A stretch of DNA of 64,000 bases from Mobula hypostoma (taxonomy: Eukaryota): contig NC_086097.1 of assembly GCF_963921235.1 (NCBI RefSeq), positions 45,076,001 to 45,140,000 on the forward strand, in the 5' to 3' direction. The notes under the pieces are model-generated. The model did not search any database. It saw only the letters and a program-made list of their open reading frames with translations, and was not told the DNA's origin. Below are positions 1 through 64,000 of the stretch, piece after piece. The stretch's first letter is position 1; the number at the start of each line of letters is the position of its first letter. Made by a program: the position numbers and the translations under genes.

Positions 1-300
1 TAGGACTAGAGGGCAGAGCTTCAGAATGGAAGGATGTTCATTTAAAACAGAGTTGAAGAGGAATTTGTTTAGTTAGAGGGTGGTAAATCTGTGGAATTCA
101 TTGCCAAAAATGGCTATAGGCTAAGTCATTGGGTATATTCAAAACAGAGATTGATAGGTTCTTGATAAGTAAGGGCGTCAAAGAAAGCAGAAGAATGGGG
201 ATGAGAAAAAATAAATCAGCCGTGATTGAATGGCAGTGCAGACTCAATGGGCTGAAGGGCCTAATTCTGCCCTTATGTCTTATCGCATTATGATCTTATA
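1..300 (+). mobile_element. CR1-like LINE, 3' end fragment
   Basis: Reads as the ORF2 C-terminus (TRGQSFR...RVVNLWNSLP), followed by the typical 3' UTR (GGGCTGAAGGGCCTAATTCTGC) and a TCTTATG-like tail. Confidence 0.85.
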
Positions 301-799
301 TTGTTCCCTGCATTCATGAACAGAATCTCACCCAGCAAAATGATTAATGGGAGATGAGTCCCAGGGATAAAAAGAGGCTAGAAACTAGTAAGAATATGAC
401 ATTGGGTAGTTATAGTGAAGCAAGAACATTCAACAGGTAAGGGTGGAATCATAGAACTAGCATTAAATGAGCCACAGTACCATTTGAACATTGGGCTGAG
501 CAATTAGTGCATAAAAATGAATCATACAGGCTAAGCAAGAATTGTCAAACAATCTCCATTATACAACAATTAAGTAAAGCTTCGACGGGAAAAGTGTTGG
601 AAACGTGGGCTTTTATGTGAATAATGAAATGATTGTGATATTTTAGATTTGTAGTGGCCAAAAATAACAATGGAGAAATTCACAGATTAGCAGCACTTTT
701 CAAATGTTTTAAACATATTTATGTTCACAATGTTGGCATTAGGAACTAGAGGCAGGAGTAGGCCTCTCGACTCACTCCTGCCCTGCCATTCAAAGTGGT

Positions 800-2062
800 C
801 ACAATTAGATTGGTCAGACCATACTTGGAATATTGGGAACAGTTTTGAACCCCTTATCTAAGAAAAGATTAGATTAGATTAGATTATGAGGATACGCAGT
901 CCTCGTTTATTGTCATTTAGAAATGCATGCATTAAACAATGATACAATGTTCCTCCAGAAAGATATCACAGGAAACACAGGACAAACCAAGACTAAAAAC
1001 TAACAAAACCACATAATTATAGCATATAGTTACAAGAGTGCAAAGCAATGCCGTAATTTGATAAAGAGCAGACCATGGGCACGGTAAAAAAAAGTCTCAA
1101 GTCCTGATATCCCCATCATCTCACGCAGGCGGCAGAAGGGAGAAACTCTCCCTGCCATGAACCTCCAAGGGCCGCAAACTTGCCGATGCAGCACCATTGG
1201 AAGCACCCAACCGCAGCGGACTCTGAGTCCGTCCGAAAACTTTGAGCCTCCGACCGGTCCTTCGACACAGCCTCTCCGAGCACTTCGACCCCGCCCCGGC
1301 CGCCGAGCAACAAGTAAAGCCGAGGACTCGGGGCCTTCCCCTCTGCAGATTTCGGATCACACAGTAGCAGCAGCAGTGAAGCAGGCATTTCAGAAGTTTT
1401 ACCAGATGTTCCTCCGTGCTCTCATGCCCGTCTCCATCAAATCAGGATTGTGCACGGCATCCTACTTGATAAATAACGGACATCACCACTGGAGTGGCCG
1501 CTGTGAGCTGCGTCGCGCCACCATCTTCTCCTCTCCTCCTATGTGCCAGCATTGGAGATAGTCCAGAGATGGTTCACGAGAATAATCGTGGAAATGACAG
1601 GGTTAACGTATGAGGATTGTAGGATAGCTCTGGGCCTGTACTTGCTGGCATTTAGAAGAATGAAGGGTGGGGCGGGGGAATCAAATTGAAACCTATCAAA
1701 TGTTGAAAGGCCTAGATAGAGTGGACGTGGAGAGGATGGTTCCTATAGTAGGGGACTCTATGATAAGAGGTCACAGACTCACAATAGAAGTTTGCCTGTT
1801 TATAACAGAGATGAGGAAGAATTTCTTTAACCGGATGGTGGTGAATCTGTGGAATTCTTTGCCACAGGTGGCTGTGGAGGACAAGTCACTGGATATACTC
1901 AGAGGTTAATAGTTTCTTGATTAGGAAGGGTATCAAAGGTTACAAGGAGAGGCATGAGAATAGGATTGAGAGGGATAATAAATCAGCCACGATGGAATGG
2001 TAGAGCAGACTTGATGGGCCAGATGGACTAATTCTACTCCCATACCTGATGGACTTATGATC
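800..2062 (+). mobile_element. CR1-like LINE 3' fragment, interrupted by an insertion at ~866-1535
   Basis: VRPYLEYWEQF.TPYLRKD before the insertion; ORF 1667-1909 (IETYQMLKGLDRVDVERM...VVNLWNSLPQ) and the 3' UTR/tail after it. Confidence 0.85.
866..1535 (-). mobile_element. Non-autonomous retroposon (Rex1/L2-like ends) with (TAATC)n tail
   Basis: Minus strand starts GAGAAGATGGTGGCGCGACG and ends with AATAAA plus (TAATC)n. A near-identical 3' part recurs at ~34103-34290. Confidence 0.65.
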
Positions 2063-3449
2063 TTTGTTTGATTTGCCAAGGCCTCATTTCCATTTTTTAT
2101 CCTCATTTCCTTGACCTTTCAAAGATGGGCCAACTGTCTCTTTAAATTCCCCCAATGATCTATCTTCCACAAACATCTGAGATAGAGATTTTCAGAGAAT
2201 CACAAGTCTCAGTGATAGTAAGTTTCTACACACCTCAGTATTAAATGACTGCACCCTAATCTTGTAAGATTGTTCCCTTTTCTAGATTCTCCCCATGAGT
2301 GAGTGGAATGTCCTTGCCATCTTATGTGCTTCAACAAAATCACTTGTCTTCTCTCTTGATTTAACAGACTGATTTAATGCACTTACACTAAAATTTAAAT
2401 ACATTTGATTAATAGGACCAAATCCAATTAGATTCAATTTCATATAAATGATCAATGCACCCTACTAAGAACAAATCTAGTTTCTTAGAATATTGTCTAA
2501 GGTCCATATTCTGGAGTACCCTCCCTAAAGTGTGAAACTTCAATATCTCTCTTTCATCTTTTGAAAATCTCCTTAGAACCACTTTTTGATCAAATTTGTT
2601 CTTTTTGGCATGACACTTTTTTTTTACTGAAATATTTTGCAAAAGGAAGCATTTATGGTAACCACAGATTTTTATCAACTCTGAATGCAGCAGTAAAGTA
2701 GTGGTAGTTTGATCCAATACTAATGATTTTGGCAATGTATGATATGATAAATGTACCCAGTGTACGTGTTTGCAGTGATCAGAATAGATGCAAGTACAAA
2801 ATGTGCAGAAAGGAGAAAATTAGCCAAGAATAATTACGGAAATAGGATGTCCATGATAAAGTGAGCTGCTTAGACTGAATGTTTTGAGCTTGTTACAGAA
2901 CACACTGATGAAAAATAGAAACTGTGCTAAAGGGTTCTTACTTAAATGTGAACTGATATGGTTTTAGAACAGTGTAAGAGCAGAAGTGACAAAATACATA
3001 ATTGTTAGTTAAAAGTAAAATCTGTTTACTAGTCAGAGTATGATAAAGTCATGAGAAAATAATACCACTGCATTATTGTTTATGATGTATTGCATTATTG
3101 AAAGGAATTGAATTCCTAATATAATGACATTTTTCATGTTTATTTGCAGTTTTACTAAATGCTAGACATGATCATTTGAAAGGACATTTCAGACATGGTA
3201 GCTTTCATAAAATTGGACTGAAAGCTAAGTGCATCTTTCAATCAATATATCATTTCACGGAGGATTCCACGACTGAAAATCTTCCAACAGAAGTTGCATA
3301 CTCCAGAATCCACAAAAAGGCCTGTCTCACTCATAACATCCCTTATAAAATGGAGGTGTATTGCTGGTTTCAAATGATTGCAGTGACCAGACTGAAGAGA
3401 GGTAACGCACACAGTGAGATCAGAGTGTTCTCCATGATAACCATGTGTT

Positions 3450-3830
3450 CGCGTGTTTGTATTAATCAGAATAGATTCTGCAGTTACATTGGCCTGTTGG
3501 AATATTACGCTACATTCCTCTTCTACTTTGGAAAGTAAGGAGGGTTTAGAACTGGAGTCACTGTTTGATAATAAAGGGTCATCCAGTTAAGACAGCGATG
3601 AGGCAATTTAATTTTCTTTTCTGTAGAATGGTGAGTCTTGGAAGACTGTTCCTCCAAGAGCAGTGGATGCGGAATCTTTGACTATAAGGGATAGACTGCT
3701 AAAAAAATTGATGAGCAAGGGTGAAAGTTTGCAGAAAAGTAGAGCTGAGATTGCAGTCCGGTCAGCCACAACTTATTAAATGCTGAAGCAACTTAAGGAA
3801 TCTGGAGGCCCTCTGTTGCTCCTAATTCAT
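3450..3830 (+). mobile_element. Old degraded CR1-like 3' fragment
   Basis: Remnants such as GGTCATCCAGTTAAGACAGCGATGAGG, GCAGTGGATGC, GGTCAGCCAC and GCTCCTAATTC match CR1 3' ends elsewhere in the window. Confidence 0.5.
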
Positions 3831-4744
3831 GAGTTGATATGGTGGTATAGATCCTACTTTGGATTTCTTGTTGCTGACTCTTGATTTTCAAGTGTAGAAA
3901 ACCTGCTGGAGTATGAACAACAAGGTATTCCAAGTTTCTGTTGATCATTCAGCTTGACTTTGGCTGAGAATTTTTAATGCAGAATGCCACTTCACTGACT
4001 TTTCTGTTAGTTTTAATCTTAAAAATAGTTTCAAAGGAACAGCTGAAAGTAATCTAGAGGAGGAAAAAGGGCATGGATTGTCAGAAGCGAAAACCTGAGG
4101 AAATTTGAAATTGCTCGAAATATGGATGAAAATCAACAACTTTATTTGGACTTTATTTACATATTTTAGTGACTTTGGTTGCTGATACTGATAAACTAAT
4201 GAAGTGGCAACTATCAAGATAACCTTTTACTGATGGAATAGAACAACATTGTATTTTTGCTTAATTGGTGGATCTCCAGTAAATTAATATGCATTCTTAC
4301 AAAGAGGTAGTTGTTGTCAGACAATCATTTTTAGATGACTCAGACTTCTGTTTGTCTGTTCTGATGTGATAGTAAAACAGAAATGTCAACAATTGATCAA
4401 CAGATGAACATTGGAATATATTTAAAGAACAATTTAGGAAAATACAGTACCAGTATACAGTATATGCCTACAATTAAATAACCATTGCTAACTTGAGAGC
4501 ATAAATCTTAAAAAAGCTTTCATAAATGCCTAAAATTATGTTAATTTAGTTAAATAGTGAGAAATTTAGAATTCAACAGAGAGCCACAGACAGCACAGCC
4601 TCTCAGAAACTTCTGCCTCATCTCAAAGGTTTAAAGTGAAGGCTAGCAGGAGGGTTCAGACAAACCAGCTCTTTGTGCAATCAGAGCAGATCTCTGCCCA
4701 TGTTGTACAGTTATGACTTTTTGGTAGATGGTGACAATTGTGTC

Positions 4745-5336
4745 GGTTCCTTAAGGTTGTTTTAGCCGGGGGTCATAATGGAGACAAGCTCTCACTACCT
4801 ATTAAATGCTCCTGATGGTATGCGCCTCAAGTAGCCTCTTACAACCAAGTCCAGCTCCTGGCCTTCACGTGTGGCTTAGCTACTAAGCCCTGCAGAACTG
4901 TTTCTACTGACAGGAAAAGGGGCAAAGGTGGGTTACTGGTGCCTTAAAACCAGTCACTTCAGGCAGATGGGGCTCATCAGCCATGGTTTGGCAGCTCATC
5001 TAGGAGAAGAAAAACTCCGATCTCAAGCCTCCACTGCCTTATGGCTATACCCACTCATGGGGAAGGCTTTGGGAGTAAATCTTGAGGGAAAAACCCAAAG
5101 CTGGATTCCCTAAAGCAGTCCTACATTGAATTCAATGCTTACTGGCAACTCCCGCGACGCTTCTTCTACCAAACTGTATTGGTCTCTGCCGTTCCTTCGG
5201 GTTCATTAGAGATGGGGAACTTGCTACATGGGTAACAGCTTGCTCTCCATTATCATACTGTCCAGCTTGCGTATCTAGACAGTTATGATGCAATATCTAT
5301 GGTCAATTCTGACCGACGGAGGCCTCAGATTCAGAT
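4745..5336 (+). mobile_element. RTE-related non-autonomous element with 9-bp TSD
   Basis: AATTGTGTC is duplicated at 4736-4744 and 5337-5345. The insert is non-coding, resembles RTE 5' UTRs and ends in (TCAGAT)2. Confidence 0.6.
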
Positions 5337-5599
5337 AATTGTGTCTGCAGTCCTGCTGAAGAGAGATGAATTCACATATTGTGCTGCAGAGCTATCTGCC
5401 GATGTGCAGCATTTCTCTGTTTGTGGAGAACTGCTGCCTGTGGATATGCAACACCCTCGTGCTTCAGAGCTCGTGGAGCTGCTCATAGATTGCTCCTAAT
5501 CACCACGTGCATTATGAACAGCAGCCTCTCATGACTGGTATATCTCTGCCCAATTATGACATTAAGCAGCTCCTGTATGGCAAGAATCAGGTCTTTGTG

Positions 5600-6320
5600 C
5601 CCCATGGCAGCTATCACCTGAACCCAGTTGATGCTGAGATACTGGTGAACCCTTGCAAAGTAAAGCATCACCTCTAACATGAAGGTTACAGCAGGATTCC
5701 TCCATACTCATTGTCATCTCTTGCATTTTGATAGAGCAAGAGGCTTGACAGCTCTGTAACTGTGCATCTGACTCAGATTTGTCACAAAAACATCCTGGTC
5801 AGGTCTATCTAGATTATCCAGGGCAGTACAAATGTTTAAACAATAACATGCCGCAAGTGGGCTATCAGGAAAAATACACAATGTGCTCATCATCATTATT
5901 AGTGTTCTGTTGCCCTCCCTTCATTCTTCCTTCTCACTCCATCTCCTCCAGTTGATGTTCTGGTGAGTGATAAGCAGATTACTTCTCCTCATAACCTACA
6001 AAGGTAAAACAGGTGCACATATAGCTTGTAGCCAACAATAAGGATACAGGCCACATAGTCATCCTAGAGCCATAGAATTGTACAGCATGGAAACAGGTCC
6101 ATTCGCCCACCACAACTGCGCCAACCAGCATATCTATCCATAGCAGTTTCATTTGCATTATTAATTCAACATCATTCTATGTCCTGTTCATTCATGCAGC
6201 TGTCTAGACAGCTTCCTTTGCCTTTGAAGAAGCCTGCACCTTGGTAGCCTCTCTACTGAAGAGGCAGAAAACTGTCTCTCCCAGCTTGGTCAGATGTTGC
6301 ACTTGAGGCTTTCTTCCTCT
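5600..6320 (+). mobile_element. Possible very decayed Harbinger/PIF transposase remnant
   Basis: Scattered motif-like peptides (KVTAG; G..K.HN.LI; CLD) in plausible order, but broken by stops and frameshifts. Confidence 0.25.
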
Positions 6321-6817
6321 CATTGGGTAATTCCGGTTACACTGGAGAAGATGGATGTCATTAAGTTACCGTTCATTATCCCACCTTTGAGGGACTCACC
6401 TCTATGTGTGCATGTTTATGCCTGTGTGTCTGGTGTCTTGGTAAATGTGACTATATTTCAGCAGTTTGTTGTGCCCTTCTGCATATTGCCTTTAGGATTA
6501 GGACAGTACTTACCAACAAGACAATGCCAGTGCATCTATTCACTGTTTAAATCAGTGATGCATTCATCTTACTACTGACAGTTTTCATCCAGTCCTTCTA
6601 GTCTTTCAAATGCATTCAGATATGATGGGCAAGTCCTGGTGTGATTGAAAGATTCAACAGGCTTACACTGAGAGCTGGTTGACAAAAGACACCTGAAGCC
6701 TGGTTACAGACAAAGTTGTGTTTTTAAAATGAGTTTATTAGTTGAACAGTGAGAGATAGTGGCAGGGAAATCCCATCACCTTGAAAAAGATTCCAGCATC
6801 TGCAGTCTCTGCACAGT

Positions 6818-7105
6818 AGAGTAGTGGGTAGCACAATCCTTTACAATCCTCAGGTGTAAGATCAGGGTTCAATTCCTGCCACTGTCTGTAAGGAGTTTGT
6901 ATGTTCTCCCCGTATGGGTTCCCTCCCACATTCCAAAACCATACAGTTAGGATTAGTGAATTGTGGGCATGCTATGTGGGCACCAGAAACGTGGTGACAC
7001 TTCTGGGCTGCCCAGCACAATTTGATCTGATGCAAACAGCACACTTCACTGTACGCTTCGATGTTTTGATGTACATGTGACAAATAAACCTAATCTAACC
7101 TAGTC
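6818..7105 (+). mobile_element. tRNA-derived SINE
   Basis: B-box-like GGTTCAATTCC, core CTGTAAGGAGTTTGTATGTTCTCCCCGT, 3' AATAAA and short-repeat tail. Confidence 0.75.
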
Positions 7106-7214
7106 TTTCATCTACAAATTCCACGGGGAGCTTTGACTGTCATCAGCTGGTGTGTAAAATACAAATGTTATCATTTTCATAATTTTCTAAGGCAAAAAAA
7201 CATTTTATTAAGAA

Positions 7215-7675
7215 AAAGGATCCAGTGTTTTCCCGGCGTATATGATGAATGAACACTTCTAGGGCTTCCTGCCGGGTACAGGTCTCGATTTTAACTGATG
7301 GTTTGATGACAAACTCTGCCATCTTCATCAGGGATGATGCCTGGGCATGTCTAGTCCAGTGGTATATGGCCATTATGAATGCAATGTTCTGTGAATACTG
7401 ATTTCTCCGGGTAACCCAAATGGATACACCTCCTGTGCGCCTTGATGTGGGTTTCCACAGTGCATCCCATCTGGCCAATATACGCTGTTCCACATTCACA
7501 GGGAATCCTGTAAACACCAGCCCTCCTGAGTCCCAGGTCATTGTTGACCTGCATAAGCTGTGATTTGAGCTTCCTTACGGGTTTGTGGATGGTATTAATC
7601 TGGTATTTCTTCAGGATCCTGATGATCCTTCCAGAAACCATGGAAATATAAGGAAGACAGATGGTAGTGACGGTT
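7215..7675 (-). mobile_element. Penelope-like element (Poseidon-type) GIY-YIG fragment with degenerate hammerhead
   Basis: ORF 7351-7641 contains GVYRIPCECGTAYIGQ (GIY-YIG). The minus strand at ~7295-7333 reads CCCTGATGAAGATGGCAGAGTTTGTCATCAAACCATC. Confidence 0.8.
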
Positions 7676-8864
7676 AAAGAACATGGATGGCTCAGCCGAG
7701 TGACACTGTGAGACGTAACACTCTCAAAACTAGGACTCCACGATTAGCACTTATCAGGCATGTGTTTAAATATTGCAAGTAACACGAAGTCCCCAAGCCT
7801 ATCAAAATAAACTTACCAAGTTTATACAGAGAACATCAACGGACCGTGTTGCAAAGAGCCAGTTGCTTGAGAAAAACATGCAAAATTCTAAACGATTAAC
7901 AGCTGTCATCAAACAATAATTAACTGATACTCATTACATTACACCCCCACCCCAGTGGTCAGCACCTGATAGCTGAGCTGGTCTTTGAGGAGAACATGGA
8001 AATTCTTGAGACAGGGAGAACTTTTAATAGTCCTCAGAGACCTGCAGGGCCATGGGAGACCCTGACAACCTCAAACAGAGACTCAGAACATGACCTTGAG
8101 AAACTCAGAATGTTGACAAGAAGAGCTCAGAACATGGACTTGAGAAAGTCCGAGTGTAGGCTGAGACACTCAGAACGTAAGCTCACAGTGTAGGCTTATG
8201 AAGCTCAGAACGTAGGCAAGGTAAATTCAGAATGTGGACTCAAAGCATAGACTTGAGAAATTCAGCTAGACTAGACAGTAGATGGCATTCTCAATTAAAG
8301 CTGACCGATGTCAAAATGCCACTGTTCAGCTTCTGCTGGGTCCATTACTTGGCGTGGTCCTTCTGTCATGATGTGCACTGGCGAAGTCGGAACCAAGGTG
8401 CTGAGGAAGGACAGGCTCCAACGTACAATGACAAGAGTTTATTCATGAACATTCCAACAGAACATCAGTGGCTTGGCTGAGCAACACTAGGACCCCACGA
8501 TTAGCACTAATTGGGCATCCACTTAAATAATACAGAGAAACAAGGAATCCCTGAGCCTATCAATATAAACTTAACAAGTGTATACAGAAAGCGCCAGGAG
8601 ACCGCATTACAAAGAGCGAGGCACTTGAGAAAAATGCAAGGAACTCTAAGCAATTAACGACTTTTATTATTAAACAACAATTAACTAATTCAGGTGCTCT
8701 TAAAAGCCTCACAGCCCAATGCTCTCTGGTTCCCATACAGGCCTGAAGTGCTTGTTACCACTCCCACTCAAGATGAGATCTATCCCAGAAAGATCCCAAT
8801 GGATCAAGCAGTTATTTGTATTGGGAATTTTCACTTTAAGAACTCTCTAACCCTGACCGTGATA
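7675..8864 (-). mobile_element. Internally deleted Tf1/sushi-like Gypsy LTR element
   Basis: Two related LTR-like direct repeats (~7675-7943 and 8364-8864), a purine tract GGGGTGGGGG on the minus strand at 7944-7953, and a gag-like start ATGGACCCAGCA (MDPAE) at 8345 just inside the 5' LTR. Confidence 0.65.
8070..8270. repeat. Degenerate ~20-bp minisatellite inside the LTR element
   Basis: About 8 imperfect copies of GAAACTCAGAACRTRGRCTTGA. Confidence 0.75.
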
Positions 8865-9749
8865 GGAGATTACAAAGGCAAGATCATGCCCTTTTGCCTT
8901 CATGGAATTTATGTACAGTAACATATACGAGATCTTGAATTCAGGAATTTAATTTAATAACATGTAATACATTGCAAATTATGCATGTTAGAATATTTCT
9001 TCATTATGGCCTCAATTAAACCTGTTCCAGGTCCTCTTCACAATAACCATTTCAATTTCACTTTTGCATATGAATGATTTCTGTATTTTTATATCTGCTC
9101 TTTCCTTGCAGGTATCCATTAGCAACCAGCTTGTGATTTTGACTCCACCTTCATTATGATTGCAATGTTATGTTCATTGGCCTCTACATTGATCCAGTCT
9201 AAAACTTCAGTATTTAACTTATGGCTTTGCACCTTATGAGCTGGCCTGCTATGATAAATCCCCTTTTAAAACCAGAAGATTAAAGCCTATTGCTTTCTAC
9301 TATCTCTATCTGAGATGCAAGTAAGCTTTCTTGGTGATCTAGATATTTGATAGAAGGGTTAGCAGAGTATCAAAAATAAATTTAAATCATTTTCAAAGAG
9401 CTATCAGGGAAGGGTTGGATTTAGTCATCTAGTGAATAGAGATTAGACCACAAGGCCACAAGACATAGGAGCAGAATTAGGCCATTCAGCCCATCGAGTC
9501 TGCTCCACCGTTGTGGCATGAACTGAAAACAAAGACTTCTGTTAACCTAGTAATTAGTTGAAAAATACTTCTCATTGAGTGAAAGAAGGAATGCACTTCA
9601 GTGACCAAGTTTAATTATTAATACAATTTATACCTTGGAACAGATTGGAACAGAAGAATAAAATAGATTTGCTACAGATAAGGACAATGTGACATCTCAC
9701 ACACTGATATCCATGGTTGACTTCTCAAGCAGCTATTGTATAACTGAAT

Positions 9750-10990
9750 ACATGACTTTGTGAGGACAGATCGTGCCTCATGAACCTGGCTGAATTCTTC
9801 AAGAAAGTGGTGAAACAAATTGATGAAGGTGGAGCAGTGGATGTGGTGTATATGGATTTTAGTAAGGCATGTGACCACAGTTCCTGTGGTAGTCTGATTC
9901 AGAAAGTCAGGGAGCATGGTGTCCAGGTAAATTTGACTGCGTGAAGTCAGAATTGGCCTGATCACAGAAGGCAGAGGGTGGCAGTAGATGGAGCGTATTT
10001 AGGCTTGAGGTCGGTGACCAGTGGTGCTCTGCAGGCATCTGTTTTTGGACCACGACTCTTTATGCTTTTTTAAAGCATCTTAGATGAGGAAATGGAAGTG
10101 TGAGTTAGTAAGTTTGCAGATGATAGGAAGGTTAGTGTTGTTGTGGATAGAGTAGAAGTTTGTTGTAGGTTACAACAGGACATTGATACGATACAGAGCT
10201 GGACTAAGAGGTGGCAGGTGGAGTTCAATCCAGAAACGTGTGAAGTTTTAAACTTTGGAAGATCAAACTTGAAAGCAGAGTACAAGGTTAATAGCAGGAT
10301 TTTTATCAGCGTACAGGAACAGAGAGACTTTGGGGCCCACATCCATAGATCCCTCAAAGTTGCTGCTCAAATTGATAGTGTGGTTAAGAAGGTGTAAGGA
10401 GTGTTGGCCTTCATTAGTCATGGGATTGATTTTAAGCGTTGCTTGATAATATTTAAGCTCTATAAGACACCACATTTGGAACATTGTGTTCTGTTCTGGT
10501 TACCTCATTATAGGAAGGATGTGGAAGCTTTAGAGAGGGCACAGAGGAGATCTACCAGGATGAATGAGAGAACATGTCTTATGTGGAAAAGGTTAGTAAG
10601 CTAGGGTTTTTCTCTTTAGAGGAAAGGAGGGCGAGAGGTGATTTGAAAGAATATGTAGAATGATAAGAGGCATAAATAGAATGGACAGCCTATGCCTTTC
10701 TCCCAGGGTGGAAATGGCTAACACAAGGGGGCATCATTTTAAGGTAATTGGAGGAAAATATAGAGGGGTGGGTCTGAAGTAGGTTCTTTACACAGAGAGT
10801 GGTGCATGCATGGGATGTGCTGCCAGGGTTGGCGATAGAGATAGATACATACGTTACATTTAGGAGACTCTTAAAGAAGAATGGCGGGCTATGTGGGAGG
10901 GAAGGGTTAAATTGATCTTAGAGTAGGTGAAAAAGTCAGCACAATAATTTGGGCTGAAATGCCTGTACTGTGTTATATTCTATGTTCTGT
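9750..10990 (+). mobile_element. CR1-like LINE RT/3' fragment
   Basis: DVVYMDFSKA, SKFADDRKV, LQQDIDTIQSWTKRWQVEFNPETCEVL, LEHCVLFWLPHYRKDV, then the CR1 3' UTR. Confidence 0.9.
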
Positions 10991-11034
10991 GAAAGTCTGG
11001 GAGTTCATTAGAAACAGTAGATTAAAGACCGAAG

Positions 11035-11355
11035 ATTAGTGCTTTATTTGTATGCACAAGGGAAAATAGAAACATACAGTAAATGTATTGTTTGCATCAA
11101 CGCCCAACATCCAAGGATATGCTGAGGCAGGTCACAAATATCACCATGTTTCCAGTGCCAATGAAGCGTGCCCACAACTTCCTAACCATAATTGTATGTC
11201 TTTTGAATTGGGAGGAAACCAGAGCACCTGGAGGAACCCACACGGTCAGGGGGAGGTGTAAATCTCCTGACAGACAGTGGAGGGAATTGAATCCAGATCT
11301 TCTGATTGCTGGTGTTGTAAAGCATTATGTTAACCACCACACTACCATGCCAGCC
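11035..11355 (-). mobile_element. tRNA-derived SINE
   Basis: Reverse complement of the SINE core (GGGAGGAAACCAGAGCACCTGGAGGAACCCACACGGTCA) and B-box (GGGAATTGAATCC). Confidence 0.75.
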
Positions 11356-13099
11356 TTTAGCTATTTAAGGGAATTTTTGTCTTATTAAAAGGCATTTTCT
11401 TTAGTCTGTTAAATAACAGTTGCATTTTGGATTTTAAACATCTATTCTTCTGGAACTAAGGGAATCCCAGTCAATTATGGAATTTACCAATTTCCTGACG
11501 TCACCAATCCAGATGCAGATACTCAGAAAAGTAGTTGGCCAAAACAAGGAAAGTAGTGAAGAGGACAGAAGCTTCTGAAATTAGTACTGATTCAATGTAG
11601 CTGACAATATACCCTCTGGTGGTTGTTTTGTGCAGTGTTTTATTTTTAGCCACATTCACTATGGAGTACTCTGTTATCAAGGTTTAATTCAGCACACATT
11701 GTCCATTTCTTCTCATTTAAAAGGGAATTTGTGTAAAAGTAAAAATTTCTTAATATGTTGTAAATTGTGATACTCGTCACTTGTATTGAGAAGGTCTGCT
11801 ATATCAAAAGCTGTTAAATGACAGCTGTTAAACAGAACAATGTGTGGCTTTGATTTAAAACAGCTTCACAGGAACCAGGCCCAAACAACTGTCTTCACCC
11901 TTGACCCAGATTGCTCTCAGTGGAAAAAGGCATGGCAAAAACGTCAGAAGATTCAAAACAGTTCTCCTAGAGGGATAAGTAATCAAACTGGAGAATGGTT
12001 CCCCAAAGTATAGAACCATACAGCTTGGACACAGGTCCCATGGTCCACCAAATCTGTGTTATCTATCAAGTACTATTTTGAGAACAGCAAGAACTGTAAA
12101 CTATTTATCAAAGGCAATCCAGCATTCAGACAAATTAACTAACTTGTGACAGAGTTCTATTAAACTGTTTTCCCCCATATCCCTTAACATTTTGTTTATC
12201 AAGCATTTGTCTGTCTCAGATTTAAAATATTTACTTCAATTTCTGTTTGCAGAATAGAGATCTAAATCCCTACTACATTCTGTATGTAGAAGAGTTTTCT
12301 CAATTCACTCTTGAGAGATATGGCTCTAATTCCTAGATTATGTTTCCTCGTCCTGGACTTGCTAAGCAACATAAATACTTCCTCTCCAGCTACTCTGTCA
12401 TTTCATCTTAACCTCTTGAAAACTGAATTCAAATCAACATTCCCAACAAATACAATTCTAATTTCTAAGATGACTCCCTTTAACCTAACCGGCAGTATTC
12501 AGTTATCCGCTCTACTCCCTCTAAAACTAATAAATGGCTTCCAAGATGTAATGTGCAGAACTACTCAGAATACATCAGGAGTTCTCTAATCATGGATTTC
12601 TGCAACTGTAGAATGACTTCTTTCCCCTTATACCGCTGCCTTGTAGCTAAAATTTATCTTCAATTGGGCTTTTGATTATTTTTATATGTTTCCTTTTTTA
12701 TTAGGGTTTTGAGGTCTGAGTTTCATAGACAAGACTAGAATGTATTACCTTACCTTAACAGCCCTTCAAAAGATGGTGGTAAGTCTCCTTCTTGAACTAC
12801 AACAGTTCTTTTTGGTTAAGATGCTCCTATGATGCTGTTGGGTTAAGTTTTCCTGGATTTAGATCTGGCAACAGTAAAGAAATGGTTACAGACTTCCAAA
12901 TCGTATTGTTGGTTGAGTGGAGGGGAAACTGCAGAGTGCTGTTCTCATGGTCCAGCTGCTCACATCCTCCTTGGTGGCAGAGATTGTGGGTTTGGGCCCA
13001 GGTGAGTAGATGTGTGCACTGCTGTCAGAGTATGCAGTTGTGAAGCGGTTCAGACAAAGATATCTCTTCTCTGGTCCTCACCTTCCATCCAACGGGCCT

Positions 13100-13620
13100 C
13101 TACGTAAAATTCATCACCCTTTACAATTTTTGCTAGATCTGAAAAGCTCCCACCACCAAATACCTTATCTCATCCTCTCCCTTTTCAGAGAAGTTGGTTC
13201 CTTCATGGCTCCCTAACCTGCTCTTCCATTTTCACCAGCCATAATCTTAGAGCTCTTTCCTACGCAGCCACAGAAGAAGTAACACCTGTCCTTTTCGCTC
13301 TTCCCTTCCAACCTTCTGCAAACTAAACGGTCTCTGCAGGTGTCCAGTCAGGTGTACTCCATTCTGTAATGGAGAAACCAAACACAGATTAGTTGATTGC
13401 ATTGCAGAGCCTCTGGGTTCACTCCACAGGAGTGATACTGAGTTCCTTGTTCCCTGCCACTTTAATTCTCCATTCTACTGAATTGTCTGTGGCCTCCGGC
13501 ACAGTTATAACGAGGTCCAACACAAAGCTGTGGAGCAAAGGCACATCTTTTATTTGCATCCTTCTATGTATATCAATACTGGTTCCCCAGCTTCAGCCAG
13601 CTCTCTTTCTGTTTGTGTCA
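13100..13620 (+). mobile_element. Old Penelope-like remnant
   Basis: Decayed similarity to the GIY-YIG region of the 23.5-25.2 kb element (GGAGAAACCAAACACAGATT, CACTTTAATTCTCC, GGAGCAAAGGCACATC). Confidence 0.5.
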
Positions 13621-14094
13621 GAACAATAAAATATGATGGGATGTCTGTGTTCTTTTGATAGGGAAATCTTGTATTTATAATTTAATGACTGAGAATGCTC
13701 AAGCTACTTAGTTCTTACCAAAAAAATTTTTCAGGATCTAAGTTGACAGCTCTAGATGAAGTCGTTTCTCAGTTCAGAAGAAGGATTATCTCTCTACCAA
13801 TGCTGCTTGACTGACTGAGTGTTTTCAGTACTTTATGTTTTCATTTTAAATAATTGCACCATTCAGCTCCCTACTATCATCAAGGTGACCGAACAAATTT
13901 TCTTCATTGTAATCAAGTAACGTCCACTGATACTTTTGCAGTGTTTCCACCAAAACCAACCAGGTTACAGCTTTAGTCCATTCATAGATATTCCAAAAAG
14001 AAAGTGGTAGTGGCTGCAATTTTAAGAGATTGTGATTGTCAAATTTGGCTATATGGAGTTCAGGGGCAAACATTCCAATGCCACAAGAGGTACT

Positions 14095-14390
14095 GAGGCA
14101 TGGTAGTGCAGTGGTTAGGACAACCTTTACAGTGCCAGTCAGGCTCATTTCCTGTTGCTGCCTGTAAGGACTTTGTATGTTCTCCTCCTGACTACATGGG
14201 TTTCCTCCGGGTGCTCGGGTTTCCTCCTACAGTCCCAAGATGTATTGGTTGGTAGGTTAGCTGATCATTAAGTTGTCTTGTGTTTAGGCTAGGATTAAAT
14301 TCGGGGGGGGGCAGGTGTTGGTTGCTGAGCAACTTGGCTCAAAGGGCCAGAAGGGCCTGTTCTATGCTATATCTCAATAAATAAATAAAA
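14095..14390 (+). mobile_element. tRNA-derived SINE with CR1-like tail
   Basis: A-box-like GGTAGTGCAGTGGTTAG, core GGGTTTCCTCCGGGTGCTCGGGTTTCCTCC, tail GGGCCAGAAGGGCCTGTT...(AATA)n. Confidence 0.8.
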
Positions 14391-14845
14391 TACTGTGGAG
14401 GTTGCAGAAAAGCAAAAATTAACATAATGTCCAGGTAAGGATAGATTGCAGGAAGAGTGTAGACAGCCCAGGAAAAAAGTCTTTGAAGAGGATAGCTTCC
14501 CACTGCATAGTAGGTTATGTTTACTGGAGATGAGGTAAGAATATGATGAAAGGGTATGAGACACACACAGCAACGAAGGGACAATTGCTTTACTAACTTC
14601 ACAGTATCATCAGCTGTCAGCTCGTAGTTTCTATCGATTTTTAACACCTGCAATGTGAATGGTGATTGATCTTGCAAGTAAGGAATTGAAATTTACATAT
14701 TTTACTGACTGGTAAATATCCTTAACTACTAGTCGATTCTGTATAAAAATTGCATTTTCCTGTTCTGACTTCAGAACAGTGTGGTCACGAGGGGCCATGA
14801 TATTCTCCTTGTGCACAAGTAAAATAAAGTATGTTTGAGGAATAA

Positions 14846-14871
14846 GTGTGTGTGTGTGTGTGTGTGTGTGT
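14846..14871. repeat. (GT)n microsatellite
   Basis: About 13 perfect GT units. Confidence 0.95.
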
Positions 14872-15282
14872 CCAGAATCCACTTAATTGGCAACAGGAGA
14901 CACACCTGGCACAAAGAACAGAGTCTGGTTTCTGGGTATTTCAAGATATCACTGCTGATACTATAATGATCTAACTACATAACTCATCACTAAAATCTAT
15001 TTCGTCCTCCATTGATCTCAGTTGTAAATTCAGTTCTGAACATGTCCGGGAGGGGGTGTGCATGATTGAAGGGAAGGCTGATTACTGAAGCATATGCTCA
15101 CAAAGCTACCATAATGCTAGAATCAGGTTTAAAATCACTGACTTATGTAGTGAAATTTGTTGTTTTGTGGCTACAGAGAAATCCAGTTGTCTGGTGTCAA
15201 ATAAAGGCAGACTCATGGACAAGTCCCATTTTTCCTTGGATGGTATTGCTATCCTATCCATCTCTGAGAAACCAGACAAGAG

Positions 15283-15805
15283 TGTCAGGACGCTGGGACG
15301 CTAGAGCGGGGATCCAATCACAGACCCAGCACTGTGCACACAGTGATATTAATTGAGTAACAAATCCCAAGGTGTAAACAAAGTCAGCATCAAAGTTCAG
15401 GCAGAGATCAAAACGTCCAGAGAAATCCAAAAACCAGAATCAGGCAGAGTTGATATTCAGACAGACAGAGTACAGCTACAAATGCTGGAAAGGCTCAGGA
15501 AAATTCACTAGCACAATCTAGCAACAAACAGGTGAAAACACAGGACTAAAATAAACTGAGCAATAAACAGAGAGGCAGATGATAGGTGGAGCACAATGAG
15601 ACACAGGTGGCAGCAACACAGGTAATAATGAGAAACAGGTGAGAGGCGGAGTACTCAGTAATACAGGGGCCGGAGTAGAGCAGGAGCGGGGACAGGAGCA
15701 CATGGAGTATGAAAACAAACAAGAGCACATGGCAATACAAAAACACAGACTGACAGCTAGGGGAAAAACATACAAAAAGACAAAGTTCAACTGGAGGTTC
15801 TGACA
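15283..15805 (-). mobile_element. Solo LTR (Gypsy-type) with 5-bp TSD
   Basis: Termini TGTCAGGA...TTCTGACA; AAGAG is duplicated at 15278-15282 and 15806-15810. Removing the insert restores the HERO frame KPDKSLGK. Confidence 0.85.
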
Positions 15806-16136
15806 AAGAGCCTGGGGAAGGTCTTTGACTGCAGCCTAAGAGATATGGCTGCCATCCAGAAAACAACTAAGGAGTTAGAAGTCTGGCTCACCAGTGAGAA
15901 CAAGTCAGGCCTACCTGGCAAGTTCAAGGCCTGGATCTATCAGCATAGCATCCTCCCTTGAATCCTCTGACCCACACTGGTATATGGTGTACCCACGACT
16001 ACATTTGAGGTTCCTGAAAGAAAAATCAGTGACTACCTTTGAAAATGGCTGTGCCTCCCATGTAGCATCAGAAGCTTTGCTCTGTATGGGAAGGGGAATA
16101 AATTGCAGCTTCCCTTCAGCAGGCTAAATGAGGAGG

Positions 16137-17571
16137 CAAACACAAGGAAATCTGCAGATGCTGGAAATTCAAGCAACACACATAAAAATTGCTGGTGAAC
16201 ACAGCAGGCCAGGCAGCATCTATAGGAAGAGGTACAGTCGATGTTTCGGGCCGAGACCCTTCGACAGGACTAAATGAAGGAAGAGATAGTAAGAGATTTG
16301 AAAGTGGGTGGGGGAGATCAGAAATGATAGGAGAAGACAGGAGGGGAAAGGATGGAGCTAAGAACTGGAAAGTTGATTGGCAAAAGGGATCGTTGTCTTG
16401 TCTATCCCTCGAGGTCGAGGATGATGGTCTTCATTCTGTTGATCTACTTAAGGGCTGTCAAGTGGCTTATGAGTCCAATCTTAGCTTTGAAAGTTCTTCT
16501 GCATTCAGGACAGGTAGTTCCAGATGGCAGATCGGGCTTTGGTTGTAGCTGCCTCTCTTTCCAGTTTCTTCTCTTTTCTTCTAATTCTGCACATCTGTTG
16601 GCTTCGAAAGTTGCTGTTCCTTCTCAGATGATGGCTTGCCAGAGTTTCCTGTCCTTGGCATTGGTTTCCCAATTGTTGATGTCGATGTTACATTTCTTCA
16701 TGTTGGCTTTTAAGACATCTTTGAATCTCTTCTGTTGTCCACCTCTTTTACGTTTGCCTTCTTTAAGTTGGGAGTAGAAGATTTGTATGACTGCTCCATC
16801 TTAGTTGGTTCTTGATGACGTAGGCTTCAATGCTTGTTGTTTTTGCTTCATTTAGCACACTGATGTTGGTTCTTCTATCTTCCCAGTTGATATTTAAGAT
16901 ATTTCGAAGACAGCGTTGATGGAACTTTTCAAGTGCCTTCAGATGTTGTCGGTATGGCAAAAGGGATACAAGGCTGGAGAGGGGACAGGATCATGGGACG
17001 GGAGGCCTAGGGAGAAAGAAAGGGGGAAGGGAGCCCAGAGGATGGGCAAGGAGTTTTAGTGAGATGGACAGAGGGAGAAAAAAGAGAGAAAAAAAATAAT
17101 AACAATATGAACATTGACTTCTCTAACTTCTGTTAATGCCCCACCTCCCCTTCGTACCCCATCCCTTATTTATTTATTTATTTATTTATTTATTCATTCA
17201 TTCATTCATTTATTCCCCCCCCCTCTCTTTTTTTTCTCCCTCTGTCCCACTCACTATAACTCCTTGCCCATCCTCTGGGCTCCCCTCCCCCTTTATTTCT
17301 CCCTAGGCCTCCCATCCCATGATCCCCTCCCTTCTCCAGCCTCGTATCCCTTTTGCCAATCAAGTTTCCAGCTCTTAGCTCCATCCCTCCCCCCTCTTGT
17401 CTTCTATCATTTCGGATCTCTCCCTCCCCTTCCCACTTTCAAATCTCTGACTATTTCTTCTTTCAGTTAGTCCTGACGAAGGGTCTCGCCCTGAAGAAGG
17501 GTCGCCCTGAAATGTCAACTGTACCTCTTCCTATAGATGCTGCCTGGCCTGTTGTGTTCACCAGCATTTTT
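16137..17571. mobile_element. Inverted pair of Penelope pseudo-LTRs
   Basis: 16137-17100 (minus orientation, split by an RTE) is the reverse complement of 17101-17571. Both arms match the pLTR at 23475-23860. Flanked by TAA(A/C)TGAGGAGG at 16125-16136 and 17572-17583. Confidence 0.85.
16391..16954 (-). mobile_element. RTE-clade LINE 3' fragment with 13-bp TSD
   Basis: ORF 16763-16960 YRQHLKALEKFHQRCLRNILNINWEDRRTNISVL...QLRW is typical of the RTE C-terminus. TGGCAAAAGGGAT is duplicated at 16378-16390 and 16955-16967. Confidence 0.9.
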
Positions 17572-17940
17572 TAACTGAGGAGGTTATGGTTTCTCATACA
17601 AGAGAATTGCTGCTATACCGAGATTCCAGTGACCCCAAAGTCTTTCAGCAGAAATTGAGGTCCAGACAGGTAGGAAATGGAAGAACAAGGACATGATAGA
17701 GATGAATGAGTCACGTCTGAGGCACAGGGTTCTGATAGGGACAGGTATCCTGCCTAGTCCAGCAAACCTTTTTGCTTGGAGCAAAAGTGAGGCACCATTG
17801 TGTCCTCGCTGCCCTGGAATATATCCTCAGACCTGGGGGAAGGCTGCTACTGCTGTCACCATAACTGGGTTCTGAAGGCAGTAGCAAAAAATAACCCCTT
17901 GACCATTAACAACCATAACAACACCTCTGCCATCCCAGAA

Positions 17941-18580
17941 AGAACATGGAACATAGAAATCTACAACACATTACTGGCCCTTCGGCCCACAATGTTGTGC
18001 TGACCATGTAACTAACTCTAGAAACTGCCTAGAATTTCCCTAGCGCATAGCCCTCTATTTTTCTAAGCTCCATGTACTTACCTAAGAGGCTCTTAAAAGA
18101 CCCTATTGTATCCGTTTCCACCACCGCTGCTGGCAGTGCATTCCATGCACTCACTACTCTGTGTGAAAAACTTAGCCCTCACATCCCCTCGGACCCTGTT
18201 TCCAAGCACCTGAAAACTATGCCATTTCAGCCCTGGGAAAAAGCCTCTGGCTATCCACATGATCAATGCCCCTCATCATCTTATACACCTCTACCAGGTC
18301 ACCTCTCATCCTCTGTCACTCCAAGGAGAAAAAGCCAAGTTCACTCAACATATTCTTATAAGGTACACCCTCCAATCCAGGCAACATCCTTGTAAATCTC
18401 CTCTACACTCTCTCTATAGTATCCACATCCTTCCTGTAGTGAAGTGACCAGAACTGAACACAGTACTCCAAGTGGGGTCCACCTAGGGTCTTAAAAAGCT
18501 GTAACATTACCTCACAGCTCTTGAACTCAATCCCACGGTTGATGGATGTCAACACACCATATGCTTTCTTATCAACATAG
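17941..18580 (-). mobile_element. CR1-like LINE 3' fragment inside the HERO-like element
   Basis: ORF 18403-18597 KKAYGVLTSINRGIEFKS...LEYCVQFWSLHYRKDV; tail at ~17941-17960. Confidence 0.9.
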
Positions 18581-20879
18581 CTCATAGGCTTTGTCAAAGC
18601 TGGAGAACAACCATAGCCTCAGCAGGCTTGCTCGGCACGGGAAGTCTGACTGGAAACAGGAAGTTGATCTTGGCTAATAATTAATGTTCCCCGACTTCAT
18701 CACATCATCTTCACTGAGGCCTGACATGGTCATTCTGTTAGAAACTTCATTGATAGAACTGTGGTCATGGTAGAACTGACAGCTCCTTAGGAAGACCAGA
18801 TTGAGGAGCAGTTTGAGCATAGGAAAGCCAATTAGTAGGAGTTGGTAGAGCGAGACTATAGAGGTGGGGCATAGAGGTTTTGCTGGCTGCTCGCTGTGCT
18901 GAATCTACTCTCTCCTTGGCATCACAGGGGCTGCAAAGAAATGAGCCATCAGGACTGTCACAGAAGTTGCTGAGTGTCCCTCCAGATGGCCATGGATCAA
19001 GAGATGTGACCTGTGGACTGATGATGCTTGGACACAGTCTGGGATCTGATCAACCCTGGCTGGGACACCTGAGCGAGAATGTCCGATGTGGAAAGATCCG
19101 AACCACCTGAAGACCCCAGGTTGCATTGCTGATGATATGTCCCAGCACATCCGAGGATGTATCTCAGCATTAGTATATTGCACTACGTAATAATGAAATC
19201 TGTAAGCTATAGTCATTGGCTGGGAGGCATTTGAGACACATGAGGATGTAAATTCTGATTTCGTCTACTAAATGGATGCTGTGGTTAACACTATGCCCAA
19301 TCTGTGGATCCTCCAAAAACAGTGAAATTGGGAAAAATTGCCTTTAAAAGATTGCAATGCTCTCCATATGGCACAATGACTTCCAATTTCATTTTGTGAG
19401 GAATGGTCTGGCATTGATTAGAGCAGCTTAGATTCAGATGGGCTAGGCTAGAGGAAATTATTCATGGCTAGTGTGCACTAATGCAAAAGAGTTCTAATTC
19501 TGCTGCCTAAGTGCTTGAATCCTTGCATTACTAATACACACAAAAATCCTGTACAAGTGATACCAGGTCAATTGGGCTGGACAATGCGCACCTGTGTAGC
19601 GTATGTTTTCACGTGCCGTTGAATTTCTGAGCTCGAGAGTCTCAGCTTGGTTACGTCCAGCCTTGGACCTTAGTCTTCCAAACATAAAAATCAAATGACT
19701 TGTCAATCTTTACAAGGGCAAATGTACTGTTCTTTATAGAGAAAAACACTTAAATTAATTTATTAATTCACAGTATTAATGTCAAGTAATGTTAATGGAA
19801 AGGCTGGACTGATGCCAGTTTTTTGCTTCACTGCTGAAAGCTGTGTTCTCTGCTAATGGAATGGAAAAGGAAAAGCTCTATTACTTCATATGTCGGAACC
19901 AGCTATCCAACTGCAATAACTGTTTACATTTATGGTTTTAATTCTTAACAAATGTATCAAGTTATTTCTTGGAACTGTATGAATATCTTCTTTACAGATT
20001 ATGAATTTCAAAAGACAACTAAATTAGGAGCCACTGAATAATATCATCAACAAATAAGAGTATAATTGTACCATTCCTTGTCCGTAAAGTTTCAAAGCCA
20101 AATGTATAAATTTTCAGTCACTTTCTGACATTGCAATTAAAAAACGATGTGTATAGATATAATTGTAATCATTTGTACAAGATTTTATGCATATTGTTTA
20201 GGCAAAATTAAATTTTACCTTATGACATTGAGATCTTCCTTCTGCTCAAATTAATATTTAAGGACTGCACAGCCCATTACTTAAGGGTTTCCATAACTGA
20301 GTATTTTTAATGATTTGGGTTGTTTTCAATTTCCATTGTTTAAGTGATTCCAGCATGAAATTATATGATAATTATGAAAATAGTACATCGTAATTACAGC
20401 TACATTGAGGAGAACCAAAAGGACAGTCTAAGGAATTAAGAGGACATAGGCCCCGGGACACAATTGTATGGATTTGGATGAATAAAGATGTTGATTTGTT
20501 TGGTTTTAGTTTTCATGATTTCTGCAGAAGAAAGCTCTGAGATAATCAGTGCAGAGAGGTGGTAACGAAGTGGTAGTGTCACAAAGGGATTTAGATTTCA
20601 CCTTATTCATTATAACTCTTGGCCTGAGAGCTTAGTTACTCATTCTCAATTTGCTATTGAGCCTAGTGAGAGGCTGGCTTTGTAACCTATTGTGGTTCCT
20701 GGCTTGAGGTTATTTCAATACAGCTGGTTTCAGGACATCTCCAACATCATAAATGAATGAGCAAAGAGGGAAGGGAAAGGTATGCTTCAAAGTGAGATTA
20801 TTGTGTGACTTGGATCCCAAATTTCAGTAGCCTAACTGCAGTTACCTCTGTCCTGCTAGGCAACAATGGCCATTGTATT

Positions 20880-22650
20880 AATAAGACCATAAGATATAGG
20901 AGCAGAAGTAGGCCATTTTGGCCCATCTGGTCTGCTCCGCCATTCAATCATGGGCTGATCCAATTCTTCAAGTCATCCCCACTCCCTTGCCTTCGTCCCA
21001 TACCCTTTGATGCCCTGGCTAATCTAGAACCTATCTATCTCTGCCTTAAATGCACCCAATGACTTGGCCTCCACAGCTGCTCATGGCAACAAATTTCACG
21101 GATTTACTACCCTCTGACTAAAGTAATTTCTCCACATCTCTGTTCTAAATGGACGTCCTTCAATCCTGAAGTCGTGCCCTCTTGTCCTAGATTCTCCTAC
21201 CATGGGAAATAACTTTGTCATATCTAATCTGTTCAGGCCTTTTAACATTTGGAATGTTTCTATGAGATCCCCCCTCATTCTCCTGAACTCCAGGGAATAC
21301 AGCCCAAGAGGTGCCAGACGTTCCTCATACAGTAACCCTTTCATTCCTGGAATCATTCTTGTAAATCTTCTCTGAACCCTCTCCAATATCAGTATATCCT
21401 TTCTAAAATAAGGAGCCCAAAACTGCTCACAATACTCCAAGTGCAGTCTCACGAGTGCCTTATAGAGGCTCAAGACACATCCCTGCTCTTATATTCTATA
21501 CCTCTAGAAACATTGCATTCGCCTTCTTCACCATCGACTCAACCTGAAGGTTAACCTTCAGGGTATCGTGCACAAGGTCTCCCAAGCCCCATTGCATCTC
21601 TGCATTTTGAATTCTCTCCTCATATAAACAATAGTCTGCCCATTTATTTCTTCCACCAAAGTGCATGACATTGTATTTCATTTACCAGTCTTTGCCCATT
21701 CCCCTAAACTATCTAAGCCTCTCTGTAGGCTCTCTGTTTCCTTAACACTACCTGCTCTTCCACCTATATTTGTATCATGGGCAAATTTAGCCATAAATCC
21801 ATTAATCCCATAGTCCAAATCATTGACATGGATCGTAAAAAAGCAGCGGTCCCAACACTGACCCCTGCAGAACTCCACTGGTAACTGGCAGCTAGTCGGA
21901 ATAGGATCGCTTTAATCCCACTCCCTGTTTTCTGCTGATCAGGCAATGCTCCACCCATGCTAGTAATTCCCCTGTAATTCCATGGGCTCTTATCCTGCTA
22001 AGCAGCCTCATGTGCAGCACCTTGTCAAAGGCCTTCTGAAAATCCAAGTACACCACATCTACTGCATTTCCTTTGTCTCCCTGCTTGTAATTTCCTCAAA
22101 AAATTGCAGTAGGTTAGTCAGGCAGGATTTTCCTTTAAGGAAACCGTGCTGGCTTTGGCCTATCTTGTCATGTGCCTCCAGGTACACTGTAATCTTATCC
22201 CTAACAATCGATTCCACCAACTTTCCAACCACTGATGTCAGGCTAACAGGTCTATAGTTTCCTTTCTGCTGCCTGCCACCCTTCTTAAATAGCGGAGTAA
22301 CATTTGCAATGTTCCAGTCATCCGGTACAATCCCAGAATCTATCGATTCTTGAAAGATCATTGTTAATGCCTCCACAATCTCTCCAGCTACTTCCTTCAG
22401 AACCCGAGGGTGCGTTCCATCAGGTCCAGGAGATTTATCCACCCTCAGACCATTAAGCTTCCTGACCACCTTCTCAGTTGTAATTTCCAGTGCACAAACT
22501 TCACTTCCTTGACACTCTTGAATGTCCGGTATTCTGCTGATGTCTTCCAATGTGAAGACTGATGCAAAACACACATTCAGTTCCTCTGCCATCTCTGCAT
22601 CTCTCATTACAATTTCTCCAGCGTCATTTTCTATTGGTCCTATATCTACC
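20880..22650 (-). mobile_element. CR1-like LINE ORF2 fragment to 3' tail
   Basis: ORFs 22059-22607 (KSPGPDGTHPRVLKE...NYRPVSLTS...QHGFLKGKSCLTNL) and 21096-21473; tail (TCTTATGG)n. Confidence 0.95.
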
Positions 22651-23472
22651 GTGTTGATGGCTTGTGTTCATTCTTTTGGTAAGAAGCTCACTTTGCAGGC
22701 ATTGGGTCACTGCAGTGATAGTTCAGGGAGGTTAATAGAGATGATAAATTTGTGGGCAGGGTGTGGTGAATGAGTTAATACCCTTTGGTTCCTTTGAAGC
22801 TACATTGTAGAAACAGTTCTCGGCTATATTTATAGTGGCAAGTAGAGAAATTCCTCAGAGTCACTGGAGCTTTAAATTTCACCCCCATGGCTCAGAGATG
22901 TGTCCACACGATAGTTGAACAACATTCTGAATTAAGGACTTGCGTCTGTTGCTGCATTGTTTGCAGTCTCTGAAATGTTGTAGTCACAACTGCTTGATGT
23001 CTCGTCTAGGTCAGATTCAGGTCAGTGGTGATAAACAGGATGATGGCTAGCCAGGGGAATGGGTAATGGTAGTGTATTTCAATGCCAAGAGAAAATTATA
23101 AGATACCAATTTGATGCAGATGGTCATTGTCAGGAATTACGTTGTGGGATTTTACTCTTAGAATTCAAAGTGTGAACAGTGGCAAGTATTTGTTGCACTT
23201 GGGTTTGAATTACCACTGGTTTCAGCCTTTGTTTGAACCTCAAGGTTATTTAGTTTGCTCATTTGTACCCCATTTGAGAGAGACTCAATTTCTCACCACC
23301 TACATACTTTTTCCTTCTTTACTTCTTTGACCAGTTTCAGTTCCTGTACAGAGGCCGAGGGTCAGGATCTCATTTAGCGATAGACAAATGATATAAGGGA
23401 CAATGGTAAAGGTGGAAACCCTCTCAGTACAGAGAGAGCCCACTGAAAGTAGTTCAAGCAGTGGAATATTTA

Positions 23473-25255
23473 TCAAAGTTGCTGGTGAACGCAGCAGGCC
23501 AGGCAGCATCTCTAGGAAGAGGTACAGTCGACGTTTCGGGCCGAGACCCTTCGTCAGGACTAACTGAAGGAAGAGTTAGTAAGAGATTTGAAAGTGGGGG
23601 GGGAGGGGGAGATTCAAAATGATAGGAGAAGACAGGAGGGGGAGGGATGGAGCCAAGAGCTGGACAGGTGATTGGCAAAGGGGATATGAGAGGATCATGG
23701 GACAGGAGGCCCAGGGATAAAGACAAAGGGGGGGGACCCAGAGGATGGGCAAGGGGTATAGTCAGAGGGACAGAGGGAGAAAAAGGAGAGTGAGAGAAAG
23801 AATGTTTGTATAAAAATAAATAACGGATGGGGTATGAGGGGGGAGGTGGGGCATTAGCGGAAGTTAGAGAAGTCAATGTTCATGCCATCAGGTTGGAGGC
23901 TACCCAGACGGAATATAAGGTGTTGTTCCTCCAACCTGAGTGTGGCTTCATCTTTACAGCAGAGGAGGCCATGGATAGACATGTCAGAATGGGAATGGGA
24001 TGTGGAATTAAAATGTGTGGCCACTGGGAGATCCTGCTTTCTCTGGCGGACAGAGCGTAGGTGTTCAGCAAAGCGGTCTCCCAGTCTGCGTCGGGTCTCA
24101 CCAATATATAAAAGGCCACATCGAGAGCACCGGACGCAGTATATCATCCCAGCCGACTCACAGGTGAAGTGTTGCCTCACCTGGAAGGACTGTTTGGGGC
24201 CCTGAATGGTGGTAAGGGAGGAAGTGTAAGGGCATGTGTAGCACTTGTTCCGCTTACACGGATAAGTGCCAGGAGGGAGATCAGTGGGGAGGGATGGGGG
24301 GGACGAATGGACAAGGGAGCCGCATAGGGAGCGATCCCTGCGGAAAGCAGAGAGAGTGGGGGAGGGAAAGATGTGCTTAGTGGTGGGATCCCGTTGGAGG
24401 TGGCGGAAGTTACGGAGAATAATATGTTGGACCCGGAGGCTGGTGGGGTGGTAGGTGAGGACCAGGGGAACCCTATTCCTAGTGGGGTGGCGGGAGGATG
24501 GAGTGAGAACAGATGTACGTGAAATGGGGGAGATGTGTTTGAGAGCAGAGTTGATAGTGGAGGAAGGGAAGCCCCTTTCTTTAAAAAAGGAGGACATCTC
24601 CCTCGTCCTGGAATGAAAAGCCTCATCCTGAGAGCAGATGCGGCGGAGACGGAGGAATTGTGAGAAGGGAATGGCATTTTTGCAAGAGACAGGGTGAGAA
24701 GAGGAATAGTCCAGATAGCTGTGAGAGTCAGTAGGCTTATAGTAGACATCAGTGGATAAACTGTCTCCAGAGACAGAGACAGAAAGATCTAGAAAGGGGA
24801 GGGGGGTGTCAGAAATGGACCAGGTAAACTTGAGGGCAGGGTAAAAGTTGGAGGCAAAGTTAATAAAGTCAACGAGCTCTGCATGCGTGCAGGAAGCAGC
24901 GCCAATGCAGTCGTTGATGTAGCGTAGGAAAAGTGGGGGACAGATACCAGAATAGGTTTGGAACATAGAATGTTCACAAAGCCAACAAAAAGGCAGGCAT
25001 AGCTAAGACCCATACGGGTGCCCATAGCTACACCTTTAGTTTGGAGGAAGTGGGAGGAGCCAAAGGAGAAATTATTAAGAGTAAGGACTAATTCTGCTAG
25101 ACGGAGCAGAGTGGTGGTAGAGGGGAACTGGTTAGGTCTGGAATCCAAAAGGAAGCGGAGAGCTTTGAGACCTTTCTGATGGGGGATGGAAGTATTCTTA
25201 GCAAAGGAAAAGTGGGGGATTCTTAGCATCTGCAGAATTCCTGTTGTTTGCGTTT
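23473..25255 (-). mobile_element. Penelope-like element (Neptune-type), 5'-truncated: RT + Cys linker + GIY-YIG + pLTR
   Basis: ORF 24789-25229 has QTKGVAMGTRMG. ORF 23854-24966 has LRYINDC (YIDD mutated), CKRNKCYTC and IYCVRCSRCGLLYIGET. TGGAATATTTA flanks at 23462-23472 and 25262-25272. Confidence 0.95.
23526..23561 (-). ncRNA. Minimal type I hammerhead ribozyme motif in Penelope pLTR
   Basis: Minus strand AGTC-CTGACGA-AGGGTCTCGGCCC-GAAAC-GTC-GACT: intact core, stem I AGTC/GACT, stem II hairpin, palindromic loopless stem III. Confidence 0.85.
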
Positions 25256-25589
25256 TTAAAATGGAATATTTACCTTGGCAAGCCCGTGGTAGTCACCATA
25301 ATGTTTCTCATGGCCCATAGTTTCAGTCGTGATCTTCTCTTTAGTGCAAACTGAGTCTAGAACAGAGAGGGCAACAATGTTCAAGAGGGATATACAAGAC
25401 AAAGACACCCACATGGTTGGTGCTCCATCCATCACTCTCAGCTTTCATTTCTTCCACCAGTAGTGCGGGGCGGCTGCAGTGTGCATCACCGACACAGTTC
25501 ACTGGCAGCACTGCCCAGGAAGCTCAAAGGCTTCAGTACACAGGAATACCCCCACTTGCAAGTTTACCTCCAAGTCAATGGCATGACTT

Positions 25590-26025
25590 AACCATAGAAA
25601 CCATAGAAACTACAGCACAGAAACAGGCCTTTTGGCCCTTCTTGGCTGTGCCGAACCATTTTCTGCCTAGTCCCACTGACCTCCACACAGACCATATCCC
25701 TCCATACACCTCCCATCCATGTATCTGTCCAATTTATTCTTAAATGTTAAAAAAGAACCCGCATTTACCACCTCATCTGGCAGCTCATTCCATACTCCCA
25801 CCACTCTCTGTGTGAAGAAGCCCCCCCCTAATGTTCCCTTTAAACTTTTCCCCCCTCACCCTTAACCCATGTCCTCTGGTTTTTTTCTCCCCTTGCCTCA
25901 GTGGAAAAAGCCTGCTTGCATTCACTCTATCTATACCCATCATAATTTTATATACCTCTATCAAATCTCCCCTCATTCTTCTACACTCCAGGGAATAAAG
26001 TCCTAACCTATGCAACCTTTCTCTT
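25590..26025 (-). mobile_element. CR1-like LINE 3' end
   Basis: ORF 25785-26033 ERLHRLGLYSLECRRMRGDLIEVYKIM; tail (TTTCTATGG)n. Confidence 0.9.
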
Positions 26026-27142
26026 GGAAACATATTGCCATTATTTCTTTGTGGCTGGGTCTAAATCCTGGAACTCCTTTGCCAACACCATTGTCAGAGT
26101 ACCAGAAGGACAGTCGATGTTCAAGAAGTCTGTTTACTATCTACTTCTCAAGGCAATTAGAGATGGACAATAAATGCTGGCATTGATGGCAAAGCCAAGA
26201 CCCCAAAAATGAATAAAATAGAAATGCCTTTATCCTTAACAGCCATTTGTATGTGCAACATGAATTTGAAAGACAATTGGTACAATGGACTGCTCCTGGA
26301 TAAAACAGTCGTATAGCCCTTTCACATTTTAAACATATAGAAGTTCAGGAAATTAACTTGTTCAAAGAAGATGGGATTTACATTTAAAATCTTGCATGCC
26401 ATGTGTATAGTGTAGTCCAGCACTCCCAGGACCATTGGGAAGTCTGATCTGTATAAATCCACAGAAAGAGCTGTTGCTGAATTTTCCTCCTTTGAGTTGA
26501 AAGGCTGAGCAACACTGTAAGCTATAAAATTCAATGTTGCAAAATTCAGCCATTGCTATTTGGAATGATTGAGAGGTAAACTGGTTCAAGACAACAATGA
26601 TATTTATCTCCAGAGCCACATTGTCCAGATGTCTGTCACCACTGCCTTTGAAAATCTGACTCCCCAGATACATTGCTCTGCAGACAGCTCAGGATGGTTG
26701 CATTCCTGAAGAAAGACTCTAATGGAATATACTTTTCTGGTCAGAATCCCTCTCCTAAATTTTTTCTTGTTTCTTTATGAAAGTGCTGTGCCTTCAGCCC
26801 CTTTCCTCCCATTCATGGATGTGCTAGAGTCCCACTGGTACCATTACTAAAGCACACACTTTTTAAACAAAGTAGAAGTTGTCACCTCAGAAATGTCCAA
26901 AACTTGTTCTCAATGTTCAGCTGACTCCAATAACTTCTCCTTCAGATGTCTCCACATAATCTGCAAATAATTCCTGTGCAGAGATTCGACCTGCTGTTTG
27001 AACCCAACTGCCTCCCTCAAAAGGGCTTTTCTCCATGTTTTTCCCACCAACAACCCAGCCCCACCTGTCCTTGCACACAAAGGATATCAGGTCCAAGTCT
27101 ACAATAGAGAGGGCAAGTGGGATCTTGGGGGAGTTGGGCCAG

Positions 27143-29183
27143 AGGGTAGATGAAGAGATAACAGATGCATTGTCATGATCTTTCAAGAATCACTTGATTT
27201 GGGCATGTTCCTGGAGGACTTAAAGGTTGCAAATGTCACTTCACTCTTTAAGAAGGGAGGAAGGCAAAAGAAACAAAATTATAGGCCAGTTAGCCTAACC
27301 TCAGTGGGAATGTGTTGGAGTCTATTGTTAACTATGAGGTTTCAAGGTACTTGGAGACTAATAATAAAATAAGTCAAAGTCAGCATTATTTCTGTAAAGG
27401 GAAATCTTGCCTGACAAATCTGTTAGAGTTCTTCAAGGAAGTGACAAGCAGGTTGGACAAAGGCGAGGCAGTGGATGTCATTTACTTGGATTTTCAGAAG
27501 GCGTTTGATAAGGTGCCACACAAGAGGCTGCTTAACAAGATAAAACCATTAGGTGTTACAGGAAAAATACTGGCATGGATAGAGGAATGGCTGACAGGCA
27601 GGAGGAGGCGAGTGGAAATAAAACGGGCCTTTTCTGGGTGGCTTCCGGTGGCTAGTGGTTTTCCTCAGGGGACAGTATTGAAACCACTACTTTTCACCTT
27701 GCTTGTCAATGATTTAGATAATGGAATTGATGGCAAAGTTTGTGGATGGTATGAAGATAGGTGGAGGGATAGATAGTGCTGAGGAAGCAATGCAATTGCT
27801 GCAGGATTTAGACAAATTGGAAGAACGGGCAAAAAAGTGGCAGGTGGAATACAGTGTTGGGAAATGTATGATAATGCATTTTGGTAAAAGGAACAATAGT
27901 GCGGACTATTATCTAAACGGGAGAGGGTTCAAACGTCACAGGTGCAGAGGGACTTAGGAGTCCTCACGCAAGACTCCCAGAAGGTTAATTTACAGGTTGA
28001 GTCCGTGGTAAAAAAGGCAAATGCAATGTTGGAATTTATTTCAAGGAGAATAAAATATAAAAGGAAGGAGATAATGTTGAGCCTTTATAAGATACTAGTC
28101 AGGCTGCGGGGTGTATGGGGTGTCTAGGGAGGGGTAGCACCTCTGGTGGGGGGGGCCTGCCGTGTCCTTTTTCAGGGCAGCTCATCCACCTTTGGTCCCC
28201 ACCTGGCACTCAGCTCTCACCTGTGGCTCCAAGTAGCTGTAGCACGCGCAGCGGCCACACCCCGGTAAACTGTCTCGGCAGACGGGCCAAACCAGGTGAG
28301 GGTAGCCGACGGGTCTTCAACCCTTGGTGAGGTACGGGATTTGCCTATCCCAGCGTGTGAAGTCTGGCCCTGGCAGATGGAGCAGAGGAGACTGATTAAT
28401 AGTCCAACGGTCAAGAAGGCAGGCCAGCAGGCGTTGTGGAGCTAGGAGCACGACAAGGCACTTAGACGTCCTGGTCATCCACTGCAAGAGGTGGTGATCT
28501 CTTTAATCTCACCCGGCGGAAGGCAAAGGCAAACCACTGCTGTAACTTGCCGATTTCCCAATATGTCAGAGCGGCATGGAGGGAAATTATCCGCCAACTG
28601 GAGTTTCCAGATGCGACCTAAAGTGAAGCGAGTCAGGCTGCACTTGGAATATTGTCAACAGTTTGGGGCCCCATATCTCAGAAAGGATGTGTTGTCATTG
28701 GAAAGAGTCCAGAGGAGGTTCATGAGGATGATTCCAGGAATTAAGTGGTTAACATATGAGAAGCATTTGGCAGCTTTGGCCCTGTACTCACTGGAATTTA
28801 GAAGAATACGTGGGGATCTCATTGAAACCTACCGAATGTTGAAAGGACTAGATGGGTTGGATATGGAGAGGATGCTTCCTATGGTGAGGGTATCCAGAAC
28901 AAGAGGGCACAGCCTTAAAATTGAGGGGCGACCCTTTAGAACGGAGGTAAGCCAGAGAGAAGGGAATCTGTAGAATGCTCTGCCAAAGACTGCGGTCGAA
29001 ACCAAGTCCGTGGGTACATTTAAGGCAGATCATTTCCTGATCGGTCCAGGCATCAAAGGATACAGCGAGAAGGCCGGTGTATGGGGTTAAGTGGGATCCG
29101 GCGTCAGTCATGGTAGAATGACAGAACAAAGTCAATAGGCTGAATGGCCTAATTCTGCTCCTATGTCTTATGGTCTTATGATC
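27143..29183 (+). mobile_element. CR1-like LINE ORF2 fragment to 3' tail, interrupted at 28108-28630
   Basis: ORFs 27175-27776 (NYRPVSLTS, YLDFQKAFDKVPH), 27721-28127 and 28640-28973; tail TCTTATGGTCTTATG at ~29166-29180. Confidence 0.95.
28108..28630 (+). mobile_element. RTE-related non-coding insertion with 11-bp TSD
   Basis: AGTCAGGCTGC is duplicated at 28097-28107 and 28631-28641. The insert is GC-rich and contains GGCAAAGGCAAACCAC. Removing it restores CR1 LVRLHLEYC. Confidence 0.7.
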
Positions 29184-29769
29184 TCCCTTTCCAGGGGCAC
29201 CAGCAAGGTAGGCGCATCAGGCTCACAGGCCCTCTCATTGCTATACAGCAAGGAGTTGGGGTGATCTTCATTTGAATGACTGCAAGGACCTCTTTCTAGT
29301 AGCACACCCTTCCGAACTGTCCAGTTGACCGCTGGCCCAACTGCTGAAAGGGCCCGGTTCACTTGCATTCACTCCCCATTCAGGCTGGGGGCTGACTGGC
29401 TTCAGGTGCCATGTGCAATCTTTCTCAGTCTGCCATACCATTGAAATCGTGGAACCTCATATCTCTGTTTTAACTTAAGTCCCTCACCATCTATTTTTCC
29501 CAATATCTTTTCTATTCTATGCTATTCAACTAATCATCTACCTTCAGCAACCAACCTTCATTACAGAGTACCATCACCATTACACTTTGGCACACTATTC
29601 ATGGTTTTTGTCAAGCTCTCGGTGCCTTCTGCCTTTGTGTTTGCTGTGGGTGTGTTTCCATCATCTGTGGTCAGGTCTAACGTGGCCGGCTGGTGTTCAT
29701 CTCTTAGGTTCTCTGTAATTACACGGTTACTGGGTACACTTGATCCCCTGCTCTGTCTGTGGGAGCAAC

Positions 29770-32030
29770 AAGAAGGCGAGTCATACTGTTTAACTTGAGT
29801 CCAGTGTTTCCACTGGCTGCTTCGCGGAGTCTGCACACAGACACAAGTGTCACTTGCAAAAAGTACCATCGATGGCCCGATCCATCTGGGAACAAACTCT
29901 TCCCTTTCATGCAGCAGCTTCACCATGACTTGGTCACCTAGCTGTTGGAGGACTATCTCCTTTCCCTCCAGCTCCCTCTGATCAGCAATGTGCTGCTGTT
30001 GTTTTGCTCAGCCTTTCAACACTTTAAGCTGGTTACTAAGGTCTTACACATACTGTGCCATTTTATCCCTGTAAGCCCCCGGCTCCCCGCAACCCGTAAT
30101 TACCCCATAGGGGAGTTGCATTGCCCGCCCCATCAATAATTCATAGGGGCTGAGACCCAGCGTGTAGTTTGAGGTTGCACGCAATCTCATCAGGATTCCT
30201 GGTGATACATCAACCCATATCTTTCCCATCTCGGTTATAGCTTTGGCTAAAGCATTCTTGATTGCTTGGTTCATCCTTTTTACCATTCCTGAACTCTGGG
30301 GGTGGTAGGGTACGTGGAACCGTTGTCGAATCCCTAGCAGTCGGCACATTTCCTTCATCACTTTCCCTATGAAATGCGCTCCCTGATCTGAATCCACCTG
30401 AACTGGGGTTCCCCACCTTGGGAGGATTTCCTGAACTAGGATCCATGCAGCAGTGCGGGCGGTGCAGTCCCTTGTTGGGAAAGCCTCTACCCCCCCAGGT
30501 GAAGTGATCCATAATTACTAGACGGTAGCTTTTCCCCCTGCTTTTCGGCAGGGGCCCCATGAAGTCCATCTACCTGTTTTCTCAGGGTTCTCTGGGCCGA
30601 GGCTGGTTTGCCAGCTGTAGTTTTATGCCCTTACCAGGGCACAAATGATAGAATAGTAGCAGAATTTCTCACCACCCCCGCCTATCCCTGGCCACCACCA
30701 GTCCTGCCAGAGGGTTGTGATCATATTCTGCCTTCCCTGATGCATCGCCCCATGATAAAACTTCAATAGTATCTGCCTAATACATGGTGGGACTACTGTG
30801 ACCCTTTCCTCCCCGTGTGTCCAGCTCCCACCTGGTCCCTCCTTTGCTCCTTTTCTCCCCCATTCTCCTTCTGCCTCCAAATCTTCATATAACTTTACTA
30901 ATCTGGTTTCAGTCGTTTCTTCCTGCACACTTTCAATTTCAATTGCCTCTTGTTCCTCTGCTGCCTTCTTTGCAGTAATGCCTGCCCACTCATTTCCTTT
31001 CAGCTCCTGACTCTCCCGTCTCTGGTGAGCTTTTACTTTAATCACTGCCATCTCTGCTGGCAGACTCACTGCTTCTGGCAGTTGTTGAATTAGGTGCCCG
31101 TGCTGAATGCCTGCCCCTGTTGAGGATACCAATCCTCACCGTGCCCATGCCATCAGATCATCATGCACCACCCCGAGGGCATATCGGCTGTCTGTATATA
31201 TTTGCTCATTTGCCTTCACTGTGGAGCAGTTCTTCCGTCAGTGCCACCAGTTCCACCACCTGAGCTGAGCAACACTCTGGCAAATAATTCTTCAGCTGAT
31301 TCCTTCACCAAGGCCCACCCAGTACCGTCTATGTAACTCTGAGACCCACCTATAAACACTTTCTCTGCTTCCCTTTCCAGAGGTGTTTCCCTCACACCGA
31401 TACCTTCCTCCTGCTCTACTTCTATTTGGCACTCATGTGCCCCCACCCCCCGTTAGAATGGTGCTTGCGGGCTTCATTCCAGTGTCCCTAACCACCGTTA
31501 CTGACTTACAAACAACTGGCAGTGTGTCACTTTTTATAGGATACTGCTTATGGGGTTTATGCAGGCCCCTCTCTATTTTAAATGGGTTTATTTTTACTTG
31601 ACCACAATCTTGCTTGTGTCTAGCCCACACCGATGGGAACTGCTGACAAAGTAGCCCATAGAAACCAAAGTGGCTCCAGTCTCTGACGATCAGAGCAGCT
31701 GTGGCTTCGTTGGCTATGTTGCGTACTCTGTTGGTGATACGAGTTCGCTGCCCCAGGCTTGGCCATATTATTTCTCCCTTTCCTGAATCTATAATGGTCC
31801 CTGCTTCCCTTAGGATGTCTATTCCCAGGATGGTACCCTCAGTATCTGGACAGGCACTGGAATACTCTGAAAGCTGCACCCCGCCAATTTTGAGTATCTG
31901 CTTTCACTGGTTTTCCTCCTACACCCATAATATAAATAGCCTGTTTGGTTGTTGGAAAGGGTGGTTCAGTTATCAATACTAATACATCGCACTGCCGGTC
32001 CCCTACAATCCTGTTGTGTATAGCCGTAGG
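29770..32030 (-). pseudogene. pol: Retroviral pro-pol remnant
   Basis: PR (IMGVGG; ILGIDIL), RT N-terminus (VWARHKQDCG..KQYPI), tether end (KPAS..HEC), RNase H (FIGGS; SAQVVEL; IYTDSRYALG; AVIKVKAH; GNEWA), IN (H-x3-H, WWWPG, MDFMGPLP, DSDQGAHF, PYHPQSSGMV, PRWIGP). Confidence 0.9.
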
Positions 32031-33023
32031 TCATCAGCGATGGTAGTGGGGGCCTTTGCCACATCATTTTCTGATATACAAGCCATCTTCACCAGCTGTA
32101 TGATCTGATCGACAGTCAGATTGGTCAGATTGGTCAGATTGGGCACTGGTGGGGTGAGAGATTGCATGTTTGTTGTGACTTTCACCTGTTTTTCTTTTCT
32201 CTTTTTTGGTCACTGTCTCCAACCATGTCCTGATAGGCCACAGCTGTAGCATATCAACTCTTTTACCCTCCCATTTCTATTCCAGCAGTTCCTTCCTCTG
32301 TGCCTTGGCTGCTGGCACACAAAGTGAACCCTCTGCGACATCACAGCAGCTGCATCCACTATAACAACTTTACGATTTCTCTTGCACTTTCTTTGGTCTA
32401 ACTCACTGGCCCACGAAACTATCGCAGAGTAGGACAACCCCACCGTTATGCCCAAATCTAAAACTTCCTGGTGGGCTGAGCTCAGGCCTTCCTTCAGCAT
32501 TTTCGGAAGACTTGGTCGGCCCTCCCTGGATTATCGAACCCCAAATACTCCTCATACGCTCGATATTTACGTTCTGCCTAATCCATGGCTGTTTCATCAG
32601 CTTTTTGAATTACTGGCATTACCGTTCCCTGGTGACTCTCACCTCTCCCCAGTCACTGCCTCACACCACCTTTAAAGGAGCGATATCTTTCTTCATTGCT
32701 GGAATTCCTGGTAGTTGCCCAGGTACCATCCCGCACCCCCTGGGTCATCCTGTCCCACATATTCCTCGGGCACTTCACTTTTACCAACATGTGTATATCT
32801 TTAGGATGCATCTGGTGAATTTCAACCACTTCCTTGAACTTGCGCCACAATTCCAAATTCCCACATGCAACTTTGACAGAGGGCAACTTAGACAAAATGA
32901 TCTGTTTCTCCCCGGGGGGGGGGTGGTGGTGACACGTTTATGAATGGTCATTATCAAGGTCACGGGCTGGCTCGGATCATCAGGGTTCTCAGCCTGACAT
33001 TCCCTGACCTCAATAGGTGCCAT
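32030..33023 (-). pseudogene. gag: gag remnant with two CCHC zinc knuckles
   Basis: ATG at 33023 and capsid-like fragments (ORFs 32653-32895, 32210-32500). Knuckles read hFVCQQPRHRGRNC and CYSCGLSGHGWRQ*. Confidence 0.75.
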
Positions 33024-33500
33024 CCTGACAGATATCCGGGTAAAATCTCTCCCTGAAATATTTCCATTTCCACAGTACACAAAAAATAAAAGACGGGTAC
33101 CAGTTAAATAGCACATACTCAAAACCACAGAGTATGTACTCTGCAATCTGCTATTTTTGTGCGCCTGAATTCCTGATGCCTGCTGTATTCCTATGCGACA
33201 CTCTTGCAAAATGCATATGCTAAAATGCAGCTCCCGGAATGAGTATACACGCCCCCCACTTTGGCGTCTCAAGCCTTCAATAACTGGCTTTCCAACTGGT
33301 GGCCCCGTCTCTTATGTGAACACACATGCATGCACACAATTTTATTTTTATATCTACCAGTTCAGCTCTCTGTGTTTGTGATCCCTCATGTTCCTGTGTG
33401 TCACTGACCCGAACAGATCCAAGTGTGAGTGCTAATTTTAAAAATACTCACCCACTTAGACCCCGAAGATTGCTGGCCACATGATGGGTCGCACAAAGGT

Positions 33501-33518
33501 ATCCCACTTCTGACACCA
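33501..33518 (-). promoter_or_regulatory. Primer-binding site complementary to tRNA-Leu 3' end
   Basis: Minus strand TGGTGTCAGAAGTGGGAT is the complement of ATCCCACTTCTGACACCA (vertebrate tRNA-Leu 3' 18 nt, recalled). It lies 5 nt inside the LTR end. Confidence 0.9.
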
Positions 33519-33523
33519 AACAT

Positions 33524-34062
33524 TGTTGTGTGAGTTAAGTCACCGGAGAAAGGTACTGGTAGACATGAAGCAGCCACTTTATTTGACAAAACGAGATACA
33601 GTAGGCATCATATTGAGAACCTTTCGGTGGAGAAGGTCTGGCTGGCCCAACACTACCCGACATTTTATGTGCTTAACATCAAAGGACAATTCCATATTTA
33701 CAATGCATCCACAATGCTTTCTTTGAGACCATACACAAACTTCATACTCCCAATTTGCACCCACACCACCGACATCTAAATATATTATAATCAGCACTGT
33801 CTGGTCTGTGGTTCAAGGCTTTTAGGGACCTATTGTTCAATGCAACATTTTAAATTTAATCTACAATCTATATTCGGATTTGAAGGTTGGTGGCTGAAGT
33901 TATTTGTAATATGTGTGAAACCCAAAAAAAAAAACAATCCAACGTACAAAAGCTATGTGTGCTGAGAATTAGACCATGCCCAGCTGAATAAAATTCAAGT
34001 TTGATGTATCGGCGAAGACCAATTCGCTTTAGGACAATAAACTAAAGTAAGTTATATCTACA
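33524..34062 (-). repeat. Putative 5' LTR of the ERV-like element
   Basis: Minus termini TGTAG...CAACA, TATA-like CATAAAA at ~33663-33669, AATAAA at 33578-33583. No second copy exists here to confirm the outer boundary. Confidence 0.6.
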
Positions 34063-34102
34063 TTTCTCCCACAGAGCAGTATAAAAAAGTTCAAAAGTAA
34101 AT

Positions 34103-34290
34103 TTAGATTAGATTAGATTAGATTGGATTATGAGGACACTTAGTCCTCGTTTATTGTCATTTGGCAATGTATGCATTAAGAAATGATACAATGTTCCTCC
34201 AATATGACATCACAGAAACACAAGACAGAGCAAGACTAAAACTGACAAAAACCACATAATTATAACATATAGTTACAACAGTGCAAAGCA
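34103..34290 (-). mobile_element. 3' fragment of the same retroposon family as 866-1535
   Basis: (GATTA)n followed by TGAGGACACTTAGTCCTCGTTTATTGTCATTT..., closely matching 866-1050. Confidence 0.8.
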
Positions 34291-34840
34291 ATTTATTATT
34301 AAAGTACCTGTATGTCACCATACACAACCCTGAAATTCATTTTCGTGCGAGCATACTCAATAACTATAACAGAATCCATGCAAGACCACACCAACTGTGT
34401 GTACAACCAACGTGCAAAACACAACAAACTGTGCAAATACAAAAAGAAAGAATTAATAATAATAATAAAAATTAAGTAATAAATATTGAGAAGATGAGAT
34501 GAAGAATCCTTGAAAGTGAGTCCATGACTATCCTAAGTGACTGGGGTCTGCAAATGAGGAAATCGAAGATCCAATTGCACAATAAGGTATTGAGGTCAAG
34601 GTCTTGAAGCTTATTGATTAGCTTTGAGGGGATGATGGTATTGAATGCTGAGCTGTAGTTGACAGAGAGCCTCCTGACATCTTTGCTGTCCAGATGTTCC
34701 AGTGTTGAGTGAAGAGCCAGTGAGGTGCTGTCTGCTGTGGACCTGTTGTGCAAGCAAGCAAATTGGAGTGGATCCAAGTCTCTTCTTAGGCAGGAGTTGA
34801 TATGTGTTATCACCAATCTCTCGAAACACTTCATCATAGG
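34290..34840 (-). mobile_element. Rex1/Babar LINE RT fragment and 3' UTR
   Basis: ORF 34472-34837 [43 protein letters not shown]. Confidence 0.85.
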
Positions 34841-36189
34841 TTAAGTCAGTTGAGTCATTATTTGTACACGTGTGGTGAAGGCACAGCGTACAGTGAAAAA
34901 CTTTCAGCAGCGTTACAGGATCATAGATTCAGACAACACAAATATATTAATTATACAGATATTATATGTTATACATAAATTATTCAAGAGAAATCCCTTG
35001 TACATCTTGTATTTCCTCTCTAATACATCACCCTAGTGGGCTATTACTTGAAATCTACCACATTATCTTAAATCTTTCCCAATACCATGAGTTAACCTTT
35101 TTGTAAGGAGATTGATAGAGACCATCTTGTACATGTCTATACTTTCCCAGAACAGTACCAGTCTCCCAGGAATCATGAAGTACCCTCCTCTTACCTCGCA
35201 TTGTTTTAAGAGTGCAGTCAAACGTTGTGATCCTTGTTGGAAACCATTGCACAAGGAGGGAAGGAGATGAGGTCCAATGGACAAACGTTCAGTCGGTATC
35301 AATGAAATCCCCCTACATTCTTCCATATTTAAGAGAGTACGGATCTAGAGCCATCAAACACTTTCATTCCCAGAATCAATCTCCTGAACCTCCTCTAGAC
35401 ACTCCCCAATGCTTGCACATCCTTTTTTAAAAAAATATTGGGCCCAAAACTGCTCACAACAGTCCAAGTCCTCTCAAAATGAATGCTAACATTGCATTTA
35501 CCATCAATACTACCCACTCAACTTGAAAGAGACAAGTGACACTTGCAATTTTCCAGTTCTCCTGAACCATTCCAGAATCTAGTGATTCTTGAAAGATAAT
35601 TATTAATCCCTCCACAATACCTTCAGCTACCTCTTTCAGAACCCATGGGTGTAGTCCATCTGTTTTAGGTGATTTATCTGTCTTCAGGTAAGTACATGTT
35701 TCTTCTTCCTATTTCCTGTATTGAATATAGGTTGATTTTTTTTAACTGTTGGTGATAAAATGAGTTTGGGTGCAGAGGCATCTCCTCACATCAGTCAGTA
35801 GAATGGATAGCAGTGAAGCTAATATTAGAATAAGAATACATAGATGTGATAGAGAAGGTTTGTTGTACTCTATATTTTATGACACTATTATTATTTTCAG
35901 ATGTCTCTGTTTTTCTAAAGCCTGGAATATCCAGATTCACCTTTGTTTCTTGTTTGATACTCAGAAAAGTAATGTTTCTAATGTGTAAACAATATCACTC
36001 CTATTTTTAGATATTTGCCTTTTACCTTATTCAAAGATGATTGCAATAGCAAATTAAATATATTCAAGATTCATGATTGTTTAATGTCATTTCCAGCACA
36101 CAAGTGAAAAAGAGAATGAAGTAATTGTAACTTTGGATCTAATGCAGCACAAATAAAACATGCTATTAAAAAACACAATAAATATAAAT

Positions 36190-37205
36190 ACCATAACCAT
36201 AACCATAAGACATAGGAGCCATCGAGTCTGCTCCACTATTCAATCATGGCTGATCCTTTTTCCCCCTCCTCAGCCCCACTCTCTGGCCTTCTCCCTGTAA
36301 CATAAGAATATAAGAAATAAGAGCAGGAGTAGACCATCTAGCCCATCGAGCCTGCTCCCCCATTCAATAAGATCATGGCTGATCTGACCATAGACTCATC
36401 TCCACCTACTTGCCTTTTCCCCATATCTCTTAATTCCCCTACTATGCAAAAATCTATCCAACCTTGTCTTAAGTATATATAGTGAAGTTGCCTCCACTGC
36501 TTCATTGGGCAGAGAATTCCACAGATTCACTTCTTTGGGAAAAGCAGTTCCTCCTCATCTCCTTCCTAAATTTACTCCCCTAAAAGTTGAGACTATGTCC
36601 CCTAGTTCTAGTCTCACCTACCAGTGGAAACAACTTTCCTGCCTCTATTTTATCTATCCCTTTCATAATTTTATATGTTTCTAAAAAATCTCCTCTCATT
36701 CTTCTGAATTCCAGCAAGTAGGCAACTCAATCTCTTCTCATAATCTCTTCCCTCATCTCTGGAATCAACCTGGTGAACCTCCTCTACACCACCTCCAAAG
36801 TCAATTTATCCTTCCTCAAGTAAGGAGACCAGAACTGCATGTAATACTTCAGATGTGGCCTCACCAGTATCCTGTACAGTTGCAGCATAACCACCCTACT
36901 CTTAAATTCAGTCCCTCTATCAACAAAAGCCAACATTCCAGTTGCCTTCTTGACAGCCTGCTGCACCTGCAAACCAACCTTTTGTGATTCGTGCACAACA
37001 CTCCCAAGTCCTTCTGCATATCAGCATGCTGCAATCTTTTACCATTTAAATAATAACCAGACCTTCCATTTCTCCTTCCAAAGTGGATGACGTCACATTT
37101 ACCAACATTGCATTCCATCTGCCAGACCCTTGCCCACTCACTTAACCTATCTATATCTCTCTACAGACTCTCTGTATCCTCTGCACAATTTGCTTTTCCA
37201 CTCAA
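36190..37205 (-). mobile_element. CR1-like LINE 3' fragment with a second tail fragment
   Basis: ORFs 36784-36996 and 36861-37118 (NVGKCDVIHFG; LVRPHLKY..FWSPYLRKD). Confidence 0.9.
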
Positions 37206-37214
37206 TTTATAGGA

Positions 37215-38380
37215 TCACTTCTATGTATGGATTAAATGTTTTGCCCATAAAATGACACTATGCACGGGAGTGTCTGTGCATAAGGTGAGCCTGACAGGAA
37301 ATGATAAAGTAGTGGTGGTGGGGGAGGGGTACGTTAATGGGTGAAGGTACTGATCAGACTTACTGCTTGGGGAAAGGAACTGTTTTTGACTGGTGGTCCT
37401 GGCATGGATACTACATAGCCTCCTCCCTGATGGGAATGGGAAAATCAGTCCATGAGCAGGATTAGTGGGATCCTTCATAATAGTGTTTGCCTTTGTCTGG
37501 CATCTTTTGTTATGTATGCCCTTGATGTTGGGTAGGCTGGTGCCAGTGGTCAGTTTTGACTACCCATTGTAGAGCCTTCCAGTCTGCGGCAATGCATTTT
37601 CCATACCACACAGTGATGCAGCATGTTAGGATGCTCCTTACTGCATGTCTGTAGAAGAAATGGAGTATTGATGTGCATAGTCCAGCTGTCTTCAGCCTCC
37701 TCAGAGTGTAGAAGCATTGGTGAGCTTTCCTGATTGTGTAGAATGTGTTCTAGGACCATGAGAGGCTGTGCGAGATGTGCACTCTCAGGAGTTTGAAACT
37801 GCTGGTGGATTCCATTGCTATGCTGTCGATGAGGCGTGTGAGAGTAGCAAGTTCTCCTGAAGTCGATAGCCAACCTTTTTTATTTGCCTGGAATCAGGCT
37901 TCAAGCTCTTCCACCTTTTCTCGGATCATTGTTGGTGGTGATCCCCTTCACTGCTGTGTCATCGACGAAGTTGAGAATGTTATTATTCGGATGTTTGGCT
38001 ATGCAGTCATGTGTGAGGAGGGCGTACAGCAGTGGGCTCAGCACACAGTCCTGGGGGTCACCCGTGTTCAGGATGATGGGGAGGGAGGAGTATTTGTGCA
38101 TCCTGACGATCTGAGGTCTGTTGGTTAGGAAGTCCAACACCCAGTTGCACAGTGGTGTGTTTAAACTGAGGAGTAGGAGTTTGTTCACCAAGATCTATGG
38201 GACAATAGTGTTGAATGCCAAACTGAAATCCAGAAACAGCATTCTGACCTAAATGACCATGTTTTCTAGACGTGTTGGGGCTAGGTGCATGACAGAATCA
38301 AAGGCATCTATCGTAGAGCGGTTCTGTCAGTAACCATATTGCTAAGTGTCCAGTGTGGCAGAAATAGAGTTTTTGATGTG
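37215..38380 (-). mobile_element. Rex1/Babar LINE RT/3' fragment
   Basis: ORF 37901-38191 [40 protein letters not shown] 37221-37478 KDPTNPAHGL..PSGRRL. Confidence 0.9.
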
Positions 38381-38839
38381 TGATATAAGATTAATAATTC
38401 ACAATGAAATGTCAATTTATAGTAAACATCAATTTTTTTCTATTGTAATACTATCACAGTAAAATAAGGTCCAAAACAAGAAGCACAAGACACAAATAAC
38501 ACAAAATAATATTAATGGGATGTTCTTGCAAACTACTTCCCAACTAATTGTGTATCAGCAAACAGGCTTGTTTAATTCACATTGTTCATTTATGAGACTT
38601 CTTTATTTGAAGAATGGGCACTGGAGAATATTAGAGAACCAAATGCAATAGATTACCCTCCCTGTATGAGTTTTAGGAAGAACAAATAGAGAACATGATA
38701 ATGTGACTGTGTCAATGTAACAGAACATAACAGGAAATGAGATTCCATCTCAGAATTGTAATTACATTTCTAAGGAAACAAAGATTGGGGCAATTGTCTC
38801 TCCCTATCAAGTAGGTAGGGCAGCTATATGTTAAAACAG

Positions 38840-39945
38840 GAAAGATTCTAGCATGGATAAAGCAATGACTGATTGGCAGGAAACAAAGAGTTGGAATAAA
38901 TGGAGCTTTCTCTGACTGACTGCCAGTGACTAGCTGTGTTCCATAGGGGTCGTTGTTGGACCGATTATTTTTACATTACATGTCAATGATTTGGATGATG
39001 TAATTGATGGCTTTATTGCTAAGTTTGCAGCTGATATGAAGATAGATGGAGGGGCAGGTAGTTTTGAAGTAGTAGAGAGACCACAGAAGGACTTAAACAG
39101 ATTAGGAGAATGGGCAAAGAAATGGCAGATAGAATACAGTGAAGGGAAATGTATGGTCATGTACAATCGGTAGAAGAAATGAAAGGTTTTACTATTTTCT
39201 AAATAGAGAGAAAATACAAAAAACTGAGGTGCAAAAGGGACTTGGGAGTCCTTGTGCAGGATTCGCTAAAGTCTAATTTGCAGGCTGAGTCTGTGGTGAG
39301 GAAGCCAGATGCAATGTTAGCATTATTTTCAAGAGGATCAGAGTATAAAAGCAAGGATGTAATGTTGAGACTTTATAAAGCACTGGTGAGGCCTCACTTG
39401 GAGTACTGTGAGCTGGTCTGGGCACATTATCTTAGAAAAGGATGTGCTGAAACTGGATACGGTTCAAAGGAGATTCACAAAAATGATTCCAGGATTGAAT
39501 GGCTTGTCATATGAAGAGCGTTTGATAGCTCCGGGCCCGCATTCACTGGAATTCAGACAAATGAGGGGTGACCTCATTGAAACCTATCAAATGGCGAAAG
39601 GCCTTGATAGAGTGGATGTGGAGAGAATGTTTCCTATGGTGGGAGAGTCTAAGACCAGAAGACACAGCCACAGAATAGAGGGGCATCATTTCAGAACAGA
39701 GAGGAAGAAGAATTTCTTTAGCTAGAGGGTGGTGAGTCTGTGAAATTCTTTGCCACAGGTAGCTGTGAAGGCCAACTCTTTATGTAAATTTAAGGCAGAG
39801 GTTGATAGAGTCTTGATTGATCAGGGCATGAAGGGATGTGGGGAGAAGGCAGGAGATTGGGGCTGAAAGGAAAATTGGATCATCCATGGGGGAGCAGACT
39901 TGATGGGCAAAATGGTCTAATTCTGCTCCTATATCTCATGGTTTT
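38840..39945 (+). mobile_element. CR1-like LINE RT/3' fragment
   Basis: ORFs 38991-39173, 39242-39514 and 39408-39725, then the 3' UTR and tail. Confidence 0.9.
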
Positions 39946-40134
39946 ATTTTAAGAGAGATTTGGGAAATTGCACTTTTGAAGAGGTAGTTCTGATTCTAAA
40001 ATTTTCAACCTGTGGACTGTCTAGAGTAATTCCCTCATAGGGTAGCACAGCACAGAAACAGACCCTTTGCCCAGCCGGTCTGTGCCAAATGATTAATTTG
40101 CCTAATCCCATCGACCTGTATCCAAACTGTTGAC

Positions 40135-41130
40135 TTCCGTACCAATGTTGTTTGTAATATATATTAATGATCTGGATGATGGAGTGGTAAATTGGATTAG
40201 TAAGTATGCAGATGATACTAAGATAGGTGGTGTTGTGGATGATGAGGTAGGTTTTCAAACCTTGCAGAGAGATTTAGGACAGTTAGAAGAGTGGGCTGAA
40301 AGATGGCAGATGGAGTTTAATGCAAAAAAATATAAGGTGCTACATTTTGGTAGAACTAATCAAAATAGGACATACACGGTGAATGGTAGGGAATTAAAGA
40401 ATGCAGTAGAACAAGGGGAGCTAGGAATAATGGTGCATAGTTCCCTGAAGATGGAATCTCATGTGGATAGGGTGGTGAAGAAAGCTTTTGGTTTGCTGGC
40501 CTTTATTAATCAGAGCATTGAGTATAGGAGTTGGGATGTAATGTTGAATTTGTATAAGGCATTAGTAAGGCCAAATCTGGAGTATTGTGTACAGTTCTGG
40601 TCACTGAATTATAGGAAAGATGTCAATAAAATTGAGAGAGTACAGAGGAAGTTTACTAAAATGTTGCCTGGGTTTCATCTCCTAAGTTACAGAGAAGGGT
40701 TGAACAAGTTAGATCTTTATTCTTTGGAGTGTAGAAGGTTGAGAGGGGACTTGATAGAGGTATTTAAAATTATGAGGGGATTAATAGAGTTGACGTGGTT
40801 AGACTTTTTCCATTGAGAGTGGGGAAGATTCAAACAAGAGGACTTGGGTTGAGAGTTAGAGGACAAAAGTTTAGAGATAACATGAGGGGGAACTTCTTTA
40901 CTCAGAGAGTGGTAGCTGTGCGGAATGAGCTTCCAGCAGAAGTGGTTGAGGCAGGTTCTATGTTGTCATTTAAAGTTAAATTGGATAGATATATGGACAG
41001 GAAAGGAATGGAGGGTTATGGGCTGAGTGCAGGTCGGTGGGACTAGGATAGGGTAAGAGTTCGGCACGGACTAGAAGGGCCGAGATGGCCTGTTTCCGTG
41101 CTGTAATTGTTATATGGTTATATGGTTATA
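40135..41130 (+). mobile_element. Relatively young CR1-like 3' fragment inserted into the tail of an opposite-strand CR1
   Basis: 228-aa ORF with LFVIYINDLD..SKYADDTK; tail (TTATATGG)n. Both flanks (40040-40134 and 41130 onward) read as one minus-strand CR1 3' UTR. Confidence 0.92.
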
Positions 41131-42334
41131 CCCCTCCATCCAGGTACTGCCCAGACAGCTCTGGTGGGAACTTGTTCCAAACTCTCACCACCCTCTAAGT
41201 GAAGAAGTTCCATCTCATGTTCGCTTAAACATTTTACTTTCATTTTTAACGCATCGCCTCTAGTTCTAGCCTCACCCAACCTTGGTGAAAAAGCCTGCTT
41301 GCATTTACCCTACCTACTCCTCTCATAGTTTTATATACCTCTATCAAATCTCCCCTCATTCTCCTACGCTCTAGTAAGGAATAAAGTCCTAAACTATTCA
41401 ACCTTTCCCTATAACTCCAGCGCTCAAATCCTGGCAGCATCCTTGTAAATTTTATCTGTACTCTTTCAATCTTATTTCCATCTTTTCTGTAGGTAGGAGA
41501 ACCAGAACTGCACGCAATACTCCAAATTGGGCTTCACCAATGTCTTATACAACTTCAGCAGATTCCTCTGTACTTCCACACTCCTCAGTGTTCTACCATT
41601 CACAGTTTAAGACCTATCCTGGTTTGTCCTCCTGAAATGCAATGCCTTATGCTTGTCTGCATTAAATTCTACCTGCTGTTTTTCAGCTAATTTTTCCAGC
41701 TGGTCCAGATCCCACTGCAAACTTTGATAGTCTTCCTGGCTGTCCACTATGCCCCTAACCTTGGTATCATCTTGATCCAGTTAACCACATCATCATCCAG
41801 ACGGTTGATATAGATGACAAACAACAACAGACTCAGTGCTAATCGCTGCGGCACACCACTAGTCAAAGGTCTGCAGTCGGAGAGGCAACCATCCGCTACC
41901 ACTCTCTGGTTTCTCCCACAAAGCCAATGTCTAATCCAATTTACTATCTCATCCTGAATGCCAAGCAATGGAACCTTCTTGACCAACCTCCCATGTGGGA
42001 CCTTGTCAAAGGCCTTGCTAAAGTCCATGTAGGCAACATCCACTGCCATGTTTTGACCAGCTTTCCTGGGAACTTACTCAAAAAACTCTATAAGATTGGT
42101 TAGAGATGACCTACCATGCAGAAAGCCATGCTGACTCTCACTAGTCGGTCCCCATCTATCCAAATACTTATATATCTGGTCCATTGGAATACCTTCCAAT
42201 ACTTTACCCACTACTGACATCAGGCTCACTGGGCTATAATTCCCCAATTTATTCTTACAGTCTTTGCTTAGAAATGGAACAACATCAGCTATCCTCCAAT
42301 CCTCCAGCACCTTTTGCTGAGGAGATTTCAAACC

Positions 42335-42860
42335 TCAGAAGAATCAGAATCAGGTTTATTATCACCGGCCTGTGTCATGAAATTTGTTAACTTAGCAGCA
42401 GCATTCACTGCAACACATAATATAGAGGAAGAAAAACAAACAAACAAATAAATAAATCAATTACAGTCTATGTATATTGAATAGATCAAAAATCATGCAA
42501 AAACAGAAATAATATATACTAATAAAGTGAGGTAGTGTTCACGGGTTCAACATCCGTTTAGGAATCGGTTGGCAGAGGGGAAGAAACTGTTCCTGAATCA
42601 CTGAGTGTGTACCTTCAGGCTTCTGTACCTTCTACCCGATGGTAACAGTGAGAAAAGGGCATGCCCTGGGTACTGGAGGGCCTTAATAATGGACGCTGCC
42701 TTTCTGAGACACCTCATCCTGAAGTTATCCTAGGTATTTTGTAGGCTAGTACCCGAGATGGGAGCCGACTAAATTTACAACCCTCTGCAACTTCTTTTGG
42801 TCCTGTGCAGTAGCCCCCCCACCCCACCCCCATACCAGACAGTGATGCAGCCTGTTGGAA
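42335..42860 (-). mobile_element. Rex1/Babar 3' fragment with (GATTCT)n tail
   Basis: AGAATCAGAATCAGGTTTATT tail, and CTTCTACCCGATGGTAACAGTGAGAA (LLPSGRRY on the minus strand). Confidence 0.8.
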
Positions 42861-43069
42861 TGCTAGGGCCCCTGCAATTTCTGCATTAGCCTCCCACAAG
42901 GTCTAAAAGAACACCTTGTCAGAAACTGGGGATTTATCCACCCTAACTTGCATCAAGACGGCAAACACCTCCTCCTTTGTGATCTGTATAGGGTCAGACC
43001 TTACTGATGTGTTGCCTCACTTCTATGGACTCTGTGTCCAGCTTGTGAGTAAATACAGATGCAAAACAC

Positions 43070-43570
43070 AGAGGCATATATGACACAAATAAGACAGAAA
43101 GCACATATAAGATATCAGGAAAATACAGTCACACGAAAAGCATATATTCCAAGACACTGAGTCCATGATTGTTGCAGCAGTCTGCAGTCAAACACAATAC
43201 AGATTGTCTTCTGGTGAGTGAAGAGTGGGGGCAGCACTGACACCAGCTTGGACACACCACCTCCAGTGGAACGCACCGTCTCCAACACCTCTCTCTCAGG
43301 CAGCTGTAAACAGGCGACACTGCGGCTTGGGGCCCAGCCCTTGCTGCGACCAAAGCCACACAACTCCCCTGCCACCTGCCAATAGATTCGTGGATCAGGC
43401 CTGCAGTATTCCACCTTACCAATGTCCAGCAGGGTCTTGAATCACAAGAGAAGTGACTAAGATGATCACTCGCTGTTAACCTGCCCACTGCCTTTGTGCA
43501 CCAACTCCTCCGACACCTCCCTTATCAAGCAGCAGCATGATCCTCACCAAGTCCAGCTCCTTTAGTTTCT
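43070..43570 (-). repeat. Unclassified dispersed repeat, homologous to 58150-58920
   Basis: Shared blocks GTGATCATCTTAGT..CTTGTGAT..CAAGA..GACATTGGT and TATTGTGTTTGACTGCAGAC..CATGGACTCAG. Confidence 0.75.
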
Positions 43571-46500
43571 CCACCAATGAGCAATCTCTATGTATTGATT
43601 AAGGAAACTTTCCTGAACACTTTTGACAAACTCTATCCTGGTCAATATGTGGAAAATTCATATCACCTACTTCTTACAACATTCTGCGATCCCTCTGCAA
43701 ATTTGCTCTTCTAAATTTTGCTGATGATTTGGTGATCGGGATCCCCAACCTTTTTTGCACTGCGGGACCAGCTTAATATTGACAATATTCTTGCGGACTG
43801 GCACCAACTCCTTAGACATGTGTTAAACTGTACGATCTTCCTATTTCTGGCCTAACTAATACTTGGCATGGGTAGCAACCCTGAGAACACAACCCTAGTG
43901 GTTCTGTCCTTTAACGTAGCTCCTAACTCCCTAAACTTGCTTTGCAGGACCTCATCACCATTCCTACCTGTGTCATTGATACCTACATGGAACATGATCT
44001 CTGGCTGCTCACCCTCCCATTTAAGAGTGCTGTGGTCTTGATCCAAGGTGTTCCTGACCCTGGTACTCAGGAGGCAACATATCATCCAGAAATCTCTTTC
44101 TCGCCCACAGAACCTCCTGTCTGGTCCCCTAACATTGAATTCCCCTTTCCCCATCCTGACGGCCACCCAGTTACTCGAGTCCTGCATCTTGGGAGTATCA
44201 TCTGCCAATCCACCCTGCAGCCTTCCGAATGTCCAGTGTTCATCCAGCTCCAGCTCCAGTTCCTTAGCCTGGTCTGTAAGAGACTGCAGCGGGATGCACC
44301 TCTTGCAGGTGTAGTCATCAGAAACTCTGGAGGTCTCCTTGCTTTCCCACATCCCGCAAGAGGAGCATTCCACTATCCTGTCCGACATCCCCACCTCTTT
44401 AAGCGTGAATGAGAAAAAAAGAAAGAAATTAAATTTTTAAAAATCTACAGAAGATCTTTTCTTACTTACTCCTTAAATTTCGCAATTAAAATATATGAAC
44501 CCTAATTAGAGAACTTTAAGAAGAAAAGACACCATTTTCAACATCATTTTCGGGTTAACCTTTATTTCAGTGATATAATTCATAATAAATTATAAAAACC
44601 AAAATCATAATATGAACAAACTGTTGTAAAATATAAATAATTTGTTAAAAATACTTGTTTTTCAGAAATGCTTGAAACACTAATATGGTGTAAATTGTTG
44701 TAAATAATTTAGTGCATCACGGATTATTTTAAAATATGCTAGACACGTTTAAACATTGGCAAAAGCCAGAAATAGCAATTTACCTACTGAGTTAATGCTT
44801 TGGTTTTAATTTAATTTAATTTAATTTTACAATTTCATGAAGATAAGTCTCTGCGTTTAGTGTGTTCATATTTGCCAGGTCAGTGAACTGGCACGTTCAG
44901 ATTGAGGAAATCATTAAACAGGTGTTTGTCTTTCATTTAATGGACAAACTAATTGATTCCTGAAGGTGAAGGCTTTCAGGAGTACAGTCCAAATCAAACT
45001 GAACCTGGATTATTTCCACAACTTTAGATATTTTGATCTTCTTACATTACAAACTAAACTTTGCCCAGTTCATCTTATTTCGGAGTAATTTGAGAAAGCA
45101 AAATTCACAGAAATTTTACATATTGGTTTATAATTTCCCCGGTGTCTACCACCTGAAGCTGGAACTAGAGAATCAAATATTTTTAATCAGTAGGCATTTG
45201 GCTTTCAGTAAAGTCTATATTGAAATCTCATTGATTTATCATGAAGGGACGAGGAAGGCTGTGGCAGGAGGCAACCCATTACATTTATTCTGGGGGGGGG
45301 GATACATTTGTAAGGTTTTTCAGTGAAGATGATGGCAAACACAGTGTGATCATGACACCTTCATCTGATGTTATAGAGAAAGGCTGTACATGTCAAAAAT
45401 GCATAGTCACAAGTTTGATGATGGGAGATGCGTGGGAGTGAAGTGCAGTATTCCAGGAAGCCTTGTCTTTTCCATTCCTTTTAACACCACGATTAAAATC
45501 ATGATTCCACTAATATTCTGGATTTAGCCAACCGAATATCTAGATAAATGGAAAACATTTCACTAAAACTTTATCACACGTACCCATCTACATTCAGAAG
45601 TCTCCTCAATAAGGCCATTCTTCCCTGATGTTTTCTAAAAATTTCCTGATGTCTTAAACACTTTAGCTCTTTGGGAGCTGCTGCTAGTAAAGTGACAATC
45701 TCCTTTGTTTCTGAACCTCAGACATTAAGTTGGACTGTCCCTTGGAAGTGTTTGGTCTCTGTCCATCTGTTCGTACCATGCAGTTTCTAACATCGTAGTG
45801 TCTGCATTGCCATATGTTCACATTTTTTCACGTTGGTCCCAGGTGTTCCATTCAGGTCTTTTACCTACGAAACCAGCTCATTAATATTGTCCTAACCTCA
45901 CCCTCCTTCATCAAGTGGACACTAAATCAAAATAATTTACAAATCTCCATCTGAGCATGACTTATGGCCGTCTTACATCAGCAAGTTAAAATTGTTACTA
46001 TTAGAAACAGAGTAGCAAACATTGTTTTTATTTACCAAGCATTGGACCGTTCAGCTTTCAGTTAAGAGTATATAATAGATCACTTATTGTATTGTTGCAA
46101 AAGCTGAATGACCCAAATAATTGCAAATTTCACCCAACAGCACGTATAAAGGAAAATCAAAGACAGCGGACCTGTGGTTTCAAAGTAAATGCACTATAAT
46201 ATTCAAGGTTTTCCTGGTGGGTTTAGTGGAAGCTTTAAGATCTCCAATCTCTAATGCTTCTCTTTCCCTATCCTCCTTTACTCCAAGTTTTCTCTCTTTC
46301 CAGCTCTCCATCGACTAATTTCGCCCATGTGTCGATCCATTTACCAGTCTCCTTTGCTTCTGGTATCAAGCATGGCCTTGTATTCTTCAGCAGTGTCAAA
46401 AGCAATACTGTCAATAGATAGAATGTCCCATAGTGCTTATCAGAAGTCACTCAGATATTGGGGTAAGCATTTGGTCATTGAAGCATGTTTTAAAGGAAAG

Positions 46501-46964
46501 ACATGGATATGGAAGTGGCATTTAGGGAGGGGATTCCAGATATCAGGGCTACAACAGTGAACCTCAGGGAAACCCATAGGGATAACATTGGAAAATGCGG
46601 ATGGTTCAGCGTGTTGAAGGGTTTAACGACATTACAGAACGATGGAAAGAAGGGATTAAGGAGGGATTTGAAAATATGTTTACAATTTTTCAAAATGAGA
46701 CAGAATTTACCCAGCATTTTAAGCCTGTGAGCACAGGAGTGTTAAACTTCAGGTGAGTCTTGACACAGGGGGGTAGAATTTTGGATTTAAAATTTGCAGA
46801 GAGTAGAGGAAGGGAATGCAGTTAGAATGCTGTTAGAAAAAATACTTTTAAAAGTAAAAAAATTTACAAATGAGGTGTAGAATATTAAATGAGCATTTGC
46901 AGGTGTGGGGTTGCGCCGATATAGAAGTGAAAACAGTGCTGTTGATTATCTGGAGTGCAGAGAA

Positions 46965-47235
46965 GGCCCCTCAGGCCCTTTGAGGCATATCACCCCAGCA
47001 ACCCCCAACAATCCTGATTTACCCCTAACCTAATCACAGGAAATTTACAATGACCAATTAACCTACCTGGCACGTCTTTGGACTGTGGGAGGAAACCAGA
47101 GCACCCGGGGAAAGCCCCCGCATTCCAAGGGAAGGACGTTCAGAGACTCCTTGCAGAGGACTCCAGAATTGAACTCTGAACTCCGACGACCCAAGGTGTA
47201 GCTGTGTCGCGCTGTTAAGCTATTATGGCGCCCAC
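46965..47235 (-). mobile_element. SINE fragment
   Basis: GTCTTTGGACTGTGGGAGGAAACCAGAGCACCCGGGGAAA is the reverse complement of the SINE core. Confidence 0.75.
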
Positions 47236-48667
47236 CAGTCGCTGTTCATAAAAAAAAACAATTTGTATCTCCTGATTCCTTGCACCTACCAGCTGAATCC
47301 AACTTCACCTTCTCTCGAATGTCCTGGATTACTTTGCTCCTTTGTAATATGATCTCATGGCTGGGACCATTCCCTGAATGAAACCTCTTGATTGATTTTC
47401 CATTCTTCCTATCACAATAGGATTGCATTAGTCATTGAATAAGAAATATCATGTTTGCAACCACATCGTTACTTCACTGCGTCTGATGTTGTTAATCCTA
47501 CACTCTTATTAAGCACTTATGGGGAAAAATGTCCTTTGGCTGTACTGCAGTGCTCTATGACTGATTATCGTGACCTCCCATTATAACTTCGGGGGAAGAT
47601 AAGACACTCCCAGGCGTACCTGCGTAAATCACTGCATCACATCCCTAAAGCTCATTTACATCGATGGAGTCTGGAGAAATACCACTGAAATTTTATCCTC
47701 TCTTTTCCACAGCCCCCTTCCTATCCAATCCTCTCTAATATATGAGAGCATATTGTCTCAAATGGCTTCTGCATGCATCCTCACGTGGTTATCATCTCCA
47801 TTATGTGGAGGTCACTTCCTGCCTTTTTTCTGACTTAAGTTCAATATAGGGTGTAAATAAGATGCTCATTTGATTAACTTGCTGTATGTTCGATAGCTAT
47901 TTTTGCATATATTTGCAAAATATGCAAATTCACAAGCAATAAATCTTTAAACTGAAATTACTTATCCTGTGTAGGTTAGAAAAGTGCAGACACCTACTCA
48001 CAATGGTACCTTTCAGCAATTTTGATTTATTGATGAAGATTCACAGAACAGGCTTTTGAATTTTAGTGTTGAAAGAATGTACCAATAAGTTTCATTTAAA
48101 AAAAAATCTCTACATACATTTCAAATGTAAACTGCATGTTCTGATTTTGCTGAAAGTGTGAGCTGTTTCGCCAGCTCTGTTTAAACCCCTGCCTGCATTT
48201 TTCCTTGCAAGCCGTCAGCTTTGTTTACAATGGGGAAATTTCCATGCACACAGCATACTCCTAGGGAGGGAATGGGGTGAGGGCAGAGGAGGAGTAGACG
48301 TTGCACACTCGTAGAAGTGTAGGCTCGTTCTCTCTGTCTCTGCAAGCTTAGAGTGCATGAGTTATAGGTTCTGCAAATAAATTATTGTGTTTATCTGACT
48401 GTGGCTCCTTTTAGGTGTGGACATGGGGGGTGGGGATGGGGGGGAAGAAAATACATAGCAGCTTGCACCAATGTGACAACCGAATGTCAAGCTTCCCCAT
48501 GCTTTAGTAACAGATTAACAATTAGATACAAAATGCAACATAGGTTTAAGACACATTATACAGTATTCCAGCATCTGTAGAACCTCTTGTGTTTACATTA
48601 TACAGTATGTTTACTAAAGACTTGTCTATACAGGAAATTTAGTGCATACAGTATCAATAGTAAACAA

Positions 48668-48673
48668 TTTATT
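48668..48673 (-). promoter_or_regulatory. Candidate poly(A) signal of EML1-like gene
   Basis: First AATAAA on the minus strand, ~390 nt after the stop codon. Another occurs at 48026-48031. Confidence 0.4.
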
Positions 48674-49062
48674 ACAGCTTATTCTCACCAATTAAAAAGA
48701 AAGTTTGTAGTCACAGACATTACGTTGGAGTAACTGCATGAACAATACTGCACATTAGCATAGGCATACCCTCACTTCACCACATAGAAATATATTGGAG
48801 CCCAGAGACAGCAGGATCAAGTCTGTTTTCTGGAATACAGTCATTAGCACACCATGCACCAGTAACCTTGCAGAGGCTTGATTTTCCTGAGGTTTAAGTA
48901 AAATCTTTGACATTTAGCAGAAATGTCAAATCAAGGGCTGTAAAAGTGCAGGAACTTCTCTTATTTTTTGTTAGCTGCAGTTTTAACATCTGGCAAATAT
49001 TATTCCATATTTGTTACATTTGCTCTGAAGTCCAAAAGTAAATTTCAGGACAGAAGGTCAAC

Positions 49063-49188
49063 TTAAATGACTTTCCACTGCATGACACTCATGTCCTTCC
49101 CACCGGTGGAGATTAGCTGACTGTCATCGTACAGGAAGCTCACACCGGTCACATGACTGCTGTGTCCTCCGTATGTGTGGCCCGGAGC
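49063..49188 (-). CDS. EML1: EML1-like, last coding exon
   Basis: Acceptor TTTAATTTGCAG, then APGHTYGGHSSHVTGVSFLYDDSQLISTGGKDMSVMQWKVI*, matching the EML1 WD40 C-terminus; phase 0. Confidence 0.93.
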   Translation of the reverse strand, partial: APGHTYGGHSSHVTGVSFLYDDSQLISTGGKDMSVMQWKVI

Positions 49189-49229
49189 CTGCAAATTAAA
49201 CAAAAAGTCTTTTTTTTTCTGTTTGATTT

Positions 49230-49890
49230 TCATACTGTAAGCACGCATGTGCAATTACGAAGAAAGCACGACACGCCCCTACTTCCTCAAGAGTTTGTCA
49301 AAGTTTTAGATGTCATTCCAATCTTCGTAAACTCCTATAGATTCATGGTGGAGAGCATATTGACTGGCAACATCACCGCCTGGTATGGAAACACCAATGC
49401 CTTTGAACAGAAAACCCTACCACCCATCCATCACGGGTAAAGCTCTCCCCACCACTGAGCACATCTACACGGAGCATTGTTGCAGGAAAGCAGCATCCAT
49501 CGTCAACAACCCCCACCACCCAGGTGATGCTTTCTTCTCGCTGCTGCCAACAGACAGAAGGAAGGTACAGGGGCCTCAGGAGTCACATCATCAAGTTCAG
49601 GAACAGTTATTACCCCTCAATCATCGGGCTCTTGAACCAAAGAGGATAACTTCAACTTCAATTGCACCATCACTGAAGTGTTCCCTCAACCTATGGACTC
49701 ACTTTCAAGGACTCTTCATCTCATGTTCTCAATATTTATTGCTTATATTTCTTCTTTATTTTTGTATTTACACACTGGTTGTACACCCAGTTGTGCCATA
49801 TTGGGTTTATTGAGTATGCCCGCAAGAAAATGAATCGCAGGATTGTATGTGGTAACACATATGTACTTTGATAATAAATTTACTTTGAAC
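49230..49890 (+). mobile_element. Rex1/Babar 3' fragment in EML1 intron
   Basis: YRFMVESILTGNITAWYGN; ALPTTEHIY..CCRKAASIVNNPHHPG..FSLLP; 3' end GATAATAAATTTACTTTGAAC. Confidence 0.85.
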
Positions 49891-50297
49891 TGTGTATCAG
49901 ATATACAGATAAAGGAACTTGTTACCTCAGTTGCGTATCACCATTTAGGGACAAGCTGTGATCAAGACCAAACTTATTTCAGTCCTGAACAGATTGAATT
50001 CAATTAAAGTTGCACACAGCTTTTGATAATTCTACCCTGAGGATAGTCCTTCATATATTCAGAAAACCTCTCCGTCAAACACACACAACAACAACATCCA
50101 CCACACGTCGCTCCAAGAAGGTATGCCAACCCTAACTGAACACATTCCTGAAGGCTTAATTATATGATGCCAGGTCACAAGACCTCACTCACGTGAGAAT
50201 TGTCTGCAGTCTGCAAAATGCCATTATGTTTATTTCATAAAGTTGCGCTGTATGTGTTAAGCATTTTCCATTGACCAATCTGAGAAACTCTTGTTAT

Positions 50298-50720
50298 CTA
50301 CACTCAGCAGATACTTATTAGATACTCCCTATACTTAAAAACGTGGCCACTGAGTGCACGTACATAGTGTACATGCTCTTCTGCTGTTGTTGCCTACCCA
50401 CTTCAAAGTTCACTGTGTTGTGTGTTGAGAGAGGACCTTCTGCACACCACTGCCGAAACATGTGGTTATTTTAATTACTTCCTGTCAGCTTGAACCAGTT
50501 TGGTCACTGTCTTCTGACCTTGCTCATTATAAAGCGTTTTTGCCCACAGAACTGCGGCTTACAGGCTGTATCTGGTTTATCGAACCATTCTCCATAAACT
50601 CTAGAGACTGCCGTGCATGAAAATCCCAGGAGGTCAGCAATTTCTGAGATACTGAAATAAGCAGATCTGGCACCAGTAATCACTCCATGGTCAAATCTTT
50701 CCTCACTATCTGTCACATTT
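50298..50720 (-). mobile_element. Tc1/mariner-like DNA transposon remnant
   Basis: ORF 50504-50725 is HTH-like (GARSAYFSISEIADLLGFSCTAVSRVYGEW). TA-CACTCAG...TTATTAG terminus at 50298. Confidence 0.75.
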
Positions 50721-51973
50721 ATCACTATTCACTGCTGTCCATTCAGAAGGTACAAAGACCAAACTATTTGATTAATTCTTGGCCTTGGGCACAAAAGAGC
50801 ATATGACCTGCTCCTTTACAACATCTCTCTTTAAATCAACAGTGCTCATTTCAAAACCACCTCCAATCCCTGTTTCAAAGTACTTTTGAAGCCATAGCTC
50901 TTCAGAAATAATGTAAAATGCACAAACATATATTGGAAAAGAACTGCCAACTTGGAAAAGCAGTAGACAAAGAAAGAAGTACAATGGAGAAGAGAATTAA
51001 AGTTTCACAGACTACAGAGTGGAACTGCCCCTAAATACTCACACTTCCAGCAAAGTACTCCAGAAAATTACAGTTTTGGCTGTGATGCATTTCCTGGAGC
51101 ACCTGGTTTATCTTTAAGAGGTAAACTGTCCCTGATTACCAAGAGCTATGAACTGGGGCAGGATCTCTCCACATCAGATGATCGGAGTCTCACCTGGGAC
51201 TCGGCACGTGGCTGAGTTACTGAAGGTGTGGTCAACTGCAGAGGAGTTGGTGACCCTTCTCACAAATGCTAGAACTACATACCCATCAGCTTAGTCAGCA
51301 GTGGAGAGGTGCCTGTACATGTATATTTGAGCTATATGTTCCATGCTGATGGGGTACCCTATAGAGGCCCCATGAACTCTGGCAGGGGTGGTCCTGTTTT
51401 AACAGACAGCACTGTAATTCATGTTTTGTAATCCTTATTCATTTTTAAAAAATACTGTGTATCTAATACAGTATGTTCCCTTTCGAAATCAATACAGCAC
51501 ACGTTAGAGGACGGTTCGACCTTGGGCACAATCTTACTGGTTTGGAGCAGCTAGACAACAGCAAAATATATGTCAAGCTGCTGCTTATTGATATAGCTTG
51601 GCACTCAGCACGTGGTTGGTCTTCAGGGCAAAGGGGAAGCAAAACTTCTCTGCTCAGAGGAGACTTGGAACTCTCCACTTCAAGGACTGGGATGCTCAAT
51701 CTGGGACTATATTTTTGGCTGAGACTGAAATAATTTAGAACTTGTTGGAAATCAGAGGGGAATTTAGGGATGAAGTCAGCAACTTGCCATGATCTTATTG
51801 GATGAAGTGGATTGGTGCAGTTATGCAACCTACTCTTCCTGCTTCTACTTCTTATGTGCATGAGCGTCATGGAATAAGACTCAAACAACAGTGGCAAAGT
51901 TTTATAGAGGACGGAGAAAGTCTTAAAGGACAGGTAAACATTAAAAAAGGACCATGAATAACTCAAGTCATAC

Positions 51974-52104
51974 CCTGGCCTGCGAACATGGACATGAAAA
52001 CAGATGTACTTTGCCAAAGTCATCGCCTGTAGATAGAAGTTTTTTATCATTGGATCTGCACACAGCATTGATGTCTGTTCCATCTGATCCCTCAGGCCAA
52101 ACTC
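51974..52104 (-). CDS. EML1: EML1-like, penultimate coding exon (131 bp)
   Basis: Acceptor TATTGCAG, (G)VWPEGSDGTDINAVCRSNDKKLLSTGDDFGKVHLFSCPCSQAR, donor GTATGA; phase 1 to 0. Confidence 0.95.
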
Positions 52105-52194
52105 CTGCAATACAAAAGGTACATATTATCTGCATTCAACTACAAGGAAATCATTGGCAGTTAGAATAGTGATGGGAAATTCAACTTCACATTT

Positions 52195-53590
52195 GGTAGC
52201 ATCTATAGAAATGAATAAACAGTTGATGATTTGGGCCAAGACCCTTCTTCAGGACTGGAAAGGAAGGGGGAAGACACCAGAATAAAAAGGTGGAGTGAGG
52301 GGAAGGAGGCTAGCTAGAAGGTGATGGTGAAGCCAGATGGGTGGGAACTGTAAAGGGCTGGGGAACAAGAAATCTGATAGGAGAGGAGAGTGGACCATGG
52401 GAGAAAGTGAAGGATAAGGGGTGCTGGGGGAGGTGGTAGGCGGGTGAGGAGAAGAGGTAAGAGGCTAGAGTGGGGGACAGAAGAAGGATGGGAGAGGAGG
52501 AAAAAGATTTCCCAGAAGGACAAATCAATGTTCATACCATCAGGTTGTAGGCTACCTATATGGAATGTGAAGTGTTGCTCCCCCACCCTGAGAATTGCCT
52601 CATCATGGCAAGAGGAGGCCATGGATCAACATGTTGGAATGGAAATGAGGATAGAGATTAAAATGGCTGGCCACAGAGAAACTCCGCTTTTTGTGGAAGC
52701 GCATGATGAAGTGATTGCCCTTTTTACACTGGGATGCACAAATGTAGAGGAGGTCACATCGGGAGCACCAGACACAATTGATAACCCCAACAGATTCACA
52801 TGTGAAGTGTTGCCTCATATAGAAAGACTGCCTGGGGCCTTGAATGGAGGTAAGGGAGGAGGTAAGTGGGCAGGTCGCTTGCAGGGAAACGTGCCAGGAG
52901 GGAGATTAGTGGGGAGAGACAAATGAACAAGGGAATCATGGAGAGTGAGATCCCTGCAAAAGCAGAGAGTGGGAGTAAGGGTGGATAAAGATGAGTTTGG
53001 TGGTAGGATCCTGTTGAAGATGGCAGAAATTACAGATCAATGATGTGTTGGATGTGGAGGCTCCTGGAGTGGTAGGCGAGGACAAGAGGAACTCTATCCC
53101 TGTTAAGGCAGTGGAAAGATTGAGTCGGTGCAGATGTCTGGGAAATGGAGACGTGGGTGAGGAAAACATCAATGATCGAGAAAGGGGAACCCTATTCTTT
53201 GAAGAAAGAGGACATCCCTGATGTCCTGAAAAGGGAAGATGCGGTGGAGATGAAGGAACTGAGAAAAGGGAATAGCAATTTTACAGGAGACAGGGTGGGA
53301 AGAAGTATAGTGAAGATAGTCATGGGAAACAGTAGGTTTATAAAAGATGTCAATAGATAGTTTGTCTCCAGAGATGGAGACAGAGAGATCAAGAAAGGGA
53401 AGAGGGGTGCCAGAAATGAACCAAGTGAATTTAAGGGCAAGGTGGAAGATGGAGGCAAAGTTGATGAAATTGAACAGTCAGCATGGGTGCATAAAGCAGC
53501 ACCAATGCAGCCATCGATGTAGCGCAGGGTGAGTTGTGGAGCATTACCAGGGAAGGCTGGGAACATGGACTGTTCTACATAGCCAGTGAA
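52195..53590 (-). mobile_element. Degenerate Penelope-like (Neptune-type) element in EML1 intron
   Basis: LRYIDGCIGAA, RQHFTCESVGVINCVWCSRC, GSLQPDGMNID; degenerate hammerhead at ~52221-52256. Confidence 0.88.
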
Positions 53591-54314
53591 AAGCTGTTTT
53601 CCAAAATGGAAATCAGGTGAAAGGCTATCATTTTCCAGAAATACAGAATCAAAGAGGTAAAGTGTTAAATAATAGAAGATTCCAAAGACAAAATACAGCT
53701 TAAAAACTCTGAATAATGTCAAGATTTTTATACTCTATTTGCTAAATAAAATAGATTCTACTTTTGAATTCCTCTTCAAACTTCATAGTTTTTATTCATA
53801 TACACCTGATGTTTGTGTTTCACTCCCCTGTCCCATGGGTTTTTGGATTTCTTCTTTGTGTTCTGGACTATATTTTGTAATTCAGTTTGTAGGCAAAGCT
53901 ATGGTCCCACACATTACATTAAAATAAGATGTACAGTAATTCTATTGGGAGTGCAGTACAAGAACCTTGTATTCTGCCTTACCCAACACTACTCAAACAA
54001 CGGTAAAGAAAAATAAAAGTAAAATTGAACAGAAGATTTTGTTAATTATTCAAAGGATCTGGGTATCAAAAGCAAGGCTAAAATTTATTGTCCATCCCCA
54101 AATGTCCCTGAGAAGGTGTTGCTGAGTCAGTTCCTTGAATACTCCAAACCTTCTAGCATTTTTTTCACATTTTCTCCTTTTAACACAGCATTGGTGATAC
54201 AACTGAGTGGCCTGCAGGTCATTTCAGAGGGTGCTTGGGAATCAATCATACAGGTAAAGTCACACATTGGACAGACCAAACAGGTCTCCCTGAAAGACAT
54301 TAGAGTACCTGATT

Positions 54315-54452
54315 ACAAACAAAAAAAAAATCTGCAGATGCTGAAAATTAAAGTAATACACACAAAATGCTGGAGGAACTCAGCAGGCCAGGCAGCATCT
54401 GTGGAAAAGGGTAAACAGTTGACATTTTGCACCGAGACCCTTCATCAGGACA
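54315..54452 (-). mobile_element. Short Penelope pLTR fragment with degenerate hammerhead
   Basis: ATCTGCAGATGCTG...CAGCAGGCCAGGCAGCATCT...GAGACCCTTCATCAGGA. Confidence 0.8.
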
Positions 54453-55094
54453 TCAGAGGGTTTTTACAACAATTAGGTAGCTTTCTTTTTGGACATTATT
54501 AGTAAAACTGGTTGATATTTTTCCCAAATTCTAGATATTAATCTGAATTTAAATTCCATAGCAGCCACAATGAGTTTCGAATCTGAACTCATGGGATTAT
54601 TAGCCCTGTCCCCTGGTTTACCAATCTGATAATTTAACACCTGCAGCATCACCATGCTCCATCTCACTTTTGAATGGTGGTTACAATATCTTTGTAGAGA
54701 TTAAGGAGCTATTATTGGTCCAATCTTGTCAATGGCAAAGCCAATGTTTAATGTTCTTTGAACTGTTCTTTGATTTGCTTGGCCATTTCTGAGAATAGCC
54801 AACCACATTGGTAGGTCTGGAATAAGTTATAGGCCAGACCAGCTTTTTACCCCAAGTATATTTAAATATTTGAATTTGATCCTTCATCTGTCTTTGTTTG
54901 TTCAAATTCTGCGTCTGGATCTAGTTCTAATCCAGCGATTTAACATCTATTAGTTACTTAGTGCTAGTTTTGTTGTCATGGGTGAGGACAATGAGATTGC
55001 AGTGCTGCTTCATTCAGTGCAAAGCAGCAAATTGGCAATTCAATTACTAAAAAGACAATGATGAGATTTTCAATAATGTCTGAGTTATTTAAAT

Positions 55095-57990
55095 TAAAAA
55101 ACAAACAAACAAAACAGGGCATTGTTCAGATGCACAACAGCCCTGGCAAAAAACTGCTTTTCAGTCTGAATGTCCATGCAGAGATGTTTCTGTGTCTCCT
55201 GCTGGATGGTGAGAGATTGACCAGGTGATTGCTGCAGTGGGATGAGTCCATCACGATGTTGTGACCCCACCATAGACACTGTGAGTTGTAGGTGGTCTCT
55301 ATATCTGGTTGTTGTGTCCCAATGATATTCTGTGGAGTGCTGAGCTTTTTGGTCGATCTTGTTGCAGCTGGTGTACTATACTGTCATACAGTAGGTCAGT
55401 ATGCTCTCAGTTATACAACAACAAAGGTTACCAGCAACTTTTGGGGCAGATTTGCTCTCTGTAAATTCCTGAGATAGTACAGGTGCTGTTGAGCTTTCTC
55501 TATTATAAACAAAGTTTTGGTGGTCCAAGAGAGTTCTTCTGTGATGTGCACTCCCAAGAACTTCATGCTGGAGACCATCTCCACCGCTTCACCATTTATG
55601 ACCAGTGGAGTTTGTTCATACCTTCTGATTTACTGAAAACGATAGTTGTTTTGTTTGATGTTGAGTGAAATGTTATGGTTATTGCACCATTCAGACAGTT
55701 TCTGCAGCTCTTCTCTGTATGCTGTTTTGTTATTTGTAATTAATCCATTTACTGTGGCGTTGTCTGCAAATTTGATGATGGAGTTGGTGATGTAGCAGGG
55801 GCACGGTCATGGGTGAAAAGAATGTAAAGGACTGGGCTCCGTACACATCCCTGCAGTGCACTGGTGTTCAGGGTCAGGGAGGTTGATGTGTACTTACCCA
55901 GTCTGACTATATGGGTGCAATTGTGAAGGAAGTCCAGAATCCAGTTGCAAATTGATGTATTGAGTGCCAGACTGTGTAGTTTAATGGTTAACTTGTTGGG
56001 GAGTATGGTGTTGAAGGCAGAACTTAGTAGATTAGGCATAGGTGTCATTATGTTGCAGGTGTTCCGGTACGATTTGGAGACGATGGAGGTGGCATCCTCG
56101 GTTGATGGGCAAAGTGGTGCTGGTCCCGAGTAGCAGTGATGGCACTCTATGTGGGACATAACTAGCCTCTCCAGGCATTTGGCAGCTATGGGGGTGAGCG
56201 CAACTGGTCTGTTGTTGCTGGGGCTTTCTACCACCACCGACTGGGTTTGGGAATGGTGTGATGGTTGATGTTTTGAGGCATGCAGGGACCACAGCAAAGG
56301 ACAGAGAGAAGTTATAGATTTCAGTAGAATCCTCTGCCAGCTGACCAGTGCAGTCTCTGAGAACCCGCCTGGGTACGCCGTCTGGTCCTGCTGTTCATCA
56401 TGTGTTGATACAGTGGAGAGTATGTCTCACCTCATGCTCAATCTCAGCACCACATCCTCCTCAGGTGTCAAGGCCTTCACCACTGTTCACTGTTGTCCCT
56501 CTCATTCCGAGGGAAGAAGTTATTTAGCTTGTCAGTTAGTGTGGTGTCACTGTTTGCAGGGCAGGAGATTTTTCCTTTATAGTCAGTGATAGACCTAATT
56601 CCTTCCCACATGCGTCAAGTGGTGGTGGCGTTACTGAAGTGGGTCTCTGTTGTTTGCATCTGTACTTGGCAGTTTTAATGCCTCTTTTAAGGTCTGGCCT
56701 GGCTTCGCTGTATGCTTCAGCGTCACTGGATCTGTAAGCAGCACCCCGAGCCCTGGGCAGATCCGGGTTTCGCTGTTCATCCGTGTCTTCTGATTCGGGA
56801 ATACGCGGATGTTTTTATTGCTGGTGACATTGTCTACACAGTACTTGACATAGTGCATGACCATGATGGTGTATTCCTCTAAGTCAGTTCCAGGTTCCAG
56901 TCTGCGCACTCAAAGCAGTCCTGAAGCTATGAGACAGCTCCTCAGACCATGCTGTCACTGACTTAGTAATTGGTTTTGCCTTCCTTATCTCTGGTCTGTA
57001 GGCTGGAATTAGAAATAGAGACAGGTGATCAGACAGTCCCATGTGAGGGCATAGATGAGCCCTGCATGTGTCCACAATATTGGTGTTAACCTGGTCCAGT
57101 GTGTTTTTGCCCCTTGTGAGGCATTCCACATTCCAGTAAAATTTAGGGAATACTGTCTTACGGTTGGTTTGGTTGAACTCACTGACTACAATGAAGGTGT
57201 CGTCAGGGTAGGCAGACAGTTGCTTATTAATAATATCATGCATTTGGGCAAATGCTAACTTAGTGTTGGCTTGTGGTGGAATGTAGATTGCTACGATGTT
57301 AACAACTGTGAGTTCTCTCAGCAGGTAGAGAGGCCTGCACTTTAGCATGAGATATTCCAGGTTGGGACAGCAGTGACTATCAATGATGACAGAGGTCGTA
57401 CGCCAGCCATTGTTAACATGATTGCATAAGCCACTGCCTAATTTCTCATTGAAACCTTGGTTGTCAGCCTGGCAGGCTGTGTGGCTCGCAAACTCAGTAG
57501 CTGCATCGGGTATGTTGTGATCCGGCCAGGTTTCAGTGAAGATCCTTACGTAGCAGTCGAGTAAATTCCTTTGTGTGCTAAGTCACAGTCTGATCTCATC
57601 CAATTTATTAGCGATTGATCAGCTGTTTGCAAGGAAGACTCTCAGAAGTGGGGGCTTGATCAGTGTAGCTTTTAGACTAGCATGAATCCTGGCTCGCTTA
57701 CCAGACTTCTGCGTCCTCTTGTTGTGCTGTCTACAGCAGCTCCCTGTTGGGGTAGTGTCCAGGCTCGCCCCGGTGTTATGGTGATCTCTGACGGTATGTG
57801 TTCTGTGAGAGTGAGCTGAGAGCCCTTAGTACACTTGGTATTGATATTCAGAAGTTCTTGTTGGCTATATTGTAGATTGGGTGTTTGTAAGGAAGGCGCT
57901 CGGAAGTGGGGCTTCAAAGGTGTAGCTTTTATCCTAGCGTGGATCCCAGTTCTCTTACTACGTTCGTGCTTTCTCTCGTTGCGCCCTGGT
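55095..57990 (-). mobile_element. Near full-length decayed Rex1/Babar LINE (APE + RT) in EML1 intron
   Basis: APE ORF 56884-57348 (KCRPLYLLRE..AIYIPPQ..TRGKNTLD..SDH) and RT ORF 55749-56297 ([34 protein letters not shown]). Confidence 0.9.
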
Positions 57991-58149
57991 ACCCCGAATA
58001 TGTACCTCAAGTAACTGTGATTTTTGACATTCAGTTATGCATGTCTTTTTCTTGAATATTAAAACAAGTCACAATCTGCCTTGTTATATCCTTACATCTT
58101 ATTGTCTGCCTGCACTACACTTTCTCTGCAACATTTTCATTCTTCACAC

Positions 58150-58920
58150 TCTTCCCGTGAGATGGCAGTGCACCCGAATGCAGCTGCTTCTAGGGGGTCA
58201 ACCAAAGGTGCTATTGTCTTTTTTTAAAACGTATTTTAAACAATTGTAAGACCTTGCTGGACATTAAGAACCTAAGGTACTGCAGATCTACCCCATCAGC
58301 AAGTTGTTCATTGGCGGAGAAACTGAAGCAGGTCGACTTGGTGCGGACTGTGGCAGAGAGGCGACAGTACGTGGAAGTGTGCAGTTTAACAGCAAGTGAT
58401 CATCTTAGTTGCTTTTCTTGTGATCACAAGATCTTGTTAGACATTGGTGGTGAGGAATGCAGCAAGTCCAATTCATTGATTTATTGCTGAACAGCGTGGG
58501 CAGATGACGGGGAAGCTTCATGGCCTTGGTTGTGGCAAGGACTAGGCCTCAAACCATGGTGTCGCCTATCTGCAGCCGCCCATAGTGAGGCATAGGAGTT
58601 GGGCAGTCCACTGGAGTGCCAGGGGTAGAGTGGTGCAGTGCCTATGCTGAGGTCAGTGCTGCCCCCCAGTGTTCACTGGGCAGAAGACAAACTGTATTGT
58701 GTTTGACTGCAGACGACTGCAACGTTCATGGACTCAGGGATTTGGACTAGATATTTGATGTGTGACTGTATTTTACTGCTGACTTATATGTGCCTGGAAG
58801 CAATATGCCTTGTGCTCTGTATGACTGTTGGTACCATGGCCCCAGAGAAACGCTGTTTCATTTGGCCATATTCATAGTATTCATTATGGTTGAATGACAA
58901 TTAACCTTGAACTTGTACTA
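58150..58920 (+). repeat. Unclassified non-coding retroposon-like repeat, homologous to 43070-43570
   Basis: Starts GAGATGGCAGTGCAC and ends GAATGACAATTAACCTTGAACTTG; shares internal blocks with the 43 kb copy. Confidence 0.7.
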
Positions 58921-59446
58921 CCTCAATGCACTGATGCAATGAAATGATCTGCATGAATGTCATGCAAAAACAAAGTTTCTCAATGTACCTCAGTACATGT
59001 AACAATAATAAAGCAATTTACCAACTGCTTCACTGTTCCATGGGAATTTGGTAACAAAAGAAACCCAAAGTGAGTGCAACTTTGGAACTTATAGTGCAGC
59101 AGTACGTGATGGCTCTCTCCTTCCTTAGAGAGACATGATCTATCAGTTCATGGCCTTCCGAATCATCAGATAGACTACAAATCTATCATCCCTCAAATGG
59201 AATGAGTCTAAACATTTTCAAGACGGTATCATAACTCAGAATATCAACTTGGGAATACAAACTGATATTAAGAGCTTATAAGATTCCCAATCATAACAAC
59301 GCTGAACTCCCAGAGTCTCAGTGATCCTGCACTTCCAGAGCACCACCTTGCATTGTAAATATCTACAAAGAAAGGACTATTCCATTCAATAATACAGGTC
59401 ATTAAAATTCAAAGTTCTCACATAAAATGGTAGGAACGATGCTTAC

Positions 59447-59542
59447 CAAATACATGAAATCCTAATGTGCAGGTGTATGTGGCCCATTCAATGTCCCTGA
59501 CGTTTTCAACACTCACCACTTGCTTGCAGGCTGAAGGCATCC
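59447..59542 (-). CDS. EML1: EML1-like, third-last coding exon (96 bp)
   Basis: Acceptor CTCTTCGTCATCAG, (W)MPSACKQVVSVENVRDIEWATYTCTLGFHVF(G), donor GTAAGC; phase 1 to 1. Closest to EML1 among the paralogues as I recall them. Confidence 0.95.
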
Positions 59543-60647
59543 CTGATGACGAAGAGCAGAGGATTTGCCACAATGGAATGAGAATTGAAGTGAATTTTAT
59601 CATTTACCATCTACGCCACAGACTTCATGCATTCACTTTGAGCCAAGAAATTACAAGATCAAGATGCTGGCCATGCTTACAGGTCGGGCATCACAATTGG
59701 TTGGTATCCTTTGTTTTACAAAATACCTTTTAAACAAATAATTCTATTGGAAAATGCCATCCAGGATCAGAACCCTACAAAAATCCAGCAGGTTTAGTAA
59801 ATGATAATATTGATAAATGATGAGCACTATTTCTTTAACACCGATCTCAAAACCCTGGCTAATATATTCTGAAAATTTTCTATGCTACATGTTCAATAGA
59901 AAATATTATATGAATGCTTTGGAAAATCACATATTTTCCAGAGGTTTGCTTAACCATGACATTTTCTTTAGATACCATTAGATGTTCTAATTAAACTTCC
60001 CACTTTATTTTGTAGCTTTACTGCAGTTGCATATAATCTTTGAGTTGAGTGAAGAAACTTAGTTACATCTTATTGGTAACACTATCTGTTGTGTAAGGAG
60101 CTACCTTTTTGTGGTATCAAAGGATTTTTGTACATTCAATAACTTATTAATATGCATTTGTGGACTCTAATAATAAAGAAGGATTTGTATAAAGTTTAGA
60201 GCATATGTCACAATGAATTTGTCTTGGGAATTCTCTGTGAGGAAACGGAGCAAGTCCACCTGCTTATCTCTCAAAGGGTAACTACCCACTCTAAACCTGC
60301 TGTTCCTTTCAATGATAACAAGCAGTTTCACACTTCTCATGGTTTGGGATTCTGAATTACGATATAATTGTGGTACAACTGCCCATCATTTTATCAAAGG
60401 CACTTTGGAAAAGGTATTAAAGGTTAAGTTTTCAAACAACACCTTTATCCAAAAAATGTATCAATACTGTAAGACCTTTCAACAGCACCCCATTGTGGGA
60501 GCAGTAACATTCAATCTAATCAGTGGTTGGAGCATTTATTGGGTGCTCAAAGTTATATGGCATCTCGTCTTCCCTTAAATCCCAAACATGTGACAAAGGG
60601 GGAATTCTGAATGTTAGTTTTATACTTATTGAAAAGTGAAAGAACAA

Positions 60648-62005
60648 CTATAAGATATAGGAGCATCGAGTCTGCTTCGCCATTCAATCATGGGCTGATC
60701 CAATTCTTCAAGTCATCCCCACTCCCCTGCCTTCTCCCCATACCCTTTGATCCTGGCTAATCAAGAACATATCTTTCTCCGCCTTAAATACACCCAATGA
60801 CTTGGCCCTCCACAGCTGCTCATGGTAATAAATTCCACAGAATTACCACCCTCTGACTAAAGTAATTACTCCGCATCTCAGTTCTAAAAAGATGTGATGT
60901 CCTTCAATCCTGAAGTTGTGCCCTCTTGTCCTAGAACCCTCTACCATGGGAAATAACTTTACCATATCTAATCTGTTCAGGCCTTTTAACATTTGGAGTG
61001 TTTCTATGAGATCCCCCCTTATTCTCCTGAACTCTAGGGAATACAGCCCAAGAGCTGCCAGATGCTCCTCATATGGTAACCCTTTCATTCCTGGAATTAT
61101 TCTCGTGAGTCTCCTCTGAACCCTCTCCGATGTTAGTATATCCTTTCTAAAATAAGCAGCCCAAAACTGCACACAATACTCCAAGTGTGGTCTCACGACT
61201 GCCTTATAGAGCCTCAACATCACATCTCTGCTCTTATATTCTATACCTCTGGAAATGAATGCCAACATTTCATTCACCTTCTGCACCACCGAATCGATGT
61301 GGAGATTAACCTTTAGGGTATCGTGCACAAGGACTCCCAAGTCTCTTTGCATCTCTGCACTTTGAATTCTCTCTCCACCTAAATAATAGTCTGCCTGTTT
61401 ATTCCTTCCACCAAAGTGCATGACCATACACTTTCCAACATTGTATTTCATTTGCCACTTCTTTGCTCATTCCCTTAAACTATCTAAGTCTCTCTGCAGG
61501 CTCTCTGTTTCCTCAACACCACCCCTTCCTCCACTTATCTTTGTATCATTGGCAAACTTAGCCACAAATCCGAGATCACAAATCGTAAAAATCAGAGATC
61601 CCAACACCGACCCCTGTGGAACTCCAATGGTAACTAGCAGCCAGCCAGAATAGGATCCCTTTAATCCCACTCTCTGTTTTCTGCCAATCAGTCAATGCTC
61701 CACTCATGCTAGTAACTTCCCTGTGATTCCATGGGATCTTATCTTGCTAAGCAGCCTCATGTGCGGCACCTTGTCAAAGGCCTTTTGAAAATCTAAGTAC
61801 ACCATGTCTACTGCATCTCCTTTGTCTACCCTGCTTGTAATTTCCTCAAAAAATTGCAGTAGGTTTGTCAGGCAGGATTTTCCTTTCAGGAAACCATGCT
61901 GGCTTTGGCCTATCTTGTCATGTGTCTCCAGGTATTCTGTAATCTCATTCCTAACAATTGATTCCAACAACTTCCCAACCACTGATGTCAGGCTAACAGG
62001 TCTAG
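60648..62005 (-). mobile_element. CR1-like LINE RT/3' fragment, same subfamily as 20880-22650
   Basis: ORFs 61704-61982, 61467-61670 and 60843-61451; long near-identical stretches shared with the 21-22 kb copy. Confidence 0.95.
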
Positions 62006-62634
62006 AGTTTGAGATGAATTCTTTTCAGGCTAAGATGAGTTCATTAACCAGGAAATTATTTAGGCACAGTGACGTTGGCTTGGGTACTACACAGTCAAGT
62101 GATGGATAGATCCTGGAGACTGGTGACAAGTAGTCCTAATCATTCTGCAGAGTAATTATTTCCTACCATTAACTCGTCACTCATGGATGACTGTCACCTC
62201 TGCTATATTAGACTTTTAGATTGAAGAAACATGCAAATGAGTTTCACTATTAAATTTGTAGTGATCCCCTGCTCACTCTGACATGTAAAAATTAAATCAT
62301 TTGTTCTTGCAAGTCTACTTCCAGTCAAATTCTACCTTGATATTATGGGAAATTTTAAGAATTAACATTGGTACTGCTTCAGCATCTATCATTTAGTTTC
62401 ATTGTATTGCTTATCCTTGAAAGAAATCTAAAAGCATTAGCCTGATGATATGAGGTCAGGAGAGACAGAAGCATACGATAGGCAGCCCATGTAACCACAG
62501 GCATGTCTTTAACTATTTATAAAAGCTAATTACCAATGCTGGACATGAACATCCGTAAAGACACTGATCTTGTCATCAAAGAAATCCTCTCATGGAAATA
62601 TCACATGAATATTATTATTATTCAAATATAGGCA

Positions 62635-62856
62635 CTTCTGGCCTTTGAGCCATGCTGCTCAGAAAGCCCTTGATTTAATGGGACAATATATAATGACCAA
62701 TTAACTTCCCAACCAGTCCCTCCTTGGATTGTGGGAGGAAACCAACATGGTCACAGGGAGAACGTACAAACTCCTTACAAGCAATGATGGGAATTGAACC
62801 CGGGTCCCATGTACGGTAAAGCATTGTGCTAACCACTACTCTATCCGTGCCACCCC
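62635..62856 (-). mobile_element. tRNA-derived SINE fragment
   Basis: CACAGGGAGAACGTACAAACTCCTTACA, GGGAATTGAACCCGGG and GCTAACCACTAC are reverse complements of the core, B-box and A-box. Confidence 0.8.
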
Positions 62857-64000
62857 AATATGTGACAGAAATTATTAATTAAGAGTCTAACAGACCATTC
62901 AACAACAAAATATTTGTATCGTAACTTTAATATATTCAAACATTGAAAGTTGTTTGAAAGGAGTGTTATCAAACAAAATCTGGGTTACATAAAGAGATGT
63001 ATCTGGTAGGTTTAAAGGGATAGAGAATGAGAGGTAGACATACAGAGACTTAGAGAAAGGATTGCAGGGCTCAAGGCTCAAGTGGTTTAAAGCATCAGTG
63101 GTGGCACAACACAACATAATGCTGCCCTTGCAAAGGGCAAGACAATCAAAGTTTACAATGATAGAGAGGATTTGCAGTGAGGATCAGAATTTCAAAATTG
63201 GACAGGGAGTCAATACACATTATTTATTTTGAAAGACACAAATCGTTCTTTGAAACAAATTGCAAATCAAACTAACGTTTATTTAGAATCTAACAAATGT
63301 AATACTTACAGTATAGGATCTCATAATCACCAGAATTAGAGATTAAATACTGAGAATCAGTCGACCAGTCAAGGTGTGTGATAAAACTGGAGTGACCCTA
63401 GGAGAGGGAAGAAATATCTATCTGGATTACATAGTGAAATAGTTATGGTTATACGTAACTGTCCTTTTGGAGCTGTTTCTGAAAATTGTATGCAAAGGAA
63501 AGTTACACACTGATCTAAAAACATTGTTGCATCTGGTTTTCAGATGAAAAGTTCAGGTCGGTCATCAATGCCCTTTCCTCTTTATTCACCGAATTAATTG
63601 GGCTGCTGAGAAATTTAGTCTAATTTTAACTTATAGCCGCTGCCTGTTAGTTTCTGATATTTGATAACACTTTATAACCAAGGCTAATTCAGCATCATTC
63701 TACTTATACCACTTTCATAGTTAAAAAGCCCAAAAGGTCAGCAAGGATAAATAAGCGTTAAACCTAATTTAGAATTAAATTCAACTTACTGAGCATTTAC
63801 CAACTCGACTGTATTTTCTGCCATTTTCACTCAGTGTGTAGATGTAGATATAATTATCATGCGAGCCAATAGCTAAAAAATTTCCTTCTAAAAACAAAAC
63901 AAATCACAAGGTAAAATAAGTTACTGAATTTAATTGAAGTCAACCATGATTATTAAAAATATAACATTCTTCTCAAAATACACAAATAAATTATCATGCT

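Follow-up and report, generated by a model that had tools for sequence, protein, structure and literature searches.

The minus strand of the window (the whole 64,000-nt stretch of DNA analysed) holds a real but decayed remnant of an endogenous retrovirus (ERV), in which the gene order primer-binding site (PBS), gag–protease (PR)–(reverse transcriptase, RT)–tether–RNase H–integrase (IN) can be read, with every gene decayed. The copy is old and 4.7 kb long, and its features, with one neighbour, are as follows:
33520..33937, minus strand: 5′ LTR remnant; its U5 end adjoins the PBS, AATAAA lies at 33583–33578, and the outer edge is uncertain, at or below about 33937
33501..33518, minus strand: PBS, an exact 18-nt match to the 3′ end of tRNA-Leu(CAA)
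33024..33500, minus strand: leader or N-terminal gag region, with an open frame (33311–32781); candidate matrix region
32430..33023, minus strand: gag capsid region, frameshifted and with stops
32210..32330, minus strand: nucleocapsid with two degenerate zinc knuckles (motif and Pfam zf-CCHC)
31750..32006, minus strand: protease, from alignment to the relative P0294; frameshifted, catalytic motif lost through a small deletion
31532..31690, minus strand: N-terminal stub of RT (motif and alignment)
31508..31531, minus strand: deletion junction, at which about 389 codons covering the RT core and most of the tether are missing in frame
31426..31507, minus strand: C-terminal end of the tether (connection) domain (motif and alignment)
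30960..31380, minus strand: RNase H of MLV/class I type, spread over three frames, first catalytic motif degenerate
29780..30800, minus strand: integrase (Zn finger, core and C-terminal domain); frameshifted, interrupted by stops and degenerate at the third catalytic position
29185..29779, minus strand: 3′ tail beyond integrase; by contig depth it belongs to the repeated family; no env similarity detected
27294..29185, plus strand: LINE fragment, presumably CR1-type from its sequence features, lying outside the ERV, with its 3′ tail abutting the truncated 3′ end of the ERV

The element belongs to a multi-copy family, with dozens of distinct contigs per position and contigs from three organisms. 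Contig depth was multi-copy up to the bin ending at 33937 and single-copy-like past it; the edge at 34062 given by the original prediction finds no support, as the bin 33938–34131 had depths of 6.7/7.5/0/0 against 182–19,102 across the element bins (three large runs). Run X23, whose RNA nature is our guess, gave only divergent pieces. A repeat and motif check found no second LTR in the window, and this truncated copy shows neither paired LTRs nor a target-site duplication. No env similarity was detected in the roughly 600 nt past IN, using tblastn with the open reading frames of seven virus loci, Pfam in three frames and Atlas, although a blank of this kind does not equal absence. Because it has no env, paired LTRs or target-site duplication, this copy does not by itself demonstrate an infectious origin.

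The predicted tRNA-Leu-type PBS was borne out by the single match in the window (33518–33501; chance mean 0.01). A published tRNA-Leu(CAA) probe begins with the same sequence, and the site lies next to the 5′ LTR, as in Retroviridae. From 33023 to the protease, gag spans about 1 kb, as had been stated. Gag was recognized through P0218 (E 1.5e-6 against the element), and Gag_p24/p30-like clusters matched the capsid region at 0.94, a score of weak recognition value; the frame upstream of the capsid gave no BLASTP match to the P0218 N-terminus. Of the two CCHC knuckles claimed originally, both remnants are there (32326–32285 and 32251–32213), but each lacks one zinc ligand, and the region scored only E 0.18 with zf-CCHC.

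RT is essentially absent from this copy. Only eight codons separate the RT-start motif (ending at 31532) from the tether-end motif (starting at 31507), compared with 374–401 residues for the same interval in four of five intact relatives checked, the fifth giving no motif match. This in-frame RT/tether deletion had been overlooked in the original prediction. The tether end that it described does read as KPAS (31474) and HECQ (31437), in different frames. The RNase H described before IN is likewise present, with YTDSRY at 31198, KVKAH at 31039 and a Pfam RNase_H match above the cut-off at E 1.2e-6; it matched MLV/XMRV at E 7e-10 and entry 2lsn, which we take to be a foamy-type RNase H, at E 0.93. 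An RNase H of MLV type is a class I character, and the order seen here, with a second RNase H between tether and integrase, is that of Retroviridae. Integrase carries DSDQG at 30394 and matched Integrase_H2C2 above the Pfam cut-off (E 7.7e-7), with rve (3.5e-7) and MLVIN_C (2.5e-4) below it; its best PDB matches were to PFV. This copy is a dead, internally deleted element that cannot replicate.

Since the element lacks the RT core, RT-based placement rests on proxies, intact Pol relatives (P0294, P0177, P0296, P0301 and P0325) that stand in for the deleted RT. In trees built mostly under LG+G4, the window row grouped with P0294, P0177, P0296 and P0301 at 100/99, and P0325, added in a quick search only, joined this group at SH 99. 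Block identity of the window was 38–68% to the proxies versus 17–47% to SnRV, WEHV1, gamma, foamy and loki references. The P0177 cluster includes XP_078069418 from the shark Mustelus asterias; because this closest named relative is from that species, the host is probably a cartilaginous fish, as had been supposed. No related loci were found when P0003 was queried against viral contigs or P0018 against metagenome contigs. The proxies’ RT grouped within Retroviridae at 100/99, with loki and Gypsy rows left outside, which upholds the claim of a retrovirus-type element rather than an ordinary Gypsy one. Single-domain trees were less decisive: the window row joined the family at only 83/43 with RNase H alone and was in no starred set in the unresolved integrase tree. 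One mixture-model run lowered the key node to 85/99.

Lokiretroviruses share the tether plus second RNase H (Wang & Han 2021, PMC7947760, available in part). A lokiretrovirus or Gypsy origin is nevertheless refuted and is the least probable reading that we weighed, even though fish Gypsy elements often have a tRNA-Leu PBS and two knuckles: Gypsy rows lay outside at 100/99, whereas a Gypsy element would have a single RNase H and a Gypsy-clade RT; AU tests rejected a loki position (p 1.7e-9 and 2.9e-5), and with it the lokiretrovirus-like option raised originally; and RNase H scored 80.6 bits to the family against 13.7–17.4 to loki rows. In lokiretroviruses, as described in the available portion of PMC7947760, RT is sister to that of all other retroviruses and RNase H groups with that of foamy viruses (group I), neither of which holds for this family and element; the hosts that the portion lists include no cartilaginous fish. 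A further lokiretrovirus trait is an Env related to paramyxovirus F; this copy retains no env.

The PFV integrase matches, together with an RT-only tree that set the family in a 95/90 clade including foamy viruses, speak for a fish foamy-like ERV (FLERV, clade Tu). We nonetheless consider this highly improbable, as family plus foamy gave AU p 0.034 and 0.014 in trees that held no true fish FLERV row, and RNase H is not foamy-type by its matches or its tree. Fish FLERVs are moreover reported to have no Cys-His boxes, tRNA-Lys, -Asn or -Thr primers and YIDD, whereas this element has remnants of two knuckles and a PBS for tRNA-Leu.

The RNase H tree, uniting the family, Anguilla and class I at 98/96, and the MLVIN_C hint would suit a crown class I (epsilon-like) fish ERV. 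That placement is very unlikely, if slightly less so than a foamy-like one: the family stays outside crown class I, which forms a group of its own at 100/99, the proxies’ RT is not nested in gamma/epsilon and has the motif LTIDY rather than VQDL/IHDL, and family plus epsilon gave AU p 7.9e-10, which largely refutes it. The poor fit with typical gamma/epsilon ERVs that had been noted is thus confirmed.

The strongest of these rivals, though still improbable, is an SnRV-like virus, sister to snakehead retrovirus as is CmiERV lineage I. Elephant shark is known to carry an SnRV-related lineage; Xu et al. 2018, in the parts available, list the subgroup discussed below within the Huo part of their tree, Huo being defined as SnRV-related; and the proxies share with snakehead retrovirus (L001, 10,688 nt), also listed under Huo there, a retroviral Pol with an LTIDY-type RT motif. 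Grouping the family with SnRV, the SnRV-like option of the original prediction, was not rejected on RT plus tether (p 0.17), but on the window’s own blocks it was rejected (family p 0.027, window row p 3.8e-4) and SnRV was sister in none of the trees. Snakehead retrovirus differs further in having only 23–33% block identity, one knuckle and a different PBS.

Against these alternatives, we favour, with a probability of about 0.85, a dead proviral copy of a multi-copy cartilaginous-fish ERV family that belongs to an unnamed subgroup with Rh_ty_ERV4, Ch_my_ERV12/Ch_pi_ERV20/Ma_te_ERV13/Pe_si_ERV12, Grar.ERVi.1/4 and Rrut.ERVi.3. The whale shark (Rh_ty_ERV4) and turtle members come from Xu et al. 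2018 (PMC6001957), whose available portions list the Rh_ty_ERV4/Ch_my_ERV12 subgroup in the tail of clade Huo. As compared by eye in cut supplement passages, these share the RT-start and RT motifs of the proxies, and the gag motif of ch_my_ERV12 and PR-start motif of rh_ty_ERV4 resemble the window’s (by eye, no alignment); unlike them, this copy has no RT, env or 3′ LTR. Grar.ERVi.1, Grar.ERVi.4 and Rrut.ERVi.3 are cyprinid ERVs (Wang & Han 2023, PMC10435555, available in part) of 9.6–10.2 kb, insertionally polymorphic and with intact gag-pro-pol-env by the criteria of that paper, in contrast to the decayed copy here; their RT start matches, as judged by eye, that of P0301, one of the proxies joined to the window row at 100/99. 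Because its motifs match those of Rh_ty_ERV4/Ch_my_ERV12 and the carp-family ERVs, the element is probably a further member of a subgroup that is known but has no name. Since members were already in both data sets, it largely nests within a described ERV group, an outcome that the original prediction had named, together with a close Repbase/Dfam match, as counting against it; the lineage is deep and under-studied, as proposed, but not undescribed.

The ancestral virus would have used host tRNA-Leu(CAA) as its primer for reverse transcription, produced both Gag and Gag-Pol, and inserted itself into the germ line. RT may have been lost by deletion after integration, or an RT-less genome may have been copied by enzymes that an intact relative supplied. 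This copy retains the LTR end and PBS, which such copying requires in cis. Loss of env and the 3′ LTR would most simply reflect deletion at or after the CR1 insertion.

Where Xu et al. 2018, in the parts available, place the subgroup in clade Huo, our RT–tether, RNase H and RNase H–IN trees put it on the stem to class I, not with SnRV. Monophyly of clade Huo, joined with SnRV and the class III-like ERVs, was rejected (AU p 3.6e-4, 1.8e-5 and 0.0014), using Huo rows that we assigned ourselves and that included no true ERV-L or ERV-S row. From these sequence comparisons, a subgroup of shark, turtle and bony-fish retroviruses may branch just below gamma/epsilon. European eel An_an_ERV1 (Xu et al. 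2018, in part; matches P0003) has the same gene order, a class I-type RNase H and, by eye, two gag knuckles like the window’s, with 41% integrase identity to the element, but forms a separate branch usually nearer class I than the family is (family plus Anguilla not rejected, p 0.15).

Tentatively, and at somewhat less than even odds, the family may be the deepest surviving branch of a fish, shark and turtle grade leading to class I: the family, then eel An_an_ERV1-type, then Astyanax/Coilia-type, then gamma plus epsilon. On this view clade Huo would be paraphyletic. RNase H and integrase of MLV type would be older than the class I RT signature, having existed in tRNA-Leu-primed viruses with a two-knuckle Gag, and in rays the family may have spread as RT-less non-autonomous copies. 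Our literature search found no paper that names the subgroup or places it on the class I stem, though the placement may already be in print.

This copy is an ordinary decayed ERV, and the importance of its family is modest. Cartilaginous fish carry many ERV RT loci, most of them assigned to clade III (PMC11089739), and the instability of deep retrovirus nodes is acknowledged (PMC8922424), according to the available parts of those papers. The stem-class I position can be tested in public shark, ray, turtle and carp genomes. If true, some of what is filed as ‘class III’ would stand as the nearest outgroup to gamma/epsilon retroviruses and would date when the gamma/epsilon type of RNase H and integrase arose.

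Landmarks of the minus-strand element and of the neighbouring repeats are listed by window position.

33881–33902 and 29539–29560: 22-nt inverted match (20/22) linking the 5′ LTR region to the 3′ tail
33583: AATAAA, with an LTR-like stretch upstream of the primer-binding site (PBS)
33518–33501, minus strand: 18-nt PBS
33256–33346: 89 nt in the leader, skipped by contigs
32105–32140: short tandem array with a 9-nt unit at the gag end
about 28100–28620: GC-richer stretch of about 500 nt, probably a nested repeat, breaking the reading frame of a neighbouring CR1-type LINE
23854–25292, 53192–53734 and 7351–7743: presumed Penelope-like RT/GIY-YIG remnants, including a 382-codon open frame

The PBS has a single match in the window, against a chance mean of 0.01, and is identical to the start of a tRNA-Leu(CAA) probe published in PMC7997516, confirming the predicted tRNA-Leu type. 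Downstream come a broken gag, protease, reverse transcriptase (RT) stub, tether end, RNase H and integrase, so that the proposed order of tether end and RNase H before integrase was found in the element itself. Stops or frameshifts interrupt every gene. No second LTR copy was found within the window, nor any env similarity in the ~600 nt 3′ of integrase, and the element’s end adjoins the 3′ tail of a LINE on the plus strand, which we take to be CR1. Many CR1 and L2-like fragments lie elsewhere in the window. The inverted match scored 34 against a maximum of 32 in 200 shuffles, yet its blastn E was 0.08, and it is possibly due to chance.

Between the RT-start and tether-end motifs the element has 8 codons, as against 397, 397, 374 and 401 residues in four of five intact relatives checked (the fifth gave no motif match); about 389 codons have therefore been deleted in frame. 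RT is lost, a feature overlooked in the first reading, and this copy is incapable of replicating on its own. The RT core is also absent from P0301 and P0029, Pol products of the element’s and a neighbouring lineage, which lack residues 228–670 and 168–804, respectively, of the relative P0325, with differing junctions. Internal deletion may be common in these lineages, with the proviso that P0029 may be an artefact of its gene model.

By Atlas (0.94) the gag piece resembled retroviral capsid, Gag_p24 being annotated on 28% of members, at a recognition value under the reliable level. The two predicted CCHC knuckles survive as remnants, each one ligand short. Degeneration also affects the motif of the protease, the first motif of RNase H and the third catalytic position of integrase. 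The gag piece also matched P0218 (E 1.5e-6), a Pelodiscus sinensis gene model joining ERV gag/RT pieces, related to the same grade as the element’s family, to an isoaspartyl peptidase/L-asparaginase; it is likely an annotation chimera or exonised ERV.

Part of the stretch was found in 20 of 24 listed runs (11 studies), none at half or more of its words, and contigs of four runs were aligned to it at 80% likeness. Summed contig depth, which is not copy number, was 182–19,102 over element bins in three large runs, against 6.7, 7.5 and 0 in bin 33938–34131; most listed element positions were covered by dozens of contigs. From this contrast the family is multi-copy in three organisms, and the LTR edge lies at or below ~33937, rather than at 34062 as first drawn. 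Most listed pieces differed from the element at roughly 12–18% of letters, a range bounded by the 80% filter. Contigs of all four runs skipped the 89 nt at 33256–33346, and the element’s leader is therefore unlike that of some family members. Near the gag-end tandem copies, one contig steps back 55 nt (32187–32133).

Integrase searches and cluster look-ups yielded the intact Pol relatives P0294, P0325, P0177/P0320 (whose cluster includes Mustelus asterias XP_078069418), P0301 (cyprinid cluster) and P0003 (eel cluster). The shark relative and the abundance of LINEs in the window are in keeping with a ray host. The window’s five blocks shared 38–68% identity with the best of these Pol relatives, as against 17–47% with snakehead retrovirus (SnRV), WEHV1, gamma, foamy and lokiretrovirus rows. 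In trees of hand-picked subsets of ~340 proteins and 39 loci, the window row joined its family at 100/99 (44 rows) and SH 99 (34 and 25 rows); a 74-row integrase-only tree did not resolve its position.

With intact relatives as proxies for the missing RT, the family fell inside Retroviridae at 100/99, lokiretroviruses and Gypsy excluded, upholding a retrovirus-type rather than Gypsy origin. Lokiretrovirus rows were labelled by motif agreement with the published supplement, and L001 was taken as SnRV from its 10,688 nt (PMC12193657, in part). Approximately unbiased (AU) tests under LG+G4, using the window’s blocks on a quick tree or RT plus tether, rejected grouping with lokiretroviruses (1.7e-9 and 2.9e-5), counter to one suggested affinity, and with foamy viruses (0.034 and 0.014). 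Grouping with epsilon retroviruses was rejected on the window’s blocks (7.9e-10), in keeping with the anticipated misfit to typical epsilon ERVs. An SnRV-like affinity was rejected on the window’s blocks (0.027) and not on RT plus tether (0.17), which also did not reject grouping with the eel lineage (0.15). RNase H matched MLV/XMRV (E 7e-10) and grouped with class I (gamma and epsilon) at 98/96. A node uniting class I with the family and with the eel and Astyanax-type lineages received 96/97 (85/99 under a mixture model, 90/99 with class II, 100/98 on the window’s blocks), in small taxon sets with long branches that left out true ERV-L, ERV-S and fish FLERV rows; the RT-only tree gave a wider clade, foamy viruses included, at 95/90. 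Judging from these trees, the family may lie on the stem to class I, among deep nodes known to be unstable (PMC8922424, in part). Two further well-supported fish ERV clades, largely without names, lie near the class I base (P0178/P0180/P0181/P0183/P0187 and P0174/P0005).

Published counterparts exist. In the accessible part of Xu et al. 2018 (PMC6001957), an_an_ERV1 matches P0003; by eye, the proxies’ motifs are present in rh_ty_ERV4, ch_my_ERV12, ch_pi_ERV20, ma_te_ERV13 and pe_si_ERV12, and the gag of ch_my_ERV12 and the protease start of rh_ty_ERV4 are similar to the window’s own. Because these five stand last before the foamy-like clade Tu, which according to that paper is absent from reptiles, we read their group as the SnRV-related clade Huo, an assignment from listing order and text rather than figure brackets. 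Huo monophyly, with rows assigned by us and within the same limits of taxon sampling and of LG+G4, was rejected (p 3.6e-4, 1.8e-5 and 0.0014). The RT start of P0301 is matched by three intact, env-bearing cyprinid ERVs in the portion seen of Wang & Han 2023 (PMC10435555). Fish FLERVs (PMC5210030, PMC5512871) are unlike the element in knuckles, primer and active-site motif. To judge by these motif matches, the lineage is already catalogued in PMC6001957 and PMC10435555; no name for it was found in the published literature searched. The element is a new, dead member of that lineage, and the possible stem-class I position is the sole result departing from print.
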